This document shows positions 1 through 59,405 of a stretch of 59,405 nucleotides of DNA, one piece after another (the first letter of the stretch is position 1; every line of letters begins with the position of its first letter). Below the pieces are notes generated by a model. That model was not told where the DNA came from, searched no databases, and worked only from the letters and a program-made list of their open reading frames with translations. Position numbers and translations under genes: made by a program. Source of the stretch: a virus (taxonomy: Duplodnaviria; Caudoviricetes); IMG/VR virus record IMGVR_UViG_3300027881_000014, positions 1 to 59,405 of that record; one strand, given 5' to 3'.

Positions 1-1764
1 TTCATCACGTGAACTAATACCAATTGAAATCCCGCTTTCTGTTACAAAGTCTTTAAAACCATTGATAAGTTGATAGTCACTAGGGAATTCCCAATAGTCT
101 ATTAAGAACCCTATATTAGCAGCTAGTAAATTTCCATCATAATCTTCTTGTGTAAATTCAAAATCTTCTACAGCTGATTCGGGACTAAGCAGATTAAACT
201 CCTTAACCATTTCATAATCAGCCTCATCTTTTATAGAATGGTAGAATCTTATTCTAGTAAGTCTCTTATTAATATCATGAGGTATTTTAATATTGTTAAT
301 CTTAATGCCATACTTATCTGTTGGCGTAACTTCATAATTATGTACGCTTGTTAAAATCTCTTCTCTTTCATCTAATACCATAGTAATAGCAATAGAAAAT
401 TTGTCATCGGTAGTTAACCAACCAATATCTCCTATTTCTAGATCACCACCATATTCAATACCAACTGCATACAAGTCAGCTATTGAAATAGAAAATGCTG
501 GGTCAGGCATATTTATTGTTGCATAACCTGAACCAGTAGGCCATTGTATCCACATCTTATCTGTGCCTGGAGTGGCCGCTACATAACTACCTACTGTGGA
601 CCATGCATTACCATTTGCTAATCTAAAAACTTCTCCCTGTTTACCAGTAAAATGTATATATGTATTAGCTAAATCTCCTGGTGCCAACGGTATGTCTCCT
701 GGTGGATTACCACCTGAGACACCTGTGCGAGTAGCATCAATAGTCCATAACCAAATATTAGGTATATCTGGATATGGCAGATCTGGATTATTTACACCTA
801 CTCCTGTATCTGTATCTGTAATATTAACTCTTAATGCTTTTACATTACCCAATGCTGGCTCCCACCTACCTAATTCATCAATAGGTGTACCAATAGTAAT
901 ATCTCTACCACCTACTACAGAAGTTTGATCTGTATTCAATTCGTAGTCATATATGATACCAAGACGCCTATCAAAAGCTTCATTACCTGTTACGCCGCCA
1001 TAAGCACGTGACGTGGCTAAAGTAGTATAACTTGGTAGATCAGGATAGGGAACTTGTGGTATGTTTAATGATCCATTAAAGTTAATAAATTGTTTGCTAT
1101 GATTCCATACATCTGTTATCCTATCTATATACCAATAATCACCTTCATAATCAAAATGAGTAGCAGAAGTGCTAACATCAGCAGTCCAAATTTTTCTATC
1201 AATCTTTCCCAACCAGAAAGTGTCGTGCGGGAAATAAAGTTTGAGTCTTCCATCTTCCACCTGAAAATGAACGGTGCCATCAATAGTGGTTGAAAAAAGA
1301 GAGTTGTCAAATGAGCTCCCATCATGATTATGAATATCAATAATACCCGCGCTATAGTTTCCATTTTTGGACATTTCATACCATATCGGCCCTCCTTCTG
1401 TAATGTCATATAAGTATACTAACCTATGATAAGTACCGCTGTCTGTTGCTTTTGCGATAAGTACCAAGACATCATGTTTGGAGGGAGTAGGATTATCCTG
1501 TGTAGTTAAGATATCAGAACTCAATGTTGTATAAATACCTGTTTCATACGTCCATGTATGAGCTGCAAAATCACCATTAGGATCTGGCAATCCAAAAGCA
1601 TTACCTGTATAAGGTAGTACGTCTGTCAAGTTTCTAGGATCTATCTCTAGATAACCTGGCCTATGTTTAAAATTCTTGCTATCTATTACTAATTCTAATT
1701 GATTATCATTTTCATCAGCATTAGAATAGATACCCTTAAAATCTTTTAATGTAATCTTTGGCAT
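1..1764 (-). CDS. Tail nozzle/stabilisation-type protein, N-terminal 588 codons (continues across the window end into 58828-59352; ~762 aa joined)
   Basis: Absent from the ORF track, but I read this frame stop-free from ATG 1764 (MPKITLKDFKGIYSNADEND...) to base 1. It ends ...FKDFVTESGISIGISSRDE, which matches the peptide at the other window end. Size and position after a ring protein fit a P22 gp10/T7 gp12-like nozzle (inference). Confidence 0.7.
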   Translation of the reverse strand, partial: MPKITLKDFKGIYSNADENDNQLELVIDSKNFKHRPGYLEIDPRNLTDVLPYTGNAFGLPDPNGDFAAHTWTYETGIYTTLSSDILTTQDNPTPSKHDVLVLIAKATDSGTYHRLVYLYDITEGGPIWYEMSKNGNYSAGIIDIHNHDGSSFDNSLFSTTIDGTVHFQVEDGRLKLYFPHDTFWLGKIDRKIWTADVSTSATHFDYEGDYWYIDRITDVWNHSKQFINFNGSLNIPQVPYPDLPSYTTLATSRAYGGVTGNEAFDRRLGIIYDYELNTDQTSVVGGRDITIGTPIDELGRWEPALGNVKALRVNITDTDTGVGVNNPDLPYPDIPNIWLWTIDATRTGVSGGNPPGDIPLAPGDLANTYIHFTGKQGEVFRLANGNAWSTVGSYVAATPGTDKMWIQWPTGSGYATINMPDPAFSISIADLYAVGIEYGGDLEIGDIGWLTTDDKFSIAITMVLDEREEILTSVHNYEVTPTDKYGIKINNIKIPHDINKRLTRIRFYHSIKDEADYEMVKEFNLLSPESAVEDFEFTQEDYDGNLLAANIGFLIDYWEFPSDYQLINGFKDFVTESGISIGISSRDE

Positions 1765-1765
1765 A

Positions 1766-2467
1766 TTAAACTGGGTACCATGGTGTTACTTCAATCCAGG
1801 GTCTTGAACGCTCTAAGTGACGTTCTTCAACCTCATCTCTTTTACGTGTATATACTTGTAATACTCTACCATACTTCTGAGCTTTTAATCCTTCGAATTG
1901 TGCAAGACCAAGTTTTGCCATATATCTGACAGCTTGTCGCACGGTTTCTTCAAAGTACTTGTTTGGGAGCACAGGTATTGCTTGGAGGTTTCCCTCATCA
2001 TCAAGCTCTTCATAATCTTCTTCACCTGCGATAGATGATGTATAGTAGATCGTAATCTCATCATCAAGCTCAGGGAAAGTATAATAAAGCTCACGCTGAT
2101 TAGCATTAAAAAGTATATGGTAAAAATAATTAGTGGATGCGGTAGAACTATTGGCATTATCTAAAACCTTTTCTAAACTTACTTCTTCATATAATGTCTC
2201 AGTCCCACCATCAGGTGTAACTGTGATTCTCCAAGCGCCATTAAAATTTAAGGGCTCAATAACTATTGGTGATGTACCAGTATCATCATTGGTAATGGTT
2301 ACACTACGTTCCATAACTCCATAGAGTTTAGCTATAGCCCTCTCGGCTCTATATACTGCTTGGGAGTATATATTACGAGGGAAGTCCTTAAACCAAGGAT
2401 CTCCGCATTTAAGTGCTACCTCTCCGATAGCTTCATTATTACTTATGTTTACAATTTGTGTGGGCAT
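1766..2467 (-). CDS. Putative head-tail adaptor/tail ring protein
   Basis: 233 aa, with helical N- and C-termini around a beta-rich middle (LYYTFP...ITIYY...PVLPNKYFEETV) typical of podovirus adaptor/ring proteins. Lies directly upstream of the nozzle. Confidence 0.55.
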   Translation of the reverse strand: MPTQIVNISNNEAIGEVALKCGDPWFKDFPRNIYSQAVYRAERAIAKLYGVMERSVTITNDDTGTSPIVIEPLNFNGAWRITVTPDGGTETLYEEVSLEKVLDNANSSTASTNYFYHILFNANQRELYYTFPELDDEITIYYTSSIAGEEDYEELDDEGNLQAIPVLPNKYFEETVRQAVRYMAKLGLAQFEGLKAQKYGRVLQVYTRKRDEVEERHLERSRPWIEVTPWYPV

Positions 2468-3231
2468 TAGTCACCTACGGGTCTTAAATAGTTAAATTTT
2501 CCACCTATTATTCTAAGTAGACATTGTCTTGATGTTATAGGATCACCTATAGAACCGGTAGCAATACTAAATACTTTCATACCATCCCAACCCCATTGTA
2601 ATGGTGGAGATACAAAAGAAGCTTGTGTTTGTCCATTAATTTTTACAGGATCATTCCAAGAATAATCATATGTATAAAATGAGTCTATAACTACACCAAG
2701 TGAGTCATATAAATATCCAACTGTACTATCAACATTTACAGTACGTCTAAACCATTCATATGTTATAGTATTACCTGATACATTCCATTCAAATGTAACT
2801 GTAGAATCAATTTCCCCTATTAATTGTCGTGGTAAATTCCATTCTATGTAAGGTTCTTGATAGATATCATCTAACCAACCTACTTCACCCGTAATGACAA
2901 CCTTAGATTTTACATTTTCAGGTATAATCTGTGGAGCAAAATAGAGTTTGCTTCCTAGGCGTACATTAGCAAGCTCTGTCACCCAAGTTAATTGCTTTAA
3001 GCTATTATTCCAAGTATAACTGCCCATTGGTGCAAAGCTTAGATTTTCCCTACCATTGCCCATAATAAAACCAATATCATATTGTCCTGCACTAGGAGTT
3101 TCAACAAATGTTGCTCTACCCCATAATTCAAGAACATCAGCATTGGTATATTTAGCTGCAGCTGAGTCAAGTGAAACTTGAGGTAATGCTAATCCAGTAA
3201 GCAGCAAAAAACTTAATAGTATTTTCTTCAT
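2467..3231 (-). CDS. Secreted Ig-like domain protein in tail module
   Basis: Signal peptide MKKILLSFLLLTGLALP|Q. C-terminal half resembles an Ig fold (VTFEWNVSGNTITYEWFR...INGQTQASF...DG.KV..IAT). Confidence 0.6.
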   Translation of the reverse strand: MKKILLSFLLLTGLALPQVSLDSAAAKYTNADVLELWGRATFVETPSAGQYDIGFIMGNGRENLSFAPMGSYTWNNSLKQLTWVTELANVRLGSKLYFAPQIIPENVKSKVVITGEVGWLDDIYQEPYIEWNLPRQLIGEIDSTVTFEWNVSGNTITYEWFRRTVNVDSTVGYLYDSLGVVIDSFYTYDYSWNDPVKINGQTQASFVSPPLQWGWDGMKVFSIATGSIGDPITSRQCLLRIIGGKFNYLRPVGD

Positions 3232-5324
3232 TATTTATAGCCTCCTTTGGCTTTATATTGGTCATCTGCTTGTGTAGCATTAACTCCTGTTAAATCATTG
3301 TTAGTTGTTTCATCTCCTAAGAATAAAGCATTAGTATTCCCTTTCCACTTCCACCATCCAACAATAGTCCCACCTGTATAACTGCCAGTCATATTCTTGC
3401 CTTTAGTACCATTGTTATAATTAGTTAGTACATCACTATCACCAAATCCTGCATCTTCTATATTATCAAATCTTATAAATTGTAGCTCGCCTATTAAGCC
3501 ATTAAATTCACTCGCGTTGTTAAAAGCACCTATCTGTAACGGAGTTATTGAACTTCTTATTGTACCAATTTCAGTTATATCCCAACCATTCCCAGTTCTT
3601 GGGTATAAATCAAAATACATACTATCTGTTCTGTCAATAGACAGATAAAATAAATCCCATTGATTCAATACTGGGTCATTTGTACTTGATGGATTATAAG
3701 TAGTCCCATTTATAAAAGCTCGTAAATCGCCAGAGGCATAATAAAAATCCCACTGTGCGAGTTCACTAAGTGACCTATAAGAAAATAATCTATAAGTAGT
3801 TGCTACATTCGCAGGATTAAACCACCCTATTACAGCAAAATCATAAGCCTGACTCACATCCATATTGTCTATATATACTGTATCTGGTTGGTTGAGGTAC
3901 ATCTGTAAATCAGGTGTTGGGTTACCAGTAGTATCCCACTCAAAATTCCACACTAAGGTTTCAAATGCTGATGGGTCAACATCACTGAATGTTTTGCTAC
4001 TGTCTCCTACTACAAGTTCTAAGTCTGGGGGGGTTACTTGTTTGAGCGATACGTTATCAAACACTACCCCTGTAAGAGTGGCGTAGGGTCTTAGAAAAGT
4101 ACCAGCTGATTGAAATACGTGAGTATGAGTTCCATTGCTATAAAATGCAGTAGCTTGTCCAGCACTACCTTCATACCATCCCCCCTCTCCACCAACAAGA
4201 GTTAAATCAAAGGTAAGTTCATACCATAAATCTGCTGTCAGTATAGTTTGCTCAATAGTATTATTGCTATAAGCACCATCTTTTAGACTTTCAAATTCAC
4301 CACCTGTTCTATCCCAATAAGTAGTATCAGCACCTCCAACCCAAGCCCAACCTGTGTAGTCACTAAAGTCACCATTTGTAATTAACTCACTTCCCTTTAT
4401 TCCCTCACTATTAGCATCCATCTGCCAAGTATATTTCTTACCGTGTTCTAATGCTGTGAAATCAGCTGCTGGTAGTGAGGTGTAGTTGGTTGTTGCATCG
4501 CCCACTGGAGTTTTATATACAGAAACATCATCAAAATATAATATATCACCCTCTGCACCACCTTCTGTCCAAATTCCTATTAGTTTCCCCGAATTTGATT
4601 CGCAAACGTCGGTGAACGTAGCTTCAAACCACGAACCTTGGCCTTGCCCTGAATAATCTGCCGAATAACCAGTTATGCTGGTGCCATCATCATACATTAT
4701 CTGTACGGCTGTAAACGATTCTCCTGTTTCCAGATAAAGCTGTGCGGTTATCGTATAAGTTTCTCCTGGTATCATCTCTAATAGGTAGGCATCTAAAAGT
4801 CTCGCCGCAAGACGAGTTCCCACAACCGAACCAACAGTAATTTTACCAACTTTTTCTGCCCCTGGATTAGTACCATCATAAGTCACAGTACCATTTGAAC
4901 CACCACCAGTTAATACAACCCAATTACCGATATTACCACTTGAAAAATCTCTATCGTTTAGAGCAGCTATAGATTCAGTCGTATCACTAACAATCACCCC
5001 ACCATAACTACCACCATTGTTTGTAGATGAAGTATCTATAGTGTGGTTACCGTTGCCTGTCCAATTAGTTGTATCACCATCTTCAAAATCAGAATCTTTT
5101 CCGGAATCTGCAATACGTAAAGTATCATTTAAGTCTAAGTTTACTGGTGAACTGTTAGAAGCGTATTCATCTATGCCATTAAAGTCAATAGCCCATAGAT
5201 TTTTTTCTTGGCCACTATATATAGAACTACCAAATGTATGTATCCACCAATAATCACTTTCCCATGACTGTGCATTTGTAAGCCCAACTAAAAGTAGTGT
5301 GCTACATAATATTCTTTTAAACAT
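3231..5324 (-). CDS. Secreted carbohydrate-binding protein (CBM4/9-like repeats plus LamG/ConA-like domain)
   Basis: Signal peptide ...GLTNA|Q. Motifs DFEDGDTTNW, ELITNGDFS, YFDDVSV, FDNVSLK are CBM-like. DFNGIDEY...FAVIGWF...LQIGA...FNGLIGEL...VGWWKW is LamG-like. Confidence 0.65.
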   Translation of the reverse strand: MFKRILCSTLLLVGLTNAQSWESDYWWIHTFGSSIYSGQEKNLWAIDFNGIDEYASNSSPVNLDLNDTLRIADSGKDSDFEDGDTTNWTGNGNHTIDTSSTNNGGSYGGVIVSDTTESIAALNDRDFSSGNIGNWVVLTGGGSNGTVTYDGTNPGAEKVGKITVGSVVGTRLAARLLDAYLLEMIPGETYTITAQLYLETGESFTAVQIMYDDGTSITGYSADYSGQGQGSWFEATFTDVCESNSGKLIGIWTEGGAEGDILYFDDVSVYKTPVGDATTNYTSLPAADFTALEHGKKYTWQMDANSEGIKGSELITNGDFSDYTGWAWVGGADTTYWDRTGGEFESLKDGAYSNNTIEQTILTADLWYELTFDLTLVGGEGGWYEGSAGQATAFYSNGTHTHVFQSAGTFLRPYATLTGVVFDNVSLKQVTPPDLELVVGDSSKTFSDVDPSAFETLVWNFEWDTTGNPTPDLQMYLNQPDTVYIDNMDVSQAYDFAVIGWFNPANVATTYRLFSYRSLSELAQWDFYYASGDLRAFINGTTYNPSSTNDPVLNQWDLFYLSIDRTDSMYFDLYPRTGNGWDITEIGTIRSSITPLQIGAFNNASEFNGLIGELQFIRFDNIEDAGFGDSDVLTNYNNGTKGKNMTGSYTGGTIVGWWKWKGNTNALFLGDETTNNDLTGVNATQADDQYKAKGGYK

Positions 5325-5335
5325 AGGTGCTCCTA

Positions 5336-5770
5336 TTAGATATATCTACATTCTAGAACAAAGACTTTATCTGCAGCTTCTGCTGTTATGTCTCCTAATT
5401 TTAACCATACATAATCATTATTATTACTACCTGATTCACCTAGGATTGGCATAATAGTATTAGCATTAAGCGGTGCTATAGATGAATCCGCAATAGAAAC
5501 TGTATAATCAGTTGCTTCTCCAAGCTCTAAGATAGTCAGCCAGGTAGTGGGTGACCTATCATATGAAATCTTAATTGTAAAACTAGTTGCATTAGTAATA
5601 TCTAATGTATGTACTGCGACAGGTACCATACCACCTGGTATTCTTATAGAATCCGTAGATGTTTGGCCAGTTGTTAAAGTTAAAGTATATGAATTTGGTT
5701 CAGGTTGTGCATATGTCATGCCTATCATTAAACCTAATCCCAATAATAAACTAAAAAGTAATCGTTTCAT
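5336..5770 (-). CDS. Small secreted beta-sandwich protein
   Basis: Signal peptide ...IGMTYA|Q; 144 aa, beta-strand pattern. Confidence 0.55.
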   Translation of the reverse strand: MKRLLFSLLLGLGLMIGMTYAQPEPNSYTLTLTTGQTSTDSIRIPGGMVPVAVHTLDITNATSFTIKISYDRSPTTWLTILELGEATDYTVSIADSSIAPLNANTIMPILGESGSNNNDYVWLKLGDITAEAADKVFVLECRYI

Positions 5771-5775
5771 TTTGT

Positions 5776-7887
5776 TTAATCCTTGTTAATTTTCGGATGT
5801 ATCCCTCTAAAATAATTACGAGTCATTGTAAAGCTGAGGGTAGTGCTATACACGTCTTCTGCTAAGTTATTATTATCAGGAGCAGGCTCCCATGATGTTA
5901 CATAGTACATGCTCTGTTGTCTACCTTCGTCTCCTACCATTATCTTGGCTATGAAACCTAAACTATCGGCATAATCTTTCATGGTGGTTAAATCTGAAGT
6001 AACATAATAGCTATTACCTACGTTACTATCTGCTCTTGCGATGACTACATCTATTGGAAAATGTAATATAGCCAATCTATGATCAGCTTGATCTTGTGAC
6101 ATAGAAACAGTAGTAGTGCCTGTTCTATCTGTATAATTCATTATTGTGTCATATACAGCCGTATTAGTTGCTCTACCCATGACATAAAAATTTGTACCAT
6201 CTGTCAAGAATGAGTACCACCAACCATTATATAATAATGAATCATTATGAGCACTAGTTGCATCTGCTCTTGTTATTACTAAAGAATCATCTCCGGCTGA
6301 ATTAAGTATAACAATTTGATATTGTGATTGTATAGGATATTGTATCGTCTCTGTCGTAACACATTGTCGTCTATCAAATGTTAATGTATTAAATTGATTG
6401 CTATATGCTATAGTCCAACTATTGGTATCAGTTATTGCAATCTCATGCCAATATAATCTATGTGTTACATTAGACCATCCGCATGATGGATCATAATAAC
6501 TAAATGCATTTACAATACCATCAGAAGGACTTAAATCAACCGTACCAGATGCACAGTCAGATACTAAATAACTTCCTGTTACATTCATACAGAATAGACT
6601 ACCTAATTTGTTTAGTCCTTCACCTTCATTAACTAAATCTTGAGTTGATGAGGTATCTCTGCTTTCCTCTGCTTTAATCCAGAATGTAGGACCACCTGTA
6701 ATCGTAGTAGACCCAATACTCCAAACATAAAGAGTGCTATCCCAGAGAGCACTATTAACAGTGTCGACCACATTGTTAAGTTCAATAGTATGCCAAATAA
6801 GACTATCATTACTCCAAAATAAATCGAATGAAGTGACGTACTGCGAGCGGACCGAAATTGAATCGACTCCTCCGGATTCGGTAAAAGTTGTTGTTTCGGG
6901 TGAGACATCATAAACCTCTATATCAGAAAATGGATTAATAGTAAAATCATTAGCACTTGAATCAGCCCAATAAGTAGGACTATCGCCGAGCACCCTAATC
7001 TTTCCCGTTGTGATCTGATGTCGTGGGACCGTCCAAGAGACGCTAGTATCAGCCACGGCAACAGTATCAAAATCGCTCCAATCTGTCCCGCTATTTGTGC
7101 TAAATGCCAAATACGTGTTATCAATTGCTGTATCACTTGGTGCCGTCCAATGTATTGTTATTACTGAATCTTCTCTAAAAACTAAACCAGCTGCATCTGG
7201 ATAATTTAGTATGATATTATCCCACTGATTAATGGGATTATATTGGATCCACAGACTATCAGCTCCAGTAGGTGTTCCAGCTGTTGCATTAAATGCTCCA
7301 GCAAATGTTCCTACTTTCCATTGTATAGCACCATAATCCCAGTATTGTGTAGTGCCTAATTGCATCCAATCACCACTATTCCAATAATAAAATTTAATAC
7401 TATCTGTACTGCTACTATATGTTACTCTAAAATAATCTTTAGCATCTACTGCTAAACCTGTATCAAATAGGTATTTAAATTCACCATCTACAGTAGAATC
7501 TCGTACCATTAAAGAAACTTTAGTTAATTGGTATACATTACATATGCCAATGCCAAGATATTCATTAGTACTACTCCATATACCAAGCATAGGACTTAGA
7601 TTACCAAAATCAGTATCTTTCCACAGATAACCTCTTACATCAAAATCAGAATTAGTCGTTGATAATGAATCAGCATAGTATTGATAATAGCCATAATTTA
7701 CTTGTAATGTAGCACCAGTAGCCTGTAAATAACCATCTGTAATAATATCTGTAGTATCCCATTCTACTCCTGCATTTTGATGAGTCCAACCTGCGCTATA
7801 TCCAGCTGTAAATTCTTCTGTTAGAGTAATTTGAGCAAGTAATGAACTAGTGGCTAATGTTAATAATATTAATAATTTTTTTACCAT
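5776..7887 (-). CDS. Secreted multidomain protein (lectin-like N-terminus plus Kre9/GPI-anchored-type Ig-like domain)
   Basis: Signal peptide ...SSLLA|Q. Segment LNYPD...ITIHW...LAFSTNSGTDW...SVSWTVP...GKIRV...DSSANDFTI matches the Ser/Thr-rich Ig-like module common in secreted FCB proteins (recognised by eye). Confidence 0.6.
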   Translation of the reverse strand: MVKKLLILLTLATSSLLAQITLTEEFTAGYSAGWTHQNAGVEWDTTDIITDGYLQATGATLQVNYGYYQYYADSLSTTNSDFDVRGYLWKDTDFGNLSPMLGIWSSTNEYLGIGICNVYQLTKVSLMVRDSTVDGEFKYLFDTGLAVDAKDYFRVTYSSSTDSIKFYYWNSGDWMQLGTTQYWDYGAIQWKVGTFAGAFNATAGTPTGADSLWIQYNPINQWDNIILNYPDAAGLVFREDSVITIHWTAPSDTAIDNTYLAFSTNSGTDWSDFDTVAVADTSVSWTVPRHQITTGKIRVLGDSPTYWADSSANDFTINPFSDIEVYDVSPETTTFTESGGVDSISVRSQYVTSFDLFWSNDSLIWHTIELNNVVDTVNSALWDSTLYVWSIGSTTITGGPTFWIKAEESRDTSSTQDLVNEGEGLNKLGSLFCMNVTGSYLVSDCASGTVDLSPSDGIVNAFSYYDPSCGWSNVTHRLYWHEIAITDTNSWTIAYSNQFNTLTFDRRQCVTTETIQYPIQSQYQIVILNSAGDDSLVITRADATSAHNDSLLYNGWWYSFLTDGTNFYVMGRATNTAVYDTIMNYTDRTGTTTVSMSQDQADHRLAILHFPIDVVIARADSNVGNSYYVTSDLTTMKDYADSLGFIAKIMVGDEGRQQSMYYVTSWEPAPDNNNLAEDVYSTTLSFTMTRNYFRGIHPKINKD

Positions 7888-9233
7888 AGTCGTCTAACTG
7901 TTATATTACCTGTTAATACAGTTATATCATTGCTATTAACATCATTCATAGCTCGTAGTGATATCCAATCGTCAGCAGTTGCATATACAATACATGTTCC
8001 TGCCACAACACCAGCATCAGTACCAGACATACCTCTTTCAGTTTGTCCATACTCTTGCTTAACATTTTCTAAAAAGATAGCCGTATACCAAACATCAGTA
8101 TTGGCACCTATAAAGCTTAATGAATAATCAATTTTATAATAACCCGCTGTTTCACATTGGATAGAATCTCCATCGAACACTAAATCTCCTGTATCAAATG
8201 CATCATTCCATAAACTATTGGTAGTATTGGTAATAGGAGACCATACATTAACTGCAGCAGCTATGACTTCAGCAGAATCAGCAAAATATTGCCCTCCCCA
8301 AACTAAGCGTATACTATCTTTTACAGCTTGGGCTAAGTTAATCCATGTTTGATTTTGCATACTATCTCTTACCGTTGAGTTGAGGTTCCACCATGTGATA
8401 AGGCTGTCATTACGGAGACCACCGTCGTCTGTACTAATAAGTAAAAACTCGCTACTATCACCAGCAGCACCGCTACCAGAATAGTAAGGCTTATTTGTAG
8501 CGCTCCAAAACACACGCGAAACACCCGTGTCATTATTACCATCAGGAATTCTAAGAGATCCTGTAACATTATTATCTCCACTAAATGTATTATCACCTGA
8601 TAATGTATTGTCTTCAGCTAAGTAAACTGTTAATGTAGTATCAGGTCTATCATGATCTAATAATGAGTTAATACTTGCTGTTCGTAGTTTAAGGGTATCA
8701 TTTTCTATATACAAATATGTTGAATCTGTGTATACAATGAGTTCCCATAGTTTAAGATCTATAGAATCTTGGTTCAATGATATTCTAGTATAAAAACTAG
8801 TTAAATTAGATTGAGTCCATTTCCATAAATCATAATGAGTTGTTAATCCATCTGGAGGTGTAAGAGATGTAACTCCGCCTCCACTTCCTCCTGTACCAAA
8901 TCCACCCCATTTGATCTTGCCTTCTGCTACATAATGATTATTGATACTATCTATCATAGATAAACCTTCATTATATACAGAGTCCCAATCAGCTACTTGA
9001 AGAGAATCACTTAACAACCAGAATACATAGGGATTATCAGATGTAGCTAATGCTTTAACATCGTTTAATATAGCGTTAAGGTGTTTAAAGTAGGGTCTCT
9101 TATTGTTCAAACCTCCGGCTAGGTACCTTACATTAGTAGGATACTTGCCAAAAAATTGAGCAGTAGTTTCTGTAGGAAGAGCAAAGAGTATAAGGGCAGC
9201 AAATATTGCGTACTTAAGTTTCTTTAGTATCAT
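7881..9233 (-). CDS. Secreted fibre-like protein with C-terminal C1q/TNF-like domain
   Basis: Signal peptide ...PTETTA|Q; fibre-like repeat DNTLSGDNTFSGDNNVTG; C-terminus (IQCETAGYYKIDYSLSF...IVYATADDWISL...NITVRRL) resembles C1q/BclA-type trimeric tips. Confidence 0.6.
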   Translation of the reverse strand: MILKKLKYAIFAALILFALPTETTAQFFGKYPTNVRYLAGGLNNKRPYFKHLNAILNDVKALATSDNPYVFWLLSDSLQVADWDSVYNEGLSMIDSINNHYVAEGKIKWGGFGTGGSGGGVTSLTPPDGLTTHYDLWKWTQSNLTSFYTRISLNQDSIDLKLWELIVYTDSTYLYIENDTLKLRTASINSLLDHDRPDTTLTVYLAEDNTLSGDNTFSGDNNVTGSLRIPDGNNDTGVSRVFWSATNKPYYSGSGAAGDSSEFLLISTDDGGLRNDSLITWWNLNSTVRDSMQNQTWINLAQAVKDSIRLVWGGQYFADSAEVIAAAVNVWSPITNTTNSLWNDAFDTGDLVFDGDSIQCETAGYYKIDYSLSFIGANTDVWYTAIFLENVKQEYGQTERGMSGTDAGVVAGTCIVYATADDWISLRAMNDVNSNDITVLTGNITVRRLW

Positions 9234-9915
9234 CTGTTTGTTCCATTTTATTACTAAAACCTGCTAATAACTGTAGTTGCTCATTGACATCTTGCTTATA
9301 AGCGCCAGCTACATCACCTTGTCCTATATCAATATAGGCTTCAACGCATGCTAATGATAGTAACAAATCTAGATACTCAGTAGATATGTCTAAATCTACG
9401 GCTCCGCCTTGTCCTCCATCCTCTATATCTTGAGCCTTATCTGAACGATAAGTCAATTCATATTGTAGAGTAACAGCTGGTAAAAAATAAATGTCATTGG
9501 ATCTACGGGTCCAGTAAAACATGTCGGTATTTAAGTTACCGGCATAAAATGGATTCTCCTCGTGTTTTACCTTGAGGTAATCTTCGGGAGAAATGAAGTT
9601 AGCACGAACGTAATCTTCATCACCTGGTTCTCTAACAAATGCTTCATGAATTTCAGACCAATTGATAGCGGGAGAAACCACGCCACCACCAGTTGATGTA
9701 CCTGATAGTTCTTGAAAGAAGTCTTGAAAAATCTTTTGTGACAAGTTAGGATATAGCACAGCCACCATACGTAAGAGCCGCCTGTAAGATCTGATAATAT
9801 ATCTTAATCTCTCAGCGGCGCTTAAACGTACACCGTTACCGGTCCCCGCCGAAACGGGGTCCTGTAACTTATAGGCTAAGTCTTTACTAACTTGATTTAG
9901 TATAGGTGTAGCCAT
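9214..9915 (-). CDS. Putative head-tail adaptor/tail ring protein
   Basis: 233 aa with the same layout as 1766-2467 (ERLRYI...IYFLP...LDISTEYLDLLL..A); follows the capsid genes. Confidence 0.55.
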   Translation of the reverse strand: MATPILNQVSKDLAYKLQDPVSAGTGNGVRLSAAERLRYIIRSYRRLLRMVAVLYPNLSQKIFQDFFQELSGTSTGGGVVSPAINWSEIHEAFVREPGDEDYVRANFISPEDYLKVKHEENPFYAGNLNTDMFYWTRRSNDIYFLPAVTLQYELTYRSDKAQDIEDGGQGGAVDLDISTEYLDLLLSLACVEAYIDIGQGDVAGAYKQDVNEQLQLLAGFSNKMEQTDDTKET

Positions 9916-9924
9916 ATTCTTCCT

Positions 9925-10269
9925 TTATTGTACCGGTGTTTCTGTTAAGTCATCTGTTACGGTATTAGCAGCTACAGTTTCAGTAACTGAAGCCAATATA
10001 ATATAACTGAATTTATTAGATGCACCAGCTGATGTAGCTGTAAAAGTTACCGTGGCAACATTATTACTGACAGAACTTGCAATTGCTATTAACTCGGCAT
10101 CAGTATCAGCAGTGGAACTAGCCACAACTGAGATGATAGTTTTAGCAGGGAAAGATACTGTAAGTACTTTTGTTGCTGTAAGGGTAACTGTATCTGCAAC
10201 CAGGATTAAACCTGGAAAAATTGCAGGATTTACAGGCACATCCATTACTTTACTTCGTCTGTTAGCCAT
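9925..10269 (-). CDS. Putative auxiliary capsid/structural protein
   Basis: Thr/Val/Ala-rich beta protein downstream of the MCP. Confidence 0.45.
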   Translation of the reverse strand: MANRRSKVMDVPVNPAIFPGLILVADTVTLTATKVLTVSFPAKTIISVVASSTADTDAELIAIASSVSNNVATVTFTATSAGASNKFSYIILASVTETVAANTVTDDLTETPVQ

Positions 10270-10284
10270 TAATTAGGTCCTTCC

Positions 10285-10878
10285 TTATTTGGTAAATGAA
10301 CCAGTAACTTCCCAGCGTAAACCGGGTGTTACTGCAACATCGTTACAAGTAAATAAAGTTCCTTTAAGCGTGTAGAAGGTACCAGTTGCAGCGACCGCTC
10401 TTGCGAGTCCTTGATCGATAGTAGCAGTTTTGGTAGCCCCCACATAATCAGTGATCTTTACAGTTTGAATATCTCCATTGTCAAATCTGACATCAAGATA
10501 ACATCCGTTGTAAACATCATTAATAGCCGAACCAGAAGTGGTCAATACAAATGAAGTTGAACCAGCCGCTTGTACGGTTGTACTTTGTACGCCCGTGATA
10601 ACACTAGCTGCGTCCGCATAATGCGCACCAGCATCAGTAGTTACTGTACCAAAGAGAATTTGAGCTCCCTTTTCATCAAGTGGTTGGCCCTGGATAAACT
10701 CAACTTTATCAAACTGATGAGGTATAACATAAGTGTCACCATCTTCTGTGGTTTCACCAATAGTAACCTTAATAAATTGTTTATAAAGTATGGGTCCTTC
10801 TACGTTCGAAGTATGTCCTTCTATTCGTAAGGGTTTGCTCTGTGTAAGAGCACTAAATGTTCCTAAAGCAGCAGCCAT
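10285..10878 (-). CDS. Putative capsid decoration/structural protein
   Basis: Directly after the MCP with a strong SD (AAAGGAG); the motif YNG...ITDYVGATKTAT is of a kind seen in phage structural proteins. Confidence 0.5.
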   Translation of the reverse strand: MAAALGTFSALTQSKPLRIEGHTSNVEGPILYKQFIKVTIGETTEDGDTYVIPHQFDKVEFIQGQPLDEKGAQILFGTVTTDAGAHYADAASVITGVQSTTVQAAGSTSFVLTTSGSAINDVYNGCYLDVRFDNGDIQTVKITDYVGATKTATIDQGLARAVAATGTFYTLKGTLFTCNDVAVTPGLRWEVTGSFTK

Positions 10879-10910
10879 TTACGCTACTCCTTTCTTAATT
10901 AGTTATTAAA

Positions 10911-12266
10911 TTATGAAGTTGCATTCAAGAATACCCAGTGAGCCTGGGGGTTAGTTCTCTTAAATGTAACTTGTCCGTAAATCTCAGATTCCATTTCATG
11001 AGGGTTAACCTGTGGAACAGTGATAGTTTTAATATCCATGTTCTGAAGGTGACCATACTGGAAGTGAGCCGGATCAATTATATAAGCGTAATCAGACATT
11101 CCGTGTAGCGAAAGTGTATCTGAAGGCGCAATAAGCAGAGTACCACCATTAGAAGCATTAAACTTGACTAGTTCAACACCCCAGCTATTTACAGCTGCTG
11201 GTAGTATGATCTTATTATCGATCATATTACTAAATTTAGTATACCAATCTGCTCCTGTGAGTCCAACTTTGACCTGTGCTCCATAATAGAACATGTCTTT
11301 AAGTTGCTCGTTAAAGTTTTTAGTCTGAAATAGTGAATCATCGTAATTCACATGGTTTGCAGCGGGAATAAATTCTGCTATTCCACCAGCGTACCATTTC
11401 CTGCGACCGTTTTCTGTAGCTGTTCCTCTCGAACCGAACAAGCCCATGACGTCCATCTCATTGAAGAACTCTTCAAGTGCTCTACGACCATTCCTCTGGA
11501 ATGTTTTCTCTGCTGTAAAGAAGCGATTTACGTTCTGTTCAGTTTCAGTTGCAGACCATTTTCTCATTACTATTTGACAATAGTTATAATCAAATTCGTC
11601 AACGTCACTGTACGTCAGCTGATCGTCTCTACCTTCAGGGATGCTGTTTCCAGCTTTCCATAAGAAAGGCGCGGTTATTGGAGAAGCCCAAGTTCCACCA
11701 GCAATATCTACTGCCATATCCGCATGACCTGTGGGCTCAACGCCCCCAAAGTTTCTGCGAACTGTAACTGCAGTAGCTGTACTGGATGCTGAACCTGCTA
11801 AATTACCCGAACCGTCACCGCCATTACTAATGACTTGGACTTGCTCTGGTAATGGGAATGAGCTAGTTTTAAGATTCATATCCTCACCAGTGGCATTAGG
11901 TAATGCTCTGGAAGAACTGACAAAGAATCCCATAAGATTTAGTACGTCACCTGCTTGTAATCTACGTCCTTCAGCGTTAAGAACATGAATTATATCATTC
12001 TTATCGCCTGAAGTAGATGTAGAATCAGATGAACCAAAAATACGTGCTAAACGTGCATATTCCAGACCCCATCTTGTCTCGACGTCTGCAGCTACGAAAG
12101 CACCATTGCTCTTAGCATAGTTCAATAATAGACGCATTAAATTCGCACGTCCCTCACCAATCTTGGTAAGCATCGCGGTACGTCTATCATATATTCGAAA
12201 ACTCGAAGGAATCTGATCAACTACCGGTTGCGCGGCATAATATGTTAAATTATAATCGTTGGCCAT
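10911..12266 (-). CDS. Major capsid protein (HK97 fold, SU10/DUF5309-like)
   Basis: 451 aa after portal and scaffold; motifs NYCQI...SATE, EMD...LFG, RKWYAGGI, IYGQVTF.R.NP.AH. Confidence 0.8.
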   Translation of the reverse strand: MANDYNLTYYAAQPVVDQIPSSFRIYDRRTAMLTKIGEGRANLMRLLLNYAKSNGAFVAADVETRWGLEYARLARIFGSSDSTSTSGDKNDIIHVLNAEGRRLQAGDVLNLMGFFVSSSRALPNATGEDMNLKTSSFPLPEQVQVISNGGDGSGNLAGSASSTATAVTVRRNFGGVEPTGHADMAVDIAGGTWASPITAPFLWKAGNSIPEGRDDQLTYSDVDEFDYNYCQIVMRKWSATETEQNVNRFFTAEKTFQRNGRRALEEFFNEMDVMGLFGSRGTATENGRRKWYAGGIAEFIPAANHVNYDDSLFQTKNFNEQLKDMFYYGAQVKVGLTGADWYTKFSNMIDNKIILPAAVNSWGVELVKFNASNGGTLLIAPSDTLSLHGMSDYAYIIDPAHFQYGHLQNMDIKTITVPQVNPHEMESEIYGQVTFKRTNPQAHWVFLNATS

Positions 12267-12279
12267 TTTCTTTCCTTAA

Positions 12280-13185
12280 TTATCCAAAATGTTTATTCAA
12301 TTCTTTAAAATGCTCCGGTATAGAAACTGGAGCTTGACCACCAAATTGATTAACTAAGTTAGGCGCTTTTGCACCTTTTTGCCCTTGTAGACCAGCATAC
12401 CAACGAGCGAGGTGTTTACCCTCTACTTTGGTAGCCCAATTTGAAAATTCCTGCCAATCAGTGGATCCCCACTTCATGTCATTCATTATATCAACTCGTT
12501 CTTTATCAGCAGCTTCTGATTGGGTTTTAACATCTTTAGCTCTTTGTTCCCTTAATGCCTTAAGAGATGCTGGAGCCTTAGCTGCACCTTTTTCAGTAAG
12601 ATCCTTATAAAGTTCATCTACACGCTTAAAGTAGCGCCATGATTTTGTTAACGGCTTGGTAGCCTCATCATCATCAGGAACGAAATCATCGCCAAATTCT
12701 TGTCCTATCTTCTCTTGTAAAGACGCATAGGGATCGCTTGGTTTAACCAGATCCGGGGCTATATCAGCTAGGAACGCTGCCTTAACTTCCGGGTCCTCAT
12801 ATACCTGATTAACAAATTCTGCAACATCTTTGTATTGTTCATACTGAGGTTTAATGCTATTGAGTTCGTTTTCGGTTTTGTTTAGGAGAGACTGAAAATG
12901 AGTCGCTCTTTCTTCTACCGACATACCATCAAAAGCACGTTGCGGGTCCTCTTTTTTCGGTGCAACTGGGAGACCTTCCCCGTCCACTACCGGTGTACCA
13001 CTGTCTCCTGTGCCATCACCCAATGCCTGCCCTGGATCATTATTACCAAACATAGCGTCGATATCGTTCATAATCGGATCAGTCTCATTCTGAGGCTGTA
13101 CCTTATTCCCAATAGTTCTGCTGTCTAGCTTTGGATCCAAGATGTCACCCGATGCTGGGGTTGAAGTCTGGATATTTTGTGTCAT
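12280..13185 (-). CDS. Capsid scaffolding protein
   Basis: Acidic disordered N-terminus plus coiled coil, between portal and MCP. Confidence 0.65.
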   Translation of the reverse strand: MTQNIQTSTPASGDILDPKLDSRTIGNKVQPQNETDPIMNDIDAMFGNNDPGQALGDGTGDSGTPVVDGEGLPVAPKKEDPQRAFDGMSVEERATHFQSLLNKTENELNSIKPQYEQYKDVAEFVNQVYEDPEVKAAFLADIAPDLVKPSDPYASLQEKIGQEFGDDFVPDDDEATKPLTKSWRYFKRVDELYKDLTEKGAAKAPASLKALREQRAKDVKTQSEAADKERVDIMNDMKWGSTDWQEFSNWATKVEGKHLARWYAGLQGQKGAKAPNLVNQFGGQAPVSIPEHFKELNKHFG

Positions 13186-13187
13186 TA

Positions 13188-15188
13188 TTAACCTTGTTTG
13201 TTTTGTTGTTTACGCTTGGCTTCTGCATCTGATTTATCTTTGATCTGGGCTTTCGCCAATTCATCAGCCAATTTCAGTTTCGTCTCGAGTTCTGCAAACT
13301 TCTCACCAATCATTTGCTCTTTACTAGTCATCTCTTTGAGAATCCTATTTTCTAACGAGATGTTAATGAATTTATTTTCCATCTGTTTACTCGTTTCTAA
13401 GAGCCTATCATATGCAGCTTGCTGATCTTGAAGCTTTTGTTCAGCTCTTTTAACAGTATCAAGCTTCTGCATTAGTTCATCCCATTCCCTAACATCACTT
13501 AATTCCATTGCTTTCTGGGTTAAGATTTGTCTCTCTGAAGGATCAGGAGATGATTGTGCAATTTTTGCTAACTCTGTAGCTATAGCCAATCTTTGTGTTG
13601 GCATAGCAGTAGACGGTACACTCACTGTTAAAAACTTCATCGTTTTGATGTCGTTTGCAACGTCAAGCGCAATCTGCAACTCATTCAATTCGCCATTTTC
13701 ATCGAAGAATGAGAAACTATCAGGTGTCAAATGGGCTGCCATATACTCTATCATTACCTGTCCAAGTTCTTTCATTACTTGATTGATATGAGCTGATGAC
13801 ATTTTTACTCTCATCATAGCAGCACTTTGGTATTGCTGAAGGGAACTGAAGACTTCTACTCCGGCATCTTTAGCATTACCTTGTAGTATTGCATTGACTC
13901 CTGTAGAATACTCGATTCCTTGTTTCAGCATCTCTAATACGTTCGGATAGAAATTACTAAGTTTAGCAATACTATCACGCTCAGGCTTAAGAACTTGATT
14001 CTCATATACCTTTGGAACATATTCCTTTATAACTTTGGGGTTTGCTCCAAATTGTTCCCATTTCTCCCTATCTTCTTCTGCGATTGATCCCTTAGGAGCA
14101 TTCCAACCTGCATTATTAGATAGGATTCCATTAAGAATCATTATCTGCAAGACTTTATCAAAAGCCTGTTGCATACCCTTGGTGAAATGGATCATACCAT
14201 AACTACGATATGCTCTTCCACCCCATTCAAAAAAGGCCGTTCTTAACGGATAATCAGTTATAGGTAAGATCTCTTCCCATATAGTCCAATCACCCATTGC
14301 AATGGTCTTTTTTATGTAAATATCAGGAAGAACCTTATCAGCATTAGCTGTTATGGCCTCTCCCTCTAGCCCCAGATTTTCTTTAAAGAGCATCTGAACT
14401 AGTCCATTTTCCTTGACTAAATACATATCAGTAAAAACTTTTTCATAGTATTCACGAACGATAATTCTATCGTCAGCATTCCAATGAGAAGTAGTCACAT
14501 CTTGTTTTTCAGTAAGTTCTTGTTCAACCCATGTTTGCCCAGTAAGGCCCTTGATGTCAACCGGTGTACCATTATCATTTTTAAGTTGCGAGATGATACC
14601 ACCATAGACTTGTAGTGCCTTGGGTATAGTAAATGCTTTTTCAATAAAGAATCCCTCCATATCTTCAAGCGTTTTACTTTTAGCGTTAATATCAAGAATA
14701 ACTTCATCAAAGGGTACATGTGCAACCCGAAGGTTAAACATACCCTGTCTGTAGAAATCAACAGGTGAAACCATAATATGGCCCATTCCTGTTATTAGCA
14801 TTTCCTTGATCATTGATTCGATTTCTACAGAGGCATTAGAATTATACATAATTCCATGCTTCATTTTATCAAGTACAAATGCATGTTGCTTAGCCCTACC
14901 ATCTAAAGACAATGTCTTTACGGAGGGTTTGGTCTGGGTTAAGAGTGCTAATTTCTGGTTGGTAACGGGGTGCAGAAAGTTAATAGATACAGGAATATTT
15001 GTATTATCTGTTATCTTAGAAACTTGAGTGGAGGTATAAGTCGTACCGGTCTGATCTACATCGTTATAGTAGTATTCTTCTGACTCTTCTGCACGAGTGA
15101 GCCATTGTTTTCTACCCCAGGTTGTATCAGACTTCCAACTCACATACCTTTCACGAATGCGCTCAGGCACTCTCTGAAAGTTTATCAT
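13188..15188 (-). CDS. Portal protein (P22-like)
   Basis: 666 aa; W...AEESEEYYYN, P.SINFLHP, LITGMG, SYGMIHFTKGMQQAFDK, STGVNAILQG; C-terminal coiled-coil barrel. Confidence 0.85.
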   Translation of the reverse strand: MINFQRVPERIRERYVSWKSDTTWGRKQWLTRAEESEEYYYNDVDQTGTTYTSTQVSKITDNTNIPVSINFLHPVTNQKLALLTQTKPSVKTLSLDGRAKQHAFVLDKMKHGIMYNSNASVEIESMIKEMLITGMGHIMVSPVDFYRQGMFNLRVAHVPFDEVILDINAKSKTLEDMEGFFIEKAFTIPKALQVYGGIISQLKNDNGTPVDIKGLTGQTWVEQELTEKQDVTTSHWNADDRIIVREYYEKVFTDMYLVKENGLVQMLFKENLGLEGEAITANADKVLPDIYIKKTIAMGDWTIWEEILPITDYPLRTAFFEWGGRAYRSYGMIHFTKGMQQAFDKVLQIMILNGILSNNAGWNAPKGSIAEEDREKWEQFGANPKVIKEYVPKVYENQVLKPERDSIAKLSNFYPNVLEMLKQGIEYSTGVNAILQGNAKDAGVEVFSSLQQYQSAAMMRVKMSSAHINQVMKELGQVMIEYMAAHLTPDSFSFFDENGELNELQIALDVANDIKTMKFLTVSVPSTAMPTQRLAIATELAKIAQSSPDPSERQILTQKAMELSDVREWDELMQKLDTVKRAEQKLQDQQAAYDRLLETSKQMENKFINISLENRILKEMTSKEQMIGEKFAELETKLKLADELAKAQIKDKSDAEAKRKQQNKQG

Positions 15189-15231
15189 GTGGACAGTTCT
15201 TATTTATGCATAAAAAATGATCAAGATTTTG

Positions 15232-15260
15232 AATATACAAAATAAAACTGTCTTTGTCAA
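15232..15260 (-). promoter_or_regulatory. Sigma70-type promoter for the portal/late block
   Basis: Minus strand TTGACA-17 nt-TATATT, 44 nt upstream of the portal ATG and just downstream of a terminator. Confidence 0.75.
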
Positions 15261-15269
15261 GCTTTCTTT

Positions 15270-15303
15270 AAAAAAAGATGCCCCAGCACTAAGCCGAGAC
15301 ATC
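15270..15303 (-). terminator. Rho-independent terminator ending the replication block
   Basis: GATGTCTCGGC-TTAGT-GCTGGGGCATC followed by T7 on the minus strand. Confidence 0.8.
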
Positions 15304-15304
15304 A

Positions 15305-15940
15305 CCAGTAAGGGAGATTTGAGGACAAAAATAGTAGCCCGAATGGGACTTGCACCGCCATATAGTCGACTTCAAGACAGAAATTTAGGATTAGGCCATG
15401 TCGGCTACGCCGTGATGGTTTCTCTCCATATTTCAAGAGTAATACGTTACTATATAACATTCCTTGTCGAAGGGAATCATATCGTGAGGTTGAGCAGCCT
15501 CAGGTTCTAAGGATAAGTAGTTTCAAAAGTTTCTGGTTATACTTGTTTCTGTAGGTATAGAGTTTCCCTGCGCAGGGCTCCACTATACTAAGGTAGATTG
15601 AATTTAGTTCTCTACTGAGCCATTACGCTCTGTGTCATTAAACAACATTTTCTCACTGATCACCGCCGGTTATTTCTAACCCGTGGGTTTGGAGTAAGTC
15701 CATGCATTGGATATGCCTACCTATACAATTTTACTGATGCAGTACAAATGGCCATCCAATAGCCTCCTGCATTCATTCGTAAAATTCCATACTTACAGTC
15801 TTCACTATATCCCAATATCCGATCTATTAAACTATCGGGCCAACCCAGATAACCGGCTCTTTTGAGTCCCGGCACTGGTTGATCATGACTGAAGCGGAGG
15901 ATACGTCCTCCACGTTTTGCTTCTCATCTAAGAGAAGAAA
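15305..15940 (-). ncRNA. Candidate large structured ncRNA
   Basis: Gap with no credible ORF and many nested helices (e.g. 15665-15673/15849-15857, 15727-15742/15767-15786), complementary loops, and a T-loop-like GGTGCAAGTCC near the 3' end. Strand inferred from flanking genes and the terminator. Confidence 0.55.
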
Positions 15941-15942
15941 TA

Positions 15943-16623
15943 CTAAGTAATCCTGACTGACGCCGTTCTCTTTGTCGCCAATGCGGGATGAATTTCGGGA
16001 AGCTGAGAGACTTGCGCCTCTCGCTTTAAAATCTTGAACTCCGGAACCTTAGCTACGCTTGCTATTAGTTCTTTCCATGTTGCTTCCGTTAATTTTACCG
16101 TCACATTAATCAGGTCGTCATTAACCTGTTCTATGTCAACGATCTCTCGTCTCTCGCTTATATAAGGATGGAACGAGTATATATGACCACGAAGGGGAGA
16201 ACCCTCGCTCAAGCTATGCAATCTCTGTTTCAGCCGCGCGATGTTTCTCTGTATTCTGCCAGAGACACCAGAAATTCTCGCTGTGGCTTCCCGTTTGAGT
16301 TCTTTAATCTTGTCAAGCTCAGCCTCTAATTCGGTCATGACGTATCCGTATGCGTCGACTTTATCTTTGATAGCTAGTTCTTGATTCTGCCATATTAGAT
16401 CTTGATCGTTAGTAATTTCTCCGTCTTGATCTTCTATATCTGCTTGGAGACATAAATGATCATACAATAGCTCAGCTAACGTAATGGGATTACTCTTGCT
16501 CGTGAGTGAACCCGACTGGATTGCGCTTGACTTCAAGGGTCTGCTCGCCTCCAGGTTTGCTCCAGGCGTATTTGTCTGCGCCTTTTCCGTTTGCTTTGCC
16601 GATGAATTCGAATTGTGTTTCAT
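15943..16623 (-). CDS. Siphovirus Gp157-like protein (true start probably downstream of the ORF start)
   Basis: TLAELL...DGEIT...IKDKVDAYGYVM.ELEA....IK...RLKQRL pattern and C-terminal SVRI. Confidence 0.6.
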   Translation of the reverse strand: MKHNSNSSAKQTEKAQTNTPGANLEASRPLKSSAIQSGSLTSKSNPITLAELLYDHLCLQADIEDQDGEITNDQDLIWQNQELAIKDKVDAYGYVMTELEAELDKIKELKREATARISGVSGRIQRNIARLKQRLHSLSEGSPLRGHIYSFHPYISERREIVDIEQVNDDLINVTVKLTEATWKELIASVAKVPEFKILKREAQVSQLPEIHPALATKRTASVRIT

Positions 16624-18550
16624 CAGTTTCTTTCTTGTTTAAGAGTATCTTAGTAAAGACATCTGCGCCGGTCGCGTTTGATGCTTCTAGTAATACTTCT
16701 GGAACTGCTGTTTTATTAGCAGCTAAATAAGCGGAAATCTCGAAGCCTCGAGCCCGTCGCTTTTCATCCAGATTATAATAGTAGGTTTTACCATTCTTCT
16801 CAGAAACAGTAACCTTCAGATTAGGAACCTCTTTAGAATCCCATACAGGTGCATTCTCTTTATCCCACGTGCTGTGAGAGACTTCCTCTTTGAAAGGAAG
16901 TTCTGGTTCCTTACTAGGTGGTGATGAGTCAACTCCTTTTGCAAGGCAATTGCCACACAATTCAGGTAGTCGATCTGTTGTTTGAATATCAAATATCTTA
17001 TCTTTCTTACAATTCTGGCATATATAGTGAGTTTCCACTGTATATCCAGATTTAATTAAGTCACGAGTTGTTTCAAACATCTCTGCTTCTCTTTCAGGTG
17101 GAAGAGGTAGAGGATGTAATACAATGAACTTCTTAGCTTTAATGGCTTCTGCTTTCTTTTTCTTCCAATCTCCATAAAAGCCTTGTTTTTTATCAGTTGT
17201 GAGCTCTTTAGCTTTTTCCTTAGAAATTCTCACTAACCTAGCATTAGTTGGTTCTGGACCAAGCAATGTTTTACCACGCTTAATATCACCATATTCCTTA
17301 CACTTAATCCATTGTTTACTCGTCATAAATCCTTGGACATTGTACGGCATTCCGAATCCAATGTTCTTCAGTTCAGTAACCAGTTCACTTACCTCGGCAA
17401 TTGAAAACCACTTTGACATGGCTAACTTCCATTTTGACTGTTGAACTAAATCAATAACTTTATGAATATTGAAATGGTTCTTCAAGACTAGTGGTAAAAC
17501 TGGCGAGACTTTTAGTTTTGTTACATCATGATATAATTTTCCAATATCTCTATCTCGATTAAATAAGAGCTTACCTTCAGGTGTAACTTCTGATACTGAT
17601 CTGTTTTCTCGCAGAAAGTCTCCATAATCTGTATATGGCCATTGTTCTTCCTGAGGCATAATTATATGCTCTTCAGAACCTTTATGTCCATCTTCAATTA
17701 CTTCAAATTCTGCATTAATAATATTTCCATTTCCATAGGACTCGTCTAATTTCTCATTGAGTCTTCTGGGGCCAATGTAAGGAGAATTAATCTCCCTGTC
17801 TTCTTTCCTATAATCCCATGAATTATAATTCACAGCTTCAGCAAAGCGTTGATAACCTGCTTCATGTGGCATTCTAACATATTGATATTCTTTAAAGAAA
17901 TCAACAAATTTACGTAATTGGCTTCTCAATTCATTCACAGATGCATATGCATTTTCTGAATGATTATTATGATAACCTACTCCGAAGTTAATACCACTAC
18001 ACCCGAGATGTTCTAAATCTCTTATGCAACTATAGCCACCCCAAGAAGTTTCAAAATTATATTTCCCGAGCTTATATCTAAGCTGTTCTGTGCTATATTG
18101 GTATGTTACTGCGCCCGTTCCCTTACGATCGAACATGAACATCCAATTATACTTCTTTGGTGGGTCAAACCATAATGCTGTGGATTTACCCTTTTCTTCG
18201 TCATCTGTTAATAAGATGTCAAATTTAAGTTTACATTTAGTTAGATAGTCTAAACCTACATGTAGGCCAAGTCTATCATCATGGGTTGGTGAAAAGATCC
18301 AAGTATCTGACTTGAACTTTACTGGTTGGAAGACACCATTTGGCTGTACCGTGTCTGTATGACCGACGAATAGAACTTTTGCTCCATTGTCTCGGTACCA
18401 AAATCGTTTTCCTTCTTTGGTTTTATATTCCGTAAGACCATACTTAGCAGCTATTACTGTAGGTTTCATCCTAGCCATAGCTTTCATTTCTCCGTAATGG
18501 AGATTTGGCATGTTCTTCTTCGGATTATTTCTTATTACTGGCTTTTTCAT
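16490..18550 (-). CDS. M28/M20-family zinc peptidase-like domain fused to an RNAP alpha-CTD-like domain and a Zn ribbon
   Basis: HTDTV, DDRLG, DEEKG, FDRKG, GVGYHNNHS metal-binding motifs; aa ~339-401 resemble alpha-CTD; CQNC...CGNC. Confidence 0.65.
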   Translation of the reverse strand: MKKPVIRNNPKKNMPNLHYGEMKAMARMKPTVIAAKYGLTEYKTKEGKRFWYRDNGAKVLFVGHTDTVQPNGVFQPVKFKSDTWIFSPTHDDRLGLHVGLDYLTKCKLKFDILLTDDEEKGKSTALWFDPPKKYNWMFMFDRKGTGAVTYQYSTEQLRYKLGKYNFETSWGGYSCIRDLEHLGCSGINFGVGYHNNHSENAYASVNELRSQLRKFVDFFKEYQYVRMPHEAGYQRFAEAVNYNSWDYRKEDREINSPYIGPRRLNEKLDESYGNGNIINAEFEVIEDGHKGSEEHIIMPQEEQWPYTDYGDFLRENRSVSEVTPEGKLLFNRDRDIGKLYHDVTKLKVSPVLPLVLKNHFNIHKVIDLVQQSKWKLAMSKWFSIAEVSELVTELKNIGFGMPYNVQGFMTSKQWIKCKEYGDIKRGKTLLGPEPTNARLVRISKEKAKELTTDKKQGFYGDWKKKKAEAIKAKKFIVLHPLPLPPEREAEMFETTRDLIKSGYTVETHYICQNCKKDKIFDIQTTDRLPELCGNCLAKGVDSSPPSKEPELPFKEEVSHSTWDKENAPVWDSKEVPNLKVTVSEKNGKTYYYNLDEKRRARGFEISAYLAANKTAVPEVLLEASNATGADVFTKILLNKKETDETQFEFIGKANGKGADKYAWSKPGGEQTLEVKRNPVGFTHEQE

Positions 18551-19772
18551 TGTAACCTCTTGTGATTTTATGGTTGATGAGTTTGATCAAAACACTGAAG
18601 AAGGCTCCTCTTGTTCTATGATAGAGCAGTCTCCAATAGAATCTTTGGGTTGCTGGATTAGGTATTTCCCATTTGGCAAAATCCATCCAGTCAATGAGAT
18701 CATGCATTAGATCTCGGTTATGGTGATGAACAGTTTGAAGAAGGTCACCCTGTATGGGATTTTTCCTATTCTTAGTTTTTTCCTTTTTGCGATCAGGTTT
18801 TTCTGTCCATCTTCTATTACGACGATTCCTTACATCATATTGATATTGCATACCTTCTTGCCACCTTAATCGTCTTTCTTGTATGCCATTGGGTATGGTA
18901 CCTCGAGTTTTCGAATCGTAAGAATTGTCGAAGTTAAAATTGTAATGGTGCATATTGCGTATTACTAATGGATCACCAAAAACATAAGAGTTTGAGTTAA
19001 AGTATAGTCCTCCATGGACTTTACCTTTATTAGATAGTTTAATTGGTTGATAGGCACATCTAGCTTTAGTTCCTAATATTGGTGCAATTTGTTTCATTGT
19101 AAGACCATATGCATTAAATGCAAGATATACTAAAGACTTGGTCATTTTACCATGCAGTTTAATTTTAACTGTAGTTTCAAATAACCAACATCTTGCATAC
19201 CCATAAATGGGTTTTTTATTATAAGTACCTCTAGGTAATATGGGAGGCCGACCACCAAGAAAGGGACGAAGCATATTTTGTATACCCCTCTCTCCTCTAT
19301 GATGTTCATAATCATATATTCTAAAGGCATAAAATCTCTTGTCCTTTTCCATGGCATTTTTGACTTCACGTCTGCCTTGCCAGAAGCATGAACCACTGTC
19401 CTGAAAATCTCCTTCTTTCCAATCAAAATCTTGAGTAATATCAATTAATGATGGTTTTGATATTGGGATAGTCTCTTTAACATGGTTCCCAAGAGCCCCT
19501 AAGAAACTCTTGGGTAAGACAGCACCATGTTGTTTAAGGATACTAGCTATCCTTTGTGGTAGCGTTCTCTTTGATGAGTCTTCCCAAGACCATTCAACTG
19601 TGAGTAATTGCTTTAACGGAAAGTATTCGTAAACACTATGCGTTTTCAACCACTCTTTTCGAATGTCGAGTAATATGGGTAGGATTTGATCTTCTGGAAC
19701 AATTCGGTTTGCTGCTGGAATTTCATACTCCGTGATACTATCTGTTATATTCAGATATTGTATTTTGAGCAT
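18525..19772 (-). CDS. Hypothetical protein (FDW..GDF.DSGSCFW motif)
   Basis: 415-aa ORF coupled to the peptidase gene; function not recognised. Confidence 0.5.
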   Translation of the reverse strand: MLKIQYLNITDSITEYEIPAANRIVPEDQILPILLDIRKEWLKTHSVYEYFPLKQLLTVEWSWEDSSKRTLPQRIASILKQHGAVLPKSFLGALGNHVKETIPISKPSLIDITQDFDWKEGDFQDSGSCFWQGRREVKNAMEKDKRFYAFRIYDYEHHRGERGIQNMLRPFLGGRPPILPRGTYNKKPIYGYARCWLFETTVKIKLHGKMTKSLVYLAFNAYGLTMKQIAPILGTKARCAYQPIKLSNKGKVHGGLYFNSNSYVFGDPLVIRNMHHYNFNFDNSYDSKTRGTIPNGIQERRLRWQEGMQYQYDVRNRRNRRWTEKPDRKKEKTKNRKNPIQGDLLQTVHHHNRDLMHDLIDWMDFAKWEIPNPATQRFYWRLLYHRTRGAFFSVLIKLINHKITRGYNEKASNKK

Positions 19773-19783
19773 AATTTTCTTCC

Positions 19784-21097
19784 TTATTCTATAAGCGCCC
19801 GTAATTGAGCCGACATTGTCTCTCTGAGATCAACGTCTGTGATTTCTGTGAACACGCCTAATCCTGCGTCTACCTTCATGGGTAGCCAAAAGGATTCAGC
19901 GAACCTCGTTTTCTCTGCTATTAGATAGTATTGATCGGCTTCGATAGTATCAAAACCATAATACTTACCTGGATAATAGCTAAAGAATATATACGAAGAT
20001 AATTGTTTAATTAAACCAGACCATTCTATATCAGAGATAGTCGGTTTCATAACCCTCCTTTGTTCTACGCCTTTCTTAACCTGAGACAAGATAATGCCTA
20101 CAGATTTAGTAGCTAACGCTAATCCTTGTAGATTACGCATGTTCTGCCCAATTTGGATATTGTAGTCTGAACTGCTATTGGCGTGTCTTGCAAATTCAAG
20201 TAATTGGATGAAATCCAAAAACCATACGTCGAAACGATGGGTCATTTGAATCTTGGCTATATCAGCTACTCCAGAAAAAGAATTAGGGTTAATTATTCTG
20301 ATTCGATTACTTGCCCATGGTTCCACTTCCATCATTTTCTTACGAACGAATTCTTTATCATATTGTTGACTAAAGATTAGTGGAGTGGGAATCCCACAGA
20401 TGCGGGCTATTTGCTTTTTCATAAGATCGGTTGCTAACATTTCCTTAGAGAAAATGGCGACCTTGATCTTTGGATTTCTTTCAGCCATCTGGAATGCTTT
20501 ATCTAAAGCAAAGGTAGTCTTAAGATGCCCAGAATCACCTGCTACAGTAATTATCATACCGCGTGCATAACCACCTATAAAGCGATCTATTAGTTCATAA
20601 CCTGTACTTAATATATCACTTCTGTCCTCTGAGAGAACTTTATCTAATAGTTCTTGATTTGTTTCTAATTGAGTGCGAGCTGTTAAGTTCATCAATTGAT
20701 TCTGCCCCTTTAGGGCAACCTCAAATGGATCATCACCACGAGCTATCTCGTTTCTGATGTCATCACCCATTTTGACTAACGCTCTACGTTGTTTTCTATC
20801 GAGTAAGATTTCAATGTATGCGTTTAGCTCTGTTTCTGTTACAAACTCCTCGATGTCTTTGATGTCTTTCCATTCTAAAGTCGTATGACCTCTAGCTTGG
20901 ATTCTATCCCAGAGAACTATCTTATCGAAGACTCTCATACTTTTGATATTTTCAAATATGTTTTGAAATGCACTTGATTCGAAATATTCGGGTTCAATAA
21001 TTGTGCAGGTCTGAAGTTTCTTCTCTGCATCAATTGCGGGATTAAGCAGGTAACCAAGTATGGCTTCTTCTGCTTCCCAACTTGCGAGTTCAATCAT
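19784..21097 (-). CDS. dnaB: Replicative DnaB-like helicase
   Basis: N-terminal EAEEAILG; Walker A variant AGDSGHLKTT; FSKEM; LDFIQL; LSQV; PTISDIEWSG.IKQ; AEKTR. Confidence 0.85.
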   Translation of the reverse strand: MIELASWEAEEAILGYLLNPAIDAEKKLQTCTIIEPEYFESSAFQNIFENIKSMRVFDKIVLWDRIQARGHTTLEWKDIKDIEEFVTETELNAYIEILLDRKQRRALVKMGDDIRNEIARGDDPFEVALKGQNQLMNLTARTQLETNQELLDKVLSEDRSDILSTGYELIDRFIGGYARGMIITVAGDSGHLKTTFALDKAFQMAERNPKIKVAIFSKEMLATDLMKKQIARICGIPTPLIFSQQYDKEFVRKKMMEVEPWASNRIRIINPNSFSGVADIAKIQMTHRFDVWFLDFIQLLEFARHANSSSDYNIQIGQNMRNLQGLALATKSVGIILSQVKKGVEQRRVMKPTISDIEWSGLIKQLSSYIFFSYYPGKYYGFDTIEADQYYLIAEKTRFAESFWLPMKVDAGLGVFTEITDVDLRETMSAQLRALIE

Positions 21098-21465
21098 TAT
21101 ATGCTTTTACCTAGGTTAGAGTTTTTTATTTTGTCGAAGTCCTTATTATACTTCTTTGTAGCCCATTTGTCAAGGTCTTCGGTGTATAATCTTCTGCATA
21201 TTGCTACAAAGTAATTTGGATGCGGTGCTAATTTTTGCTTCATTGCCGCCTCCTTATACAACTTGAAGGCCTCTTCTACAAATTGTCGATTAATGTAGTT
21301 GATCTTTTTGGTCGTCTCAAGTTGCCGTCCTTTCTTTAAACTATAATGGCGAGACTTCCTATGTAGTTCAAAGACTTCATGTACGACATCAGCGTGCCGA
21401 AGCACGCCGTCATCGTAGAAAAGTGACTTATTAGAATGGGGCATCAGTTGCTTTCTGGTCATCAC
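21097..21465 (-). CDS. Possible DnaD/replication-initiator C-terminal-like protein
   Basis: Helical, with PHPNYFVAICRRL resembling the DnaD/DnaB_2 Y-x-x-x-I motif; immediately upstream of the helicase. Confidence 0.35.
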   Translation of the reverse strand: MMTRKQLMPHSNKSLFYDDGVLRHADVVHEVFELHRKSRHYSLKKGRQLETTKKINYINRQFVEEAFKLYKEAAMKQKLAPHPNYFVAICRRLYTEDLDKWATKKYNKDFDKIKNSNLGKSI

Positions 21466-22153
21466 GCTTTAGATATTCATTATAAATAGCCAAAGCAAGT
21501 GCTTCCGGAACGCTTCCATGCTCGCCATCGAGAGAAGGTTTGCCCTTTTCCCATTTGGTTATCTTCACATTAGGATATTTCTCACCCTCTGCAGGGGGAG
21601 TACTCACACGATACAGGCTAGTCGTAAGCCCTACGAATGGCTTCTCAAACGAACCATCTTCCTCTACGGGTAGCGCGAGGTCTTGTGAAAGTCCAAACAT
21701 AAACATATCCACTAGATACTCATCGACAAGAGCATCTTTTTCTACTTCAGTTTTGTCTTCCCAGTCTTCAACTTTAGTTGCAAGTAAGGTGGTAGCGTAC
21801 TCTTCGGTAAGCTTTTCCTTAGAAATCTGGAACCATTTACCTGTTTTAGGATTAATAAAACGGTAATCGTTCTGAGGTCCACGGAATTTTGTACCAATCA
21901 TACTGCGTTTTCCGTTAGGGAATTCAACTTTATAACCAGCCTCGGATTCAGTAGCAGTAACGAGTTCAACCTTATTTCCATTATCGTCTTCATAAGAAGT
22001 CATAAGGAATGTTCCTACAATACCATTTCTAACACCTTTGTTTTTGGGGTGAACCATTTTAACAAGAGTGAACTTACCTTTGCAGGTAGCTGGTATTGCG
22101 GTCGAATTCAAGTTATCGCCTAATTCCCAGGGGTTAATCTGTAAATTTGTCAT
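21431..22153 (-). CDS. Putative single-stranded DNA-binding protein
   Basis: Acidic C-terminal tail ending DDQKATDAPF (SSB-like); adjacent to the annealing protein. Confidence 0.45.
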   Translation of the reverse strand: MTNLQINPWELGDNLNSTAIPATCKGKFTLVKMVHPKNKGVRNGIVGTFLMTSYEDDNGNKVELVTATESEAGYKVEFPNGKRSMIGTKFRGPQNDYRFINPKTGKWFQISKEKLTEEYATTLLATKVEDWEDKTEVEKDALVDEYLVDMFMFGLSQDLALPVEEDGSFEKPFVGLTTSLYRVSTPPAEGEKYPNVKITKWEKGKPSLDGEHGSVPEALALAIYNEYLKRDDQKATDAPF

Positions 22154-22872
22154 TATAATTTTACCTTATTTTTATCATTTGATTTGTCTCGATCTAAATA
22201 GAGTTGCCATTTGTCGAGAAATTCCGCCCAATCAGTGCCCAGTACTTCCCATTGAGAAGTAAATTTCTGAGCCATGGTGGGGGACTCTTTACGGATTTCG
22301 CCTAACATTGACGTATACCGTTTGCGCTCATCATCGTTAGGTAAGGATTCACGCTTCTGATAGACATCAGCCGCGATTCCAAAACGTGATTGCGCGTTCT
22401 TAATAGCGTTGGTAAGAGCGGCCTTAACGTTATTAGACATGTCAATGACATCTCTAAATCCAGGCTCTACCACGCCTCTACTCACTTGAATACGTGCTGC
22501 GCCTGCGCCCAACTCCGTATTCCCTGTTATTCTGTTTTTCAATGATACATAACATATCACCCATCCGAGCTCGATACTTTGGTTAAGTAACTTAAACTCG
22601 TACAGGGGTATGTTTTCTTTGCTTTCATGATCCATCCAAGAGCTGGCTACATAATCATAGCCATCTGGTCTCTTATTAACCTTTTCTTTCGGTGTTTTCC
22701 TATCGTAAGGTGCAGAAATATATTTTTGCAACTCTCTTTCTAGGGATTCCACTATTGTGATATTTGCAAGAGCTTCGATAAGTTCAGTTGATGATTTACT
22801 TCGGCTGAATCCCACATCAGTGGGTTTTGACTCAGCTTGTTTGGTTTCATGATCGGTGGGTTTAGTTACCAT
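22153..22872 (-). CDS. Rad52/Rad22-family (Sak-like) single-strand annealing protein
   Basis: KRPDGYDYV and KAALTNAIKNAQSRFGIAADVY motifs. Confidence 0.75.
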   Translation of the reverse strand: MVTKPTDHETKQAESKPTDVGFSRSKSSTELIEALANITIVESLERELQKYISAPYDRKTPKEKVNKRPDGYDYVASSWMDHESKENIPLYEFKLLNQSIELGWVICYVSLKNRITGNTELGAGAARIQVSRGVVEPGFRDVIDMSNNVKAALTNAIKNAQSRFGIAADVYQKRESLPNDDERKRYTSMLGEIRKESPTMAQKFTSQWEVLGTDWAEFLDKWQLYLDRDKSNDKNKVKL

Positions 22873-23458
22873 GATCCAGTTCTCCGTAATCTAAATTATC
22901 AAAAAAGTTAGATAGATTGTGATCTGCTTCCTTAGGTGATAGTTTGATCTTGGCAAATATGTCTTGGTCGCCCGTACCCAGTGAACACGACCCGGACTTT
23001 ATACGGCTATTGCGTTTAGCTCCAGCCATGAGACCTTGACGGTCAGGGTTCAGCGTTACACCGACTCCGAGTACCACATCGGATAATTCCCCACGATCAG
23101 GCTTATTAAGCCAGTCTTCACCGGAACTTGTCTTACTGCACTGGGGGCAAGACTCCACATAAACATATTTATCTCTGAACACGAGCACACCGTATTGGAG
23201 AGGCGATGGCTCGATTGCATGAATGTTCGTACACGAATCGCATATTACTGCATAGTTTCCCTTATCCGAGAGAGCGGAATGATGGCGGTCGCAAAGACCA
23301 GTGCCTACTTCAGGTATACTATTTAACGTGACATTGCATTCATTTACCTCGCATTTAAGTTCTTTCATGGCGGTAGGGATTAATGTTTTATAAAAAATAG
23401 ATGTATTAGAGAGAATACACGATTGGGTTACCACTCGGCTTATTCGTTCCCCATCCAT
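22862..23458 (-). CDS. Cys-rich zinc-binding hypothetical protein
   Basis: CEVNEC, LCDRH, CDSC, CPQC. Confidence 0.5.
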   Translation of the reverse strand: MDGERISRVVTQSCILSNTSIFYKTLIPTAMKELKCEVNECNVTLNSIPEVGTGLCDRHHSALSDKGNYAVICDSCTNIHAIEPSPLQYGVLVFRDKYVYVESCPQCSKTSSGEDWLNKPDRGELSDVVLGVGVTLNPDRQGLMAGAKRNSRIKSGSCSLGTGDQDIFAKIKLSPKEADHNLSNFFDNLDYGELDHGN

Positions 23459-23897
23459 CTCTATCTATAGTTCCGTACGGCGCATATTCTTTCTGAATCT
23501 GAACTTCAGAGGCCCAGCTCCAGCATGGCGCATATACGTAACGGGGTTGGCTATAAGTGCATGCACACTCATAACGAGAGTTGTCGTATGCTTTAGCAAA
23601 AGAAATGAGTTCTGCCATTGCAATATCAACATCCTTCATGATCGCATTTCTAGTATGGTTGCCCATAATGTTCCAGGTACGATCAATACGATTATCTCTT
23701 GAGGAATTGGCACCTCTTAAGAATATTCGTTTTGAGACTACTTTCAATTCCGGGCTGTTCTTGATCTTTATCTTCCAGCCATTAGAAGTTAGGAAGGAGC
23801 CACCAACCGAAGCGATGGCATCCTCAATAACTGAATCCTGTGAAAGGATTTGGAAAGTGAAAGCACGCTCATACGGTGTTAATTTATATCTTAACAT
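23406..23897 (-). CDS. Hypothetical protein, paralog family A
   Basis: Shares YKL...A..FQ.L.Q...F...G.K......PE......IFLRG with 23922-24410. Confidence 0.6.
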   Translation of the reverse strand: MLRYKLTPYERAFTFQILSQDSVIEDAIASVGGSFLTSNGWKIKIKNSPELKVVSKRIFLRGANSSRDNRIDRTWNIMGNHTRNAIMKDVDIAMAELISFAKAYDNSRYECACTYSQPRYVYAPCWSWASEVQIQKEYAPYGTIDRDGWGTNKPSGNPIVYSL

Positions 23898-23921
23898 ATA
23901 TGAATTTACTCCTACTTTGTT

Positions 23922-24410
23922 TTACGCAATTATAATCTTTATTTCACGATTTTTATTACGTGTTGGATATGAGCGTTTATAACTACGAACGTTAACTGTA
24001 TCACCATACACCTGGGCATTACCTAATACGTTAACTGGAGTAGCTGTACTCAGCTCTTTAACTGTGTCAACAAGCTCTTGTATTGTTTGGATAAACAACT
24101 CATGAGCGTTGTCGCGCTGCATCTTGCCAACGAAACGTGTGACATCAGGCTTAAAATCATTAGTTTTGTCACTACCACGCAAGAAAATGGTATTTTTGGA
24201 AATTTTAAATTCCGGTTTAGCTGACAATTCAACCTTGAATCCAGTTGAAGGAGACAAGAAAGTATTGTTAGCAAGGAAAGCAGTAACATCAGGAGACTGG
24301 TCTAAGACCTGAAACACTAATGCATTAGTATGCTTATCCAACTTGTAGCTTACCTTCGTTTGAAAGATAGGCATATAGCCACATAGATACTGCACATTGT
24401 TGTAGAACAT
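23922..24410 (-). CDS. Hypothetical protein, paralog family A
   Basis: See 23406-23897; SD GAAAGGA upstream. Confidence 0.6.
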   Translation of the reverse strand: MFYNNVQYLCGYMPIFQTKVSYKLDKHTNALVFQVLDQSPDVTAFLANNTFLSPSTGFKVELSAKPEFKISKNTIFLRGSDKTNDFKPDVTRFVGKMQRDNAHELFIQTIQELVDTVKELSTATPVNVLGNAQVYGDTVNVRSYKRSYPTRNKNREIKIIIA

Positions 24411-24792
24411 ATAGTATCCTTTCTATTAGTTGATGATTATTTAATGAACCTCACACTATCTAAGGTGGGATTCCTTGGTGATAATGTTTGATTGTGCCTT
24501 ACGGCATAAAAATTTCTCTCCTGAATGCCTTTCCTTCTGACTAGACATCTACCCGCATGCTTTCATACTAAGGATATATAGCAGTGTCGACCACACTCGC
24601 TTTGCCTTCCGGCTACTGGTTTACGGCCAGATTTTGGTTCGTTCGTATTACGCTAATGAATAGCACCGAACAGGCGTGAGATACACCATAAACGGAGTGT
24701 GCAAAGTAACTACGTTACCTGCACATTAAAAACATTGCACCTCACCTGAAATCAATCAAGAATATTGGTGCAAAGTTGAGGACAACAATAAG

Positions 24793-24866
24793 TACTCCAC
24801 AGATGACTCGAACATCCAACCTCAGCATCCGTAATGCTGCGCTCTATCCAATTGAGCTAATGGAGC
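24793..24866 (-). tRNA. tRNA-Arg(ACG), CCA not encoded
   Basis: GCTCCAT TA GCTC AATTGGATA GAGC G CAGCA TTACGGA TGCTG AGGTT GGATG TTCGAGT CATCT GTGGAGT A: complete cloverleaf. Confidence 0.9.
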
Positions 24867-25113
24867 ATAAATCCGTTCACTTAACCGAGGAACGGCCAAT
24901 CTCGTTGTTATATAAATATGGTCATTCTCGAAATATGTATAAATACATTGGGCCTAGAATACGCACAGTAAAAGGTTTTGGACGTCTTAAACCATGTCCC
25001 TCCGTGATGCTTCGTTAGTTACCTTCTGGGCTTCCAACCTTGTAAACTGCGGTTCATTTAACACGGGACCTGAACCAAAGTCCGATATGAGTTAAACCAT
25101 TCACGGTGAAACC

Positions 25114-25527
25114 CTAATCCTCATCTAATTTCCACTGAAACCACAGGCTGCTGTCTGAAAATCCCAGGAATACTGCGTGGATAAGTTCACTTACAGTTTG
25201 ATTAATTGCGCGACTCAGGCTGAGTTTCTCTTCCTCAGACCTACAGAGTATAGCGACTTGTGAATAACAGTCTTTCGACGTAGTGCTGTAAAAGCCTGAT
25301 AGGTATCCCTTGATGGGTGCCTCTCTTACAGTCGTATATGTAAAACAATCCATTGGAACGACTCGCATTCCGTTAGATGCCTCGAAAAATACCTGTTCCT
25401 TCAAGAAATCTCCGATTTCCTTACAGAAATGAGTAATTTGAAGGCTTAAAACCAGGGGTGTTGTCATGTCAATGTACATTGTGAGTGCATAATCCGAGGT
25501 ATGAATCATTTTCTTTTGTTTTTTCAT
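25114..25527 (-). CDS. Hypothetical protein, distant member of paralog family A
   Basis: LQI...FL....FFEASNGMRV...YLSG...INQTVSELI aligns loosely with the other two members. Confidence 0.5.
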   Translation of the reverse strand: MKKQKKMIHTSDYALTMYIDMTTPLVLSLQITHFCKEIGDFLKEQVFFEASNGMRVVPMDCFTYTTVREAPIKGYLSGFYSTTSKDCYSQVAILCRSEEEKLSLSRAINQTVSELIHAVFLGFSDSSLWFQWKLDED

Positions 25528-25536
25528 GTTTTCCTC

Positions 25537-25565
25537 TTGACTTTTGATGAAAAATGTATTATCTT
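25537..25565 (+). promoter_or_regulatory. Candidate sigma70-type promoter
   Basis: TTGACT-17 nt-TATCTT facing the early region, antisense to 25606-25806. Confidence 0.4.
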
Positions 25566-25605
25566 ACCAGCGAACCTCGCGTCACAAAAGACGTGTAGTT
25601 AATCT

Positions 25606-25806
25606 TTAAGGTCCTCTTAGCATTCCATACATTATCTGTTCTGTTGTATCTATTATCCAAGGCAAAACCTTGCCAATAGCTACAAATACAGATATTATGA
25701 TAGGTTCTGGTTTGACATAAGGACTGTTTGAGAATGGCGCAGGTGTTATCCACATCCAATATACCCAAATCAGAAATGATGCAATCCAGTATTTGATTAA
25801 GTTCAT
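25606..25806 (-). CDS. Small membrane protein
   Basis: MNLIKYWIASFLIWVYWMW... with SD AAAGGAG; two hydrophobic stretches. Confidence 0.45.
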   Translation of the reverse strand: MNLIKYWIASFLIWVYWMWITPAPFSNSPYVKPEPIIISVFVAIGKVLPWIIDTTEQIMYGMLRGP

Positions 25807-26221
25807 ATTTGATTTTTCTCCTTTACTTAAAAATTTGAAAAAATAAGCGAACAATAGTAATAAGTACTTAGCTTTCTTACCATCCTTTCATCCCTTAACA
25901 GACTTTGAAAAAAATTGGGCGCAAATGTATGCCGTCTATTTGTTTAAGAGTATCCTGCCGTACAACCTTCAACCCCCCCTATCGTTTGATCCTTAGGTTA
26001 TGCCTATCATTGGTAAGCACATTCTATCGTAATGCTTGTAGATATCACATACTATAGGCATATGTAGTATACACCATACATTATACAGCATACTCTATTA
26101 CTTATCACACACACACACGTGGGGATGATATCAATTGAATATAAAGCACACAGTACACTTGCACATCCATTACAGGTAGAGCGTATGATATGTTATGTTA
26201 TGCGCTTATTACTACTAATTA

Positions 26222-26560
26222 GTGGTAATAAACCATATCATTAATAACCTTACATCGGAGTACATTATGAAATCATTACCAACCATCATAGCTGAATCAG
26301 TCAACAGCTTCCACGGACCTCAACCAATAGAAGACTCACAGTATAATTACTTTCTATCCAGCCTGCTCTATAAACTCATACAACCTATGTTGCAAGATGA
26401 GAAAGCTAATTATACTGAATACGATGAGGACATACATCAAACATCACGACATTATCACTACTGGGACAACGGTGTAATGATAGTGGAAACTGATACTGAT
26501 GTCATAGTATGGACAGAGGTATTCATCAATGGTGTTTGTATCCTAAGGTTTGATGACTGA
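26222..26560 (+). CDS. Early hypothetical protein (start probably at MKSLPT)
   Basis: First plus-strand ORF; GGAG precedes the internal ATG. Confidence 0.5.
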   Translation: MVINHIINNLTSEYIMKSLPTIIAESVNSFHGPQPIEDSQYNYFLSSLLYKLIQPMLQDEKANYTEYDEDIHQTSRHYHYWDNGVMIVETDTDVIVWTEVFINGVCILRFDD

Positions 26561-26671
26561 TAGAAACACAATTGATGATAAACCATCAGAGTGCATCGTT
26601 ACCATTCAAACACAGCTTGGGTTGCACTCACTAACCACATTAATCAATCACTAATCATAAGAGGTAATACA

Positions 26672-26770
26672 ATGATAGTATTAGAGGCTATCTTCTGCAT
26701 CGTTGTCTTCTTAGTAGTATTTCGTTGGTTTAAAAAGACAGATGATAAATACACATCAAACACTAAGTAA
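26672..26770 (+). CDS. 32-aa single-TM peptide
   Basis: MIVLEAIFCIVVFLVVFRWFKKTDDKYTSNTK; SD AAGAGG. Confidence 0.5.
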   Translation: MIVLEAIFCIVVFLVVFRWFKKTDDKYTSNTK

Positions 26771-26779
26771 GGAATAATA

Positions 26780-26860
26780 ATGAGACACATCTTATCAGGG
26801 TTAGGTATGGCATTAACAATCACATTAATCATAATCACAATCATAGGAGTATTAATATGA
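26780..26860 (+). CDS. 26-aa hydrophobic peptide
   Basis: MRHILSGLGMALTITLIIITIIGVLI; SD TAAGGA. Confidence 0.45.
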   Translation: MRHILSGLGMALTITLIIITIIGVLI

Positions 26861-26912
26861 GTAGATACGGTTGGAACAACAGAATGAAGACAAGGCGCTT
26901 CAAAGGTTACAT

Positions 26913-27011
26913 ATGGATGTATTAAGCCTTCACATTAGCAAACTATCATACATTTTAATAGTAGTGATGATAGGTCTTTGGTACATTAGATTTGTTGTCA
27001 AACGATTCTAA
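26913..27011 (+). CDS. 32-aa single-TM peptide
   Basis: MDVLSLHISKLSYILIVVMIGLWYIRFVVKRF; SD AAAGG. Confidence 0.4.
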   Translation: MDVLSLHISKLSYILIVVMIGLWYIRFVVKRF

Positions 27012-27132
27012 GTTATGTCACTTATTACTATTACTAACGTTGTTTACTCCGATTAACAACAGAGTACGTGTCCTTTGAAACTCAATTAGGAGCGTACTCA
27101 CTAATTCATTAACTAATCAAGAAAGGCGTACT

Positions 27133-27447
27133 ATGCACATCTTCGTACAATGCTATGAGTGTAAGAAGAAATTTGAGTACATCCTACCAAGTAGTATAAC
27201 TACATTGAAACACTTACATCAACTCAAGAAGAGTCAAAAGTTTCAATGTATGGACTGTACTCCAACAGCAATGCCACAAGACACTATTGCACAAGGTGAC
27301 TTGCTTACTGGTATGATACACCTTACAACCTGCGAAACAGGACATATAAATGGTTTAGCTTATAATTGTATAAGATGTACCAGTTCATATGTTGAGGGCA
27401 TCGACGGGTTGTGGGGATGGTGTATGTTTTGTGCAACCTGTAACTAA
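27133..27447 (+). CDS. Zinc-finger early protein
   Basis: CYEC, CMDC, CIRC, CMFC; SD GAAAGG. Confidence 0.55.
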   Translation: MHIFVQCYECKKKFEYILPSSITTLKHLHQLKKSQKFQCMDCTPTAMPQDTIAQGDLLTGMIHLTTCETGHINGLAYNCIRCTSSYVEGIDGLWGWCMFCATCN

Positions 27448-27469
27448 TCATTCACAAACAGGAGTTTGT

Positions 27470-27601
27470 ATGGATAGTCAGAGCATCATATCACTTATAG
27501 TAGTGGTATTCTTTGTCGTACTCGCATTTTGGGCTTATTGGCAATATGATCATAAGCATAATAAACGTGAGTTCAACAAGATGTTTAAGAAAGACAAGTA
27601 A
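27470..27601 (+). CDS. 43-aa single-TM peptide
   Basis: MDSQSIISLIVVVFFVVLAFWAYWQY...; SD AGGAG. Confidence 0.55.
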   Translation: MDSQSIISLIVVVFFVVLAFWAYWQYDHKHNKREFNKMFKKDK

Positions 27602-27701
27602 TGAACGCTACGCTTATGAAAGCAATGCACTTATTACTATTGTCTGCAATTTTAACCTCGCACAAAGTGAGGTAAATCATTAAATTAATCAAGAGGTCAC
27701 A

Positions 27702-28136
27702 ATGGACGAGGCAAAACGCAAGTTACAGATAGAGAAAGCTACTAAGTTTATTACATCTATCGGTACCGGTGAAGTAGAGCCTTGGGATGGAAATAAAGGC
27801 CCAATGGTATCCTACTTCTTGAAAAACAAAGGACAGACTGCTGGCCCTAAAGGTCATAAGACCCAAGCAGATTTCGTAAGAGCATTATTAGTTTCACTTA
27901 AAGGAACAGGCTTTTACATACGTTTCAACTTCAACCTTCCAGACGGTTCTGGCGGTATGAAGAATGCACACGGCACATTAATATCTGTTAGTAAGGATAA
28001 CAACCTTACATTTGCTTGCCGTGATAGGATCAAAGCATCATTCACAACTGAGGTAGACAAAGTTGAATTGAATGCAGATGTTGAAGATCTAATCCCTTCT
28101 GACGAAGTTGCAGAGGAAATAGACTTAGAAGTCTAA
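27702..28136 (+). CDS. Hypothetical protein with acidic tail
   Basis: 144 aa; SD AAGAGG; followed by a terminator. Confidence 0.6.
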   Translation: MDEAKRKLQIEKATKFITSIGTGEVEPWDGNKGPMVSYFLKNKGQTAGPKGHKTQADFVRALLVSLKGTGFYIRFNFNLPDGSGGMKNAHGTLISVSKDNNLTFACRDRIKASFTTEVDKVELNADVEDLIPSDEVAEEIDLEV

Positions 28137-28162
28137 GCGAGGCACAACAAACAACAATTAAT

Positions 28163-28191
28163 GCGAGCCCTAACTAAGGGCTTGCTTTTTT
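28163..28191 (+). terminator. Rho-independent terminator
   Basis: GCGAGCCCT-AACTA-AGGGCTTGC plus T6. Confidence 0.75.
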
Positions 28192-28245
28192 AGCTTTGTT
28201 ACAGTATATGGCTCGTCCTCTCTTTTCATCAACATAGGGATCATT

Positions 28246-29271
28246 ATGGCAAAGAAATCAACAGGCGATGGCGTAGAACATCGCAGAAGGTTGCGAGAAT
28301 ATCAAAAGACTAACAAAGAACTCAGGGAAGACCTGAACAGTGCTAACGCTGAACTCAAATTAGTCAGTGAAATGAATAAGTATTATGAGAGTAATGCTAA
28401 CACACTACGTACTATGAAGGCTATCAAGGTTGATAGAACCAAGCCTAAGAAAGAAGAGCAAGGTACGGTCATTTCATTGTTAAGTGATATTCACGCAGAA
28501 AGTAAGATTACATTAGAGCAGACAAATGGATTTAACAAGTTCAACCCAGGAATATGTGAGCAAAGGTTAGAACATTATTTTAAGAATTTCATTACATTAG
28601 TTAAACTCACACGACGTGGGATTACTCTTGATAACTGTGTTATTGGTTTATTAGGTGATATTATACACGGTTTTATTCACGAGGAATACCTACGTACAAA
28701 TTATATGACACCCGTGCAAGCATCTATTTGGATAACAGATATTCTTGTAGAGGGTTTTAAATTCATATTAGAGCACGGCAAGTTTAGAAATATTACAGTT
28801 ATATGTAAGATAGGTAACCATTCACGGACAACAAACAAGATTTATAGTGATGAAGAAGCACTACATTCATACGAATGGGCTATTTATAATGCATTAGCTA
28901 AAGCAATACCAGAGATTAAGTGGGTGATCAGCGAATCATATTTTACATATCTTAAAGTATATGATAAGATGTTAAGATTCCATCACGGCCACGCTTTCAG
29001 ATATATGGGTGGTATTGGTGGCATTTATATTCCTTTAATGCGATTTATTGCCAAAGTTAATAGGCAGATAAAGGCTGATATGGATTTTATTGGACATTGG
29101 CATACGCGAGACGCACTCTCGTCTGGGGCGTGTATAATGAATGGAAGTATATGTGGAGCCAATCCATATTCTATTCGCTTAGGTTTTCCCGCAGAGGAGC
29201 CTACGCAACAATTTCAAATATTAGATTCCAACCGTGGTTTTACTATCAATGCTCCCATAGTATTGGAGTAA
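28246..29271 (+). CDS. Calcineurin-like metallophosphoesterase with N-terminal coiled coil
   Basis: LSDIH, LGDIIHG, GNH, HHGH, GHWH motifs. Confidence 0.8.
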   Translation: MAKKSTGDGVEHRRRLREYQKTNKELREDLNSANAELKLVSEMNKYYESNANTLRTMKAIKVDRTKPKKEEQGTVISLLSDIHAESKITLEQTNGFNKFNPGICEQRLEHYFKNFITLVKLTRRGITLDNCVIGLLGDIIHGFIHEEYLRTNYMTPVQASIWITDILVEGFKFILEHGKFRNITVICKIGNHSRTTNKIYSDEEALHSYEWAIYNALAKAIPEIKWVISESYFTYLKVYDKMLRFHHGHAFRYMGGIGGIYIPLMRFIAKVNRQIKADMDFIGHWHTRDALSSGACIMNGSICGANPYSIRLGFPAEEPTQQFQILDSNRGFTINAPIVLE

Positions 29272-29275
29272 CAGA

Positions 29276-29528
29276 TATTCGTGATCCCTCGCGAATGGGT
29301 AGTGCTTGACAAACAAAAAACATCAATCTCCTCCAAATAAATCATAGCATCCTCCCTAGTTGACACTACCCACGAGTTTCTGCGTTCATTTGCCGCAGCA
29401 TACAAATAGTAAATGGACCTCCTTTCACCGTTGATAATATGGACGGTATATAAACACAGTATGTACGCCTACAAGAACCGAGACTAAGCTTTACCGGGCC
29501 GAGGTCTTGACTATTGTAGGCTTTTTTT
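29276..29528 (+). ncRNA. Candidate sRNA with anti-RBS loop and pseudoknot, ending in a terminator-like stem
   Basis: Stem 29296-29310/29359-29372, H-type pseudoknot 29380-29418, stem GCCTACA/TGTAGGC plus T7 at 29467-29528. Confidence 0.45.
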
Positions 29529-29748
29529 GACTTACGCTTCAGTATATGTGTCTGAGTCTGGCGAATGCAGATGCGGAATTCATATACTAAGAAGCGAATA
29601 AATATCAAGAAGAGCAAAGCACGAGATGTATTGTGAATATTCAGTCACAGACTGCTTTAGGATCCTGATAAAGGAAGTCCTACACAATGTGTACATCTCA
29701 GGAAACATCAAATGCGAGCGTATTTTACGTGTTGAATCATTTGATGTT

Positions 29749-29939
29749 GGGGCTGTAGCTCAGTCAGCGGATGATCCGTAATGATTAACCAAGATACTCG
29801 GCGACATAAGTACGTACAGTCGAGCCCTAACATTTACTCAGTCAGTACTTGATATGCATTAAGGTAAGTGATATCAACGGTGATATAGAGCGTCTGTTTT
29901 AGGAACAGAAGGTCGCGGGTTCAAATCCCGCCAGTCCCA
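29749..29939 (+). tRNA. Atypical tRNA-like RNA, anticodon UAG, with a 126-nt D-loop
   Basis: Acceptor GGGGCTG/CAGTCCC plus A; D-stem GCTC/GAGC; anticodon arm TCTGT-TTTAGGA-ACAGA; variable loop AGGTC; T-arm GCGGG-TTCAAAT-CCCGC. Confidence 0.7.
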
Positions 29940-29988
29940 CTACCCTCTCCAAATAATATATTATTAACTAAACAGAAAGAAGGCAAAT

Positions 29989-30225
29989 ATGGAAACCCAA
30001 ACAGCAATTGGAGCAGTTGGTATAGTAATGGCTTGTTCATTTATACTACTCATCTTCTTTGTTGGTCTGGTTGCATCGGTGAAATACGTTAAACGCGTGT
30101 ATCACCAGGAAAGAGGCAATTTGATTACTCCTGAAGCAGGTAAACTAATTCAAGAAGAAAATGCTGCCTTAAGAAACCAAAATCTCAAAATTATGGAAAA
30201 ACTGAAAACACTGGGTGCTAAATAA
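29989..30225 (+). CDS. Membrane protein with coiled coil
   Basis: N-terminal TM helix; SD GAAGG. Confidence 0.55.
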   Translation: METQTAIGAVGIVMACSFILLIFFVGLVASVKYVKRVYHQERGNLITPEAGKLIQEENAALRNQNLKIMEKLKTLGAK

Positions 30226-30302
30226 TTTTTAGGGTCTCGTAGAGTCTATAGTGTGGGCTCCGGTGTCCAAAGCCGTGAGACCCACTTAATCATAGGAGAT
30301 TT

Positions 30303-30650
30303 ATGGCAAGTAGAAAACAAAAACGAAGGAAAGGTAGATTACATTGTCCGCGTTGCGGTGACAAAAAAATTCATTTGCTAAATAAACAGCAGAACATTTG
30401 GGAATGCTTGCACCCAAGATGTACACATAAATTTGTATATATCAGAGCTACTCGTACGTATCTTGCATTAAAAGATGAAGATTTAACTATCTTAGAGCAG
30501 AAGCAAAGCAACATACCAATCAAGGCGGTAAAAGTAGACCTTGAAACTAAAGCAGAGACAATAAAGAAAATTCCTCAAGTAAAAGAGGATACAAAAGAAG
30601 AAGTTACCGATCAAAATACAGATCTTGATAACCTTTTAGCTGATTTTTAA
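30303..30650 (+). CDS. Zinc-ribbon protein
   Basis: CPRC...WECLHPRC; SD AGGAG. Confidence 0.55.
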   Translation: MASRKQKRRKGRLHCPRCGDKKIHLLNKQQNIWECLHPRCTHKFVYIRATRTYLALKDEDLTILEQKQSNIPIKAVKVDLETKAETIKKIPQVKEDTKEEVTDQNTDLDNLLADF

Positions 30651-30976
30651 TAGGAAAACCGACGTAATTCGGTGTGCTTACTAATAAAACGAAACCTTGA
30701 TTTAAACTATCTATACGCTGCTATCAACAAGTAGTATGACTATGTCAAGCTTGGTCTCCCCTGTCTCGGGAGGCGCCGATTGACTACCATATGAATATCT
30801 TCAGTTATCTTGACGAAAGATGACAAGGTTATGATGTATACGAAAGTGTATATCTTAATAATAGATACCATATAAGACAGTGACGCTGGGTTTGGTATTG
30901 TACCACCACGATATTAGTAGAGCGATAATTGGGATGAGGGCAAAACATTAGCCCTCAGCTCATATTTTTTTAACTA

Positions 30977-31522
30977 ATGAAAGAAAAGGAATTAAGAATG
31001 AACGGAATCACATTTCAAGGTGAACCACCTATGATGGATTTCACGCTGGTTAAATTAAACCACGGTGAGAATCTTCTGGATAACCAAGGAGGTACAATAG
31101 CCTCTTTAGGTTCTGGGGAATTAGCCAAAATAATCACAGATGCAGGTCAGTCATTACTGAATAGTATTGAAGCTACACTTAAGGAGATGGATCCTAATCA
31201 GTGTATCAGAGTGCAGATACTACTTCACGGTAATGCTGGTTATACATTTGTATCTCCAATGGCTGCAAATAATCCATCATTTTATGAAAAATCAAAATTT
31301 GTTATAGCCGGTGGTGATGGTAACCCAAATAACAATAATATTATTAATGCTATTCCTAAGAACCAGGCAAACCAGCCTAATCCAGTGAAAACAATAGTAA
31401 TCGTTGGATCTAATCTGGTAAATAATGGTTCTGGTGATGGTAAGTCTGCTATAAGGCATGCTACACTACACGATAATGAGGACAACCTTAAGGAAGGCGA
31501 AGACATTATCAATGCCACCTAA
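30977..31522 (+). CDS. Hypothetical protein (Asn/Gly-rich)
   Basis: 181-aa ORF; no family recognised. Confidence 0.5.
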   Translation: MKEKELRMNGITFQGEPPMMDFTLVKLNHGENLLDNQGGTIASLGSGELAKIITDAGQSLLNSIEATLKEMDPNQCIRVQILLHGNAGYTFVSPMAANNPSFYEKSKFVIAGGDGNPNNNNIINAIPKNQANQPNPVKTIVIVGSNLVNNGSGDGKSAIRHATLHDNEDNLKEGEDIINAT

Positions 31523-31674
31523 GTAGGCTATCATTGCAGTATAAGCAGTAAGGCGAGGTCGGTGATCCTGGAGGGCCAAACTCTAGGCTGTGAAATACCA
31601 TAAGATGAACCGAGTTAAGGAAACGTTGGGAAGATGGGTATTATTTGTAACCTTACCTTATACTGTCAGCAGAC

Positions 31675-31703
31675 TTGACAAATGACATCTTTTGTTGTAT
31701 ATT
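31675..31703 (+). promoter_or_regulatory. Sigma70-type promoter, near twin of the portal promoter
   Basis: TTGACA-17 nt-TATATT, 29 nt upstream of the ATG at 31733. Confidence 0.75.
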
Positions 31704-31732
31704 AGACAGTACAATATATAATTAAGGACGTT

Positions 31733-32527
31733 ATGCGTGATTTTACAATACGAAGTGGCAAGTATCAAGGAGTCCACATTATCTACGATAGTGAGGATGA
31801 GGCCACGGAGCACAGCATAGTTTTTAGAAAACCTTGGTATGATGGCAAAACAGAACCTGGTGACTGGGTTGTAAGCGATGATGGGTATGTTATTCAATGT
31901 CTCCATAAGTATAAGCTTGTGAATAAGAGACATCGTTCAGGACAACATACAGTTAGCTATCGCTTCCCCAATGGCACCTTCTATGTCTATATAGACAAAT
32001 ATGGCCAGAAACATGTTAAAAATTTCTATGCAGTAGCCACGGCAGCTCATAAGAACTCACTTGGTAATACCCCACGTATTGGTAGGTATATGACAAGCAA
32101 AAAGAAAGAGTTTGTTACTCTCGTAGCGGGAGGAATGGATATCTACGCTGCTTATATCAAAGCCTACTCAGTTAGAACTTTTAGTCGTAACGGAATTTTA
32201 ATACAATTAAACAAATTGATGGATGATCCGTTAGTAAGGGCTGAATTGATGGAACAGATGAAGCCATTTATGGCACAAGTCGAAACGAATTTAAAAGAAA
32301 AAACAGGAGCAGAATCCCTGATAGAATTTTTAGTTGACCAAGTAACAGAGCTTGTTGTTGACGAAAAGTCTAAGGTACCCAAAGAAAGACGAGCTAATAT
32401 ACAATTGCTTGTCAAGCTATTTGGTGATCAGCTTGGAATCGCTCTTAAAGAAAAATCAAAAAAGGAGATTGAGGATGCAGAATTTGAAGTTCTCTCTCCC
32501 CCTGAACTAGGAATATCTAAAGATTAA
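31733..32527 (+). CDS. Putative terminase small subunit (HTH) with extra N-terminal domain
   Basis: KKKEFVTLVAGGMDIYAAYIKAY...LNKLMDDPLVRAEL matches the TerS HTH pattern; RRANIQLLVKLFG oligomerisation-like helix; IEDAEFEV tail. Confidence 0.55.
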   Translation: MRDFTIRSGKYQGVHIIYDSEDEATEHSIVFRKPWYDGKTEPGDWVVSDDGYVIQCLHKYKLVNKRHRSGQHTVSYRFPNGTFYVYIDKYGQKHVKNFYAVATAAHKNSLGNTPRIGRYMTSKKKEFVTLVAGGMDIYAAYIKAYSVRTFSRNGILIQLNKLMDDPLVRAELMEQMKPFMAQVETNLKEKTGAESLIEFLVDQVTELVVDEKSKVPKERRANIQLLVKLFGDQLGIALKEKSKKEIEDAEFEVLSPPELGISKD

Positions 32528-32539
32528 GAAAGAAAATCA

Positions 32540-33007
32540 ATGGAGCTAAACGCATTATCTATTTTGATAGGTATCATTGGAACTACAAGCACATTTGCGC
32601 TACTCTTTTGGCTAATAGGTATGATAAGGAATGCTAATCGATATGACAGACCTATCTACCTTGCTCGTGATGATGAAGTAGCCTATGCAATGGCTATGGC
32701 TAGTCCTCGTAGAATATGGATATATGATGATGTGACATCTCTTGTTTATGATAATTGGGATTTGCAATTACTTAAAGCTTATCCACAAATCAAAAGCAAT
32801 TATGACACTATCCCAAGAATGTGCGACTTGATCCTAACCCCCAAGAAATGGGGAGGTTATTGGGCAAGCGTAATTACTAAAGACCTTGGGAAAAAGCATA
32901 CAAGAGAGATGCAGATTTATCAATACATTACTACATTCTTAGGAGAATATCATGAAGATCATCACATCTCACGAAATAGAGAAGCTGGTACTAAGATTGT
33001 ACCGTAA
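32540..33007 (+). CDS. Hypothetical membrane-anchored protein
   Basis: N-terminal TM helix. Confidence 0.5.
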   Translation: MELNALSILIGIIGTTSTFALLFWLIGMIRNANRYDRPIYLARDDEVAYAMAMASPRRIWIYDDVTSLVYDNWDLQLLKAYPQIKSNYDTIPRMCDLILTPKKWGGYWASVITKDLGKKHTREMQIYQYITTFLGEYHEDHHISRNREAGTKIVP

Positions 33008-33437
33008 GTTATGTAGTTCACCAAATGATTTCAAATTAAATGAAAAGGACAAACAAACAATTTTGAGCATAGTTAAATTATTCAACTTTACAATAGCCGA
33101 TGAACATCGAGGCATAGTAGGATATAGTGACTGGGCAATACCAGTTATCGTTAATCAAGAACCTGATATAAGGATAGTTGACCAAGGAGAGGGACTCACT
33201 GGTAATCAATCTGAGATATTCAGGACGGTTAAATACCAGATTTATAGCGATTTTCTATTAGCTGTATGGGATGGGCATGTAACAGATGTAATGTTAGTCT
33301 ATGCTGGGCTGATTCAAATAGGACATCAGGTAGAGGTACTACCTCGATTAAGTGATAAGAAATGTTATTCCTATGAAATGGCCAAGAAAGAGTATGATAA
33401 GAGATTACGAGGTAAGCATGATAAGAAGAAACCATGA
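32952..33437 (+). CDS. Hypothetical protein
   Basis: ORF with SD AGGAG in a co-oriented run. Confidence 0.5.
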   Translation: MKIITSHEIEKLVLRLYRKLCSSPNDFKLNEKDKQTILSIVKLFNFTIADEHRGIVGYSDWAIPVIVNQEPDIRIVDQGEGLTGNQSEIFRTVKYQIYSDFLLAVWDGHVTDVMLVYAGLIQIGHQVEVLPRLSDKKCYSYEMAKKEYDKRLRGKHDKKKP

Positions 33438-33903
33438 TGTCTATGTTATCTCTTATGGTATTAATGAATTTCCAGTAGGAAGAATTAAACAGGATACACT
33501 ATTTTTGGATAATCCATCCCGTCATAGACATACGATGAGTTATGGTATTGATAGAGAAGTTTTAACATCTGATGAGATGGATTTCCAATATATAATAATC
33601 CGAGAAAGAGGCAAAGATTGGACTACCTCTCGAAGCTTCTGGAAAGATTATGGTAAGATACAGGATTTAAACAATGGAAGAGTAGAATTATTCTTAGCAG
33701 ATGAATGGTATGGTGAAGAAATAACCATTCTCTACAAGAAAATTTTAGAGAACAAATGGTTACAATTTGATATATTTGACCTTGCTCATCACTCTGGTAG
33801 TTGGGATGGATTCTATAAAGTCTTACCCTATTGGGAAAAAGCTTATGAGCTCAAAGATGAGCTTAAAGAAAAATTGAACTATATCAGAAAGGTTGAATTA
33901 TGA
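33352..33903 (+). CDS. Hypothetical protein (start probably at MIRRNHD)
   Basis: ORF in a co-oriented run. Confidence 0.5.
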   Translation: MIRNVIPMKWPRKSMIRDYEVSMIRRNHDVYVISYGINEFPVGRIKQDTLFLDNPSRHRHTMSYGIDREVLTSDEMDFQYIIIRERGKDWTTSRSFWKDYGKIQDLNNGRVELFLADEWYGEEITILYKKILENKWLQFDIFDLAHHSGSWDGFYKVLPYWEKAYELKDELKEKLNYIRKVEL

Positions 33904-35180
33904 CTGACCTAGCAAAAAGAGTCAAAAAAATTAATCAACAGATTGCATCATTAATGGAAGAAAATACGCAACATAAAGCTAATCTTCATTTTCTTGATCA
34001 GCAATCGTTAATCACAGAAGCAAATTTAAGGCAAATAATGAGTAAAAAGGACAAACAACGAAATTATATAGGTAAGGATGGCAAAGCGTTATTTGAATTT
34101 GACGAAGTTATGAATAATGTAAAACAGATTAATGAGGAATATGATATCACATCTGATGAAACCACTGGTAAAGTATGGATAGCCTCCACTAATGGAGAAG
34201 TTATTATACAAGGTGTTATAGCTGGATATGTTCCTAAAGATTCTGAAAAGCCAGCGCCTGGAGCCGAATTCATCTATCTAGAAGGTAAGCCTAATAGAGA
34301 ACCTAAAGAAGGTGAATATCATGATGCTATGTTTTCTGGTGCTATTCATTTTGAAAATCTACCATTGAAAACGTTTGCTACTTTAGTCAAAGGAAAAGAA
34401 GAGGTTAAGGATGAGAAATTGGATAAACAAAAAGAAACCACTAGTTCTGACATACGAGCAGATTTCATCCCAGCATTGCCAACGAAGGGTGAACTCTCTA
34501 AGATATCAGCGGGTCAACTCAAGCCACCCAAATGCTCGAGAACGGCTAAGGCAAATTGGTGGAAGCTTCTACGTGAGAAGTATCCTGACTCTTTTGATCA
34601 CGGCGGTAACTGGCTTGGTCTTGTTGATAGCAAGCCTAATATGTCTCCCAATTTTGTTGACGGTAGGACCCTTGATATTGATAACAAAAAAGATGTACAA
34701 GAACTGGTTATCGAAGAAGAGGGCAAAGCAGTATCAGAACCAGTTAAACCGGCTAATGACAGAGGAAGGGGAGTTCCGGGACTCCTAACATCAACTGGGC
34801 AAGGCAATGCCATCACAAATATGACTGATGACAAGATTAAGAATGGCTTTTTCTTGGGCAGACTATTTGAAAAAGGTTATGCTATTATCTCTACTCCTGC
34901 TAAAGAAGGAGACTTTGAAAAGTCAGCCTTCCTTATCTGTAATAAAGAGAAAACAGCAAAGTTTCTAAACATCGGGTTAAACCGAAGTCAAAGTTTTGTA
35001 ACTAAAGTGGATGGTGCAGAACCATTCCACATTCGTGAACTTAAGAAAGAGTTCTTTGAGGACACACCTGAGAATAAAAAGGTTTTAGTATGGTGGATAA
35101 CAAATGCAGTTTCCGCTCTTCAAGCATTGGGAACGCAAGATAAAGATATTGAATCTATCAAAGAACAAATATCAGCTTAA
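33900..35180 (+). CDS. Hypothetical protein, N-terminal coiled coil
   Basis: 426-aa ORF with ATGA coupling. Confidence 0.6.
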   Translation: MTDLAKRVKKINQQIASLMEENTQHKANLHFLDQQSLITEANLRQIMSKKDKQRNYIGKDGKALFEFDEVMNNVKQINEEYDITSDETTGKVWIASTNGEVIIQGVIAGYVPKDSEKPAPGAEFIYLEGKPNREPKEGEYHDAMFSGAIHFENLPLKTFATLVKGKEEVKDEKLDKQKETTSSDIRADFIPALPTKGELSKISAGQLKPPKCSRTAKANWWKLLREKYPDSFDHGGNWLGLVDSKPNMSPNFVDGRTLDIDNKKDVQELVIEEEGKAVSEPVKPANDRGRGVPGLLTSTGQGNAITNMTDDKIKNGFFLGRLFEKGYAIISTPAKEGDFEKSAFLICNKEKTAKFLNIGLNRSQSFVTKVDGAEPFHIRELKKEFFEDTPENKKVLVWWITNAVSALQALGTQDKDIESIKEQISA

Positions 35181-35181
35181 T

Positions 35182-35209
35182 GGTTGGGGCTTATGCCCCG
35201 CCTTTTTTT
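35182..35209 (+). terminator. Rho-independent terminator
   Basis: GGGGC-TTAT-GCCCC stem plus T7. Confidence 0.7.
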
Positions 35210-35225
35210 AAGATAGGACAATCAA

Positions 35226-35693
35226 ATGGAAAAATTATCACAACAAGTTATAAGGGAGTCAATGATGGAAGAAAACCCAGAGGGTACAGTGGAAGATTTT
35301 ACATATGAAGTAGTTGAAGATGATTATAAACAACCTTCTAATCCATTGGTAGATTTTGGAATTGATGATGATACATATGAAAACCTTAAAGTTAATGGTC
35401 TATTAAGCTTTTATGGAATGAGAGACTATTGGATTGATAAGATGTATCACAAAATCAGAGGAGCATTTGATAATGGTAAAAGAATGAGAGCATTTCAATG
35501 CTTCGACTTTCTCTCGAATAGAGTTTTTAAGGGAGTTAGCGTAGAAAACATCAGAAAAGGTGTATACAATGACAGGTATATAAAAAAACCTTGGAAATCA
35601 ACTGATATTCTACCTATTATAACAGAACATGAACTAAAAGAATTTAGGAAAACCTATGCCAGACAACAGGCCACTAATAGATCCTTTAGATGA
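35226..35693 (+). CDS. Hypothetical protein
   Basis: 155-aa ORF with SD AGGA. Confidence 0.5.
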   Translation: MEKLSQQVIRESMMEENPEGTVEDFTYEVVEDDYKQPSNPLVDFGIDDDTYENLKVNGLLSFYGMRDYWIDKMYHKIRGAFDNGKRMRAFQCFDFLSNRVFKGVSVENIRKGVYNDRYIKKPWKSTDILPIITEHELKEFRKTYARQQATNRSFR

Positions 35694-35807
35694 GGATACG
35701 TTTGACGACAGAATAATTAGACACGCACCTATCAGAAGCACATTTGAATCTATATCACAAGCACGTTGGGATAAAGTATTTGCACCAAAATGGAGCTTTG
35801 AATTTGT

Positions 35808-36332
35808 ATGGATGCGTACAAGAAAAAATTTGTAATTGGGATAGATCCAGGCCGGAACGGTGGTATTGTAGGCCTAACTAACGGTAACATAAACATCATT
35901 GGTAAAATGCCTCTACAACCATCAGATATATGGGGCTATTTTGCCGACGACCTGGGCATCCCATTAATAGGAAAGGAAAATATACATGTCTTTATCGAAG
36001 ACGTTCATAGCATGCCTACTGATGGTGTGCGGAGCGCTTTTTCTTTTGGTAAACATTTGGGTTGGCTTGATATGCTGCTCGCTTATTACAGGCTGGATAC
36101 TACACGAGTATTACCGGCTAAGTGGCAAAACAGTTTCGGTCTATCCAGAAAAGAAAGCAGAACCAGCACTAAGTATGAGTATAAGAAACACATTAGGGAC
36201 AAGGCGCTTCTTCTGGTACCTCAATCTCACCAAAAAGAAATCACATTAGCAACCTGTGATGCTTATCTTATAGCATTATGGGGCTTTAATCAATTAAAGG
36301 AACAACATGAAAATCAAACGAAGAGCTGGTAA
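35808..36332 (+). CDS. ruvC: RuvC-like Holliday junction resolvase
   Basis: IGIDPG.NGGI, FIEDVHSMP.DGVRSAFSFG, V.PAKWQ, DAYLIA. Confidence 0.8.
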   Translation: MDAYKKKFVIGIDPGRNGGIVGLTNGNINIIGKMPLQPSDIWGYFADDLGIPLIGKENIHVFIEDVHSMPTDGVRSAFSFGKHLGWLDMLLAYYRLDTTRVLPAKWQNSFGLSRKESRTSTKYEYKKHIRDKALLLVPQSHQKEITLATCDAYLIALWGFNQLKEQHENQTKSW

Positions 36333-36549
36333 GGTTCTCGAATTTATCATAGTGTTAACACTACTATTATTAGTAGCTTATCACGTAAACAGGATATTAT
36401 ACCCATGAGTCACATAAATAAGTACCTAAGACGTGTAGCAACACGCTTAGCTAAAGAGCGTCGGGCTAAACCGGGTGCTCGTCCCGAGGGCCAGAAGGAT
36501 AAAACCGAATGGACAACAGATGAGTGTTACCAAGAAATTATACTAAGAC

Positions 36550-37101
36550 ATGAACTCAAGGAGGAAAAATCAAATGGATAAAATCACACGAAAAATGATA
36601 GTAAATAAGTACGATGAGTTATGTACCAGAATGGATATTATTACACATAGTCTTAATCCTTGTCATCTTACTATCAAAAAGATTGGTGATGAACCATGTG
36701 TAGCATCTTGTGCTGGCTATGCTAGTGATTCAGAAGCATTATGTTGTGAACCTACTGGTGCTTTTACAAGATGTAAGCATTGGAAAAGAAAATCTACTGG
36801 TGATGCTGGCTGTAGTGTTAAATCATTACGTTGTAAAATCTGGTTTTGTTCTTCTCTTAAACAAGAAAATATGGAAATAACACAATTTGAAGTACGCAGC
36901 TTAAGGCGTTATGATTGGATCTTAGGTAATACAGCTACTATCATTATCAACCAAGAACATGCAACCATCATCAAAGAAATGAGGATTTGGTTATTTGATA
37001 GATATTTTAGAATGGGTAAAGAGAGGGCTATAGAGTGGTCTTATAAATACAGAGATCAGATAATTAGGAACATGCAAGAAGAAATTAAAAATAACATATG
37101 A
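36550..37101 (+). CDS. Cys-rich hypothetical protein
   Basis: NPC...CC...CKH...GCSVKSLRCKIWFC. Confidence 0.5.
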   Translation: MNSRRKNQMDKITRKMIVNKYDELCTRMDIITHSLNPCHLTIKKIGDEPCVASCAGYASDSEALCCEPTGAFTRCKHWKRKSTGDAGCSVKSLRCKIWFCSSLKQENMEITQFEVRSLRRYDWILGNTATIIINQEHATIIKEMRIWLFDRYFRMGKERAIEWSYKYRDQIIRNMQEEIKNNI

Positions 37102-37107
37102 CTCTAA

Positions 37108-37353
37108 GTGAAGAATTTATGCAATGATTGTGGTTTGTGCTGTCGATTTGAAGACGGCACAGACTGTAAATGGTTAAGATATAGAAAAAATGGTAAGACC
37201 TTTTGCCGTATTTTTTTAACAAGGCTTGGCAGAAGTACTGGTAGGCCAGGATTCTTATGCTTTCCAATTATGATGATACCTAAAATGTTTAAGGATTGTC
37301 CTTATAATTGGTATAAACTAAGAGCATTTTGGAAGAGAGGATGTAGATGGTAA
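37108..37353 (+). CDS. YkgJ-like cysteine-cluster protein
   Basis: CNDCGLCC...CKWL...CRIF..R...CPY. Confidence 0.5.
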   Translation: MKNLCNDCGLCCRFEDGTDCKWLRYRKNGKTFCRIFLTRLGRSTGRPGFLCFPIMMIPKMFKDCPYNWYKLRAFWKRGCRW

Positions 37354-37559
37354 TGGATATTACGCCTACTAAGGCGTTACCTTGGATATTATTTGTATTA
37401 ACATTAGCTGGTTACATATGGACTGCCTCTAGTATTAATAGTAAGTTAGACTATCTATTGGCTAGAGATCAGGAAGAACGGGTTTTTTTACTTAATAAAA
37501 TGAACCATAACTACCTTAGCAAACCAGAACCAAGTATAAAGGATACGATACATGATTAG
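37347..37559 (+). CDS. Small membrane protein
   Basis: TM segment LPWILFVLTLAGYIW. Confidence 0.45.
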   Translation: MVMDITPTKALPWILFVLTLAGYIWTASSINSKLDYLLARDQEERVFLLNKMNHNYLSKPEPSIKDTIHD

Positions 37560-37986
37560 GGATTATGAAGAAAAAGATTGGACAGAATTTAGAAAACTAA
37601 TAATGGAGCAATGGGATGAAAGGTATACCTATGATGCAGTTGAGTATAACTTACTTGATCCTTATTGTTATAGCGATGATTATCTTGTGGACAAAGACAA
37701 TTATAAGTGTTTTGTAGCAGAAGACGAAGATGGTCTCTGTGGCTTTATACTTGTCTCCTATGGCAAGACTAGCTTAAACCTAGAGTATGTCTATGTTACA
37801 CAGAGAAAGCGGCGTCAAGGTCTATCCTTGAAGCTTATGAAGCATATTGAGACTTATGGTCGGTTTGTGGGTAAAAAAGAGATAAAAATGTGGTCCTTAG
37901 TACAAAATGATAGATCACATGAAATGAAAAAGAAATTAGGGTATACATATGAAATGTACTCATATACAGCAAGGAAAAAACTATAA
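37552..37986 (+). CDS. GNAT family acetyltransferase
   Basis: MIRDY...CFVAE...LCGFI...LEYVYV...RRQGLS..LM acetyl-CoA-binding motif; KKLGY. Confidence 0.8.
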   Translation: MIRDYEEKDWTEFRKLIMEQWDERYTYDAVEYNLLDPYCYSDDYLVDKDNYKCFVAEDEDGLCGFILVSYGKTSLNLEYVYVTQRKRRQGLSLKLMKHIETYGRFVGKKEIKMWSLVQNDRSHEMKKKLGYTYEMYSYTARKKL

Positions 37987-38189
37987 TGGCTAAGAAAATA
38001 AAAACTAAAGATAAAAAGTGTTGTGTAACTTGTAAGTATATAGCTCAAGATTGTAATGACGGCTTTAATTGTGTAGAAAGAATGGGTAGTATTGGTTTAT
38101 CAACCAATTTTTTTACTAATATTTATAGAGATAATTGTAATGCCTATCAAAGAAGAGCTAAAGATATTAAAATACCAAAATATGATTAA
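37986..38189 (+). CDS. Small Cys-rich protein
   Basis: CCVTCKY...C...CNAY. Confidence 0.45.
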   Translation: MAKKIKTKDKKCCVTCKYIAQDCNDGFNCVERMGSIGLSTNFFTNIYRDNCNAYQRRAKDIKIPKYD

Positions 38190-38427
38190 CATATGGGAAA
38201 TAGCTGATCCTTATTCTTGGAAGAGTTTTAAGAAAAATTCTGGAAAAAATTTGCGGCCTTTTTTAAATCTATATCAGAAAGATGAGGAAGGGTATATGGA
38301 ATTTCTCGATAGGTTTGAGAGTAAGCTAGGCATCAGCTCTCCAGTCGAAGTTTTTGTACGTCTTTGGTATCCTCCAGTAAGGTTGAGAATCAACCGTTTC
38401 TTTGGCAGTGAACCATTCATGTCCTAA
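38182..38427 (+). CDS. Hypothetical protein overlapping the TerL 3' end convergently
   Basis: ATG coupled to the preceding stop; ~100-nt convergent overlap. Confidence 0.3.
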   Translation: MINIWEIADPYSWKSFKKNSGKNLRPFLNLYQKDEEGYMEFLDRFESKLGISSPVEVFVRLWYPPVRLRINRFFGSEPFMS

Positions 38428-40239
38428 ATTTTCAGGAAATTCTAAACCATAAAAAGAACATTCTAATGAGTCAGCACAATCATCATGAGTACTCTTACCG
38501 AGATATTCTAACTGATACTCTAACTTCGAAAGGCCAGGATCGTGATAAACCATTCTTGTCTCGTAGTATGGTAGACATGTATTCAGGATGCGCTCCTCTT
38601 TGCGACCTTCCAGTTTCGTTTGCTTCCTTGGATAAACATACGTTTCGTAATTTTTATTTTCCTGGAATACTCGACGCATCTCATTCACAACAGCTTCCTC
38701 CTCTCCGGCAACACCCACCTTTATCCGTGAAGGATGAAATCGTAATGCGAGCCGAAAACATTCGTCGACGATACCGCGCTTCCGCAATGCATCACGATTT
38801 AGGATTACCTTCGAGTAGCGAAGATCTTCAATTGGAGCTGAACTTGCGTCGTCACGTATCGAGAATTTTGCAATCGCCTGATGCAATACAAGAATTCGGT
38901 GGTCAGGAAGAGTGGCTGTAACTGTAATCACTGCATCATCCTTACCCGTACCTGCTAAATCCACACCAAACTGAGTTTGACATATTGTCCACTCATCATC
39001 CCACTCTGGTACTTTTATCCAGGAATGATAATGTTCCCACTTGTATTCCCAAGGGGGGAGTGTGTTGAAGAAGTCCTTACGGAACCGTCTGTCCTCGGGA
39101 CTTTTTGTAACATGGAAATACTCCTGATAGAGTCCAGACACAATTTGGTTATGAACGGCCTCTTGGTACTTAAGAGCAAGGAGGTAGAGATCAATCCGTT
39201 CGGGCCAGGCGAGCTCCCACTTATAAGAAACTTGTACGTCAGCGAAGTACTTCTTTTGTTTATGTTGACGTTCATCTTTATCCTCCACTTCATGAAATGG
39301 TAAATAGCATGTAGATATATCCCAATCTACTTTAATATGATCTTCAACAAACTTATGAAACTTATCGATGGGCATGAGCTCTATCTTACGTGTATGCCAC
39401 TGAGGATTATTCTCAAGCTCCACAATGATAGTATCATCATGTAGGATAGTGCCTAGCACTAAAACTTTGCCCCTCACATTATCAACACTGTTCATTACAG
39501 CATTATTCCACCACCTTTTTATGTGAGCTCTTCTCTCTTCAGTAACTGTGTTGTTCTCAGAGTATATATCATCAGCAATAACAAGTGTCGGTCTACTTGC
39601 TCCTTTAACCTTCCCCCGTATCTGCTGGCCTGAGCCCACTGCTTGTACAAAGCAATTGTTGAACTTGAAAGTGGACCTTGTCCATTGTCCAGTAATGGAA
39701 TCGATAGCGTCCTTGAATTGTATGTTATAATAATATCTAAGCCGTTCACTTGTAGAAAAAGCATCTCTAATTCGCACAGTGAACTCTTCAGCTGACGTCT
39801 TCGTCTCCGAAATGATAACGATAAGGGACTCATCGATTGTAAACGTTCGAACCTCACCGTCGATAAGTATTCTAAAATCACGTCCGTTATGTGCAAGGAT
39901 ATACGACGCAAATAAAGTGTTAGCTGCCGTAGATTTCGCACTCTCCCTAAAAGAAATGAATTCATAAAGTCGTTCATACTTATTCCTATAGTCTGGGTTA
40001 TATAATTTGAGTAAGTCGATGAACATACGAATGTGGAACCACGGTGACCTATCAAAGGCAAACTCTGGCATCATCTCGTGGCACCACTTAACGATTCCTA
40101 AATCATCAACGTCTGTGTTGTCCAGCCATTCATCAAATTTAGACTCTTTGTAGTGAGTAGTGCAGAGCCCAGCCTGGGTGACTGGGTTCTGACACTTGAG
40201 GCAGTGAGTGGGTAAACTCTTAGAACCTGTAATTTTCAT
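38326..40239 (-). CDS. terL: Terminase large subunit
   Basis: Walker A FRESAKST; QIRG; RPTLVIADD Walker B; LGTILH.D; LAWPER; nuclease GVDLA and HDDCADS; N-terminal Zn finger. Confidence 0.9.
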   Translation of the reverse strand: MKITGSKSLPTHCLKCQNPVTQAGLCTTHYKESKFDEWLDNTDVDDLGIVKWCHEMMPEFAFDRSPWFHIRMFIDLLKLYNPDYRNKYERLYEFISFRESAKSTAANTLFASYILAHNGRDFRILIDGEVRTFTIDESLIVIISETKTSAEEFTVRIRDAFSTSERLRYYYNIQFKDAIDSITGQWTRSTFKFNNCFVQAVGSGQQIRGKVKGASRPTLVIADDIYSENNTVTEERRAHIKRWWNNAVMNSVDNVRGKVLVLGTILHDDTIIVELENNPQWHTRKIELMPIDKFHKFVEDHIKVDWDISTCYLPFHEVEDKDERQHKQKKYFADVQVSYKWELAWPERIDLYLLALKYQEAVHNQIVSGLYQEYFHVTKSPEDRRFRKDFFNTLPPWEYKWEHYHSWIKVPEWDDEWTICQTQFGVDLAGTGKDDAVITVTATLPDHRILVLHQAIAKFSIRDDASSAPIEDLRYSKVILNRDALRKRGIVDECFRLALRFHPSRIKVGVAGEEEAVVNEMRRVFQENKNYETYVYPRKQTKLEGRKEERILNTCLPYYETRMVYHDPGLSKLEYQLEYLGKSTHDDCADSLECSFYGLEFPENLGHEWFTAKETVDSQPYWRIPKTYKNFDWRADA

Positions 40240-40522
40240 CTACCTCTTCTGTCCAATTAATCCATGTTACAAACCAACCTAGATCAGGTTTGATATAGAA
40301 ACATGTACCATCAGCACAGATTATTCTATGTCCGCCATTATCAGCATTGAAGTATCTAGGATTGATAACTTCTAATTGCTGACCATTAGCAAACTGGTAT
40401 AATTTATTGCTGCTAACTCTTGTAAAGAATCTTGTGTTTCCATTGATAGATGTAATATTAAATCCATCTAACTTAACAGCAGATTCTTTTACTTTGTTTT
40501 TAGCTCCGGGTGTTCTTCCCAT
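40220..40522 (-). CDS. Hypothetical protein with GRTPGAKNK basic hook
   Basis: 100-aa ORF coupled to TerL. Confidence 0.5.
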   Translation of the reverse strand: MGRTPGAKNKVKESAVKLDGFNITSINGNTRFFTRVSSNKLYQFANGQQLEVINPRYFNADNGGHRIICADGTCFYIKPDLGWFVTWINWTEEVDENYRF

Positions 40523-40911
40523 TGTTTAATTCCTTTTTTAATTCTGTTTCGAATTTCTTCTGGTAGACCTTCTGTAAGTTCGATAGGCCTCTCCATTTTT
40601 TCCATTTTGTCAACGGTCCAGATAAGACCTGCAATATTCCAAAGTACAGCTGCCAGGTGATCTTCATCATTAGAGCCTTGGCCCCACTTGGTAATGTGGC
40701 GTAGTGCAGAATCAAGATAGGAGCGCAAAGGGATACCTTGCTCCCAATTTCTATCTTCATACTTAACAGCGCCATTTTCATAGTGTTTAGCCAATCGCTC
40801 CAAGACAATGAACGGGATGAGATCGTACCTTCCTTTTCCCGTAGATAGATCCCGTCTAGCCCCTGTCTCGAAATTTGTGCGTTCGCCTGAATCTTTAACT
40901 TCATTATACAT
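40489..40911 (-). CDS. dATP/dGTP diphosphohydrolase domain protein (DUF5664-like)
   Basis: FETGARRD...KGRYDLIP...GAVKYEDRNWEQGIP...SALRH...EDHLAAVLWN; start taken at MYNEVKDSG. Confidence 0.8.
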   Translation of the reverse strand: MYNEVKDSGERTNFETGARRDLSTGKGRYDLIPFIVLERLAKHYENGAVKYEDRNWEQGIPLRSYLDSALRHITKWGQGSNDEDHLAAVLWNIAGLIWTVDKMEKMERPIELTEGLPEEIRNRIKKGIKQWEEHPELKTK

Positions 40912-41281
40912 CTGTTTCCAATCCTTGATTATCAACAAACTTAATAGGCATGCCTTTTCCTTTAGCGTACTCGAGCTCAGCTTTTACACCTTTACTCTTT
41001 TCCCATTTGGAATCAGCTACAACCCATAGCTCATCGCATATATCTATAAGTGCTTTATCTAGTACTTCCCAATAGTCCCATCCCTTTAGTTGTCTACCTT
41101 TAAGGTTGGCATGTAGGTTGATGGGGTGTCCATGTGAAATGGGTGAGATTACATAGGCAGCATCTCTTAATAGAATTTTAGCAGCGATGTGATTAACTTT
41201 GTCATAGTTTGCGGCTCTGTGTTCTGCTTTTTGAGCGGAGTATGCAGTAGCCAAATATATAAATGGTTTGTTTTTTGTCAT
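40904..41281 (-). CDS. DUF1937/nucleoside 2-deoxyribosyltransferase-like protein
   Basis: IYLATAYS, SPISHGH, D..LIDICDELWV, W.KSKGVKAELEYA. Confidence 0.75.
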   Translation of the reverse strand: MTKNKPFIYLATAYSAQKAEHRAANYDKVNHIAAKILLRDAAYVISPISHGHPINLHANLKGRQLKGWDYWEVLDKALIDICDELWVVADSKWEKSKGVKAELEYAKGKGMPIKFVDNQGLETDV

Positions 41282-41949
41282 TAATCTGTTAATCCTTTTA
41301 GACTTTCGACTATGCCATATAATATAGCTATCCCGAGAATTGTACCACTAGCTACTACGGCAGGTTTTTCTATGAATGGTATGTCACGTTCTACGAATAC
41401 GGAGTCGGTTCTCCAGAATGTATCTACTTGAGCTATTTCCATTGCCCTAGGCGTTAGGTTAAACTCAATAGGTAATTCTATTTTTAATGTATCATTTTCT
41501 ACATAGGGGTAAGCTGTTGCTCTTATAATACCAACTACAGATTTAGTATCCACATGTACTACATTTTCTACATATTCAGGGTAGTAAACTACCTCTATTT
41601 CAGGTAATGTAGCGGTGTATACTGTGAAATCAGTTGTACTATCTCTCCCAACAATAGCAGGGAGGCTGAAAATGCTTGTATCAGGTACCCCAGGAATATA
41701 CGTCTCTGTACGTGAGGATCTGTAAGGCTCTGGTTTGGATACCAAAGGACTAGGGATAAGGTACAAACCCACGCCAACCAAAAGACCCACAATAATAAGG
41801 GTCCAATTGATGCCAGTATTGTTTGTTCCATTAGGTTGCCCACTTCCAGTGGAGTCTGTTGAGCCAGCCTCTGAGGTATTTTTTGTTGTTTTGAATGCGG
41901 ATAACAAGTTTCCTAAACCGAGTTTCAAAACGCTTAATATAGTTTTCAT
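41281..41949 (-). CDS. Putative spanin-like lysis protein
   Basis: Downstream of and overlapping the endolysin; N-proximal TM, beta-rich middle with DT/DS motifs, C-terminal hydrophobic helix. Confidence 0.5.
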   Translation of the reverse strand: MKTILSVLKLGLGNLLSAFKTTKNTSEAGSTDSTGSGQPNGTNNTGINWTLIIVGLLVGVGLYLIPSPLVSKPEPYRSSRTETYIPGVPDTSIFSLPAIVGRDSTTDFTVYTATLPEIEVVYYPEYVENVVHVDTKSVVGIIRATAYPYVENDTLKIELPIEFNLTPRAMEIAQVDTFWRTDSVFVERDIPFIEKPAVVASGTILGIAILYGIVESLKGLTD

Positions 41950-42355
41950 ATAATACTTCTGGGTTAATGTTGTTTACTGCAGCAAGGCTAATTGGCCCAA
42001 AATTAGAATCAACCCTGACCAAATACCCGCTAGCTTTAACAGCCTTTTGCAATATTTTGACTGCGCGTCCCCTACCATTGAGGATGCCCATATCAAACAG
42101 CTTGAAGCCCAAAGCATTGCTACGTATATAATCATAATGTCGATTCCAGTATTGGTCACGATAAATCTCTACTGCATTATTATAAGTTAGCGATTTTATA
42201 TTGAGGTGTGGGTGTGCTCTTTTAGAGATTCCCCACTTAGTCTCACCACCTCGATCGTCAGGGTCGTTAGTGTATCCCCCTGACTTATCGCCTCCTGTTT
42301 CGAAAAAGATTGATTGGCTTACGAAGAGTTTGAATCTCACTGAGTTTGACTCCAC
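41831..42355 (-). CDS. Endolysin, glycoside hydrolase family 108 with peptidoglycan-binding domain
   Basis: E...GGYTNDPDDRGGETKWGIS, IYRDQYW, LFDMG.LNG, VDSNFGP.S, YLRGWLNR. GTG start at 42355 with AAGGA SD preferred over 42523. Confidence 0.85.
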   Translation of the reverse strand: MESNSVRFKLFVSQSIFFETGGDKSGGYTNDPDDRGGETKWGISKRAHPHLNIKSLTYNNAVEIYRDQYWNRHYDYIRSNALGFKLFDMGILNGRGRAVKILQKAVKASGYLVRVDSNFGPISLAAVNNINPEVLYENYIKRFETRFRKLVIRIQNNKKYLRGWLNRLHWKWAT

Positions 42356-42587
42356 GTTTGTCCAATCCTTTTTTGACTCCTTTTCGGATTTTGTCTCCGA
42401 AACCGATTCCTGTCCAAGTATAGATGAGGATACGACCTGTTTCGACGTACCACTCATCATAGCCTTGGAGAATCTTTCCGTCCATAGTGACAAGAACCAT
42501 CCCAATAAGGGACTTATTCCCATCTAGTAGACTCCATATTTTATTTAGATGCGTCAGTATCCTCAATAGCAGGTTCACTTGGTGCAT
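42285..42587 (-). CDS. Putative holin
   Basis: WSLLDGNKSLIG motif, hydrophobic segments, basic tail; directly upstream of the endolysin. Confidence 0.45.
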   Translation of the reverse strand: MHQVNLLLRILTHLNKIWSLLDGNKSLIGMVLVTMDGKILQGYDEWYVETGRILIYTWTGIGFGDKIRKGVKKGLDKRGVKLSEIQTLRKPINLFRNRRR

Positions 42588-42930
42588 CTTTCTTTAGAAA
42601 ATATAGGTTAATTAACATAAAGATGTCGAGTGCTACCTTAAAAGAATCTTCTATAAAAGTTTCTAATTGGTCATCTTCGAGATCCAAATTATCTCTAAGA
42701 TATTGCTTTAATTCTTCAATCTCAGCAGGATCAGCTACCTTAAATTCGAACGGTACTTGTTCAGCACCTTCAAGTGCAGGCATGATCAATGTTAAGAATG
42801 GAATAAAATTAGGAATATCTAGTAAATTCAATTGACCATCAGACAATGAACTTTCGATACCTTTTCCTAAAGCAATCATCGCATCTAGTATTTGTTTGGT
42901 TTCTTTAAAACCAACTTGTACTGGATCCAT
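42541..42930 (-). CDS. Hypothetical protein in lysis module
   Basis: 129 aa with SD GGAG. Confidence 0.55.
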   Translation of the reverse strand: MDPVQVGFKETKQILDAMIALGKGIESSLSDGQLNLLDIPNFIPFLTLIMPALEGAEQVPFEFKVADPAEIEELKQYLRDNLDLEDDQLETFIEDSFKVALDIFMLINLYFLKKDAPSEPAIEDTDASK

Positions 42931-42941
42931 TTAATTCTCCA

Positions 42942-43202
42942 TTATTTATTTATATTTTGCTGTAATAGCGTCTCTAATATACTAATTTTTTCGACGGTTT
43001 GCAAGTGTAATTTATTTTGATGATCCTTGACATCTTCAAACCTATCAAGATAATTGAGTCTAATCTCAATCAACTCACGTTTCATTAGCTCTATATCCTG
43101 ATCCATACGTTTAATACGCCAGAATAATAGTGCAACAAAAGCATTTGCAAGAATACCTAAACAACTTGTAAGTACGCCTAATATAATTACTGTTGGGTCC
43201 AT
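42942..43202 (-). CDS. Single-TM coiled-coil protein (holin/antiholin-like)
   Basis: N-terminal TM plus coiled coil at the start of the lysis module. Confidence 0.5.
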   Translation of the reverse strand: MDPTVIILGVLTSCLGILANAFVALLFWRIKRMDQDIELMKRELIEIRLNYLDRFEDVKDHQNKLHLQTVEKISILETLLQQNINK

Positions 43203-43210
43203 AATCTTTT

Positions 43211-46200
43211 TTATTTAAATATTGTTTGCCATAAATTCTTACCCTTAAATAATCTATCCAAGAAAGGAACATAGGTAAATGGATCAGCTAACCATACAAG
43301 CCTAGACTTGGTATCATTAGTACCAAAACCTGTAAACCCTTTGTTATCTGTATCTACCTTCCGGCCATGAGCAAAAGACTTAGTTCTCCTACTCTCCACC
43401 CTTACATAAGGATGAGGGAATACATCTAAGTCAACTCCCCAATATAGCTTACGCTTTTGATATTGAGCGGCTCTGTTATCGGCTGATGTCCAACCCATTA
43501 TCTTTATACCTGTAGTAAAGTCATCGACTAACCAAGGTACATCTAAAAACTCTTTACTTCTTTTATCAGGAGCAGATTCAATAGCACCTAACTGATTAGC
43601 TGCATCCCACAATTGGTTATATACTCTCCATAAGAAATCAGGAGTATCATCTACTCTGCCCTTAAGAAATGTATCATCTAATCCTTTAGTAGGAACTGTA
43701 GCTATAGACTGCCATCCTAATTTCCAAAGCATACCCATAGGTAGCATTAGATCTTGTAATAACCATATTGCATTATCTCTATCATCCTCGTCATCAAAAT
43801 CAAATCCATTTTCCATTACATCAAATAAGAAGTCTAAAGCACCATAAGCTACTTGACCCATAGGATCTTGCATGTTAGTAAAACCATAGAATATACGAGT
43901 ACCAACATTCATCATGATACCAGTAAGTAAAACTTTATTTAAGATACCATGTAATAAGAGCACCTCTTTCATTGGTCCACCTGGACCTATAGTATTACCT
44001 TTTGCATCTGCAAACTTATTAATGTGATTCATCATAGTACGGATTTGTTTGATCTTAGCTACTTCTTCTGGTCTATTATGTGCTACCCTCAACATTTGAG
44101 GTATAGCATCTTTCATAATCTTTATAGCTTTAGCCATAGAGTTATACTGATACTGAGCATACTGATGGGTAATAGATCCCATCTTAGTATTAGCCCCAAA
44201 CTGTTTGTTAGCAGTACCATAGAATGCATGCCTTAATTCAACTGAGTTAACACCAAATTGTATGGCTTCTTCAGGAGTATAGCCAGCATCGATAGCTGTA
44301 TTATATCCTATAAAGAATGCTGGTATTCTAAGCTTCTCTGCCTTAGCCTGAAAGCCTAGTCCTACATTACCTGTAAAGAACTTCTTCCATGCTACACTAC
44401 CAGCTAATTTCATAACTTGCTGAGGTGTAATGCCTTGTTCTTGAGCTACATTCATAGTAGGTTTAACACCTGATTTAGCTAACTCATTAATCTTAGCCCA
44501 TAGGTTACGCTGATCATTATCACTTAAGTTAATCTTAGTATCTTTAAGTTGATCAAAAGTTACACCCTCCCATTTAAGTTTAAGTGCATTAACTTCAACC
44601 TGAATATTCATCCTAGTCACTTCATTTGTTGCTAGGTTAAACTTATGTTCTAATTCATCTAACTTTTTGCGTGTTGTTTCATACTTAGTAGCATCTTTAT
44701 ATAAATTAAATAAATATCTAATACCTTCTTTACTACTAAATTTAACTATCATGTCTTCTGGTCTAATATTAGCAGCTTCTAATGCAATAGCTAAGATATT
44801 ATCCCCAGTAAGACCAAGTCCCGTAAGCGTCTTATATAAATGTTGATCCTCTGGTAACATCGCATCAAGATCACCATGAGACATTCTTGCCCATATATCA
44901 TTACCTAATTTCCATTGTGCTTTATTATATCTAGGTGCATCTACTAAGTTATTTATAAATGCTCCTACTTGGTTGACTACTCTAGCCTTAATGGCTGCAC
45001 CCATACCCATAAAGAGTAAGCCTGTGCTTTTTTTCATCATACCTATTGCACCACTAGTTATACCTGCTGCTCCTTGTGCGAGCCTGTAATAGGACGTAGG
45101 CATTATACTTTCATACTCAGCTCCCATAAGCTGTATGTTACGTAGCCTATCTCTAGTAGCTTCTAATCTTTCAACCACACCCGTACCCGTATAGGCCATC
45201 ATAGCATTATGAACTGGTCTACCTGCTGGATCAGATGCATATAAATCTTTACGTTTGTGTCTTCCCATCAGGGATGGGTCTTTAGCTATCCGTTTAGAGG
45301 CCTTTACGATAGCCTCAGCGGCCTTAACAGAGGTTAGCCTAGCTAAGTTAACTCCTTTAAAATCTTCCTTCGTTAGGAAGCCTCTATTCAATAAATTCTG
45401 TATAACATTACGTTCACGTTGTGTGGCTTTATTTTGCTCTCTACCTGTTGCTAAGAGACCGGTGATAGTTTGGTTATAGCGTGCAATATCTTGCCTAGCT
45501 TCCCAACCCACCTTAGCAGCATCAACTACAAAGTGTACTTCATCTTTAGTTATCTTCTTAACTATACCTGAATGTTGTGCTGTACCCCATGAAGTTAAAG
45601 TATTATTAGGTTGTAGTATAGAGGTCTCTTTAGTAAAATGAACCTGTTGTCCTGGTTTAACATCTCCCCATGACATAACCTTAGATTTTAACTCTTTATC
45701 ACCTATTTGATTAGCATACCAATTACGTGTAAGTTCAATAACATTATTACGTTCACCTGCTAGTCTAGCATTACCCTGATACAATAACCAATCAGCTAAT
45801 AGACCATCTTTTGTTAATCCATCTATTAATTTCGTATTATAATTTAGATGTATATTAGGATCAGTCTTAGTATAATGAGTAGCATCAGGCATCTTACGTG
45901 GAATAAAGTTAGGTATAATGCTACCTGAATTCCAACCTGCTGATACTATATCCCATTGTTGCAATGCCCCTGTATGAGCAAGCTTTCTAATTTCATCTCT
46001 ATCCTTTGTAAGATCAAGTCTTGCTAAAGGGTTACCAGTATTATATTTTTGTGCAAATGCTATTTGTCTTTCAAGATCTTTAACAGCATGTCTTAGATAT
46101 CCCTTCATCCACATAGCTTTATATCTAGCTATAGGGAACTGATGAGGCATATAATTACCCTTAAATACTTCAACAGCCTGAAGCATTGCTCTATACTTGC

Positions 46201-49200
46201 GTATCATAGCATCTACTCTCAATGCTGAGTCTAAGTGTTGTGCGCCTTCCAGTTCTTCTCTTGTTCTTTCTAAGTACTCTAGTGCCTGCCTTAATATCAT
46301 GGGCACTTGTACGTCATACATTTCTCGTATGTCTATAGCGCCGATGAGTCCGAGCTTTTGTACTGGTGATAGCTTGCTAAAATGGTTATCTATTAGGTCA
46401 CTTACATTATCATATACATGTTCTTGACCCAGCGTTACTACATACTGCGTAACACCTTCTGCGTTTGGACGTACTGTAACTCTTTGTTTACTTGATAAGT
46501 CTTCAGCTAATGTAAATATTTGTTTACGTCTAGCTTCTAATAACATATCATCCTTATCAGTTACTTGATTTACTAAGTTAGATATTAAACGCGTACGAGC
46601 AGTATGTTCAATGTGTGTCTTCTCTGATGCTACTGAAGCATATTCAGATGCCCACTTTCTTCTGAATTGATTATGCGATAGTATCTGAGTAATAGTATCA
46701 TATCTTTTAACCTGATTCGTAAGAGTAACTTGATGCGTAGACAATGCCCTATGCATAGCCTGTGATTTATTCTTAGTTATAGAACTCTCGCCCATGGTAA
46801 TGAATGAACGTATAGCATGAGTAAGTCTTGATATTCTTACATCTTCTCCTGTCTGATCAGTTACGCCTTGTTCATTCCAAACAAATGATATAACATCATC
46901 TTTAGGAGAGAACACTCTAGTTAATTTTTCTGATAGTTCAGTAACTAAGTCATAACCTATAATATTAGAACCTATCCTACGCATAAACGTAAGATTCTTA
47001 TTACGTGCACCTTCTCTTTTCCTTACAGCAGTAAAAAGATAATACATCTCTATGATAGTACCTTTTAGTAACTTATTACTAGGATCTTCTCCTATATTTT
47101 GCCTTAAGAATGTTTCAATAATATTACTACCTTCATATTTATCTACAGCAATAGCAATATGAGTTGTATCTACATCTTTATATTTCTTTTGAAACTCTGC
47201 ATCACTCAATTGGGTAACGTCTTTTACTAAGTCTTTATAAAATACACCATTTTCAGATAGAGCCTTAATAGTAAGCGTATTTTGCAATAACTTCTTCAAT
47301 TGCTCTCTGCCATGCTGCCAATCCTTACCTATCATAGACTTATAAAACTTTCTAAAGCTAGGATCTTTAGCTACCTTAGCATGTTCATTAACATAGTCCA
47401 TAAAGAAATGCTTAAAAGTATGTTCAGGACTTTCTACATGAGCATCTTCATATATCATATCTACGTTAGCATCAACACCATCTTGTAAGACTTGATTAGT
47501 CTTTTGTTGATCTTGAGGGCTACGTTGTGCATTCACATGAGAGTATAGTTGCATCCACAAGTTCATTAGTTGAGGCTCAAACTGAGCCATAAGACTTAAT
47601 GCTATATGGTTGCTCTGATATCTAAATGGTTTTGCTGGATCATATGCTGACTGATTCACTATAAAGCCAGTAGCCTTACGTTCTAACATTCCTTGATCAC
47701 TTGTCTGGGCTAAGAGCCCTAACCAGAATGCTACTTGATCATCAGTAGTAAATTTCCTTGTACCATATAGGTTCTCAGCTAGATACGCTTCAAGTATTCT
47801 CTGTCTCGTATCCATATTTAAATTTCTTGGGAGTTTAAGAAGACTAGACATCTGCACTCTATTAAAAGTACCTTCAGACTTGTTTTCTACGCCTTCCCAT
47901 AGGCCATTTTCTTCGGTCAATAGTCTACGAAGAAGATCAGCTCCTTCACTAGTGCTTTTATTAATCTCTGTATGGGTATACTTTTTCTTATTAAGCAAGA
48001 ATACAAGTTTACCAGCACCATCAGACTTGACTCCTATTCTCTTACCACGAAAGACAAGTGCTATAGGGGCAACATTATCTTGTAAGAATAAGAAGTTTTG
48101 ATTTAATATATCTTTCCACAAGATTGGATATGTTTTAGCATGAGCCTCTCTCGTAATTCTTAATTGTTCTGATACACCTTTTGCATCTTCTTGTTCAAAA
48201 GTTTCATCAAAAGCATGTAATATGCTATTAGCTTCTGCTCTAACACTTCTTAATTGATTATGCCAATAAGCTTTAGTCTTGTCATTACCTTCTTGTAATC
48301 TACCTTCAAAAAAATCTGCTGATCTAGGCATTAAGGATAATGAAATAGCATCGCTATCAACATGTATTTGTCTACCATCTCTCTGGAACGGAGTAAAAGC
48401 ATTACCTACTCTAGCATCTACTTCTTTAAAATCAATAATAGCATCTTTAAGATCTTGTTGTGATGCAGCCGATAGCTTAGCTCTAAGCTTCTCAAAGTGT
48501 GCCGTATTCTTTAACATAGCTCTTACATCCTCTACAGGATTTTTGCTACTAGTACGCATTAAACTTAATATTCTTTGAGCTGGTTTATAAGCTATGCGTT
48601 TACCAATTTTAAAAACATTTGCACCTTGACTAGGTTTATGGGAAGTAACATCATCCCACATAGACTTCACAGCTGGGTAGTATGGTAGGGCTCCTGTAGA
48701 GGCTAATACTTGGTTGATCAAATGATCCTTGTAAGTATTCCCAGGCATATCACGCAGCATCTCCGCTGCATTGACATTGCGAATCATGTTGAATAATGGG
48801 TAAGCATAGACGTCATCAACTTCCATCTTGCTTACGAAGCTTTGTAAGAACGCATATCTTTGCTTAAGTACTAAGAGACCAGCTTTATAATCTTTGGTAT
48901 TCTTAAAGTACTTACGTTCTAATTGTGTCTTCCCATCATTAATATATTGATCAACAAGAGATAAAAGTCCTTGCTTATCATTACGAGCAAGTACATCTAA
49001 CTTATGTTGTGCCTTACGTAATTGCTGTAAGGTTTCATAATAATCTAATTTCTCAAAGGTCTCTGGGTTACGTTGCCGTGCTAAGTTAAATGCCTCAGCA
49101 AATAACAAGTTCTGGAATCCTTTTAAAGTAGTATACATATTATCTGTATTAGTAAACTTACCTTGAGTTTTATCCATAGCTTGTATTGCTACTGAATCAT

Positions 49201-52200
49201 TCAGTCCCCAGAAATGTGCACCCATCTTTCTTTTATATATTGCTGATTTAGGATTAGAATTATAAGCTAATCTAGTAGTCTTATTGGGGAAATCTACCTC
49301 AGCATTTGTCATATTTAAGTGATGGACATGTAGTCTTAGCCATTTGCTATTACGTACATTAAAGTTTTCTTTAAATTCTACCCATCTACCCCCTGGTTTT
49401 ACCCTGGTTATCAGCTTACCTGTCTTAGTAATGTAAGGTATAACCACATCCTTAGCTCTCATATTCATAGTAGAAAGAGCTGTGTGTAATATTCTTTCAT
49501 TTATAATAGGAGCTGGATCATGTAAATAGTTAGAATCAAGTGCAATAAATGAATCTCCCATAATGGAAAACTTATTCCTTTGACCTTCTACAGCACCATT
49601 CATTAAGATACTATATGTCTGCCTCATCGTTTCGCTTTGGAAGACGCTATCTTCCGTAACAGGTATCTCTTCACCTGCAGCATCTTTAACTACCGTGCCA
49701 TGCTCTGCGAATAATTTCTTTGTTTCAGAAGCAACTCCCTTTGCATATACACTAGGTAGTTTGCTAGCTATATCAGTAAGAGCATTAAAATTATCTGGTG
49801 TCCAAAATCTAGGATCATAAGGGATGATAGATATATTATCTATATCAAAATCTTTTCCAACAAGGGTCTGTATCCATTCTGAATTGAATGTAGCCTTGCC
49901 ATTATCAGATACTTTTCTACCACCTGCTTTGCTCTCCTTTGACTTAACTATACCAGCTACCCTTACACCAATAACACCTAATGGTGAATCAGTAGGAGTA
50001 ACTACTGCCATTACCTTGTCACCTGGCTTAATGCCGTGACGTTCGGCAATGTCTTCTGTAATTAAAGTCCAACCTTTGTTAAGTCTACCAGTTTTAAAGT
50101 TAATAATACCATTAGTCTGACGTATTAACTCATGAGTAACTGGATCTACTTTATGTGTACCCCATACAACTTCATCTCTCCATGTAGTTACATCTTTATT
50201 GGCCCAGTTAATAGCTGAATGAGGTGCAATATCAGATATCTCTTTACGTTCTGACTCTATGTCCGCAAGAGCTAATACCTTTTCTTCGCCCTGCAATTGT
50301 GTATGAGCTCGTTGTTCTCTCCTTTGCAATTCTATTAAATGTTTAGCATCTTTTCTGCTCTGTGTAGTATGCGCAGCAGCAGCTACTTTCTTAGGTACAG
50401 GCATATTAATCAATATATTACCTAAGTTCCAACTACCTAGAATAGGATCTATATCTTTTTGCCAGTTAGCATAACCTATATTAGGATCAAGTACAGCTCT
50501 ATTACCTGCTGTCTTACCACCTAGCATTTGGCTAAGCTTATGTTGCATCCTATTACGTAATACTTCTGCTGTATGAGCATGTTGAAAGAAACCTGCATAT
50601 CTACGTAAGATAGTGGCCTCTGTTTCATTAGCCTTAGGCTCAATAACATCAATCCATATATTAGATACTGACTGCTCTTGAGGTGACTTAGGATTATATA
50701 CTACATCTTTAAGTAAAGTATACATAGCTGCAGGAGTAGTATTATCTGCAAACCATTGTTTAGTTTCTGATGCCATAGCATTAGAGAAGTCTGTCATAAT
50801 CTTACTAAGCTTAGGTCCACCTATATCCTTAATAAATTGATTATACAGCTCACTAAATGCTGTACCACCCATAAGCTGTTTAACACTACCACCCATGGGA
50901 TCTTTAAATTCTGACTCACTAATACGTGAGAATTGACTCATCTTTAATGGTATGATAGGATCAGCAGCTACAAAGTCTGGGTTACTCATAAGTTCAAGAG
51001 CACCCACAACCCTAACCTTAGGACCTTCTTTCATAGCTTCATCTGCTGTCATAACTGCTACATTATTTCTGATCATCATTTGACCTAATGCAGAGTCCTT
51101 ATGTACACCATGCATAGCATGCTTAATGAATAAAGGATCTTGACCAGCACGTGAACTATATAAGTTCTTGATAGTACCATCTTTAAGGACAGCATGAGCT
51201 AGGTTATAAGCCTTATCAAAATGTCCTATAATATAGAAAGAAGCACCATCTATAGTAGATGTATTAAGTTCATTCTTAAATGCTTCGCTTAATTTTATCT
51301 CTCTAGTTACACCATCTGGTGTCTTAAATGTAATAAGGTTATTATCAAAGCTATTTACAACCATAGCGTTAACAGCTATATCACCCTCAACAAATTCAAT
51401 ACCATTAACAGCAGCATCACCAAATGCTTGCTCAATATCTGCTTCATCTATAACAATACCAGTATCTTGAGCCATCCATTTAGTACCACGCTTTTGTATT
51501 TTATTCCAATCTTTAGCAGCTTGACTTTCATTAGAAAACCATATTTGTTCTAATAAAGCTCTTGAAGTAGCTGACATTTGCTGTGGTTCACCATAAGGAT
51601 TCTTCTCATCAGAAGTACCAAAATCTTCTTGGAACTCTTGAAAGGCTTCTTTTTCATAAACCTTTTGAAATTCTTGTAGTGCTGCTTTAATCTGTACTCT
51701 ATACTCACTATTAAATGTTAAGATTGGTACAGTGTTGGCACCAGCAAATGAACCTAGATACAACATACCTTCTTTAGATGCTCTAGTTATAGGGGCTGAC
51801 CATAAAACTTCTGATATATAGCCCGTAACAGGCCCAGCATGCTTAGGATCAACATTAAAGAATGTAGAATTTAACCTTTCTAAACTACTCCGATTGGTAA
51901 CTTTATCATCTTTCCAAGTTTCAAAACCTTCTATATAAGCAATCTTTAATGAGCCTTTAGGCATCTTTAATTGCTCTTCTAAGAGAGGAAGATAACCTTC
52001 TAATGCTGTCTTACGTCTAAATGTATTTCTCTTCTTACCATTACCATCTCGGTATACGCCCTCAACTTTGCGCAGCTCCAAACGATAATCCGTTTCCCCA
52101 CTATTAGGATCACGCTGATGGACACCCATAACAACATAACCAACTTTAGCCTCCTTCATCATCACATTAAGAAATGCTCTTTTTAAGAATACCTTTCTAA

Positions 52201-55200
52201 ACTGTGCGACAGTTTTATGTATACCACCTTTATAGTTAAAATACAAATGCTCTATCTTCTTATTAATGATATTACGATGAGCTTTATCTAACAGATCCAT
52301 ATCAGTTTGAAAATCGTCAAAACCTGTCTCGCCAGCATAGCGACCACGCATGATCTTTCTATACTCACCCTCAGGCATGCCATTTAATTCAGAAGCTATA
52401 GCAATAAAATTCTCTATGTTGCCATTCTCTGCCTTATTTTCATTTTCATTTGATATATCATCAGGATCTTGCATTTTATCTAATAGTTCATCCTGATCAC
52501 TATCTTCTGCATATTCTGTAGTCTCATAGCCAGAGGTTACATTCTTTTGTATCCGTAAGTTTTCTTTGGCTATCCTAGCACTCCACTCTTTATCTCTACC
52601 CTTATTAAAATCACTAATCTTTCTATTATGATCCTCTAAGATACTCTGTAGTTGTAGAGTAGCAGACTTCTTAATACCTAAGTTCTCAAGTGATTGTCTA
52701 ATAGCTCTCCAGATAGCTCTCCAACCTGTTATTGGCTTATGAATACCGCCTACATTAACCCTATCAGTAATAAACTTGATAGCCTGCGTATCTGATAAAA
52801 CTGCTGTAATAAATTCTTCTTCGCTAAGGAATGATTTCTTGATTAACTTAATGTTTTGGCTAATCCATTGCTGAAGTTCGGCTTTATCTCCTAGATAGCG
52901 TTGTGTAAATAATGTACCCTTGCCCTTAGAGTTGATAACACTACGTACAGTTTGCATGATAGATCTAATCTGACGATTAAATTCTTTAGCTGATACTGTA
53001 TCTGAATTCATATATCTACCAAGATAACTATGAAGCATCTCATGTACGGTAGTATCCCATACTGAGTGATTGTTCCATAGAGTAGCATTAGGATTAATGA
53101 ATATATTACCTGAAGCTTTTTCAGTAGCACCTGGATGTTCAGCTTCCATAGGCTTAATGCCTATCTTAACATCACCTACTTGTTCTAATAGATTATCTAC
53201 TACTTCTTGTGTAAGGGGATTTTGAAAACCTCTGCTAGTAAGATACTCTATCATATCTTTAACAGTATTCCCCTTAAAACCTGCAGTTACTTCATCATAT
53301 GTAGGCATGCCAAAGGTAGCATCTGGTATATTCGTAGTCTCAAAAGTAAAACCACCCGCAAGGTTAGCGTCTGCCACACCCTCTGTATGTGATTCTCCTC
53401 CTAAACCTGTAATTGCATCTGTTTCTGTTCTAGTATGGAAGTTACCACGATTATCTATAAATCCATCTTCTACCCTACCATCATCTAGGGTTATATCACT
53501 TGGAAAACCACCTGCATCAGTAATATCTTGTAACAGCTGTACATGTATTTGACCTGGCTTACCTTTCCAAACCTTACCATCAATCCGCTCGCCTACGGCT
53601 ACCATTTTCAGATTACTTCTCATACTCTGAACTGTGGTTTGTGCTAGCTTCATTGCTAAGCTTTTGGATTCCATTTGAAATTCGCCACCAGACATTGGAT
53701 CAAAGAATGATACGGCTAAGTTATCTCCAAATTGTGTAACACCTTTAAATTCAATACCTAATAATCCAGACATTGCCTGGGCCTTGTCAACTACACTTGC
53801 AGCTGTCGGTGCATCCTGTAACTCAAAGTCTTCATCTGTCACCCAACCAAAGTCATCAGCATCATCCGATTTGGTCTTGAAATTGCCATTCTCATCGAAG
53901 CCTTGGAATTGGCTACCATCAACGTCTTCCATTACTTCATTACCTAGCACAGTGCCTACCTGAGCGATGGCTAGACCTATATTTTCCTCAACGCCAAGTT
54001 GATAAGTCTTCTTGGCTTGAGCTTGTATCTTGTTTAATGATTGAGACTGCCCCTCTTTAGTAAACTTAGTTTTAGGAATCTCAATTTCTAAATTTGAATT
54101 TTGTAAATCTTGAGCTTGTGAGATAATCTTTTTAATTTCAGGATTACCCTGATGTCTATGAAATAAGTATCCATAGCTAGTCTCATCAAAGTCTAAAGCA
54201 ACAGCGAGGTTTAAGTCTTTCTTTAGTTGCGCATTATCACCAGCAATAGCTGCTATCTTTTGATCTAAACCAGTTGTAGCTATATACTTATCAATACCAT
54301 GTATAGCTCCTTCCATGATAGCATGTGATGTTTCTTGATCAGCCTTAAATAAATAACTGTCCACCTCATATGATATATGATTCTTGTCTTTAGTCTTATT
54401 ATCTTTAATGCTTTCCTTAGTATCTCTCTGAGATAAAGCAGACAATAACATTTGAGTTTCTCTCTTACCATGTTCAAAGACAAAGTCTAAAACATTAGCA
54501 CGAGGCAAACTATTAACAGACTCAAGAGTACCTGCTATAATATAGCTTTCTCTCTTATCTACTTCTTGTTTAGCTACTTCATCTGCTGAAGTTTCTACTA
54601 ATGGATTGCTTTTACCAGTTCCCTGGTCTAAAATTACTTTAGCTGTTTCGCCTTCTTGACTAACGTCTACGTCAGCTTTCTTTTCTAAACTCTCTTCAAC
54701 TTTTTCTTTGATTGGGTCAAGTTTTTCTCCACCCAAGAGTTGTTCTAACTCACGTGCAGCTGCTTTTCCATATTGCTTTTCATAATCTTCAAGAGGCTTC
54801 TTTGTCCAGATATTACCTACTTGAAATGTACTTCCTAATACGGTACCAACTGCTATTTCTACTACTAAGTTTCGATAGGCTTCTCTTGCTTGATCATCAT
54901 CACCGAAAGCTATCCATATAGCAGATCCATGACCACCTTCAACTATATCATTAAAAGCATCAGTAACCTGCTCTGTAGCAGTTTCTATGATAGCACCTGA
55001 GAATAAAGTTCTACCAGTATTCTTTAGTAATTCTTTAGCTATAAGTTTTCTATCTGCTTGTAATGATGCCAATCCTCTTTTAAGAGCTTCTATATTCTTG
55101 GGAATCTTAGAGTTCTTAATCATAGATTTCAATTGAGTAGATGTTAACCTAAGTGATTTCTTAGTTCCATCTTTACCTAATACGGTTACAGTTTTGCCAA

Positions 55201-56260
55201 GCCACTTCTTCAGAGGCACACTACCAAGTTTTAGCTGTGATAATAAACCTTCTGACATAAATTCCATATAGGCTTGAGCGCCCTTAATAGCTCCATTTTG
55301 TCCAAGAGATGCCATAAAATCCCAGCCATCAAAATCTTCATTATTCTTGACTGCATCTTGTGCTTCTCTTACAGTTTCATGTATTGCGCCTATGCCTGCG
55401 CCTGGTCCCAATACTTTAAACCCACGTAAGCCTTGCTTATTAGCATTAAGTAACCATGTTTTCCAAAATTGTCTGGAACCCATACTTAATCCCCTAGTAG
55501 TAAGTAAAGCACCAGCTCCACCTGTAGCAGCCACCTCACCTAATAACAATATAGAGTTTGTTAAACCTGCAGCAACATCTCTAATTATAGGAACATCTTT
55601 ATCTCTCTGAGATACCCAATCTTGATATCTAGCCCAATCTTCTACTGAATATGTGCCATCTTTAATGCCCTCTAACATGCCCAATGTTTCCATACGATCT
55701 AATTTAGATTCAGTAGTGGAGCCTGGGGCACCTGTTACTAGTTCTATATTCTGAGATATACCACTTGATACACCTAATTGTACTTCTCTAGCTGTAGACT
55801 TCTCTGGATCTTGTTTAAAATCTTGTTCTTTTAGACGCTTAAATTTAGCTGCAGCTAATCTTTTCTGAGTTTCAATATTATCTTCTTCAGAATTAAGCTG
55901 TTGACGTAAGAGAAATTCTCCAAAGTCTCCCCTCATAATAGCATCTACATCACCTACTCTATCACCTACCCAATCTAATGCATCTGCACCAGCTTCTACT
56001 ACATCTTTTCCGGCATCATATACATGATCGTACCAAGTTTTACTTCCTGGTTGGAAGTTAACTAAAACTTTAGTCTTAAAACCACGATTTTCTTCGCGTG
56101 TATCTGCCTCATAGCCTAAAGCTTGAGACAATCCTTCAAAATCTACTGACAACCTTGGTGTCACGGGTTGATAGGTTCTGCCACGTTCCTTAAGAGCTCC
56201 TGCTAAGCTCTCCCAGTCAACTACTTGGCCACTACCAACACTTTTCTTTTCTTCTGGCAT
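43211..56260 (-). CDS. Giant virion-associated protein containing a crAss-type two-barrel RNA polymerase and a zincin-like protease motif
   Basis: 4349 aa. GKDFDIDN (aa ~2137-2141, nt 49838-49852) is the DxDxD catalytic motif form of crAss-like virion RNAPs. Upstream TIDGASF, TIKNLY, LFIKHAM are candidate beta-like motifs. VHEMLH at aa ~1073. Lies after the ejection-protein genes. Confidence 0.75.
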   Translation of the reverse strand: MPEEKKSVGSGQVVDWESLAGALKERGRTYQPVTPRLSVDFEGLSQALGYEADTREENRGFKTKVLVNFQPGSKTWYDHVYDAGKDVVEAGADALDWVGDRVGDVDAIMRGDFGEFLLRQQLNSEEDNIETQKRLAAAKFKRLKEQDFKQDPEKSTAREVQLGVSSGISQNIELVTGAPGSTTESKLDRMETLGMLEGIKDGTYSVEDWARYQDWVSQRDKDVPIIRDVAAGLTNSILLLGEVAATGGAGALLTTRGLSMGSRQFWKTWLLNANKQGLRGFKVLGPGAGIGAIHETVREAQDAVKNNEDFDGWDFMASLGQNGAIKGAQAYMEFMSEGLLSQLKLGSVPLKKWLGKTVTVLGKDGTKKSLRLTSTQLKSMIKNSKIPKNIEALKRGLASLQADRKLIAKELLKNTGRTLFSGAIIETATEQVTDAFNDIVEGGHGSAIWIAFGDDDQAREAYRNLVVEIAVGTVLGSTFQVGNIWTKKPLEDYEKQYGKAAARELEQLLGGEKLDPIKEKVEESLEKKADVDVSQEGETAKVILDQGTGKSNPLVETSADEVAKQEVDKRESYIIAGTLESVNSLPRANVLDFVFEHGKRETQMLLSALSQRDTKESIKDNKTKDKNHISYEVDSYLFKADQETSHAIMEGAIHGIDKYIATTGLDQKIAAIAGDNAQLKKDLNLAVALDFDETSYGYLFHRHQGNPEIKKIISQAQDLQNSNLEIEIPKTKFTKEGQSQSLNKIQAQAKKTYQLGVEENIGLAIAQVGTVLGNEVMEDVDGSQFQGFDENGNFKTKSDDADDFGWVTDEDFELQDAPTAASVVDKAQAMSGLLGIEFKGVTQFGDNLAVSFFDPMSGGEFQMESKSLAMKLAQTTVQSMRSNLKMVAVGERIDGKVWKGKPGQIHVQLLQDITDAGGFPSDITLDDGRVEDGFIDNRGNFHTRTETDAITGLGGESHTEGVADANLAGGFTFETTNIPDATFGMPTYDEVTAGFKGNTVKDMIEYLTSRGFQNPLTQEVVDNLLEQVGDVKIGIKPMEAEHPGATEKASGNIFINPNATLWNNHSVWDTTVHEMLHSYLGRYMNSDTVSAKEFNRQIRSIMQTVRSVINSKGKGTLFTQRYLGDKAELQQWISQNIKLIKKSFLSEEEFITAVLSDTQAIKFITDRVNVGGIHKPITGWRAIWRAIRQSLENLGIKKSATLQLQSILEDHNRKISDFNKGRDKEWSARIAKENLRIQKNVTSGYETTEYAEDSDQDELLDKMQDPDDISNENENKAENGNIENFIAIASELNGMPEGEYRKIMRGRYAGETGFDDFQTDMDLLDKAHRNIINKKIEHLYFNYKGGIHKTVAQFRKVFLKRAFLNVMMKEAKVGYVVMGVHQRDPNSGETDYRLELRKVEGVYRDGNGKKRNTFRRKTALEGYLPLLEEQLKMPKGSLKIAYIEGFETWKDDKVTNRSSLERLNSTFFNVDPKHAGPVTGYISEVLWSAPITRASKEGMLYLGSFAGANTVPILTFNSEYRVQIKAALQEFQKVYEKEAFQEFQEDFGTSDEKNPYGEPQQMSATSRALLEQIWFSNESQAAKDWNKIQKRGTKWMAQDTGIVIDEADIEQAFGDAAVNGIEFVEGDIAVNAMVVNSFDNNLITFKTPDGVTREIKLSEAFKNELNTSTIDGASFYIIGHFDKAYNLAHAVLKDGTIKNLYSSRAGQDPLFIKHAMHGVHKDSALGQMMIRNNVAVMTADEAMKEGPKVRVVGALELMSNPDFVAADPIIPLKMSQFSRISESEFKDPMGGSVKQLMGGTAFSELYNQFIKDIGGPKLSKIMTDFSNAMASETKQWFADNTTPAAMYTLLKDVVYNPKSPQEQSVSNIWIDVIEPKANETEATILRRYAGFFQHAHTAEVLRNRMQHKLSQMLGGKTAGNRAVLDPNIGYANWQKDIDPILGSWNLGNILINMPVPKKVAAAAHTTQSRKDAKHLIELQRREQRAHTQLQGEEKVLALADIESERKEISDIAPHSAINWANKDVTTWRDEVVWGTHKVDPVTHELIRQTNGIINFKTGRLNKGWTLITEDIAERHGIKPGDKVMAVVTPTDSPLGVIGVRVAGIVKSKESKAGGRKVSDNGKATFNSEWIQTLVGKDFDIDNISIIPYDPRFWTPDNFNALTDIASKLPSVYAKGVASETKKLFAEHGTVVKDAAGEEIPVTEDSVFQSETMRQTYSILMNGAVEGQRNKFSIMGDSFIALDSNYLHDPAPIINERILHTALSTMNMRAKDVVIPYITKTGKLITRVKPGGRWVEFKENFNVRNSKWLRLHVHHLNMTNAEVDFPNKTTRLAYNSNPKSAIYKRKMGAHFWGLNDSVAIQAMDKTQGKFTNTDNMYTTLKGFQNLLFAEAFNLARQRNPETFEKLDYYETLQQLRKAQHKLDVLARNDKQGLLSLVDQYINDGKTQLERKYFKNTKDYKAGLLVLKQRYAFLQSFVSKMEVDDVYAYPLFNMIRNVNAAEMLRDMPGNTYKDHLINQVLASTGALPYYPAVKSMWDDVTSHKPSQGANVFKIGKRIAYKPAQRILSLMRTSSKNPVEDVRAMLKNTAHFEKLRAKLSAASQQDLKDAIIDFKEVDARVGNAFTPFQRDGRQIHVDSDAISLSLMPRSADFFEGRLQEGNDKTKAYWHNQLRSVRAEANSILHAFDETFEQEDAKGVSEQLRITREAHAKTYPILWKDILNQNFLFLQDNVAPIALVFRGKRIGVKSDGAGKLVFLLNKKKYTHTEINKSTSEGADLLRRLLTEENGLWEGVENKSEGTFNRVQMSSLLKLPRNLNMDTRQRILEAYLAENLYGTRKFTTDDQVAFWLGLLAQTSDQGMLERKATGFIVNQSAYDPAKPFRYQSNHIALSLMAQFEPQLMNLWMQLYSHVNAQRSPQDQQKTNQVLQDGVDANVDMIYEDAHVESPEHTFKHFFMDYVNEHAKVAKDPSFRKFYKSMIGKDWQHGREQLKKLLQNTLTIKALSENGVFYKDLVKDVTQLSDAEFQKKYKDVDTTHIAIAVDKYEGSNIIETFLRQNIGEDPSNKLLKGTIIEMYYLFTAVRKREGARNKNLTFMRRIGSNIIGYDLVTELSEKLTRVFSPKDDVISFVWNEQGVTDQTGEDVRISRLTHAIRSFITMGESSITKNKSQAMHRALSTHQVTLTNQVKRYDTITQILSHNQFRRKWASEYASVASEKTHIEHTARTRLISNLVNQVTDKDDMLLEARRKQIFTLAEDLSSKQRVTVRPNAEGVTQYVVTLGQEHVYDNVSDLIDNHFSKLSPVQKLGLIGAIDIREMYDVQVPMILRQALEYLERTREELEGAQHLDSALRVDAMIRKYRAMLQAVEVFKGNYMPHQFPIARYKAMWMKGYLRHAVKDLERQIAFAQKYNTGNPLARLDLTKDRDEIRKLAHTGALQQWDIVSAGWNSGSIIPNFIPRKMPDATHYTKTDPNIHLNYNTKLIDGLTKDGLLADWLLYQGNARLAGERNNVIELTRNWYANQIGDKELKSKVMSWGDVKPGQQVHFTKETSILQPNNTLTSWGTAQHSGIVKKITKDEVHFVVDAAKVGWEARQDIARYNQTITGLLATGREQNKATQRERNVIQNLLNRGFLTKEDFKGVNLARLTSVKAAEAIVKASKRIAKDPSLMGRHKRKDLYASDPAGRPVHNAMMAYTGTGVVERLEATRDRLRNIQLMGAEYESIMPTSYYRLAQGAAGITSGAIGMMKKSTGLLFMGMGAAIKARVVNQVGAFINNLVDAPRYNKAQWKLGNDIWARMSHGDLDAMLPEDQHLYKTLTGLGLTGDNILAIALEAANIRPEDMIVKFSSKEGIRYLFNLYKDATKYETTRKKLDELEHKFNLATNEVTRMNIQVEVNALKLKWEGVTFDQLKDTKINLSDNDQRNLWAKINELAKSGVKPTMNVAQEQGITPQQVMKLAGSVAWKKFFTGNVGLGFQAKAEKLRIPAFFIGYNTAIDAGYTPEEAIQFGVNSVELRHAFYGTANKQFGANTKMGSITHQYAQYQYNSMAKAIKIMKDAIPQMLRVAHNRPEEVAKIKQIRTMMNHINKFADAKGNTIGPGGPMKEVLLLHGILNKVLLTGIMMNVGTRIFYGFTNMQDPMGQVAYGALDFLFDVMENGFDFDDEDDRDNAIWLLQDLMLPMGMLWKLGWQSIATVPTKGLDDTFLKGRVDDTPDFLWRVYNQLWDAANQLGAIESAPDKRSKEFLDVPWLVDDFTTGIKIMGWTSADNRAAQYQKRKLYWGVDLDVFPHPYVRVESRRTKSFAHGRKVDTDNKGFTGFGTNDTKSRLVWLADPFTYVPFLDRLFKGKNLWQTIFK

Positions 56261-57720
56261 TATCTATTTTTAATAAATGGATATAAAAATTTAATTAAGT
56301 TCTCTTGTGTTCCAAAATCTAAATTTTTGAAATCTTCATATTGTAATCCTAGTGAATGTTCAGGCTGAGGTATTAGTTTACCTAACTCTTCCTGTATCAT
56401 CCCTCGTTGAGTTGCTGTCATATTACTATTGGGATCAAACACATTCCTAATCAATTCAGAACTTGCATTCCATTCTTTAATATTAGTAATAGTACCATAT
56501 GGTCCTGCTGGTATCTGATTTAATATGTTAGATTTAACATTAGCAAAATTACTTGCCGCTACCTTCAGTTCACCAATGGCTAGTTCTTGTGCTTGATTTA
56601 ACAATGGCTCACCCTTAACAGTTTGTCCTGGTTCACCTAATTCTGATCTTACATTTGCTAATTGAGTTTCAAATTGACCAGCACTAATAAGATTTTCAAG
56701 TCCTTGTGTAAATTCAAATCTTAATTGACCTTTCTCATCTGTAATTTCTTCTGAAGTTAACCCAGTAAGTGAGGCTATTAATTCTGCTCCACCTTCGCTA
56801 CGAAGTAATACTTGGGCTTGCTTATGAACATCAGATCCTAAGGTTTTTCTTAAATCAGCTAATTGCTTGAGACTATCGCCCGTGCTTCCACCAATACCCT
56901 TACGTCTATGCGGGGTACCATGGTACATGACAGGCTCTCCTCTGTCGTTAATAGTGTAAGGGCCACCCATACCACCCTTAAGCGTATATATAGGTTCACC
57001 ACTTGCTCCTTCTAATCCTTCTGAAAATTTAAATCCCTCGATAGGATCTAATCCGAATTGAGCTGTACTAGCAAATTCATTTTCAAATCCTAATAGATCT
57101 TTCTTCCTGGCTAAATCACGATCAGCTGCTTCTTGGTCTAAACCAAACTGAAATAGAGCTGTTCTCTTACCAAATTCAAATTGTGAGTCTAAACCTAAAG
57201 CATTAATTTGTAACTCATGTATTTGATTACCTTGATTATCAAACCTTAAAGCAAATGTTTTACCAGTTTTATCAACAACCTCTTCTCTTGTTTCCAGTTG
57301 TCTTTTTGTTTGAGCCACACTAATAGCATCCCTACCACTTAATCCTGGAGTAGTTATACCAAATTGTTCAGCAGCAAATCTTGATAAAGCTTCATCTTGG
57401 CCTTCTTGCCTTCTTAACTCTCTTGTATTCAGAGTATTCTGAAATAAACTAGAGATAAGGGGCATGTTTTCACCTAAGGCTCCTAAGCTAGCTGCCTCTG
57501 ATATGGACTCAAAGTTCCTTTTTTGTATAGCCTCAATAGAGGGGTTAGGTCCTAAAGCCTGGAAACCTTCTGCTATACTTTGAGCAGCTAAATTGATCTG
57601 CTCTTCTTGTTGTTCAGCATCTAACCTATCATTCTCAGTCATGAGATATGAAGTTAAACCTTGTAAAGCTTGAGCTACCTTACCTGTTGAACTACGTTGT
57701 ACGTTTAATTGTCTTGCCAT
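56260..57720 (-). CDS. Putative internal virion (ejection) protein
   Basis: Gln/Ala-rich helical N-terminus; position between the pilot-like gene and the giant protein. Confidence 0.55.
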   Translation of the reverse strand: MARQLNVQRSSTGKVAQALQGLTSYLMTENDRLDAEQQEEQINLAAQSIAEGFQALGPNPSIEAIQKRNFESISEAASLGALGENMPLISSLFQNTLNTRELRRQEGQDEALSRFAAEQFGITTPGLSGRDAISVAQTKRQLETREEVVDKTGKTFALRFDNQGNQIHELQINALGLDSQFEFGKRTALFQFGLDQEAADRDLARKKDLLGFENEFASTAQFGLDPIEGFKFSEGLEGASGEPIYTLKGGMGGPYTINDRGEPVMYHGTPHRRKGIGGSTGDSLKQLADLRKTLGSDVHKQAQVLLRSEGGAELIASLTGLTSEEITDEKGQLRFEFTQGLENLISAGQFETQLANVRSELGEPGQTVKGEPLLNQAQELAIGELKVAASNFANVKSNILNQIPAGPYGTITNIKEWNASSELIRNVFDPNSNMTATQRGMIQEELGKLIPQPEHSLGLQYEDFKNLDFGTQENLIKFLYPFIKNR

Positions 57721-58412
57721 TACGGAAACCTTACATTAGGTAGAAAATCTAAATTACTAAAATCACTTCCAGTTCCACCTGCATTAGAAAATCTTTGTCC
57801 CTGTTGCCTTAAGAATGGGTTAAAATTACCAGCATTTTCAATGGGTACTAAACCTCCAGCACCAGATCTATTAGGTCCTGCTGTACCAGTACCTGCGCCT
57901 GCTCCACCTGGGGGAGTATCAGGTAGGCCTCCTACTGGGCGATCACCTAAGAACTTAGCTCCTTCATTTACCAATGGCAATGCAGCAGCAGCACCCTCTA
58001 CAAAAGATCCAACTGGATCAGCACCAGTGCCTAGTCCTTGTAATTCTATACCAGCTATTTGGCTACGTATTTGAGTATTAATTGTTTGGGCTTGACCTAT
58101 TGCATTTTCTTGTGCACTAAGCCTAGCACCTTCGACATTACCAGCTACAGCTGCACCCACAGTGCCTCTGTTAGCTAATCCTCTGCTTCTAATAGCAGTA
58201 GTATTTAGCGTAGATGTTAAGCGCTGGTTAAATGATCTGTCAATAGAATTAAGTCTATCTGCTAAATCATCTTGACTAATAAGTCCCTGTGCTGCTAATG
58301 CTTTAGCTCTTTTAATAGCTTCTTGCACTGCATCAGATTGAGCCTTATTAGAAAATATACTGGCGATGCCTGATCCAATAGCAATTCCTCCTGCTATGAG
58401 TGGTAGTGGCAT
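57720..58412 (-). CDS. Putative DNA pilot/ejection protein
   Basis: MPLPLIAGGIAIGSGIASIF N-terminus; Gly/Ala-rich; SRGL..G motif. Confidence 0.6.
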   Translation of the reverse strand: MPLPLIAGGIAIGSGIASIFSNKAQSDAVQEAIKRAKALAAQGLISQDDLADRLNSIDRSFNQRLTSTLNTTAIRSRGLANRGTVGAAVAGNVEGARLSAQENAIGQAQTINTQIRSQIAGIELQGLGTGADPVGSFVEGAAAALPLVNEGAKFLGDRPVGGLPDTPPGGAGAGTGTAGPNRSGAGGLVPIENAGNFNPFLRQQGQRFSNAGGTGSDFSNLDFLPNVRFP

Positions 58413-58828
58413 TAATTATATCTCCTTCTTTTTAAAAGACTAAAATCAACTTCTAGTCTGTAAATCTTTGTTGTCTTTGCTGTAGCGGTAGCTACAATCT
58501 GTATTTTAGTATGAGCTTTGCGCTTTACTAATGGAAAATCTATATCTACTGTAGTCCTTATGGCTGATGTAGGGAAAGACATAGTATGTATGAATGTACC
58601 ATCATAATAAAATGATAAATCAAATGCTCCTATGTAGTCTGCATCAGCAAAATTAATAAGTTTTTCTAATGTTGGTTGTCCTAAATCTGAATCATTAAAA
58701 GTTACAGCCGCGCCTATAAGCTCGGTATCTGTAGCATCATATGTCCATACCTTTGTATCTTCTAAATAAGCTATTTCACCATTCAGATCAATTAGTACAT
58801 CATTAGCTGTTGATAATATTGTTGCCAT
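58412..58828 (-). CDS. Putative tail-associated structural protein
   Basis: 138-aa beta protein coupled to the nozzle 3' end (DSDLGQPTLEK...). Confidence 0.45.
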   Translation of the reverse strand: MATILSTANDVLIDLNGEIAYLEDTKVWTYDATDTELIGAAVTFNDSDLGQPTLEKLINFADADYIGAFDLSFYYDGTFIHTMSFPTSAIRTTVDIDFPLVKRKAHTKIQIVATATAKTTKIYRLEVDFSLLKRRRYN

Positions 58829-59403
58829 TATTCTACAGCCTCAATTCCTTTTTCTGTATTAATTTCCTCAATAGTGATTGTCTTATTAATTCTCTCCCAG
58901 ACACCTTCCTTAATACGAAACCGATAAAGATCTTCTGAGGAGGTCGGCTTATAATAGATTTCATGTTTATACCTATTGTAATATATACGTCCTGTAGTAT
59001 AGTTTGCTATAACTATATCATCAATGGGTACAGAAACAGATTCTGATTTGTATCCATTAGTCATATAAATACCATGTTGTGAATGAACACAAACTCCACC
59101 TTGTATATTAGCTACATCATTCTTATCTTTAACACCTAGCTCAACTGTATCCTCAAACCTAAAGCCTATGATACCTGCTACTTCTTCAGCATGTATGACA
59201 TATGATGTATTATCTGTAAACGCCATTAGTCTACCATCGGCATTGGCAACTGCTGTTAAGCCAGTCACACCTGTTACAGGCAAACGGTTGTCATCATATA
59301 TAAGATCAGGCATGAGGTTACCACCTCCAAAAGTGCTATGATAAATAGCAACTTCATCTTTAGATGAGATGCCTATACTTATCCCACTCTCTGTTACAAA
59401 ATC
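58828..59403 (-). CDS. C-terminal part of the tail nozzle protein (continuation of 1-1764)
   Basis: Frame is open to the window end (DFVTESGISIGISSKDEVAIYHSTFGGGNLMPDL...); beta-propeller-like pattern. Confidence 0.7.
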   Translation of the reverse strand, partial: DFVTESGISIGISSKDEVAIYHSTFGGGNLMPDLIYDDNRLPVTGVTGLTAVANADGRLMAFTDNTSYVIHAEEVAGIIGFRFEDTVELGVKDKNDVANIQGGVCVHSQHGIYMTNGYKSESVSVPIDDIVIANYTTGRIYYNRYKHEIYYKPTSSEDLYRFRIKEGVWERINKTITIEEINTEKGIEAVE

Positions 59404-59405
59404 TT
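59353..59405. repeat. Imperfect 53-nt terminal repeat of bases 1-53, synonymously recoded
   Basis: 36/53 nt identical by manual alignment, yet 16/17 full codons give the same amino acid. Confidence 0.85.

Follow-up and report, generated by a model that had tools for sequence, protein, structure and literature searches.

Gene organisation of the locus

The window, that is, the whole stretch of 59,405 nucleotides analysed here, represents an entire podovirus genome of 59 kb; the phage is uncultured and SU10-like. The structural genes follow an SU10-like order: portal, scaffold, major capsid protein (MCP), small proteins, head-to-tail adaptor, a cassette of five genes, a gene for a leaderless 233-aa protein, a nozzle-position gene, further proteins and a giant protein. 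The cassette occupies positions 2467-9233 of the minus strand and encodes 2248 aa in five proteins, designated SP5 to SP1 (Table 1).

Table 1 Positions of the cassette genes, their parts and other relevant features of the window
Feature	Position (nt)	Strand	Length or residues	Remarks
Nozzle-position protein	1..1764	minus	N-terminal 588 aa	ORF runs off contig start
Leaderless conserved protein	1766..2467	minus	233 aa	Where SU10 encodes its short tail fibre, gp16
SP1	2467-3231	minus	254 aa	Orphan with export-type leader
SP1 leader	3181-3231		1-17	Pro at -1; then Gln18
SP2	3231-5324	minus	697 aa	Lectin-like, CBM_4_9 + concanavalin/LamG-type
SP2 leader	5271-5324		1-18	Then Gln19
SP3	5336-5770	minus	144 aa	Small protein with export-type leader, no assigned fold
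SP3 leader	5708-5770		1-21	Then Gln22
SP4	5776-7887	minus	703 aa	Second, variable fibre-module protein; C-terminal motif FRGIHPK conserved
SP4 leader	7834-7887		1-18	Then Gln19
SP5	7881-9233	minus	450 aa	Candidate core fibre
SP5 TNF/C1q-like tip	7884-8318		306-450	
SP5 conserved anchor region	8619-9158		about 26-205	
SP5 leader	9159-9233		1-25	Then Gln26
Head-to-tail adaptor	9214..9915	minus	233 aa	Presumed docking ring for SP5
Endolysin	41831..42523	minus		GH108 + PG_binding_3 (Pfam 5.6e-16 and 6.5e-12)
Small membrane ORFs flanking endolysin	42942-43202, 41595-41843			Basis: hydrophobic N-termini

Overlaps were seen between the adaptor and SP5 genes (20 nt), SP5 and SP4 (7 nt), SP2 and SP1 (1 nt), and SP1 and the next gene (1 nt), while the SP4-SP3 and SP3-SP2 gaps measure 5 and 11 nt, the latter being the largest within the cassette. 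No promoters or terminators belonging to the cassette genes were found in these gaps, and promoter-like sites, scanned for with a sigma-70 consensus, were no more frequent than in shuffles (37 versus 43.7). The first-pass annotation had described five tightly packed consecutive genes lying between two adaptor/ring genes; the packing and the upstream adaptor were borne out, but the downstream 233-aa protein showed no similarity to the adaptor and no PDB sequence match of note. It is 55-63% identical to its counterparts in four related contigs (L017, L018, L026 and L030).

The adaptor matched Pfam SU10_adaptor below the cut-off (E 7.9e-5). Its AF2 model (pLDDT 79.9) matched, over the full length, the adaptors of cyanophage A4, Pa223, crAss001, SU10 and KHP30 in Foldseek (prob 1.00, TM 0.53-0.60). 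Two ORFs at the far end of the window (58828-59313 and 58412-58828) correspond to C-terminal parts of a single 884-aa nozzle-position ORF in L026, the pieces having been matched by tblastn to L026:14269-16923; the Atlas neighbours of this 884-aa protein were viral, about 900 aa long and without family.

Leader sequences and residue +1

Leaders were judged with a heuristic of our own, applied to ORFs of at least 50 aa. A leader had to have K/R among its first 8 residues and a hydrophobic stretch of 10 residues averaging 2.0 or more on the Kyte-Doolittle scale, and to show [AGSP]Q somewhere around residues 13-35. These criteria flagged 5 of the 68 window ORFs, exactly SP1 to SP5, and an n-h-c leader (positive n-region, hydrophobic h-region and short c-region) was accordingly seen in 5/5 cassette proteins and in 0/63 other ORFs. 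By this heuristic the earlier claim of a classical signal peptide exposing Gln on each of the five proteins was confirmed, and the leaders read letter for letter as claimed, with predicted cleavage at LALP|Q in SP1, LTNA|Q in SP2, MTYA|Q in SP3, SLLA|Q in SP4 and ETTA|Q in SP5. Gln thus occupies position +1 in all five, in line with the Bacteroidota Q-rule for signal peptidase I substrates; position -1 is Ala in four, the Pro of SP1 being atypical.

Leader and Gln were retained in every family member found, namely 54/54 for SP5 (the window protein counted), 3/3 for SP4 and 8/8 for SP2. Residue -1 in the 54 SP5 proteins was A in 34, G in 17 and S in 3.

Processing as signal peptidase II lipoproteins was considered and rejected, since none of the five proteins has a Cys at or close to the point where cleavage is predicted; the sole Cys within any cassette leader is residue 7 of SP2, ahead of the h-region. 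Type IX secretion cargo was rejected as well, the Por_Secre_tail / TIGR04183 sorting domain being absent from the five proteins in Pfam and NCBIfam at E up to 0.1.

Distribution of the O-glycosylation motif

According to the available text of a review (PMC12871550), the Bacteroidota O-glycosylation motif D-S/T-A/L/V/I/M/T acts on non-cytoplasmic proteins only, where it occurs above chance, and engineered motifs become glycosylated. Occurrences of D-[ST]-[AILVMT] (sequons) were counted and compared with the expectation from composition-preserving shuffles, 5000 per test. The recount agreed exactly with the first-pass figures of 4, 7, 1, 16 and 12 for SP1 to SP5, and the shuffle comparison proposed there upheld the enrichment: the pooled total of 40 stood against 14.0 (sd 3.5; z 7.4), and 0/5000 shuffles reached it. 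Individually, SP4 (16 versus 5.4) and SP5 (12 versus 2.8), each with 0/5000 shuffles as high, and SP1 (4 versus 0.8, p 0.006) carried 3 to 5 times the number due to chance, whereas SP2 (7 versus 4.1, p 0.11) and SP3 (1 versus 0.8, p 0.58) were not enriched, so that the description of all five as sequon-rich holds for three.

Control motifs were flat on the same five proteins, with z -0.83 for D[ST][other], 0.91 for E[ST]h, 0.66 for N[ST]h and -1.07 for the reversed motif. None of 14 other window proteins was enriched, the lowest p being 0.17 (MCP, 3 versus 1.4). The comparison value given earlier, about 3 sequons each in MCP, portal and TerL, was correct for the MCP and the portal (3 each) but not for the 686-aa ORF in the TerL position, which has 1. 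The giant 4349-aa protein contains 8 versus 12.7 expected, the nozzle-position protein 0 versus 3.0, and the leaderless 233-aa protein 0. When the window and 9 related loci were taken together, 17 leader ORFs held 162 sequons versus 45.8 expected (3.5x), whereas 116 non-leader ORFs held 107 versus 114.8 (0.93x).

Conservation and fold of SP5

Within the structural operon, the SP5 gene adjoins the adaptor gene and takes the place where fibres are encoded. An SP5 homolog directly follows the adaptor in ten related contigs (L004, L008, L010, L013, L017, L018, L021, L023, L026 and L172), and the adaptor-then-SP5 order holds in all related contigs seen; in L017 and L018 no other gene separates the adaptor from the 233-aa gene. 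The 53 homologs of SP5 together carry 522 sequons versus 133 expected, and four sequons (D76-S-L, D84-S-V, D95-S-I and D179-T-L) are invariant in 40/40. Across one common set of 7 genomes, mean pairwise identity was 0.49 for the adaptor, 0.53 for residues 1-180 of mature SP5 and 0.27 for the rest of SP5.

The C1q/TNF-like tip proposed for SP5 was confirmed by fold (Z 14-17), the matches including the fibres of cyanophages A4 and A-1(L). The fold search lists were filled by tip matches, and the N-terminal part was barely sampled. Elsewhere, relatives of SP5 end in other tips, Beta_helix in P0078, P0079 and L030 and BppL_N in P0027. Bd2439 and Bd2734 of Bdellovibrio bacteriovorus are cellular adhesins, not virus parts, and are phage-fibre-like trimers made by the bacterium and displayed outside the cytoplasm. 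These fibre proteins (PDB 8onf, 8ol4, 8okw) also gave fold matches to the SP5 tip.

In a profile search, the conserved domain starts at residue 19-29, behind the leader, in 32 of the 34 matches that cover the domain start, and in the other two it begins at residue 3, without a leader. In one of these two, the leaderless relative P0092 (1221 aa), the domain starts at what is the mature N-terminus in SP5, and this protein has 1 sequon versus 6.6 expected. No sequence match to SP5 was found among 50,697 phage records, the phi18:3 proteins included.

Accessory proteins

After the universal SP5, SP4 is the next most common cassette member among the relatives, and the accessory genes are patchy: the number of accessory leader genes is 1, 2 or 5, and L017 and L010 have extra ones on the upstream side of the adaptor. 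The database homologs of SP4 have 16-17 sequons versus 4.1-5.5 expected, and SP4 homologs follow SP5 in L004 (873 aa, 22 versus 4.1 sequons) and L026 (842 aa, 17 versus 4.8). SP3 has one homolog, a 147-aa protein of L030 with 31% identity, leader and Gln, encoded just upstream of the 233-aa gene. For SP1 no relative was found, nor any Pfam, PHROG or NCBIfam family.

The CBM and LamG domains ascribed earlier to SP2 were sub-threshold in the window protein (CBM_4_9, E 0.0055) and above the cut-off in its homologs, whose Pfam domains are CBM_4_9, Laminin_G_3 and Toxin_R_bind_N. The C-terminal end of SP2 is conserved, and the homologs show no sequon excess. An Ig-like domain, also suggested in the first pass, was not recovered, the nearest result being a sub-threshold Fn3 match (E 0.081).

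Comparison with other systems

The fibres of Escherichia phage SU10 are presumably made without a leader, and to our knowledge neither the Q-rule nor the Bacteroidota glycosylation motif applies in its proteobacterial host. SU10 (Kuravirus; PMC9509320, KM044272) has the MCP family, adaptor fold and structural gene order in common with the window phage, and its long tail fibres gp12/gp13 are encoded right after the adaptor gp11, on which they dock. Between the SP5 anchor and gp12 no sequence similarity was detectable (hhalign probability 0.4%). Synteny with SU10, the conserved anchor with swapped tips, and the fold support SP5 as an adaptor-docking tail fibre of the SU10 gp12 / T7 gp17 type. 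The earlier statement that no conventional cytoplasmic fibre gene is evident elsewhere is left unsettled by the conserved leaderless 233-aa gene at the SU10 short-fibre position.

Exposure of Gln by signal peptidase I cleavage, as predicted here, has also been predicted for Porphyromonas gingivalis prophage proteins (Matrishin et al. 2023, PMC10367356). In the available part of that paper, five genes without assigned function in temperate siphovirus-type prophages are interpreted as altering the outer membrane of the host, Gln exposure is regarded as an adaptation to the host secretion system, and, unlike here, neither tail fibres nor glycosylation are brought in. The substrates known for the same O-glycosylation motif are, in the available text of PMC12871550, cellular proteins, and the word 'phage' is absent from that review.

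The cultured podoviruses phi18:3 (KC821620) and phi46:3 (KC821622) of Cellulophaga belong to another virus family than the window phage, the Pachyviridae, and their host is a member of Flavobacteriia. Both encode runs of consecutive large proteins with a Sec-type leader and Gln, three in phi18:3 (gp085-087, 3/3) and five in phi46:3 (gp079-083, 5/5). The available part of the GenBank record notes phi18:3 gp085-087 as 'structural protein, experimental MS/MS', and relatives of the leader genes of the two phages are annotated as pectate lyase, which is tailspike-like. The phi18:3 leader proteins have no detectable sequence similarity to SP5, and sequons are scarce in both phages (1, 1 and 1 versus 3.6, 3.1 and 2.9 in gp085-087; 3 versus 15.6 in the phi46:3 leader proteins). 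No remark on these leaders was found in the searchable literature.

Proposed assembly route and alternative explanations

The prevailing view is that tailed phages fold and assemble their particles in the cytoplasm; filamentous phages, which are not tailed, extrude the whole particle through the envelope without lysis. We know of no tailed phage that adds Sec-exported parts, and no papers describing this export route for tailed-phage fibres were found. The coat proteins pIII and pVIII of Inoviridae are virion proteins that use the host Sec pathway (PMC4823517). They assemble at the membrane.

The host-recognition apparatus of the window phage probably matures outside the cytoplasm, the compartment in which the remainder of the particle is made. 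As far as sequence can tell, export of the cassette and selection for the host O-glycosylation motif are well supported, because the leader and Gln are kept, four sequons are invariant, leader ORFs exceed expectation 3.5x against 0.93x in non-leader ORFs, and the leaderless homolog is sequon-poor. The receptor-binding module would then consist of five Sec/signal-peptidase-I precursors which would cross the inner membrane, lose the leader, have the Gln cyclised to pyroglutamate and be glycosylated at their sequons by the periplasmic machinery of the host. The N-terminal ~180 residues of mature SP5 would dock on the adaptor ring, and its C-terminal tip would be interchangeable, with a TNF/C1q-like knob in this phage and a beta-helix tailspike in its relatives. 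The other four, SP4, SP2, SP3 and SP1, would act as accessory parts for binding, sharing the compartment of SP5 because, as we propose, they assemble with it. Heads and tails would be built in the cytoplasm, so that the fibre set could join only when holin and endolysin breach the inner membrane, or later in the lysate. Of the first-pass suggestion of exported, glycosylated proteins added to virions at lysis, export and motif selection hold up, while the joining of fibres and particles once the inner membrane lyses, or later, is a step that we infer. The sole experimental support for virion incorporation is the GenBank MS/MS note on the three phi18:3 leader-plus-Gln proteins, which are unrelated to the cassette. 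On balance we lean, with modest confidence, towards an exported, host-glycosylated five-protein receptor-binding module that is joined to particles at or after lysis.

That the five proteins are exported but form no part of the virion appears unlikely. They would serve as periplasmic or surface factors, the particle binding its host with the leaderless 233-aa and nozzle-position proteins. In one variant fibre-derived decoys would mask receptors or exclude superinfection, in another free lectins or glycanases would act on the envelope or on polysaccharide, and in a third the genes would be moron/AMG-type cargo. The lectin-like SP2, the conserved leaderless gene at the short-fibre position, and accessory leader genes that differ in number and place, as morons do, fit such a role, as do the P. 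gingivalis prophage Q-rule proteins, read as host-surface modifiers in the available part of PMC10367356, and the known prophage CAZymes with signal peptides (5% of 64,678; PMC13507307). SP5, however, is found right behind the adaptor in every relative seen and overlaps it here, its N-terminal region is conserved like the adaptor, which a decoy would not need, and tailspike-type beta-helices occur on the same anchor. Gaps of at most 11 nt without own promoters or terminators, and the 2248 aa of late-operon capacity, which is much for accessory cargo in a 59-kb lytic-type genome, also argue against it, as does the recording of the phi18:3 leader-bearing proteins as structural in the available GenBank entry.

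The cassette might instead be mixed, SP5 and probably SP4 being exported virion fibres and SP3, SP2 and SP1 exported helpers or cargo that are not retained on the particle, for instance lectins, proteins acting on the envelope, or chaperones for assembly in the periplasm; we regard this as quite unlikely. Genes for non-structural assembly factors are common in tail-fibre operons, and the distribution (SP5 alone universal, SP4 next in frequency), the missing sequon enrichment in SP2 and SP3 and the orphan status of SP1 agree with such a division, but leader type and tight coupling are common to all five, the conserved C-terminal end and lectin domains of SP2 equally fit a binding part, and present data do not separate two groups by function. 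Finally, it is very improbable that the hydrophobic N-termini are membrane-insertion/assembly helices or phage-protease propeptides of cytoplasmic proteins, with the sequons a motif of the fold. SignalP-type calls can be false on phage structural proteins, as the available text of PMC10367356 states for capsid proteins; here, though, 54/54 members of the SP5 family show the n-h-c arrangement, with A/G/S as residue -1 and Gln as residue +1, and the excess is limited to the exact motif and not shared by four neighbouring ones. It is also common to the unrelated folds of SP1, SP4 and SP5, the 116 leaderless ORFs in the clade do not show it, and the leaderless homolog of the SP5 domain starts at the mature N-terminus without a sequon excess.

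If an exported module joined at lysis is the correct reading, it would represent a new assembly route, in a lineage that fills its fibre slot with Sec precursors alone, adapted to the periplasmic glycosylation of the host, and host-made glycans would be carried on phage adsorption organelles. Lysis timing would become part of morphogenesis, fibres of this kind made in the E. coli cytoplasm or modelled with the leader on may be misfolded or misjudged, and the prediction and engineering of host range in Bacteroidota phages would have to weigh export and glycosylation. We tentatively extend this to a two-compartment assembly, a version that falls a little short of being probable. In it, a branched apparatus of SP5 with up to four partners would be Sec-exported, pyroglutamate-capped, coated at conserved sites with the O-glycan of the host and put together in the periplasm. 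Fibreless, non-infectious particles would wait in the cytoplasm and meet it only when holin opens the inner membrane; the trait would extend past classical Bacteroidia to other Q-rule lineages, and sequon density would be tunable, raised here to give a glycan coat or to aid folding but purged in phi18:3 and phi46:3. With phi18:3 and phi46:3 in culture, the question is directly testable.

Host of the phage

No relative was found among 185,579 species genomes. Shine-Dalgarno-like motifs precede 48% of ORFs here versus 2-13% in two Flavobacteriia phages, and the Q-rule is also valid in Ignavibacterium album, according to the available text of PMC5837995; the host therefore need not be a classical member of Bacteroidia or Flavobacteriia.

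Leader peptides and sequon excess in the fibre-slot proteins

The first-pass annotation had described five consecutive genes (SP5, SP4, SP3, SP2 and SP1) in the fibre slot of this SU10-like podovirus as encoding exported, Gln-capped proteins rich in the Bacteroidota O-glycosylation sequon, D-[ST]-[AILVMT], and this observation was confirmed as a whole. Leaders were called by our own heuristic rule (K/R in the first 8 residues, a hydrophobic 10-residue stretch and [AGSP]Q at about residues 13-35), which flagged 5 of the 68 ORFs of at least 50 aa, exactly SP1-SP5. In all five proteins a positively charged and then hydrophobic leader ends just before Gln; that of SP1, with Pro at position -1, is the weakest of the five.

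Recounting reproduced exactly the sequon numbers first reported for SP1, SP2, SP3, SP4 and SP5 (4, 7, 1, 16 and 12). When each protein was shuffled separately 5000 times, the proposed enrichment held for the pooled set (40 sequons against 14.0 +/- 3.5, a total reached in 0/5000 shuffles) and individually for SP5 (12 observed, 2.8 expected), SP4 (16 and 5.4) and SP1 (4 and 0.8), but not for SP2 (7 and 4.1) and SP3 (1 and 0.8), which were at chance level. Four neighbouring control motifs showed no enrichment in SP1-SP5 (z -1.07 to 0.91), and sequon enrichment was absent from all 14 other phage proteins compared. Readings of the five proteins as T9SS cargo or as lipoproteins were rejected, no T9SS sorting domain and no lipobox being found in any of them.

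Organisation of the structural operon

The sequence is a complete IMG/VR virus record (59,405 bp, linear, CheckV 100%), in which neighbouring genes of the five-gene cassette either overlap or lie no more than 11 nt apart. The identity of the adaptor was further indicated by Foldseek, with full-length matches (probability 1.00, TM 0.53-0.60) to its counterparts in cyanophage A4, Pa223, crAss001, SU10 and KHP30. Continuing across the contig ends, the order includes further proteins, a protein of 4349 aa and a lysis cassette whose endolysin is of the GH108/PG_binding_3 type.

Features of the structural operon and putative lysis cassette, listed in operon order
Feature	Coordinates	Strand	Evidence	Remarks
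Portal, P22-like		-	Pfam 1.7e-33	First of structural series
Scaffold-position gene		-		After portal, before major capsid protein
Major capsid protein, SU10 family		-	Pfam 4.6e-20	
Two small proteins		-		Between major capsid protein and adaptor
Head-to-tail adaptor, 233 aa		-	Pfam SU10_adaptor 7.9e-5; AF2 pLDDT 79.9	
SP5	7881-9233	-		Directly after adaptor
SP4	5776-7887	-		
SP3	5336-5770	-		
SP2	3231-5324	-		
SP1	2467-3231	-		
Leaderless 233-aa gene, conserved				After SP1; followed by nozzle-position gene
Lysis cassette, likely	41595-43202	-	86-aa membrane ORF, 129-aa ORF, GH108/PG_binding_3 endolysin, 82-aa membrane ORF	Directly after giant gene

The nozzle-position gene is a single 884-aa ORF in the related locus L026 (L026:14269-16923) and is represented in the window by three minus-strand ORFs: 1-1764 (588+ aa), 58828-59313 (161 aa) and 58412-58828 (138 aa). 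The contig break falls within this gene; with the ends joined, ORF 1-1764 terminates 3 codons on, and the frame of the 161-aa ORF differs from that of the 138-aa ORF. The three-ORF state may reflect gene fission, a frameshift or an artefact of assembly at the contig ends. BLASTP of the 884-aa protein against SU10 gp17 gave no match, and nothing useful came from PDB sequence searches in which the adaptor profile, the nozzle-position protein or the 233-aa protein following SP1 was the query. No PHROGs family was assigned to 10 proteins of the tail module.

The 4349-aa ORF (43211-56260, minus strand) matched no Pfam family, contains 8 sequons against 12.7 expected, and lies at the position of the large protein that follows the ejection proteins of SU10. 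A 686-aa ORF at the terminase position (16490-18550, minus strand) had no Pfam match at E up to 0.01. A GC-rich hairpin at 10934-10948, within the 3' end of the capsid gene, is terminator-like on both strands and is possibly an attenuator after that gene; the annotated terminator of SU10 lies one gene farther along, after gp10.

SP5 as a candidate fibre

According to PMC9509320 and the SU10 record KM044272, the order in SU10 is portal gp6, major capsid protein gp9, adaptor gp11, fibres gp12 and gp13, short fibre gp16, nozzle gp17, needle gp18, ejection proteins and a large protein; the adaptor is the docking site of the long fibres. SP5 holds the position of gp12. An SP5 homolog follows the adaptor in every related contig showing both genes (L004, L008, L010, L013, L017, L018, L021, L023, L026 and L172), a count that is biased in that all but L172 were retrieved through SP5 itself. 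Between the adaptor and the leaderless 233-aa gene, L017 and L018 carry the SP5 homolog only, L026 carries two genes and the window five.

Mean pairwise identity across the same seven genomes was 0.73 for the major capsid protein, 0.62 for the portal, 0.49 for the adaptor, 0.53 for residues 1-180 of mature SP5 and 0.27 for the rest of SP5; the last two values indicate a conserved anchor and a fast-changing tip. The tip in the window (residues 306-450) is a TNF/C1q/BclA-C jelly roll with fold matches at Z 14-17 and an rmsd of about 2 A, among them the cyanophage A4 fibre (Z 15.6), the A-1(L) short fibre (14.9) and the phi812 spike knob (15.5). In relatives, this leader and anchor are joined to a right-handed beta-helix instead (P0078, 3e-8; L030, 8e-24; P0079, 1.7e-4, below the Pfam cut-off), and in further relatives the tip is a BppL_N motif or a BclA_C domain. 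Phage receptor-binding proteins are built in this way, with an exchangeable tip on a conserved anchor.

The SP2 family has CBM_4_9 and Laminin_G_3-type lectin domains. SP4 is conserved in a C-terminal motif and variable in its middle part, and its Atlas search gave only scores below 0.9 with TM below 0.35. Family searches, PHROGs included, assigned no family to SP1, SP3 or SP4.

Conservation of the signature and leaderless homologs

A search with SP5 gave 54 proteins, including its own, at 35-100% identity, and the leader claim extends to all of them (54/54 with a leader and [A/G/S]|Q). The 53 homologs contain 522 sequons where 133 are expected, and in an alignment of 40 sequences D76-S-L, D84-S-V, D95-S-I and D179-T-L are each present in 40/40, other sequon positions being occupied in 37, 33, 26 and 20 of 40. 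Leader and Gln are likewise found in all three SP4 homologs (16-17 sequons vs 4.1-5.5), in 8/8 SP2 homologs, whose sequons are not in excess, and in the single relative of SP3. No SP1 relative was found in IMG/VR or in the compared loci, and SP4 and the adaptor as single queries had no IMG/VR match. In the window and nine related loci taken together, sequons number 162 in the 17 leader-bearing ORFs against 45.8 expected (3.5x), and 107 against 114.8 (0.93x) in the 116 other ORFs. The signature is conserved and has therefore been selected.

Extra small ORFs with a leader and Gln were observed at L017:1562-2185 (207 aa) and L010:9021-9311 (96 aa), between the 114-aa-type gene and the adaptor, so that the structural operon has received genes for predicted exported proteins at more than one site.

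A profile of the N-terminal 180 residues of mature SP5, run against 1.84 billion representatives, gave 45 matches, 34 of which cover the domain start. In 32 of these 34 the domain begins at residue 19-29, behind a leader, whereas the homologs P0092 and P0089 have no leader and their domain starts at residue 3; the anchor domain thus occurs in both forms, with the mature N-terminus at the same place. In P0092 (1221 aa) a single sequon was counted where 6.6 are expected, and on this one full-length leaderless protein the sequon load goes with the leader. The C-terminal module of P0092, some 110 residues long (about 1105-1221; loci L031-L167), was also located in 170 viral stretches and in 58 genome stretches (57 loci) from many phyla, including Clostridia, Leptospiraceae, Bacteroidales, Saccharibacteria and Treponema; it looks very widely shared and is probably a fibre tip or chaperone.

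Leader-bearing structural proteins of Cellulophaga phages

In the cultured phage phi18:3, gp085, gp086 and gp087 (L179:4501-10193) are annotated in the database as structural proteins on the basis of experimental MS/MS proteomics, the only 3 of 23 features in that stretch so marked, and in each of the three Gln stands directly after the leader (GYS|Q, VSA|Q, LNA|Q). In phi46:3, gp079-083 (L178:6344-14946) show leader and Gln in 5/5, four being annotated as structural by similarity. A PG_binding_3-type hydrolase lies a few genes downstream of the leader-bearing structural genes of these phages. Their leader proteins are unrelated in sequence to SP5 and sequon-poor (3 vs 15.6 expected in phi46:3), the opposite of those in the window. 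It seems that exposure to the glycosylation machinery has been answered by sequon enrichment in one lineage and by avoidance in another, leaderless proteins remaining at chance. A tblastn search of the major capsid protein, SP5 and portal against 50,697 phage records gave no match, and DnaB had only distant matches to cultured phages (at most 27%).

Proposed export, glycosylation and assembly

PMC12871550 describes the motif as glycosylated on non-cytoplasmic proteins only, with near-full occupancy, engineered motifs also being used. Cleavage by signal peptidase I exposes Gln on the majority of its substrates in Bacteroidetes, and this Gln is then cyclised (PMC5837995). Export of the five proteins is very likely, and glycosylation of SP5, SP4 and SP1 is likely. 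In the proposed pathway all five would be exported and Gln-capped, SP5, SP4 and SP1 would be glycosylated, and SP5 would dock on the adaptor; because packaging of capsids takes place in the cytoplasm, fibres would be added only after the holin/endolysin breach of the inner membrane, or in the lysate. The presence of leaders on all five fits a complex whose parts have to come together in a single compartment.

Virion fibres joining at lysis are the best reading, which we consider somewhat better than an even bet; the operon position and anchor-and-tip build of SP5 and the MS/MS-marked, leader-bearing proteins of phi18:3 are in keeping with it. Exported proteins with a role outside the virion are a less likely reading, in favour of which stand the Q-rule genes noted in P. 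gingivalis prophages and interpreted as host-surface modifiers (PMC10367356). A third reading is a cassette in which some products are exported virion fibres and others exported non-virion proteins. SP2 and SP3 lack the sequon excess of the other three and the gene number after the adaptor varies among relatives; all five nevertheless share the leader, and we regard such a mixture as improbable. Literature searches covering few subscription papers and no supplements found no tailed phage whose tail fibres were described as exported by Sec or as glycosylated by the host.

Host

Bacteroidota, broadly defined, are the host group indicated by the Q-rule (Gln at +1 after signal peptidase I cleavage) and by the motif. 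A search of 185,579 species genomes with the SP5 profile gave no relative, and an endolysin search gave two uninformative matches. Shine-Dalgarno-like 4-mers precede 48% of ORFs in the window and 33-73% in its relatives (L004, L008, L013, L023, L026 and L172), against a background of 10%. Control values were 2% and 13% for two Flavobacteriia phages, 0-9% for three Flavobacteriales loci, 42% for a Melioribacteraceae locus, 71-74% for SU10 and a Geobacillus phage, and 31% and 85% for two Bacteroidales-binned loci. As the Bacteroidales-binned loci also reach 31-85%, the test speaks only against a Flavobacteriales-like host, and hints that the host is not a Bacteroidota of that type. Ignavibacterium album has a Q-value of 77% as reported by Bochtler et al. 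(PMC5837995), which makes such lineages host candidates.

Follow-up and report, generated by a model that had tools for sequence, protein, structure and literature searches.

A phage locus with a very probable tRNA-Glu-type frame and two structured insertions

Results

A tRNA-Glu-type cloverleaf split at two sites

In a complete phage genome of 59 kb, the gap flanked by a Gam-like gene and the gene for the portal protein very probably encodes, on its minus strand, a phage tRNA-Glu-type frame that accommodates two structured insertions, one in the D-loop and the other in the T-stem (Table 1; the window is the whole stretch of 59,405 nt that was analyzed). Positions 1 to 73 of the frame span 507 nt, compared to ~70-95 nt in a contiguous tRNA gene, and the intact locus yielded neither an Rfam tRNA match nor an ARAGORN call. 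When both insertions were deleted in silico, ARAGORN called a tRNA in 8 of the 8 sequences analyzed, as opposed to 0/8 intact sequences; in the control analyses, calls were obtained in 0/16 cases with a single insertion deleted and in 13/800 cases with random double deletions.

A sequence-only reading of this region had proposed, without specifying the strand, a large structured phage ncRNA in a gap that is bordered by a strong terminator. The gap (754 nt, 15189-15942, both flanking genes on the minus strand) and a minus-strand terminator (15303..15277) are both there, and the minus strand folds better than shuffled sequences (z = -4.14, 0/20 shuffles as good), compared to z = -1.44 for the plus strand. 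A protein-coding gap was rejected, given that 15189-15942 contains no minus-strand ORF of at least 60 aa and shows no similarity to the small proteins found at the same position in more distant relatives (best E 0.56); for a 102-aa ORF of one homolog (L007), only chance-level matches were detected in L003 and L002. The proposed RNA is indeed conserved and includes a long-range pseudoknot but is not a free-standing, GOLLD- or ROOL-like molecule, its framework being a complete tRNA-Glu-type cloverleaf.

The cloverleaf was traced in 14 distinct homologs, all of which sit upstream of related portal genes. All 21 pairs are kept, with 292 of the 294 cells paired and as many as 5 different pair types at a single position. 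The formal count for 7 sequences gave 96.3% paired cells and 23 of 44 pairs changed on both sides, and the covariation score for these sequences was 0.487, versus 0.196 after shuffling (0/500 as high) and at most 0.145 with slid partners. The acceptor stem retains 7/7 pairs in 14/14 homologs, each position being represented by 2-5 pair types, and is 100% paired in the formal count; the covarying partner of its 3' strand (TCGGGCT in DNA), GGCCCGA, lies 500 nt upstream. The D-stem strand GUUU pairs with GAAC at 15504..15507 in 14/14 homologs, and the anticodon stem (UGAGG/CCUCA) has all 5 pairs in 14/14 homologs, each represented by 3-4 pair types and each changed on both sides. Positions 49-51 of the T-stem pair with positions 63-65 (CAU, 15343..15345) and covary (AUG/CAU, GCG/CGC, GCA/UGC, GUG/CAC, ACG/CGU, GGG/CCC). 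A local T-stem with bulges was rejected in favor of this split T-stem because it fits only the window and L002. The T-loop-like motif pointed out in the sequence-only reading is real (GGTGCAAGTCC in the window, GGTTCGAATCC in most relatives) and belongs to the split T-arm, whereas the 3' domain GTAGCCGA...TCGGGCTAC to which it had been assigned is not conserved.

The identity set of E. coli-type tRNA-Glu consists of U11-A24, U13.G22, the lack of nucleotide 47 and a YUC anticodon, and all these sequence elements are present at the locus among the 14 homologs. The anticodon is CUC in 13/14 homologs (15492..15494 in the window) and UUC in the remaining one; U8, U11-A24 and U13.G22 are each found in 14/14 homologs, as is a 4-nt variable loop. 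Also invariant across the 14 homologs are A37-A38 and A73-C74, with the complete CCA encoded in L005 only. The anticodon loop is of the canonical 7-nt size in 7/14 homologs and consists of 8 nt in 6/14, including the window (CUGCUCAA), with 2 of these 6 lacking the U before the anticodon; in L012, the loop contains an additional 16-nt hairpin. The D-loop GG and U55 of the T-loop occur together in 9/9 homologs, and GG is absent along with the presence of G55 in 5/5, among which is the window with its T-loop UGCAAGU. This joint change fits selection on a folded elbow.

Structure of the insertions

Both insertions are independently folded units, as indicated by the covarying closing helices, the pseudoknot, the junction helix and the hairpin with the GCGC loop. 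The closing helix of insertion 1, GGAUA/UAUCC, is represented in homologs by GGAUGA/UCAUCC, GAGUG/CAUUC, GAAUA/UGUUC and AAGUGC/GCGCUU. The 7-bp kissing loop ATTGGAT/ATCCAAT (15754-60, 15706-12) of the sequence-only reading corresponds to the pseudoknot and was borne out by covariation in 7/7 full-length homologs; the Watson-Crick runs within the own sequence of each of the 7 are 7, 7, 7, 5, 5, 7 and 7, whereas the runs in 42 cross-sequence controls average 4.0 and do not exceed 6. Insertion 1 also carries conserved unpaired motifs, and its UUGGG element is complementary to the anticodon loop CUCAA, with 3 of the 4 pairs invariant. A further, tentative contact connects the leader with insertion 1 (UCUGG/CCAGA, 5 pairs, 85.7% of the cells paired, 1 pair changed on both sides). 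Compensatory changes in homologs were also found for other helices of the sequence-only reading, namely AATTTTAC/GTAAAATT and TGCAG/CTGCA, along with the hairpins CCCTG/CAGGG and TGAGG/CCTCA, and the hairpin GGAGGA/TCCTCC is apparent in the sequence and in the MFE fold. Two more helices, GCCGGTTAT/ATAACCGGC and GTAGCCGA/TCGGGCTAC, are confined to the window, the other 6 homologs not rising above the cross-sequence background.

Insertion 2 opens with a covarying hairpin, AUUCC/GGAAU (15459..15477), and varies over the rest of its length. In one related contig from seawater, 15357..15433 of this insertion is skipped. A pairing of the hairpin loop GACAA of insertion 2 with UUGUC of the trailer was dropped, given that, by eye, it holds in some homologs only. 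The size of the insertions varies widely among the homologs: the D-loop together with insertion 1 measures 39 to 325 nt, with UUGGG present in short (L020) as well as long forms, and insertion 2 ranges from 0 to 293 nt and is missing in L005, L009 and L010. Insertions of 31-60 nt are found in L010 (a 31-nt hairpin), L005, L009 and L023.

Transcript borders

A promoter-like site could not be detected in the stretch from the upstream stop codon to the RNA. The RNA would be transcribed from the minus strand at the end of the upstream replication/recombination operon, with transcription stopping at the terminator that follows the trailer. The terminator type, a hairpin with a T-run, is kept in relatives. 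The two-step leader hairpin has an equivalent of differing sequence in 6/7 homologs, as judged by eye (CGUG/CACG, CCCG/CGGG, CCC/GGG and others). The promoter of the portal operon is conserved in 4/4 aligned relatives.

Table 1. Features of the interrupted tRNA locus and its borders, listed from 5' to 3' on the minus strand (positions in the window)
Feature	Position	Strand	Details
Hairpin GGAGGA/UCCUCC	15896..15911	-	Sequence and MFE fold; directly after the stop codon of the 226-aa gene, at the start of the untranslated leader
Leader hairpin CCGG..CUC-AAAA-GAG..CCGG	15853..15872	-	~10 nt 5' of the tRNA 5' end
Leader segment UCUGG	15845..15849	-	Tentative partner: CCAGA, 15532..15536, within insertion 1
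Acceptor stem 5' strand GGCCCGA	15835..15841	-	G1 = 15841; pairs with 15336..15342
U8 A9, D-stem 5' strand GUUU (15829..15832), 5' part of D-loop	15821..15834	-	
Insertion 1	15511..15820	-	310 nt; in the D-loop, before A21
UUGGG element of insertion 1	15811..15815	-	
Long hairpin of insertion 1	15727..15786	-	Folds in 7/7 homologs
Pseudoknot, apical loop of the long hairpin	15754..15760 with 15706..15712	-	
Junction helix of insertion 1	15716..15722 with 15591..15597	-	Covaries
Hairpin of insertion 1 with conserved U-GCGC-A loop	15555..15588	-	Covaries
UUA, D-stem 3' strand GAAC, position 26, anticodon arm	15485..15510	-	
4-nt variable loop, T-stem positions 49-51 (AUG)	15478..15484	-	
Insertion 2	15357..15477	-	121 nt; T-stem 5' strand, between 51 and 52
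G52 G53, T-loop UGCAAGU, 61-65, UCGGGCU, A73, C74	15334..15356	-	
3' trailer, motif GUCCUC-AAAUCUCC	15304..15333	-	Conserved; kept in homolog alignments A1 and A2
Intrinsic terminator ending the transcript of the RNA	15277..15303	-	11-bp stem, 6 G-C pairs, T7
Sigma-70-like promoter of the portal operon, TTGACA-17-TATATT	15232..15260	-	11/12 matches; outside the RNA, marks its boundary

The phage and its relatives

Judging from the contig names alone, the relatives originate from sediment and subsurface metagenomes. Searches of a phage database with the gap (blastn) and with the portal protein (tblastn) produced zero matches, a pattern scan for the flanking 226-aa protein revealed no relatives, and a scan with the portal profile, in which each prokaryote species was represented by one genome, detected zero prophages. 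The GGGNTGRCCCRNTAGTTTA pattern scan of viral contigs returned 12 stretches, of which 3 are already-known homologs and 9 share the motif alone. Among the 5 seawater runs that contain the sequence, none is recorded as RNA, and an insertion-free allele is absent from the fragmentary contigs, of the phage and related strains, of 4 DNA runs. The same phage encodes a DnaB-family helicase and, according to ARAGORN, an uninterrupted tRNA-Arg(ACG); A34-containing tRNA-Arg is a bacterial and eukaryal feature. AAGGA ribosome-binding sites were found in relatives.

Discussion

Comparison with known RNA classes

Transfer RNAs are among the most size-constrained RNAs, and this phage lineage keeps a selected tRNA-Glu frame while the D-loop and T-stem domains reach ~315 and ~293 nt, respectively. 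The locus represents a new variant of an interrupted or expanded tRNA, and we found no report in the literature of a tRNA with large D-loop and T-stem insertions in viruses of bacteria. The cmscan search of the window at the gathering thresholds detected one tRNA, located elsewhere in the window, and the E<=10 mode applied to 15100-16050 gave four chance-level matches; the sequence-only reading could not assign the RNA, and there was no credible match to GOLLD, ROOL, OLE, group I/II introns or RNase P, and raiA, HEARO and phi29 pRNA likewise had no covariance-model match at E<=10. Compared with GOLLD and ROOL, the topology is inverse, with a large RNA inside a tRNA rather than a tRNA inside a large RNA.

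A similar overall design is seen in tmRNA (SsrA), in which a tRNA-like acceptor/T-loop module also surrounds several hundred nt of pseudoknotted RNA, and processing by tRNA enzymes is likely in both cases. Unlike tmRNA, the phage RNA has a D-stem, an entire anticodon arm that bears a Glu anticodon, and two separate insertions, lacks G3.U70 (pair 3-70 is C-G) and has no identified tag reading frame; assignment to tmRNA was rejected, with neither an ARAGORN tmRNA call nor an Rfam tmRNA match at E<=10. Archaeal multi-intron tRNA genes resemble the phage locus in containing more than one intervening sequence, with the D-arm and T-arm among the sites, and in being missed by standard finders; they differ in that the phage boundaries lack the BHB motif, the context shows bacterial-type features, and the insertions are 5-10 times longer, with conserved folded cores. 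The bacterial group I introns in tRNA genes, the known cases of which are in the anticodon loop, are similar insofar as a pseudoknotted RNA of a few hundred nt resides within a bacterial-type tRNA gene, but the phage insertions lack both an RF00028 match and a conserved terminal G, and their helix topology differs. The intervening sequences of bacterial 23S rRNA and the rRNA expansion segments are helical domains added at fixed points, variable in size and closed by a helix. The phage insertions share the fixed sites within a conserved fold, the variable size and the closing helix, the difference being that the host molecule is a tRNA.

Among phages, a precedent is provided by the Lak megaphages, the tRNA genes of which contain intervening sequences of unknown mechanism; in the passages of Devoto et al. 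(2019; PMC6784885) that concern these tRNAs, the introns are described as 'enigmatic' and as not reported earlier in phage tRNAs. According to the same passages, these introns were detected using the eukaryote settings of tRNAscan-SE, which corresponds to the anticodon-loop position, whereas in the 59-kb phage analyzed here, the sites are in the D-loop and the T-stem and the insertion structure covaries. The relevant passage of a 2014 review places all phage introns known to that date in protein-coding genes (PMC3984707).

Possible fates of the insertions

Considering the fate of the insertions, the mechanism that we prefer, with less than even confidence, is that both are retained and the RNA is non-decoding. 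The insertions kept as expansion domains would make the product a ~510-600-nt 'giant tRNA', the core of which would be an L-shaped tRNA-Glu body still recognizable to RNase P, the CCA-adding enzyme and Glu-tRNA synthetase, with insertion 1 folding back on the tRNA such that UUGGG would reach the anticodon loop CUCAA and CCAGA would reach the 5' leader. An arm at T-stem position 51/52 would be expected to block EF-Tu. The giant tRNA probably does not decode on the ribosome because an arm projects from the T-stem and because the anticodon loop contains 8 nt in 6/14 homologs. It might act instead as a tRNA-Glu mimic or a tRNA-scaffolded functional RNA, for example, by sequestering a host factor that binds tRNA-Glu, as a decoy or sponge, or by stably carrying the insertion-1 domain. 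In broader terms, and equally tentatively, the locus could define a new class of giant tRNAs in marine and sediment phages, with both insertions kept and the core possibly glutamylated, in which the 310-nt domain of the D-loop would hold the anticodon loop and the 5' leader of the same molecule in a clamp, while another arm would extend off the T-stem, with the whole serving as a tRNA-scaffolded decoy, sensor or ribozyme. The continuum of insertion sizes, the UUGGG element common to short and long forms, the 31-nt hairpin of L010, too small for a ribozyme, the junctions devoid of the archaeal splice motif and the group I signature, the conservation of the leader hairpin and the 3' trailer outside the tRNA ends, the 8-nt anticodon loops, two of them without the preceding U, and the coupled change of the D-loop GG and U55 all point to retention. 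However, the Glu anticodon, A37-A38, and the Glu-type D-arm and variable loop would equally be expected of a spliced, decoding tRNA; the 16-nt anticodon-loop hairpin of L012 is more intron-like than expansion-like; and both contacts of insertion 1 involve mostly invariant bases. Furthermore, the Lak megaphage tRNA introns (PMC6784885, in the passages on these introns) are a precedent, so that splicing in phage tRNAs is possible.

The principal rival, which we regard as unlikely, albeit to be taken seriously, is an interrupted gene, the insertions being introns that are excised, with ligation of the exons, to give a normal-sized decoding tRNA-Glu(CUC) for GAG codons. Such introns could be of a new self-splicing or enzyme-spliced kind, in D-loop and T-stem positions in bacteria, the splicing activity being new as well, for instance, an insertion-1 ribozyme or an unrecognized phage or host enzyme. 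The textbook cloverleaf obtained in 8/8 sequences by deleting the insertions is what this explanation predicts, as are the Glu anticodon and A37-A38 conserved in 14/14 homologs; GAG is well used in the phage (282 GAG vs 603 GAA in 13,806 codons), the presence of the intervening sequences varies (insertion 2 is missing in three homologs, and L012 has its extra hairpin), and insertion 1 is ribozyme-like in its conserved unpaired motifs and pseudoknot. In eukaryal and archaeal pre-tRNAs, an intron segment is complementary to the anticodon loop, and insertion 1 contains such a segment. The Lak introns, as portrayed in the tRNA passages of PMC6784885, again provide a precedent with an unknown mechanism. 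Conversely, no group I/II or small-ribozyme match was obtained at E<=10, and a group I intron (RF00028, with the D-loop and T-stem as sites) was rejected, the nucleotide at the would-be terminal G being variable (GA, UUA, A, GC, CA). A strict bulge-helix-bulge (BHB) motif, with 3-nt bulges flanking a helix of 4 bp, was found within +/-10 nt of the boundaries at 1/8 junction pairs for insertion 1 and 1/8 for insertion 2, compared with 128/800 random position pairs (by a script that had no positive control), so that an archaeal BHB intron was rejected as well, the strict motif not being enriched at the junctions. The 31-60 nt insertions of L010, L005, L009 and L023 are too small for self-splicing, and the 8-nt anticodon loops would persist after splicing. 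Scanning of 23 proteins revealed neither a convincing RNA ligase nor a splicing endonuclease, most proteins being without annotation; a 183-aa ORF (33352-33903) was dismissed as an RNA ligase, with a PF09414 score of 21.2 bits, below the cutoff of 27, and no PHROG match or relative of solved structure.

Excision without religation appears improbable, even though intervening sequences are removed in this manner from some bacterial 23S rRNAs, and two-piece tmRNAs exist. In this case, a host double-strand RNase would excise the insertions and leave the tRNA in two or three pieces; each insertion is closed by a helix right at the insertion point, and the flanking stems (the D-stem, 49-51 with 63-65, and the acceptor stem) are intact and covary, so that they could hold the pieces together. 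However, the closing helices are of ~5 bp, which is short for RNase III, and we know of no natural precedent for a three-piece tRNA. Less plausible still is a tRNA of an archaeal virus containing ordinary, protein-spliced BHB introns outside the canonical position, of the type known from Thermoproteales, DPANN or Asgard archaea. Typical archaeal tRNA introns are far smaller than the 240-315 nt of the phage insertions with their conserved cores. Apart from the lack of BHB enrichment (subject to the same limit of the script), the boundary geometry, when inspected, does not fit, with the 5' boundary located 5' of the closing helix, and the tRNA-Arg(ACG), the DnaB-family helicase, the TTGACA-17-TATATT promoter and the AAGGA sites of relatives are all bacterial features. 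What speaks for this option is the sediment and subsurface origin of the relatives (from contig names only) and the multiple D-arm and T-arm introns that are common in some archaea, as stated in the pertinent part of a preprint (bioRxiv 10.64898/2026.10.13.758758). Finally, T-arm-like fragments near the locus in relatives (the L002 leader; L023, 2262-2290) are possible attachment-site remnants and might evoke a tRNA gene broken by inserted DNA, an attachment-site scar or a pseudo-tRNA, with no functional unit and with accidental structure. We consider this reading barely tenable and already contradicted by the covariation: in 14 lineages, the strands of each stem are linked through compensatory changes that reach across the insertions, the insertions themselves covary, and synteny of the locus is maintained in every relative.

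The implication, whether the insertions stay in the RNA, as we prefer, or are removed, is either an unknown bacterial tRNA splicing or the use of the tRNA fold as a chassis on which a larger functional RNA is built, the reverse of GOLLD, in which tRNAs are embedded. The 14 lineages and a second interrupted tRNA in the same phage were missed by the standard tRNA finders and Rfam; since finders miss such genes, phage tRNA inventories may be incomplete.

It is conceivable, although most improbable, that the forms with the 8-nt anticodon loop decode four-base codons. The two genes located just upstream of the RNA overlap by 104-152 nt, the downstream gene being in the +1 frame in 10/10 relatives. 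In the window, this overlap is located at 16490-16623. L005 has no four-base codon match in the overlap, and the sequence of L014 is cut. In 4 of the 5 testable members with an 8-nt loop, the overlap contains an in-frame match to the four-base anticodon, namely, GAGC (the window, L007 and L013) or GAGG (L015).

Genomic context and folding of the RNA

The RNA stretch is present once in the window, a complete virus record of 59,405 bp. On the minus strand, the stop codon of the upstream gene (15943) is followed by the 754-nt gap, a terminator, a promoter and the portal start (15188). The minus strand of the gap contains no ORF of 60 aa or more, and no Pfam family was found for the upstream ORF. 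The RNA sits at the end of an operon, with the terminator after it; the minus strand from 15942 to the RNA was searched for promoter-like sites and none was found, so that the RNA is probably the tail of the upstream operon. The other recognized genes of the window encode a DnaB-family helicase, an exonuclease, a large terminase and an uninterrupted tRNA-Arg(ACG). The tRNA-Arg(ACG), the helicase, the sigma-70-like promoter and the AAGGA ribosome-binding sites seen in relatives are bacterial-type features that point to the domain of the host, and the phage appears to be bacterial.

The portal promoter and a AACTGTCC motif directly ahead of the portal start codon (15189-15260) are conserved in relatives, and no obvious Shine-Dalgarno sequence precedes the start in the window. 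In a single relative, L013, the RNA and the portal promoter are separated by an inserted 133-aa ORF (1953-2354). One open reading frame of 4,349 aa (43211-56260, minus strand) occupies more than one fifth of the genome.

An ornate non-coding RNA of about 630 nt had been proposed here by the sequence-only reading, and the folding energies agree: the fold of the minus strand reaches -197.8 kcal/mol (z = -4.14), a value that 0 of 20 shuffles matched, and the plus strand has z = -1.44. At the RNA locus, Rfam yielded nothing at gathering thresholds and, at E<=10, only four chance-level matches far under their cut-offs. GOLLD, ROOL, OLE, group I/II introns and RNase P, which the sequence-only reading listed for checking, are ruled out by this search as far as recognizable members are concerned, and tmRNA and small ribozymes are excluded in the same sense, with no match even at E<=10.

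Homologs in related phages

Portal relatives (individual loci are given L numbers) were gathered, 11 loci from viral contigs and 21 from metagenome contigs, and searched with nhmmer, using the window's gap as the query and then a profile. The same non-coding stretch was found directly upstream of the portal in L007/L019, L013, L002/L016, L003/L018, L014 (5' end lost at the contig end, upstream of a complete tRNA frame), L015 and L017 (3' part only), where the portals are 74-80% identical to that of the window. The alignments consist of short invariant blocks separated by segments of variable length, a pattern indicative of a structured RNA, not a gene. In more distant relatives, the gap is shorter and is followed by an ORF of 147-177 aa, the product of which showed no relation to the window's gap. 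A scan for a T-loop, an acceptor complement and U8 detected further versions of 103-451 nt at the same locus of more distant relatives (L023, L012/L021/L025, L020, L004/L024, L005/L006, L009 and L010). At least 14 phage lineages share the RNA in conserved form.

A tRNA-Glu frame with two insertions

The 3' block, a T-loop followed by 3 nt, UCGGGCU and AC, had been assigned a nearby partner, GUAGCCGA, in the sequence-only reading; this was incorrect, the true partner being GGCCCGA about 500 nt upstream, with compensatory changes in L003 (GACCCGU/ACGGGUU), L002 (GGCCCAA/UUGGGCU) and L023 (GGCCUCC/GGAGGCC). This acceptor strand is followed by UA-GUUU. An invariant GAGAAC block lies 320 nt further downstream, and its GAAC forms with GUUU a canonical D-stem that includes G10-C25 and U13.G22. 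The anticodon arm comes 3' of GAAC as a hairpin, the loop of which ends in CUC-AA. Four nucleotides past this arm, three bases pair with the three that follow the CC of the T-loop (AUG/CAU, GCG/CGC, GCA/UGC, GUG/CAC, ACG/CGU and GGG/CCC across homologs), which places the break in the T-stem between positions 51 and 52. Core position p, counted from G1, corresponds to window coordinate 15842-p.

Coordinates of the RNA, its neighbors and the tRNA-related elements of relative L023
Feature	Locus	Position	Strand	Remark
Upstream gene, 226-aa ORF	window	15943-16623	minus	weak PHROG match 'Mu Gam-like end protection', E 1e-5
G1	window	15841	minus	
D-loop, 5' part	window	15828..15821	minus	
Insertion 1, 310 nt	window	15820..15511	minus	
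UUA, then D-stem 3' strand	window	15507..15504	minus	
Anticodon arm	window	15502..15485	minus	CUC 15494..15492; 8-nt loop CUGCUCAA
Variable loop	window	15484..15481	minus	
Positions 49-51	window	15480..15478	minus	
Insertion 2, 121 nt	window	15477..15357	minus	
G52 G53, T-loop, positions 61-65, acceptor 3' strand	window	15356..15336	minus	
A73	window	15335	minus	
C74	window	15334	minus	
Coupled site, D-loop	window	15821-15828	minus	
Coupled site, T-loop	window	15348-15354	minus	
Intrinsic terminator	window	15303..15277	minus	
Promoter	window	15260..15232	minus	TTGACA-17-TATATT, ahead of portal start
Downstream gene, P22-like portal	window	13188-15188	minus	PF16510, E 1.7e-33
Short form of the RNA	L023	1243-1595		
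91-nt acceptor/T-arm 'minihelix' RNA	L023	1603-1693		CCA encoded; D and anticodon arms not recognizable
Normal tRNA-Ile(GAU)	L023	2159-2234		
Further T-arm-like fragment	L023	~2262-2290		

In 14 distinct sequences, 292 of the 294 cells that the 21 cloverleaf pairs make up are paired, and a single position shows as many as five pair types; the frames were chosen by a pairing-maximizing script, which favors the structure somewhat. U11-A24, U13.G22, the 4-nt variable loop and A73-C74 are each present in all 14; 13 have the anticodon CUC and the remaining one has UUC. In an independent count on a tool-made alignment (7 sequences, 44 pairs), 96.3% of the cells are paired, compared to 82.5% in shuffles and at most 57.9% with partners slid; 23 of the 44 pairs changed on both sides (shuffle mean, 10.0; slid, at most 8), and the covariation score is 0.487 (shuffles, 0.196, 0/500 as high; slid, at most 0.145). 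ARAGORN called a tRNA in 8/8 sequences from which both insertions were removed in silico, in 0/8 intact sequences, in 0/16 with one insertion removed and in 13/800 random double deletions of equal lengths; the eight calls comprise three of tRNA-Glu(CUC) and five in which an 8-nt loop holds a four-base 'anticodon'. The conserved fold is a tRNA-Glu frame with two structured insertions, and the gene escapes both standard tRNA finders and Rfam searches. What the sequence-only reading observed was largely right, and its interpretation is to be recast as a glutamate-type tRNA gene with two large structured insertions.

T-loop U55 and a D-loop GG occur together in 9/9 homologs, and neither is found in the other five (5/5), namely the window, L023, L012, L020 and L004, which have G55 and a D-loop AGA or GUG. 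Because these two sites change together, the L-shaped core appears to be under selection. The core also keeps what we take to be Glu identity features, and tRNA enzymes therefore probably act on it. By this D-loop/T-loop state the window groups with distant relatives, though its portal is closest to those of L007 and L013.

The folds of the insertions

Insertion 1 is a folded domain with a covarying closing helix. Its long hairpin with conserved internal loops, to which the previously noticed helices AATTTTAC/GTAAAATT and TGCAG/CTGCA belong, has a similar fold in 7/7 homologs; GCCGGTTAT/ATAACCGGC and GTAGCCGA/TCGGGCTAC occur in the window only. Covariation is also seen in the junction helix and in a hairpin whose U-GCGC-A loop is invariant. 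The 'kissing loop' is fully confirmed as a pseudoknot formed by the apical loop AUUGGAU and an AUCCAAU segment just past the junction helix, and it is kept though its sequence changes in every lineage (UUGAAAU/AUUUCAA, GUUAAUC/GAUUAAC, UUAGAAG/CUUCUAA, GCUAAGA/UCUUAGC, CUACC/GGUAG, UGGAA/UUCCA); in the control, 7 was not reached by any cross-sequence pairing. Two further contacts of insertion 1 are tentatively suggested by complementarity: UUGGG may pair with the anticodon loop CUCAA (the corresponding place has UUGAG in L012 and UUGGG in L020), and CCAGA may pair with UCUGG of the leader just 5' of G1.

In a contig of another seawater run, 15356 is joined to 15434, so that 77 nt of insertion 2 (15357-15433), including the window-only GTAGCCGA helix, are skipped or possibly replaced by other letters. 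A third insertion, a 16-nt hairpin within the anticodon loop, is present in the RNA of L012 (RNA at 2860-3297), L021 and L025 and missing from the close relative L020. The RNA leader of L002 (1850-1880) contains a perfect T-arm, GUAGG-UUCGAAU-CCUAC, without a matching 5' half, which may be what is left of a tRNA or part of an attachment site.

Are the insertions retained or removed?

We rate the RNA as an interrupted or expanded tRNA of a previously unseen form. Retention of the insertions is possible and is the reading we favor, because insertion sizes form a continuum with elements in common (D-loop plus insertion 1, 39-325 nt; insertion 2, 0-293 nt), the smallest insertions cannot be ribozymes, being too small, splice signatures were looked for without success, conservation extends to the leader and trailer (a leader hairpin recurs in 6/7 homologs with sequences that differ, as judged by eye, next to a conserved 3' trailer motif), and the 8-nt anticodon loops of 6/14 sequences would be left unrepaired by splicing. 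Such an RNA would probably be non-decoding; it could mimic tRNA-Glu or be a functional RNA built on a tRNA scaffold. The chief competing reading is a truly interrupted gene, with introns that an unknown activity would excise to yield tRNA-Glu(CUC). GAG accounts for 282 of the 885 Glu codons in the ORFs counted, and we hold this reading to be somewhat less likely than retention. There is a substantial chance that we are dealing with a novel class of RNA or a novel splicing system.

Several known types of RNA or gene rearrangement fit poorly. A tmRNA is rejected given the anticodon arm, C3-G70 and the lack of a call by either ARAGORN or Rfam; a group I intron in a tRNA, given the absence of a model match, the wrong sites and the lack of a conserved terminal G; and archaeal BHB introns, given the wrong geometry and a strict motif at 1/8 junction pairs per insertion versus 16% of random pairs. 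A recombination scar is incompatible with the covariation of both sides of every stem across the insertions.

According to a 2014 review, every phage intron seen up to then lay in a protein-coding gene, even though phage tRNA genes are numerous (PMC3984707). Devoto et al. (2019) described 'enigmatic' tRNA introns in Lak megaphages and, in the part concerned, stated that none had been seen earlier in phage tRNAs (PMC6784885). In a review of non-canonical tRNAs, the 12 (of 17) passages on D-loop, insertion, intron and phage that the analysis covered mention no large D-loop or T-stem insertion (PMC7609411). GOLLD and ROOL, as noted in parts of a cryo-EM preprint, are both found near tRNA islands, and the GOLLD linker sometimes holds tRNAs (10.1101/2024.12.08.627333). 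Text searches of the literature brought up no phage tRNA described as having domains in the D-loop or T-stem, which does not prove that there is none.

In the window (16490-16623, minus strand) and at the same place in L002, L003, L004, L005, L007, L009, L010, L013 and L015, the two genes that precede the RNA share 104-152 nt, and the downstream one of the two is in the +1 frame (10/10 relatives). The simple reading is a plain overlap, because the downstream gene starts with an ATG of its own, in many cases with AAGGA ahead of it. Within the overlap, an in-frame GAGC (window, L007, L013) or GAGG (L015) fits the four-base anticodon carried by the respective 8-nt-loop RNA; such a match is absent from the L005 overlap.

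Other tRNA-like elements

The same phage encodes a second interrupted tRNA gene (29749-29939, plus strand) with the acceptor GGGGCUG/CAGUCCC, an intact T-arm and a D-loop insertion of about 115 nt. ARAGORN made no call on the intact gene and, with the insertion deleted, called a short-variable-loop tRNA with the anticodon UAG in 70 of 208 deletion variants; the only Rfam match in the window (29879-29939) is the 3' part of this gene. In one relative, L023, four tRNA-related elements are located upstream of the portal (1100-2520).

What the first reader, a model, noticed from the sequence alone, without database searches (positions are those of the whole stretch)
29749..29939. tRNA-shaped RNA with a 126-nt structured D-loop and mismatched identity (UAG anticodon on a short-variable-loop body)
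Seen: all four tRNA stems are intact, but the D-stem halves (29758-29761, 29888-29891) are separated by 126 nt. The insert holds three hairpins (GCGGA/TCCGT, CTCGGC/GTCGAG, TTGATAT/ATATCAA) and a second copy of CTCAGTCAG (29759-29767, 29837-29845), and ends just before a GG that could be G18G19. The anticodon is UAG (Leu), but the variable loop is 5 nt; the acceptor is Ala-like GGGGCUG with A73 and a G4:U69 wobble. Established: bacterial tRNA-Leu has a long variable arm, and ~115 nt is shorter than typical group I introns. Inference: a novel intron type, a tRNA scaffold displaying an RNA domain, a decoy for anticodon nucleases, or a mis-decoding tRNA.
Basis: partly seen in the sequence, partly recalled or inferred. 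Interest (0 to 1): 0.75.

Follow-up and report, generated by a model that had tools for sequence, protein, structure and literature searches.

The report
Phage tRNA gene split in D-loop
A marine phage carries a complete tRNA gene split in its D-loop by about 115 unrelated bases; it is most likely a recently disrupted gene copy, though an unknown kind of intron cannot be ruled out.

Summary
At 29749-29939 (+) lies a complete cloverleaf: 7-bp acceptor, 4-bp D-stem, 5-bp anticodon stem with loop UUUAGGA, 5-nt variable loop, canonical T-arm, A73, no encoded CCA. The D-stem halves are 126 nt apart. ARAGORN misses it as it stands. Removing 115-118 nt in silico gives tRNA-Leu(tag) at score 121.2. The 5' piece is the only place in the 59-kb virus that pairs with both the acceptor and the D-stem.

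The body is tRNA-Pro(UGG)-like with G35 changed to A and a non-Pro acceptor.

The insert matches no Rfam family, folds no better than shuffles, and is not conserved. The nearest relative (L007) has, at the same spot, a tRNA-Ile(GAU) split by an unrelated ~105 nt in the T-stem. Beside it are degenerate tRNA-like genes. One seawater variant diverges inside the insert.

The host is bacterial, so archaeal-type splicing is unlikely.

My odds:
- recently disrupted mosaic tRNA in a fast-turnover tRNA island, about 0.45
- unknown intervening sequence that is removed, about 0.25
- unspliced tRNA-like RNA, about 0.2

No RNA data exist.

The parts
29467..29528 (+). Terminator-like hairpin (18-nt arms) followed by a T-run, downstream of the exonuclease gene. 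The tRNA locus therefore probably has its own transcription start.
   Evidence: Inverted repeat I1; T-run read. The consensus scan did not list it.
29704..29748 (+). 5' leader hairpin (11-bp perfect stem AACATCAAATG/CATTTGATGTT) that ends at position -1 of the tRNA.
   Evidence: Inverted repeat I5; present in the fold (29530-29990, z -4.22).
29749..29763 (+). 5' exon-like piece: acceptor 5' strand GGGGCTG, U8 A9, D-stem 5' strand GCTC, A14 G15.
   Evidence: the only 7/7 + 4/4 partner in the window; 17 nt are 94% identical to the start of the L007 tRNA.
29764..29876 (+). Intervening sequence, about 113 nt (115-118 by ARAGORN's best deletions). It holds three hairpins and a second copy of CTCAGTCAG at 29837-45. 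A variant in run X3 diverges after 29827.
   Evidence: Boundaries come from the best deletions and from the normal D-loop AGACGGATA of related tRNAs seen as loose ends.
29877..29887 (+). Rest of the D-loop: ACGG (G18 G19 at 29879-80), four extra bases TGAT, then ATA (A21).
   Evidence: compared with the loose-end consensus and the T4-like tRNA-Pro.
29888..29939 (+). 3' exon-like piece: D-stem 3' strand GAGC, G26, anticodon arm (anticodon TAG at 29900-02, G37), variable loop AGGTC, T-arm, acceptor 3' strand CAGTCCC, A73. No CCA encoded.
   Evidence: Rfam tRNA 35.9 bits over 29879-29939; 87% identical to tRNA-Pro of T4-like phages.
29942..29952 (+). Conserved 3' trailer ACCCTCTCCAA, shared with L007 and in diverged form with L006, upstream of the small membrane-protein gene 29989-30225.

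Best explanation
This is a genuine tRNA gene of a marine tailed phage of a bacterial host. Its D-loop is interrupted at the DNA level by about 113-118 nt of unrelated sequence with the base composition of the genome.

The gene is a mosaic. The ends (acceptor and D-stem 5' strand, T-arm and acceptor 3' strand, trailer) are shared with the orthologous gene of the nearest relative. The core is tRNA-Pro(UGG)-like with G35 changed to A, which gives anticodon UAG.

It lies in a non-coding island behind a terminator-like hairpin. In this phage lineage, tRNA genes in that island are gained, recombined, interrupted and degraded.

Most likely (inferred, not shown) the insert is not removed, and the gene no longer yields a working tRNA. 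It would then be a young relic whose stems have not yet decayed. If transcribed, it would give a roughly 190-nt tRNA-like RNA with an intact acceptor/T-arm minihelix. RNase P and the CCA-adding enzyme could still act on such an RNA (inference from what is known of those enzymes).
For: - It is a real split tRNA.
- The insert matches no Rfam family at E<=10 and folds no better than shuffles (z -0.20).
- The insert has no detectable relative. It scores like shuffles against the inserts of L007b and L007c. It has no other copy in the virus. Exact-pattern scans of viral contigs found nothing.
- The orthologous gene in L007 has the same 3' trailer and the same downstream gene. It is a tRNA-Ile(GAU) split by an unrelated ~105 nt inside the T-stem 5' strand, a site that an unspliced working tRNA could hardly tolerate.
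- The same island in relatives holds degenerate tRNA-like genes. L007b has a ~122-nt D-loop insert, an 8-nt anticodon loop and only low-scoring calls. L007a and L006 4700-4774 are also degenerate.
- Run X3 holds a contig identical up to 29827 and unlike the window from there on. The stretch is being swapped between near-identical genomes.
- Odd identity: 80 of 80 cellular tRNAs with this anticodon-arm context are Pro(UGG). Here G35 is A, and the acceptor has G1:C72 rather than the C1:G72 of the Pro tRNAs seen.
- A generic scan of viral contigs gave 8 matches. Six were tandem tRNAs. One was a second D-loop-interrupted (~107-111 nt) tRNA-like gene with mismatched stems, in a 279-kb phage with 43 tRNA matches of 51-89 nt, 41 of them over the Rfam cut-off. 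It looks like a dead copy.
- Contrast: the phage's other tRNA, Arg(ACG), is uninterrupted and kept in L006 with compensatory stem changes.
Against: - All 21 stem pairs and the conserved tertiary positions (U8, A14, G15:C48, G18G19, A21, T54-A58) are intact. A long-dead gene should show damage.
- The ortholog in L007 is also perfect apart from its insert (ARAGORN 122.6 after deletion). That makes two of two close relatives carrying intact but interrupted genes, which fits a tolerated or removed insert better than chance hits.
- The three inserts in this lineage are of similar size (about 105, 115, 122 nt).
- Contigs from three runs (X1, X2, X4) carry the interrupted gene without a single difference. 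X1 may be the window's own source sample.
- CTA makes up 204 of 1365 Leu codons, so a UAG-anticodon tRNA would have work to do.
- No expression data exist either way.
Confidence: 0.45

Rival explanations
1. The insert is an intervening sequence that is removed from the transcript. It would be a new, small, non-group-I kind of tRNA intron in a phage of bacteria. It might be cut out by cellular or phage nucleases and rejoined by an RNA ligase such as RtcB, or be self-processing. The product would be a working tRNA that reads CUA/CUG.
For: - The cloverleaf is intact in the window and in the L007 ortholog, with inserts at different positions (D-loop; T-stem 50/51). This is the pattern seen for removable introns in archaea.
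- The T-stem position in L007 is only compatible with function if the insert is removed (inference).
- The inserts are of similar size.
- Precedent: Lak megaphages have oversized tRNA genes with unclassified 'enigmatic introns' (PMC6784885, passages read; preprint passages).
- One ORF (33352-33903) has a weak, sub-threshold RNA-ligase match (PF09414, 21.2 bits against a cut-off of 27).
Against: - No Rfam intron or ribozyme matched at E<=10.
- 113-126 nt is too short for a group I or group II core (established knowledge).
- The L007 insert ends in C rather than the G that ends a group I intron.
- The host is bacterial: GH108 lysin with PG_binding_3 and a DnaB helicase, plus tRNA-Arg(ACG). No bulge-helix-bulge endonuclease is therefore expected, and I saw no convincing BHB by eye.
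- The inserts share no sequence and show no excess fold stability.
- The RNA-ligase hint has no support from PHROGs or PDB sequence search.
Confidence: 0.25
2. The RNA works unspliced, as a tRNA-like non-coding RNA with an added three-hairpin domain. It would be comparable to T4 species 1 RNA (rnaC), tmRNA or YrlA. It might act as a decoy for tRNA-targeting nucleases or modification enzymes, or as a processing signal for the operon.
For: - The acceptor/T-arm minihelix and the anticodon arm are intact.
- The insert sits in the variable pocket of the D-loop, before G18G19, where extra bases point outwards (established tRNA structure).
- The whole non-coding stretch 29530-29990 is far more structured than shuffles (z -4.22; 0 of 100 shuffles fold as well).
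- T4 rnaC, read and folded here, is a 139-nt stable RNA with a tRNA T-arm, paired ends and two extra hairpins.
- Relatives keep a 600-900-nt non-coding island with tRNA-like elements at this place.
Against: - The insert itself is no more stable than shuffles, is not conserved in L007, and is partly replaced in X3.
- The L007 ortholog has its insert inside the T-stem strand, which would break the minihelix.
- No homology to any known tRNA-like RNA: tmRNA scores 20.8 bits against a cut-off of 47, YrlA did not match here, and ARAGORN finds no tmRNA.
Confidence: 0.2
3. The two halves are debris of site-specific or illegitimate recombination and were never one gene. A 5' tRNA fragment, like the attP-type tRNA-Ala half of relative L002, would happen to lie 113 nt from a 3' fragment of a Pro-type tRNA.
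For: - L002 carries, at the same place behind the exonuclease gene, a 42-nt 5' half of tRNA-Ala(GGC) next to a tyrosine integrase. Its first 16-17 nt resemble the window's 5' piece.
- The core of the window's tRNA is of a different type (Pro) from its ends.
Against: - The two pieces pair 7/7 and 4/4 at the correct offsets, and this is unique in the window.
- U8, A9, A14 and G15:C48 all fit one molecule.
- The window has no integrase.
- L007 has the same ends around a different core, which points to gene conversion within one gene rather than unrelated fragments.
Confidence: 0.1

Closest known systems
'Enigmatic introns' in tRNA genes of Lak megaphages (Devoto et al. 2019, PMC6784885; passages read)
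   Same: Both are phage tRNA genes that are too long for bacterial tRNA finders, carry an unclassified inserted sequence with no Rfam class, and have a bacterial host.
   Different: The Lak inserts were placed by eukaryote-mode tRNAscan, that is, in the anticodon loop. They are identical across cohorts, and one looks like a nested tRNA. Here the insert is in the D-loop (T-stem in the relative) and is not conserved. Their Supplementary Table 6 could not be opened, so positions and sizes were not compared.
Archaeal (and Cyanidioschyzon) tRNA introns at non-canonical positions, removed at bulge-helix-bulge motifs
   Same: Inserts occur in the D-loop and T-arm of otherwise perfect tRNA genes, at different positions in related genes.
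   Different: Those introns need the splicing endonuclease of archaea or eukaryotes. This virus has bacterial-host markers (peptidoglycan lysin, DnaB, tRNA-Arg ACG). I found no convincing BHB by eye. Archaeal introns are usually much shorter (recalled).
Group I introns in bacterial and phage tRNA genes
   Same: An intervening sequence in a bacterial-type tRNA gene.
   Different: Known examples sit in the anticodon loop and are 200 nt or longer (recalled; review PMC3984707 seen only in a search listing). Here there is no Rfam match, 113-126 nt, and a D-loop position.
T4 species 1 RNA (rnaC), a stable tRNA-like RNA in the T4 tRNA cluster
   Same: A phage-encoded RNA longer than a tRNA, with a tRNA T-arm and paired ends plus extra hairpins, of unknown function, in a tRNA locus.
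   Different: In my reading of the fold, rnaC shows two extra hairpins and no canonical D or anticodon arm. The window's RNA keeps all four arms. No sequence comparison was made.
tRNA pseudogenes in phage tRNA arrays
   Same: An interrupted, mosaic gene with an odd identity, in a variable locus beside degenerate tRNA-like copies.
   Different: Pseudogenes usually show point damage. Here every stem is intact, and the only lesions are one large insert, four extra D-loop bases and the G35A change.

Membership tests
tRNA (Rfam RF00005) | Four paired arms: 7-bp acceptor, 3-4-bp D-stem, 5-bp anticodon stem with a 7-nt loop and U33, 5-bp T-stem with a TTCRA loop | tested here: met
   Read directly. 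The partner is unique. ARAGORN scores 121.2 after deletion.
tRNA (Rfam RF00005) | A contiguous gene of about 70-95 nt recognised by standard finders | tested here: not met
   The gene is 191 nt. ARAGORN makes no call. Rfam matches only the 3' 61 nt, at 35.9 bits.
tRNA-Leu (bacterial, class II) | A long variable arm | tested here: not met
   The variable loop is the 5-nt AGGTC. ARAGORN's name 'Leu' rests on the anticodon alone.
tRNA-Pro (bacterial) | Anticodon NGG (G35, G36) and C1:G72 with A73 | tested here: not met
   The body resembles Pro: 87% identity to T4-like tRNA-Pro, and 80 of 80 context matches are UGG. But position 35 is A and pair 1:72 is G:C.
Group I intron | A conserved P3-P9 core, about 200 nt or more, with a terminal G | tested here: not met
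   No Rfam match at E<=10. The insert is 113-126 nt.
Self-cleaving ribozymes (hammerhead, twister, pistol, hatchet, HDV-like) | A match to the family's covariance model | tested here: not met
   0 matches at E<=10 on 29745-29895. None in the L007 inserts.
Archaeal BHB intron | A bulge-helix-bulge at both junctions, and a host with the splicing endonuclease | tested here: inconclusive
   By eye there is only a relaxed half-motif (GTCA/TGAT helix with an ATA bulge next to the D-stem). No BHB-aware tool was available. Host markers are bacterial.
tmRNA | An Ala-type acceptor with G3:U70, a tag reading frame and pseudoknots | tested here: not met
   ARAGORN finds no tmRNA. Rfam tmRNA scores 20.8 bits against a cut-off of 47, on the T-arm and acceptor only. 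The wobble pair is at 4:69, not 3:70.
Integrase attachment site (tRNA fragment) | A partial tRNA next to a recombinase gene | tested here: not met
   PF00589 gives no match in the window. Relative L002 does have this arrangement.

The most novel reading that the evidence does not exclude
Phages of bacteria carry a so far undescribed class of short (about 100-125 nt) tRNA intervening sequences, without a group I core, that sit at non-canonical positions (D-loop here, T-stem in the ortholog). They would be removed by an unknown cut-and-rejoin pathway. The product here would be a tRNA with a Pro-like body, a non-Pro acceptor and a Leu (UAG) anticodon.
Probability: 0.2. Interest if true: 0.85.

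Novelty: new variant of a known kind. Interest (0 to 1): 0.5.

Why it matters
If the insert is removed, this would be tRNA splicing at non-canonical positions in a bacterial system without a group I ribozyme. That would point to an unknown RNA processing or ligation pathway and a blind spot in tRNA finders for phage genomes.

If it is a relic, it still matters in a smaller way. It shows how phage tRNA islands turn over: cores are swapped between constant ends, large inserts arrive, and decay follows. It also shows that standard annotation (ARAGORN, Rfam) misses such genes or reports only part of them.

Either way, one small-RNA experiment on this locus settles the question.

Tried and rejected
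- **RNA evidence.** No RNA holder was listed. All four runs laid are DNA contigs.
- **Close relatives of the insert.** Exact or gapped patterns in viral contigs found nothing. Records very near the window may be hidden by the tool.
- **blastn against 50,697 phage records.** Only the 47-48 nt Pro-like core matched.
- **More relatives through the exonuclease.** Two viral loci; 8 with a profile, 6 of them new and none with a tRNA; 11 metagenome loci; none in genome contigs.
- **Homology between inserts.** By eye I saw shared motifs between the inserts of the window and L007b. Alignment against shuffles showed chance level, so I rejected this.
- **A decayed second copy upstream.** The matches TATTCAGTCA and CTGCTTTAGGA at 29638-62 suggested one. 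The alignment score is like shuffles, and no tRNA appears after any deletion (0 of 11,587 variants). Rejected.
- **The 12-nt inverted repeat 29425-36/29872-83 as ends of a mobile element.** Chance level (E 2.1 against the window).
- **The repeat of the 5' exon end inside the insert.** CTCAGTCAG here and AAGGTCG in L007c are about what chance gives in stretches of this size (my estimate). I do not use it as evidence.
- **Tandem-duplication or two-tRNA origin of the insert.** I saw no T-loop or anticodon-arm remnant in it by eye, and Rfam matched nothing on 29745-29895.
- **L007b as a tRNA with two inserts.** 115 of 47,400 double deletions were called, all low-scoring 'tRNA-???'.
- **RNA-ligase lead at 33352-33903.** Sub-threshold in Pfam; nothing in PHROGs, in PDB sequences, or by the genome search.
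- **Promoter and terminator consensus scan of 29100-30300.** 0 sites.
- **Codon usage.** Uninformative without a known host.

Full report
**What the window is.** The window is a whole IMG/VR virus record of 59,405 bp, which CheckV rates 100% complete. It was found in seawater metagenomes. It is a tailed phage with a P22-type portal, an SU10-type capsid protein, a DnaB helicase and a GH108 lysin with a peptidoglycan-binding domain. It also carries a tRNA-Arg(ACG). The lysin and DnaB, and the ACG anticodon (whose bacterial, non-archaeal distribution I recall), point to a bacterial host. No integrase is present. Cultured phages are only remotely related: large-terminase identity is below 30% in the rows listed.

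**The observation.**
- Acceptor GGGGCTG (29749-55) pairs with CAGTCCC (29932-38), with G4:U69.
- U8 and A9 follow.
- D-stem GCTC (29758-61) pairs with GAGC (29888-91). The halves are 126 nt apart.
- The anticodon arm is TCTGT-TTTAGGA-ACAGA (anticodon TAG, G37).
- The variable loop is AGGTC and the T-arm is GCGGG-TTCAAAT-CCCGC.
- A73 is at 29939, and no CCA is encoded.

ARAGORN does not call the locus. Rfam's tRNA model matches only 29879-29939, at 35.9 bits.

The two pieces belong together. Nine places in the window, counting both strands, can pair 7/7 with the acceptor 3' strand. Only 29749 also carries a 4/4 D-stem partner at the right offset.

I deleted every stretch of 15-220 nt in silico. 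Of 11,829 variants, 385 were called tRNA. The best (score 121.2, tRNA-Leu tag) remove 29762-29876 up to 29764-29881 (drawing).

Related ordinary tRNAs in the same metagenomes have the D-loop AGACGGATA (loose ends). Against that, the window has 113 extra bases at 29764-29876, placed before G18G19, and four more (TGAT) after them.

**What the insert is not.**
- It matches no Rfam family at E<=10. That excludes a recognisable group I or II intron and the known self-cleaving ribozymes.
- Its predicted fold is no more stable than shuffles (z -0.20). The three hairpins are there, but they are not evidence of selection.
- The stability of the whole 191 nt (z -2.71) probably comes mostly from the tRNA stems (my inference).
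- It has no second copy in the virus and no match in 50,697 phage records.
- The 9-nt repeat CTCAGTCAG is about what chance gives in a stretch of this size (my estimate).

**Identity.** The 3' piece is 87% identical to tRNA-Pro of T4-like phages. All 80 loci I could examine carry G35, that is Pro(UGG). So the core is a Pro-type core with G35 changed to A. The acceptor (G1:C72) is not Pro-like, and the short variable loop is not that of a bacterial Leu tRNA. The gene is a mosaic with a confused identity.

**Relatives.** I used the neighbouring exonuclease gene (28246-29271, phrog_284) to fetch 2 viral and 11 metagenomic loci.

The closest informative one is L007 (71% amino-acid identity). L004 is the same lineage: 6 differences in 1,960 nt, all in the exonuclease gene.

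L007 has a tRNA at the same place as the window's. Both lie directly upstream of the shared trailer ACCCTCTCCAA and the same small membrane-protein gene. Rfam scores this tRNA 38.3 bits over 179 nt, and ARAGORN misses it. It is a tRNA-Ile(GAU) with every stem intact. About 105 nt lie inside the T-stem 5' strand (…AGGTCGT | insert | GGGTTCGAGTCCCAC). Deleting 2371-2475 gives tRNA-Ile at score 122.6.

The start and end of this gene resemble the window's, but the core and the insert do not. The inserts of the window, L007c and L007b score like shuffled sequence against each other.

Just upstream, L007 has a second tRNA-like gene, L007b (2084-2314). It has an 8-bp acceptor-like helix, a D-stem split by about 122 nt, a T-loop, an 8-nt anticodon loop and mismatches. 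ARAGORN accepts it only as low-scoring 'tRNA-???', even after two deletions.

A third, shorter remnant, L007a, lies further up. L006 (57%) has a degenerate 74-nt tRNA-like element in the equivalent 600-nt non-coding island.

L002 (51%) has a 42-nt 5' half of tRNA-Ala(GGC) beside an integrase, at about the same distance behind the exonuclease gene. More distant relatives have no tRNA there.

By contrast, the phage's tRNA-Arg(ACG) is uninterrupted and kept in L006, with compensatory changes in three stems.

**Population data.** Contigs from three seawater runs (X1, X2, X4) cover the whole interrupted gene without a difference. X1 may be the window's own source sample. A fourth run (X3) has a contig identical up to 29827, inside the insert, which then runs on for 109 nt unlike the window. 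Another X3 contig rejoins at 29931. I could not retrieve this variant. It suggests that the 3' part of the insert and the tRNA core are exchanged between near-identical genomes while the ends stay.

**Is it a wider phenomenon?** One generic gapped pattern over 2.9 million viral contigs gave 8 matches. Six are ordinary tandem tRNAs.

One match, L155, is in a 279-kb phage with 43 tRNA matches of 51-89 nt, 41 of them over the Rfam cut-off. It is another tRNA-like gene with about 107-111 nt in its D-loop, closed by a 6-bp helix. Its anticodon stem has two mismatches and its acceptor has one. It looks like a dead copy.

The eighth match, L153, is an odd composite that I did not resolve.

Lak megaphages were reported to have tRNA genes with unclassified 'enigmatic introns' (PMC6784885, passages read; preprint passages). 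Their supplementary table could not be opened.

My full-text searches found no report of D-loop or T-stem inserts in tRNA genes of bacteria or their phages. They cover open-access papers only.

**Reading.** It is shown that this is a real tRNA gene split by an unrelated, unconserved insert, in a structured non-coding island (29530-29990, z -4.22) where this phage lineage turns tRNA genes over.

It is inferred that the gene is most likely a young, mosaic, disrupted copy (0.45). The reasons are:
- no known route removes such an insert in bacteria;
- the insert shows no sign of selection;
- the identity is scrambled;
- neighbours and an unrelated jumbo phage show the later stages of decay.

Against this, two of two close relatives have flawless stems around their inserts, the inserts are of similar size, and the T-stem site in L007 makes sense only if the insert is removed. 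I therefore keep an unknown removable intervening sequence at 0.25. An unspliced tRNA-like RNA stands at 0.2; T4 species 1 RNA is a conceptual precedent. Unrelated recombination debris stands at 0.1.

No RNA data exist. One small-RNA experiment, or junction-spanning metatranscriptome reads, would decide.

Noticed in passing
window 43211-56260 (-): A single ORF of 4,349 aa, about 22% of the genome, has no Pfam match at E<=0.01. It may be a giant virion or ejected protein.
   Followed up: partly
window 24792-24866 (-); L006 399-473 (-): tRNA-Arg(ACG) is uninterrupted and conserved between the window and L006. The acceptor, anticodon and T stems show compensatory changes.
   Followed up: yes
window 32952-33437 and 33352-33903 (+): Two ORFs overlap by 86 nt, which could mean a frameshift or a split gene. 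The second has a weak, sub-threshold RNA_ligase match (PF09414, 21.2 bits against a cut-off of 27). PHROGs and PDB sequence search give no support.
   Followed up: partly
window 29828-29930, run X3: A contig in seawater run X3 is identical to the window up to 29827, then differs for 109 nt. Another X3 contig rejoins at 29931. This looks like a swapped tRNA core and insert 3' half in a near-identical phage. The sequence could not be retrieved.
   Followed up: partly
window 29544-29612, run X1: One X1 contig joins 29543 to 29613, skipping 69 nt of the leader region. It could be a deletion variant or an assembly effect at the inverted repeat 29541-48/29581-88.
   Followed up: no
window 29530-29748: Three long hairpins (about 29535-96, 29623-29700, 29704-48) precede the tRNA. 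The whole stretch 29530-29990 folds with z -4.22. It may hold further small RNAs or processing signals.
   Followed up: partly
L007 1860-2320 (also L004): Two further tRNA-like elements lie upstream of the interrupted tRNA-Ile. L007a (about 1866-1929) is short and degenerate. L007b (2084-2314) has a ~122-nt D-loop insert and an 8-nt anticodon loop.
   Followed up: yes
L002 5568-5609 and 5708-6676 (-): A 5' half of tRNA-Ala(GGC) lies next to a tyrosine integrase, at about the same distance behind the exonuclease gene as the window's tRNA. It looks like an attP site in which the phage supplies the 5' half of the tRNA.
   Followed up: partly
L155 537-718 (-): A 279-kb phage contig has a D-loop-interrupted (~107-111 nt) tRNA-like gene with an encoded CCA, an insert closed by TGACGA/TCGTCA, and imperfect stems. 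It lies about 150 nt from a tRNA with anticodon CTA (an amber suppressor, which ARAGORN calls 'Pyl').
   Followed up: partly
window, one of 51 ORFs (not located): One ORF matches the Pfam family dGTP_diPhyd_N (dATP/dGTP diphosphohydrolase N-terminal domain, E 1e-21). This hints at nucleotide-pool manipulation or modified DNA.
   Followed up: no
window 29942-29952; L007 2500-2510; L006 about 5206-5220: The motif ACCCTCTCCAA (AACCTCTCTTCAA in L006) is conserved 35-50 nt upstream of the small membrane-protein gene. It may be a phage promoter or a processing signal.
   Followed up: no
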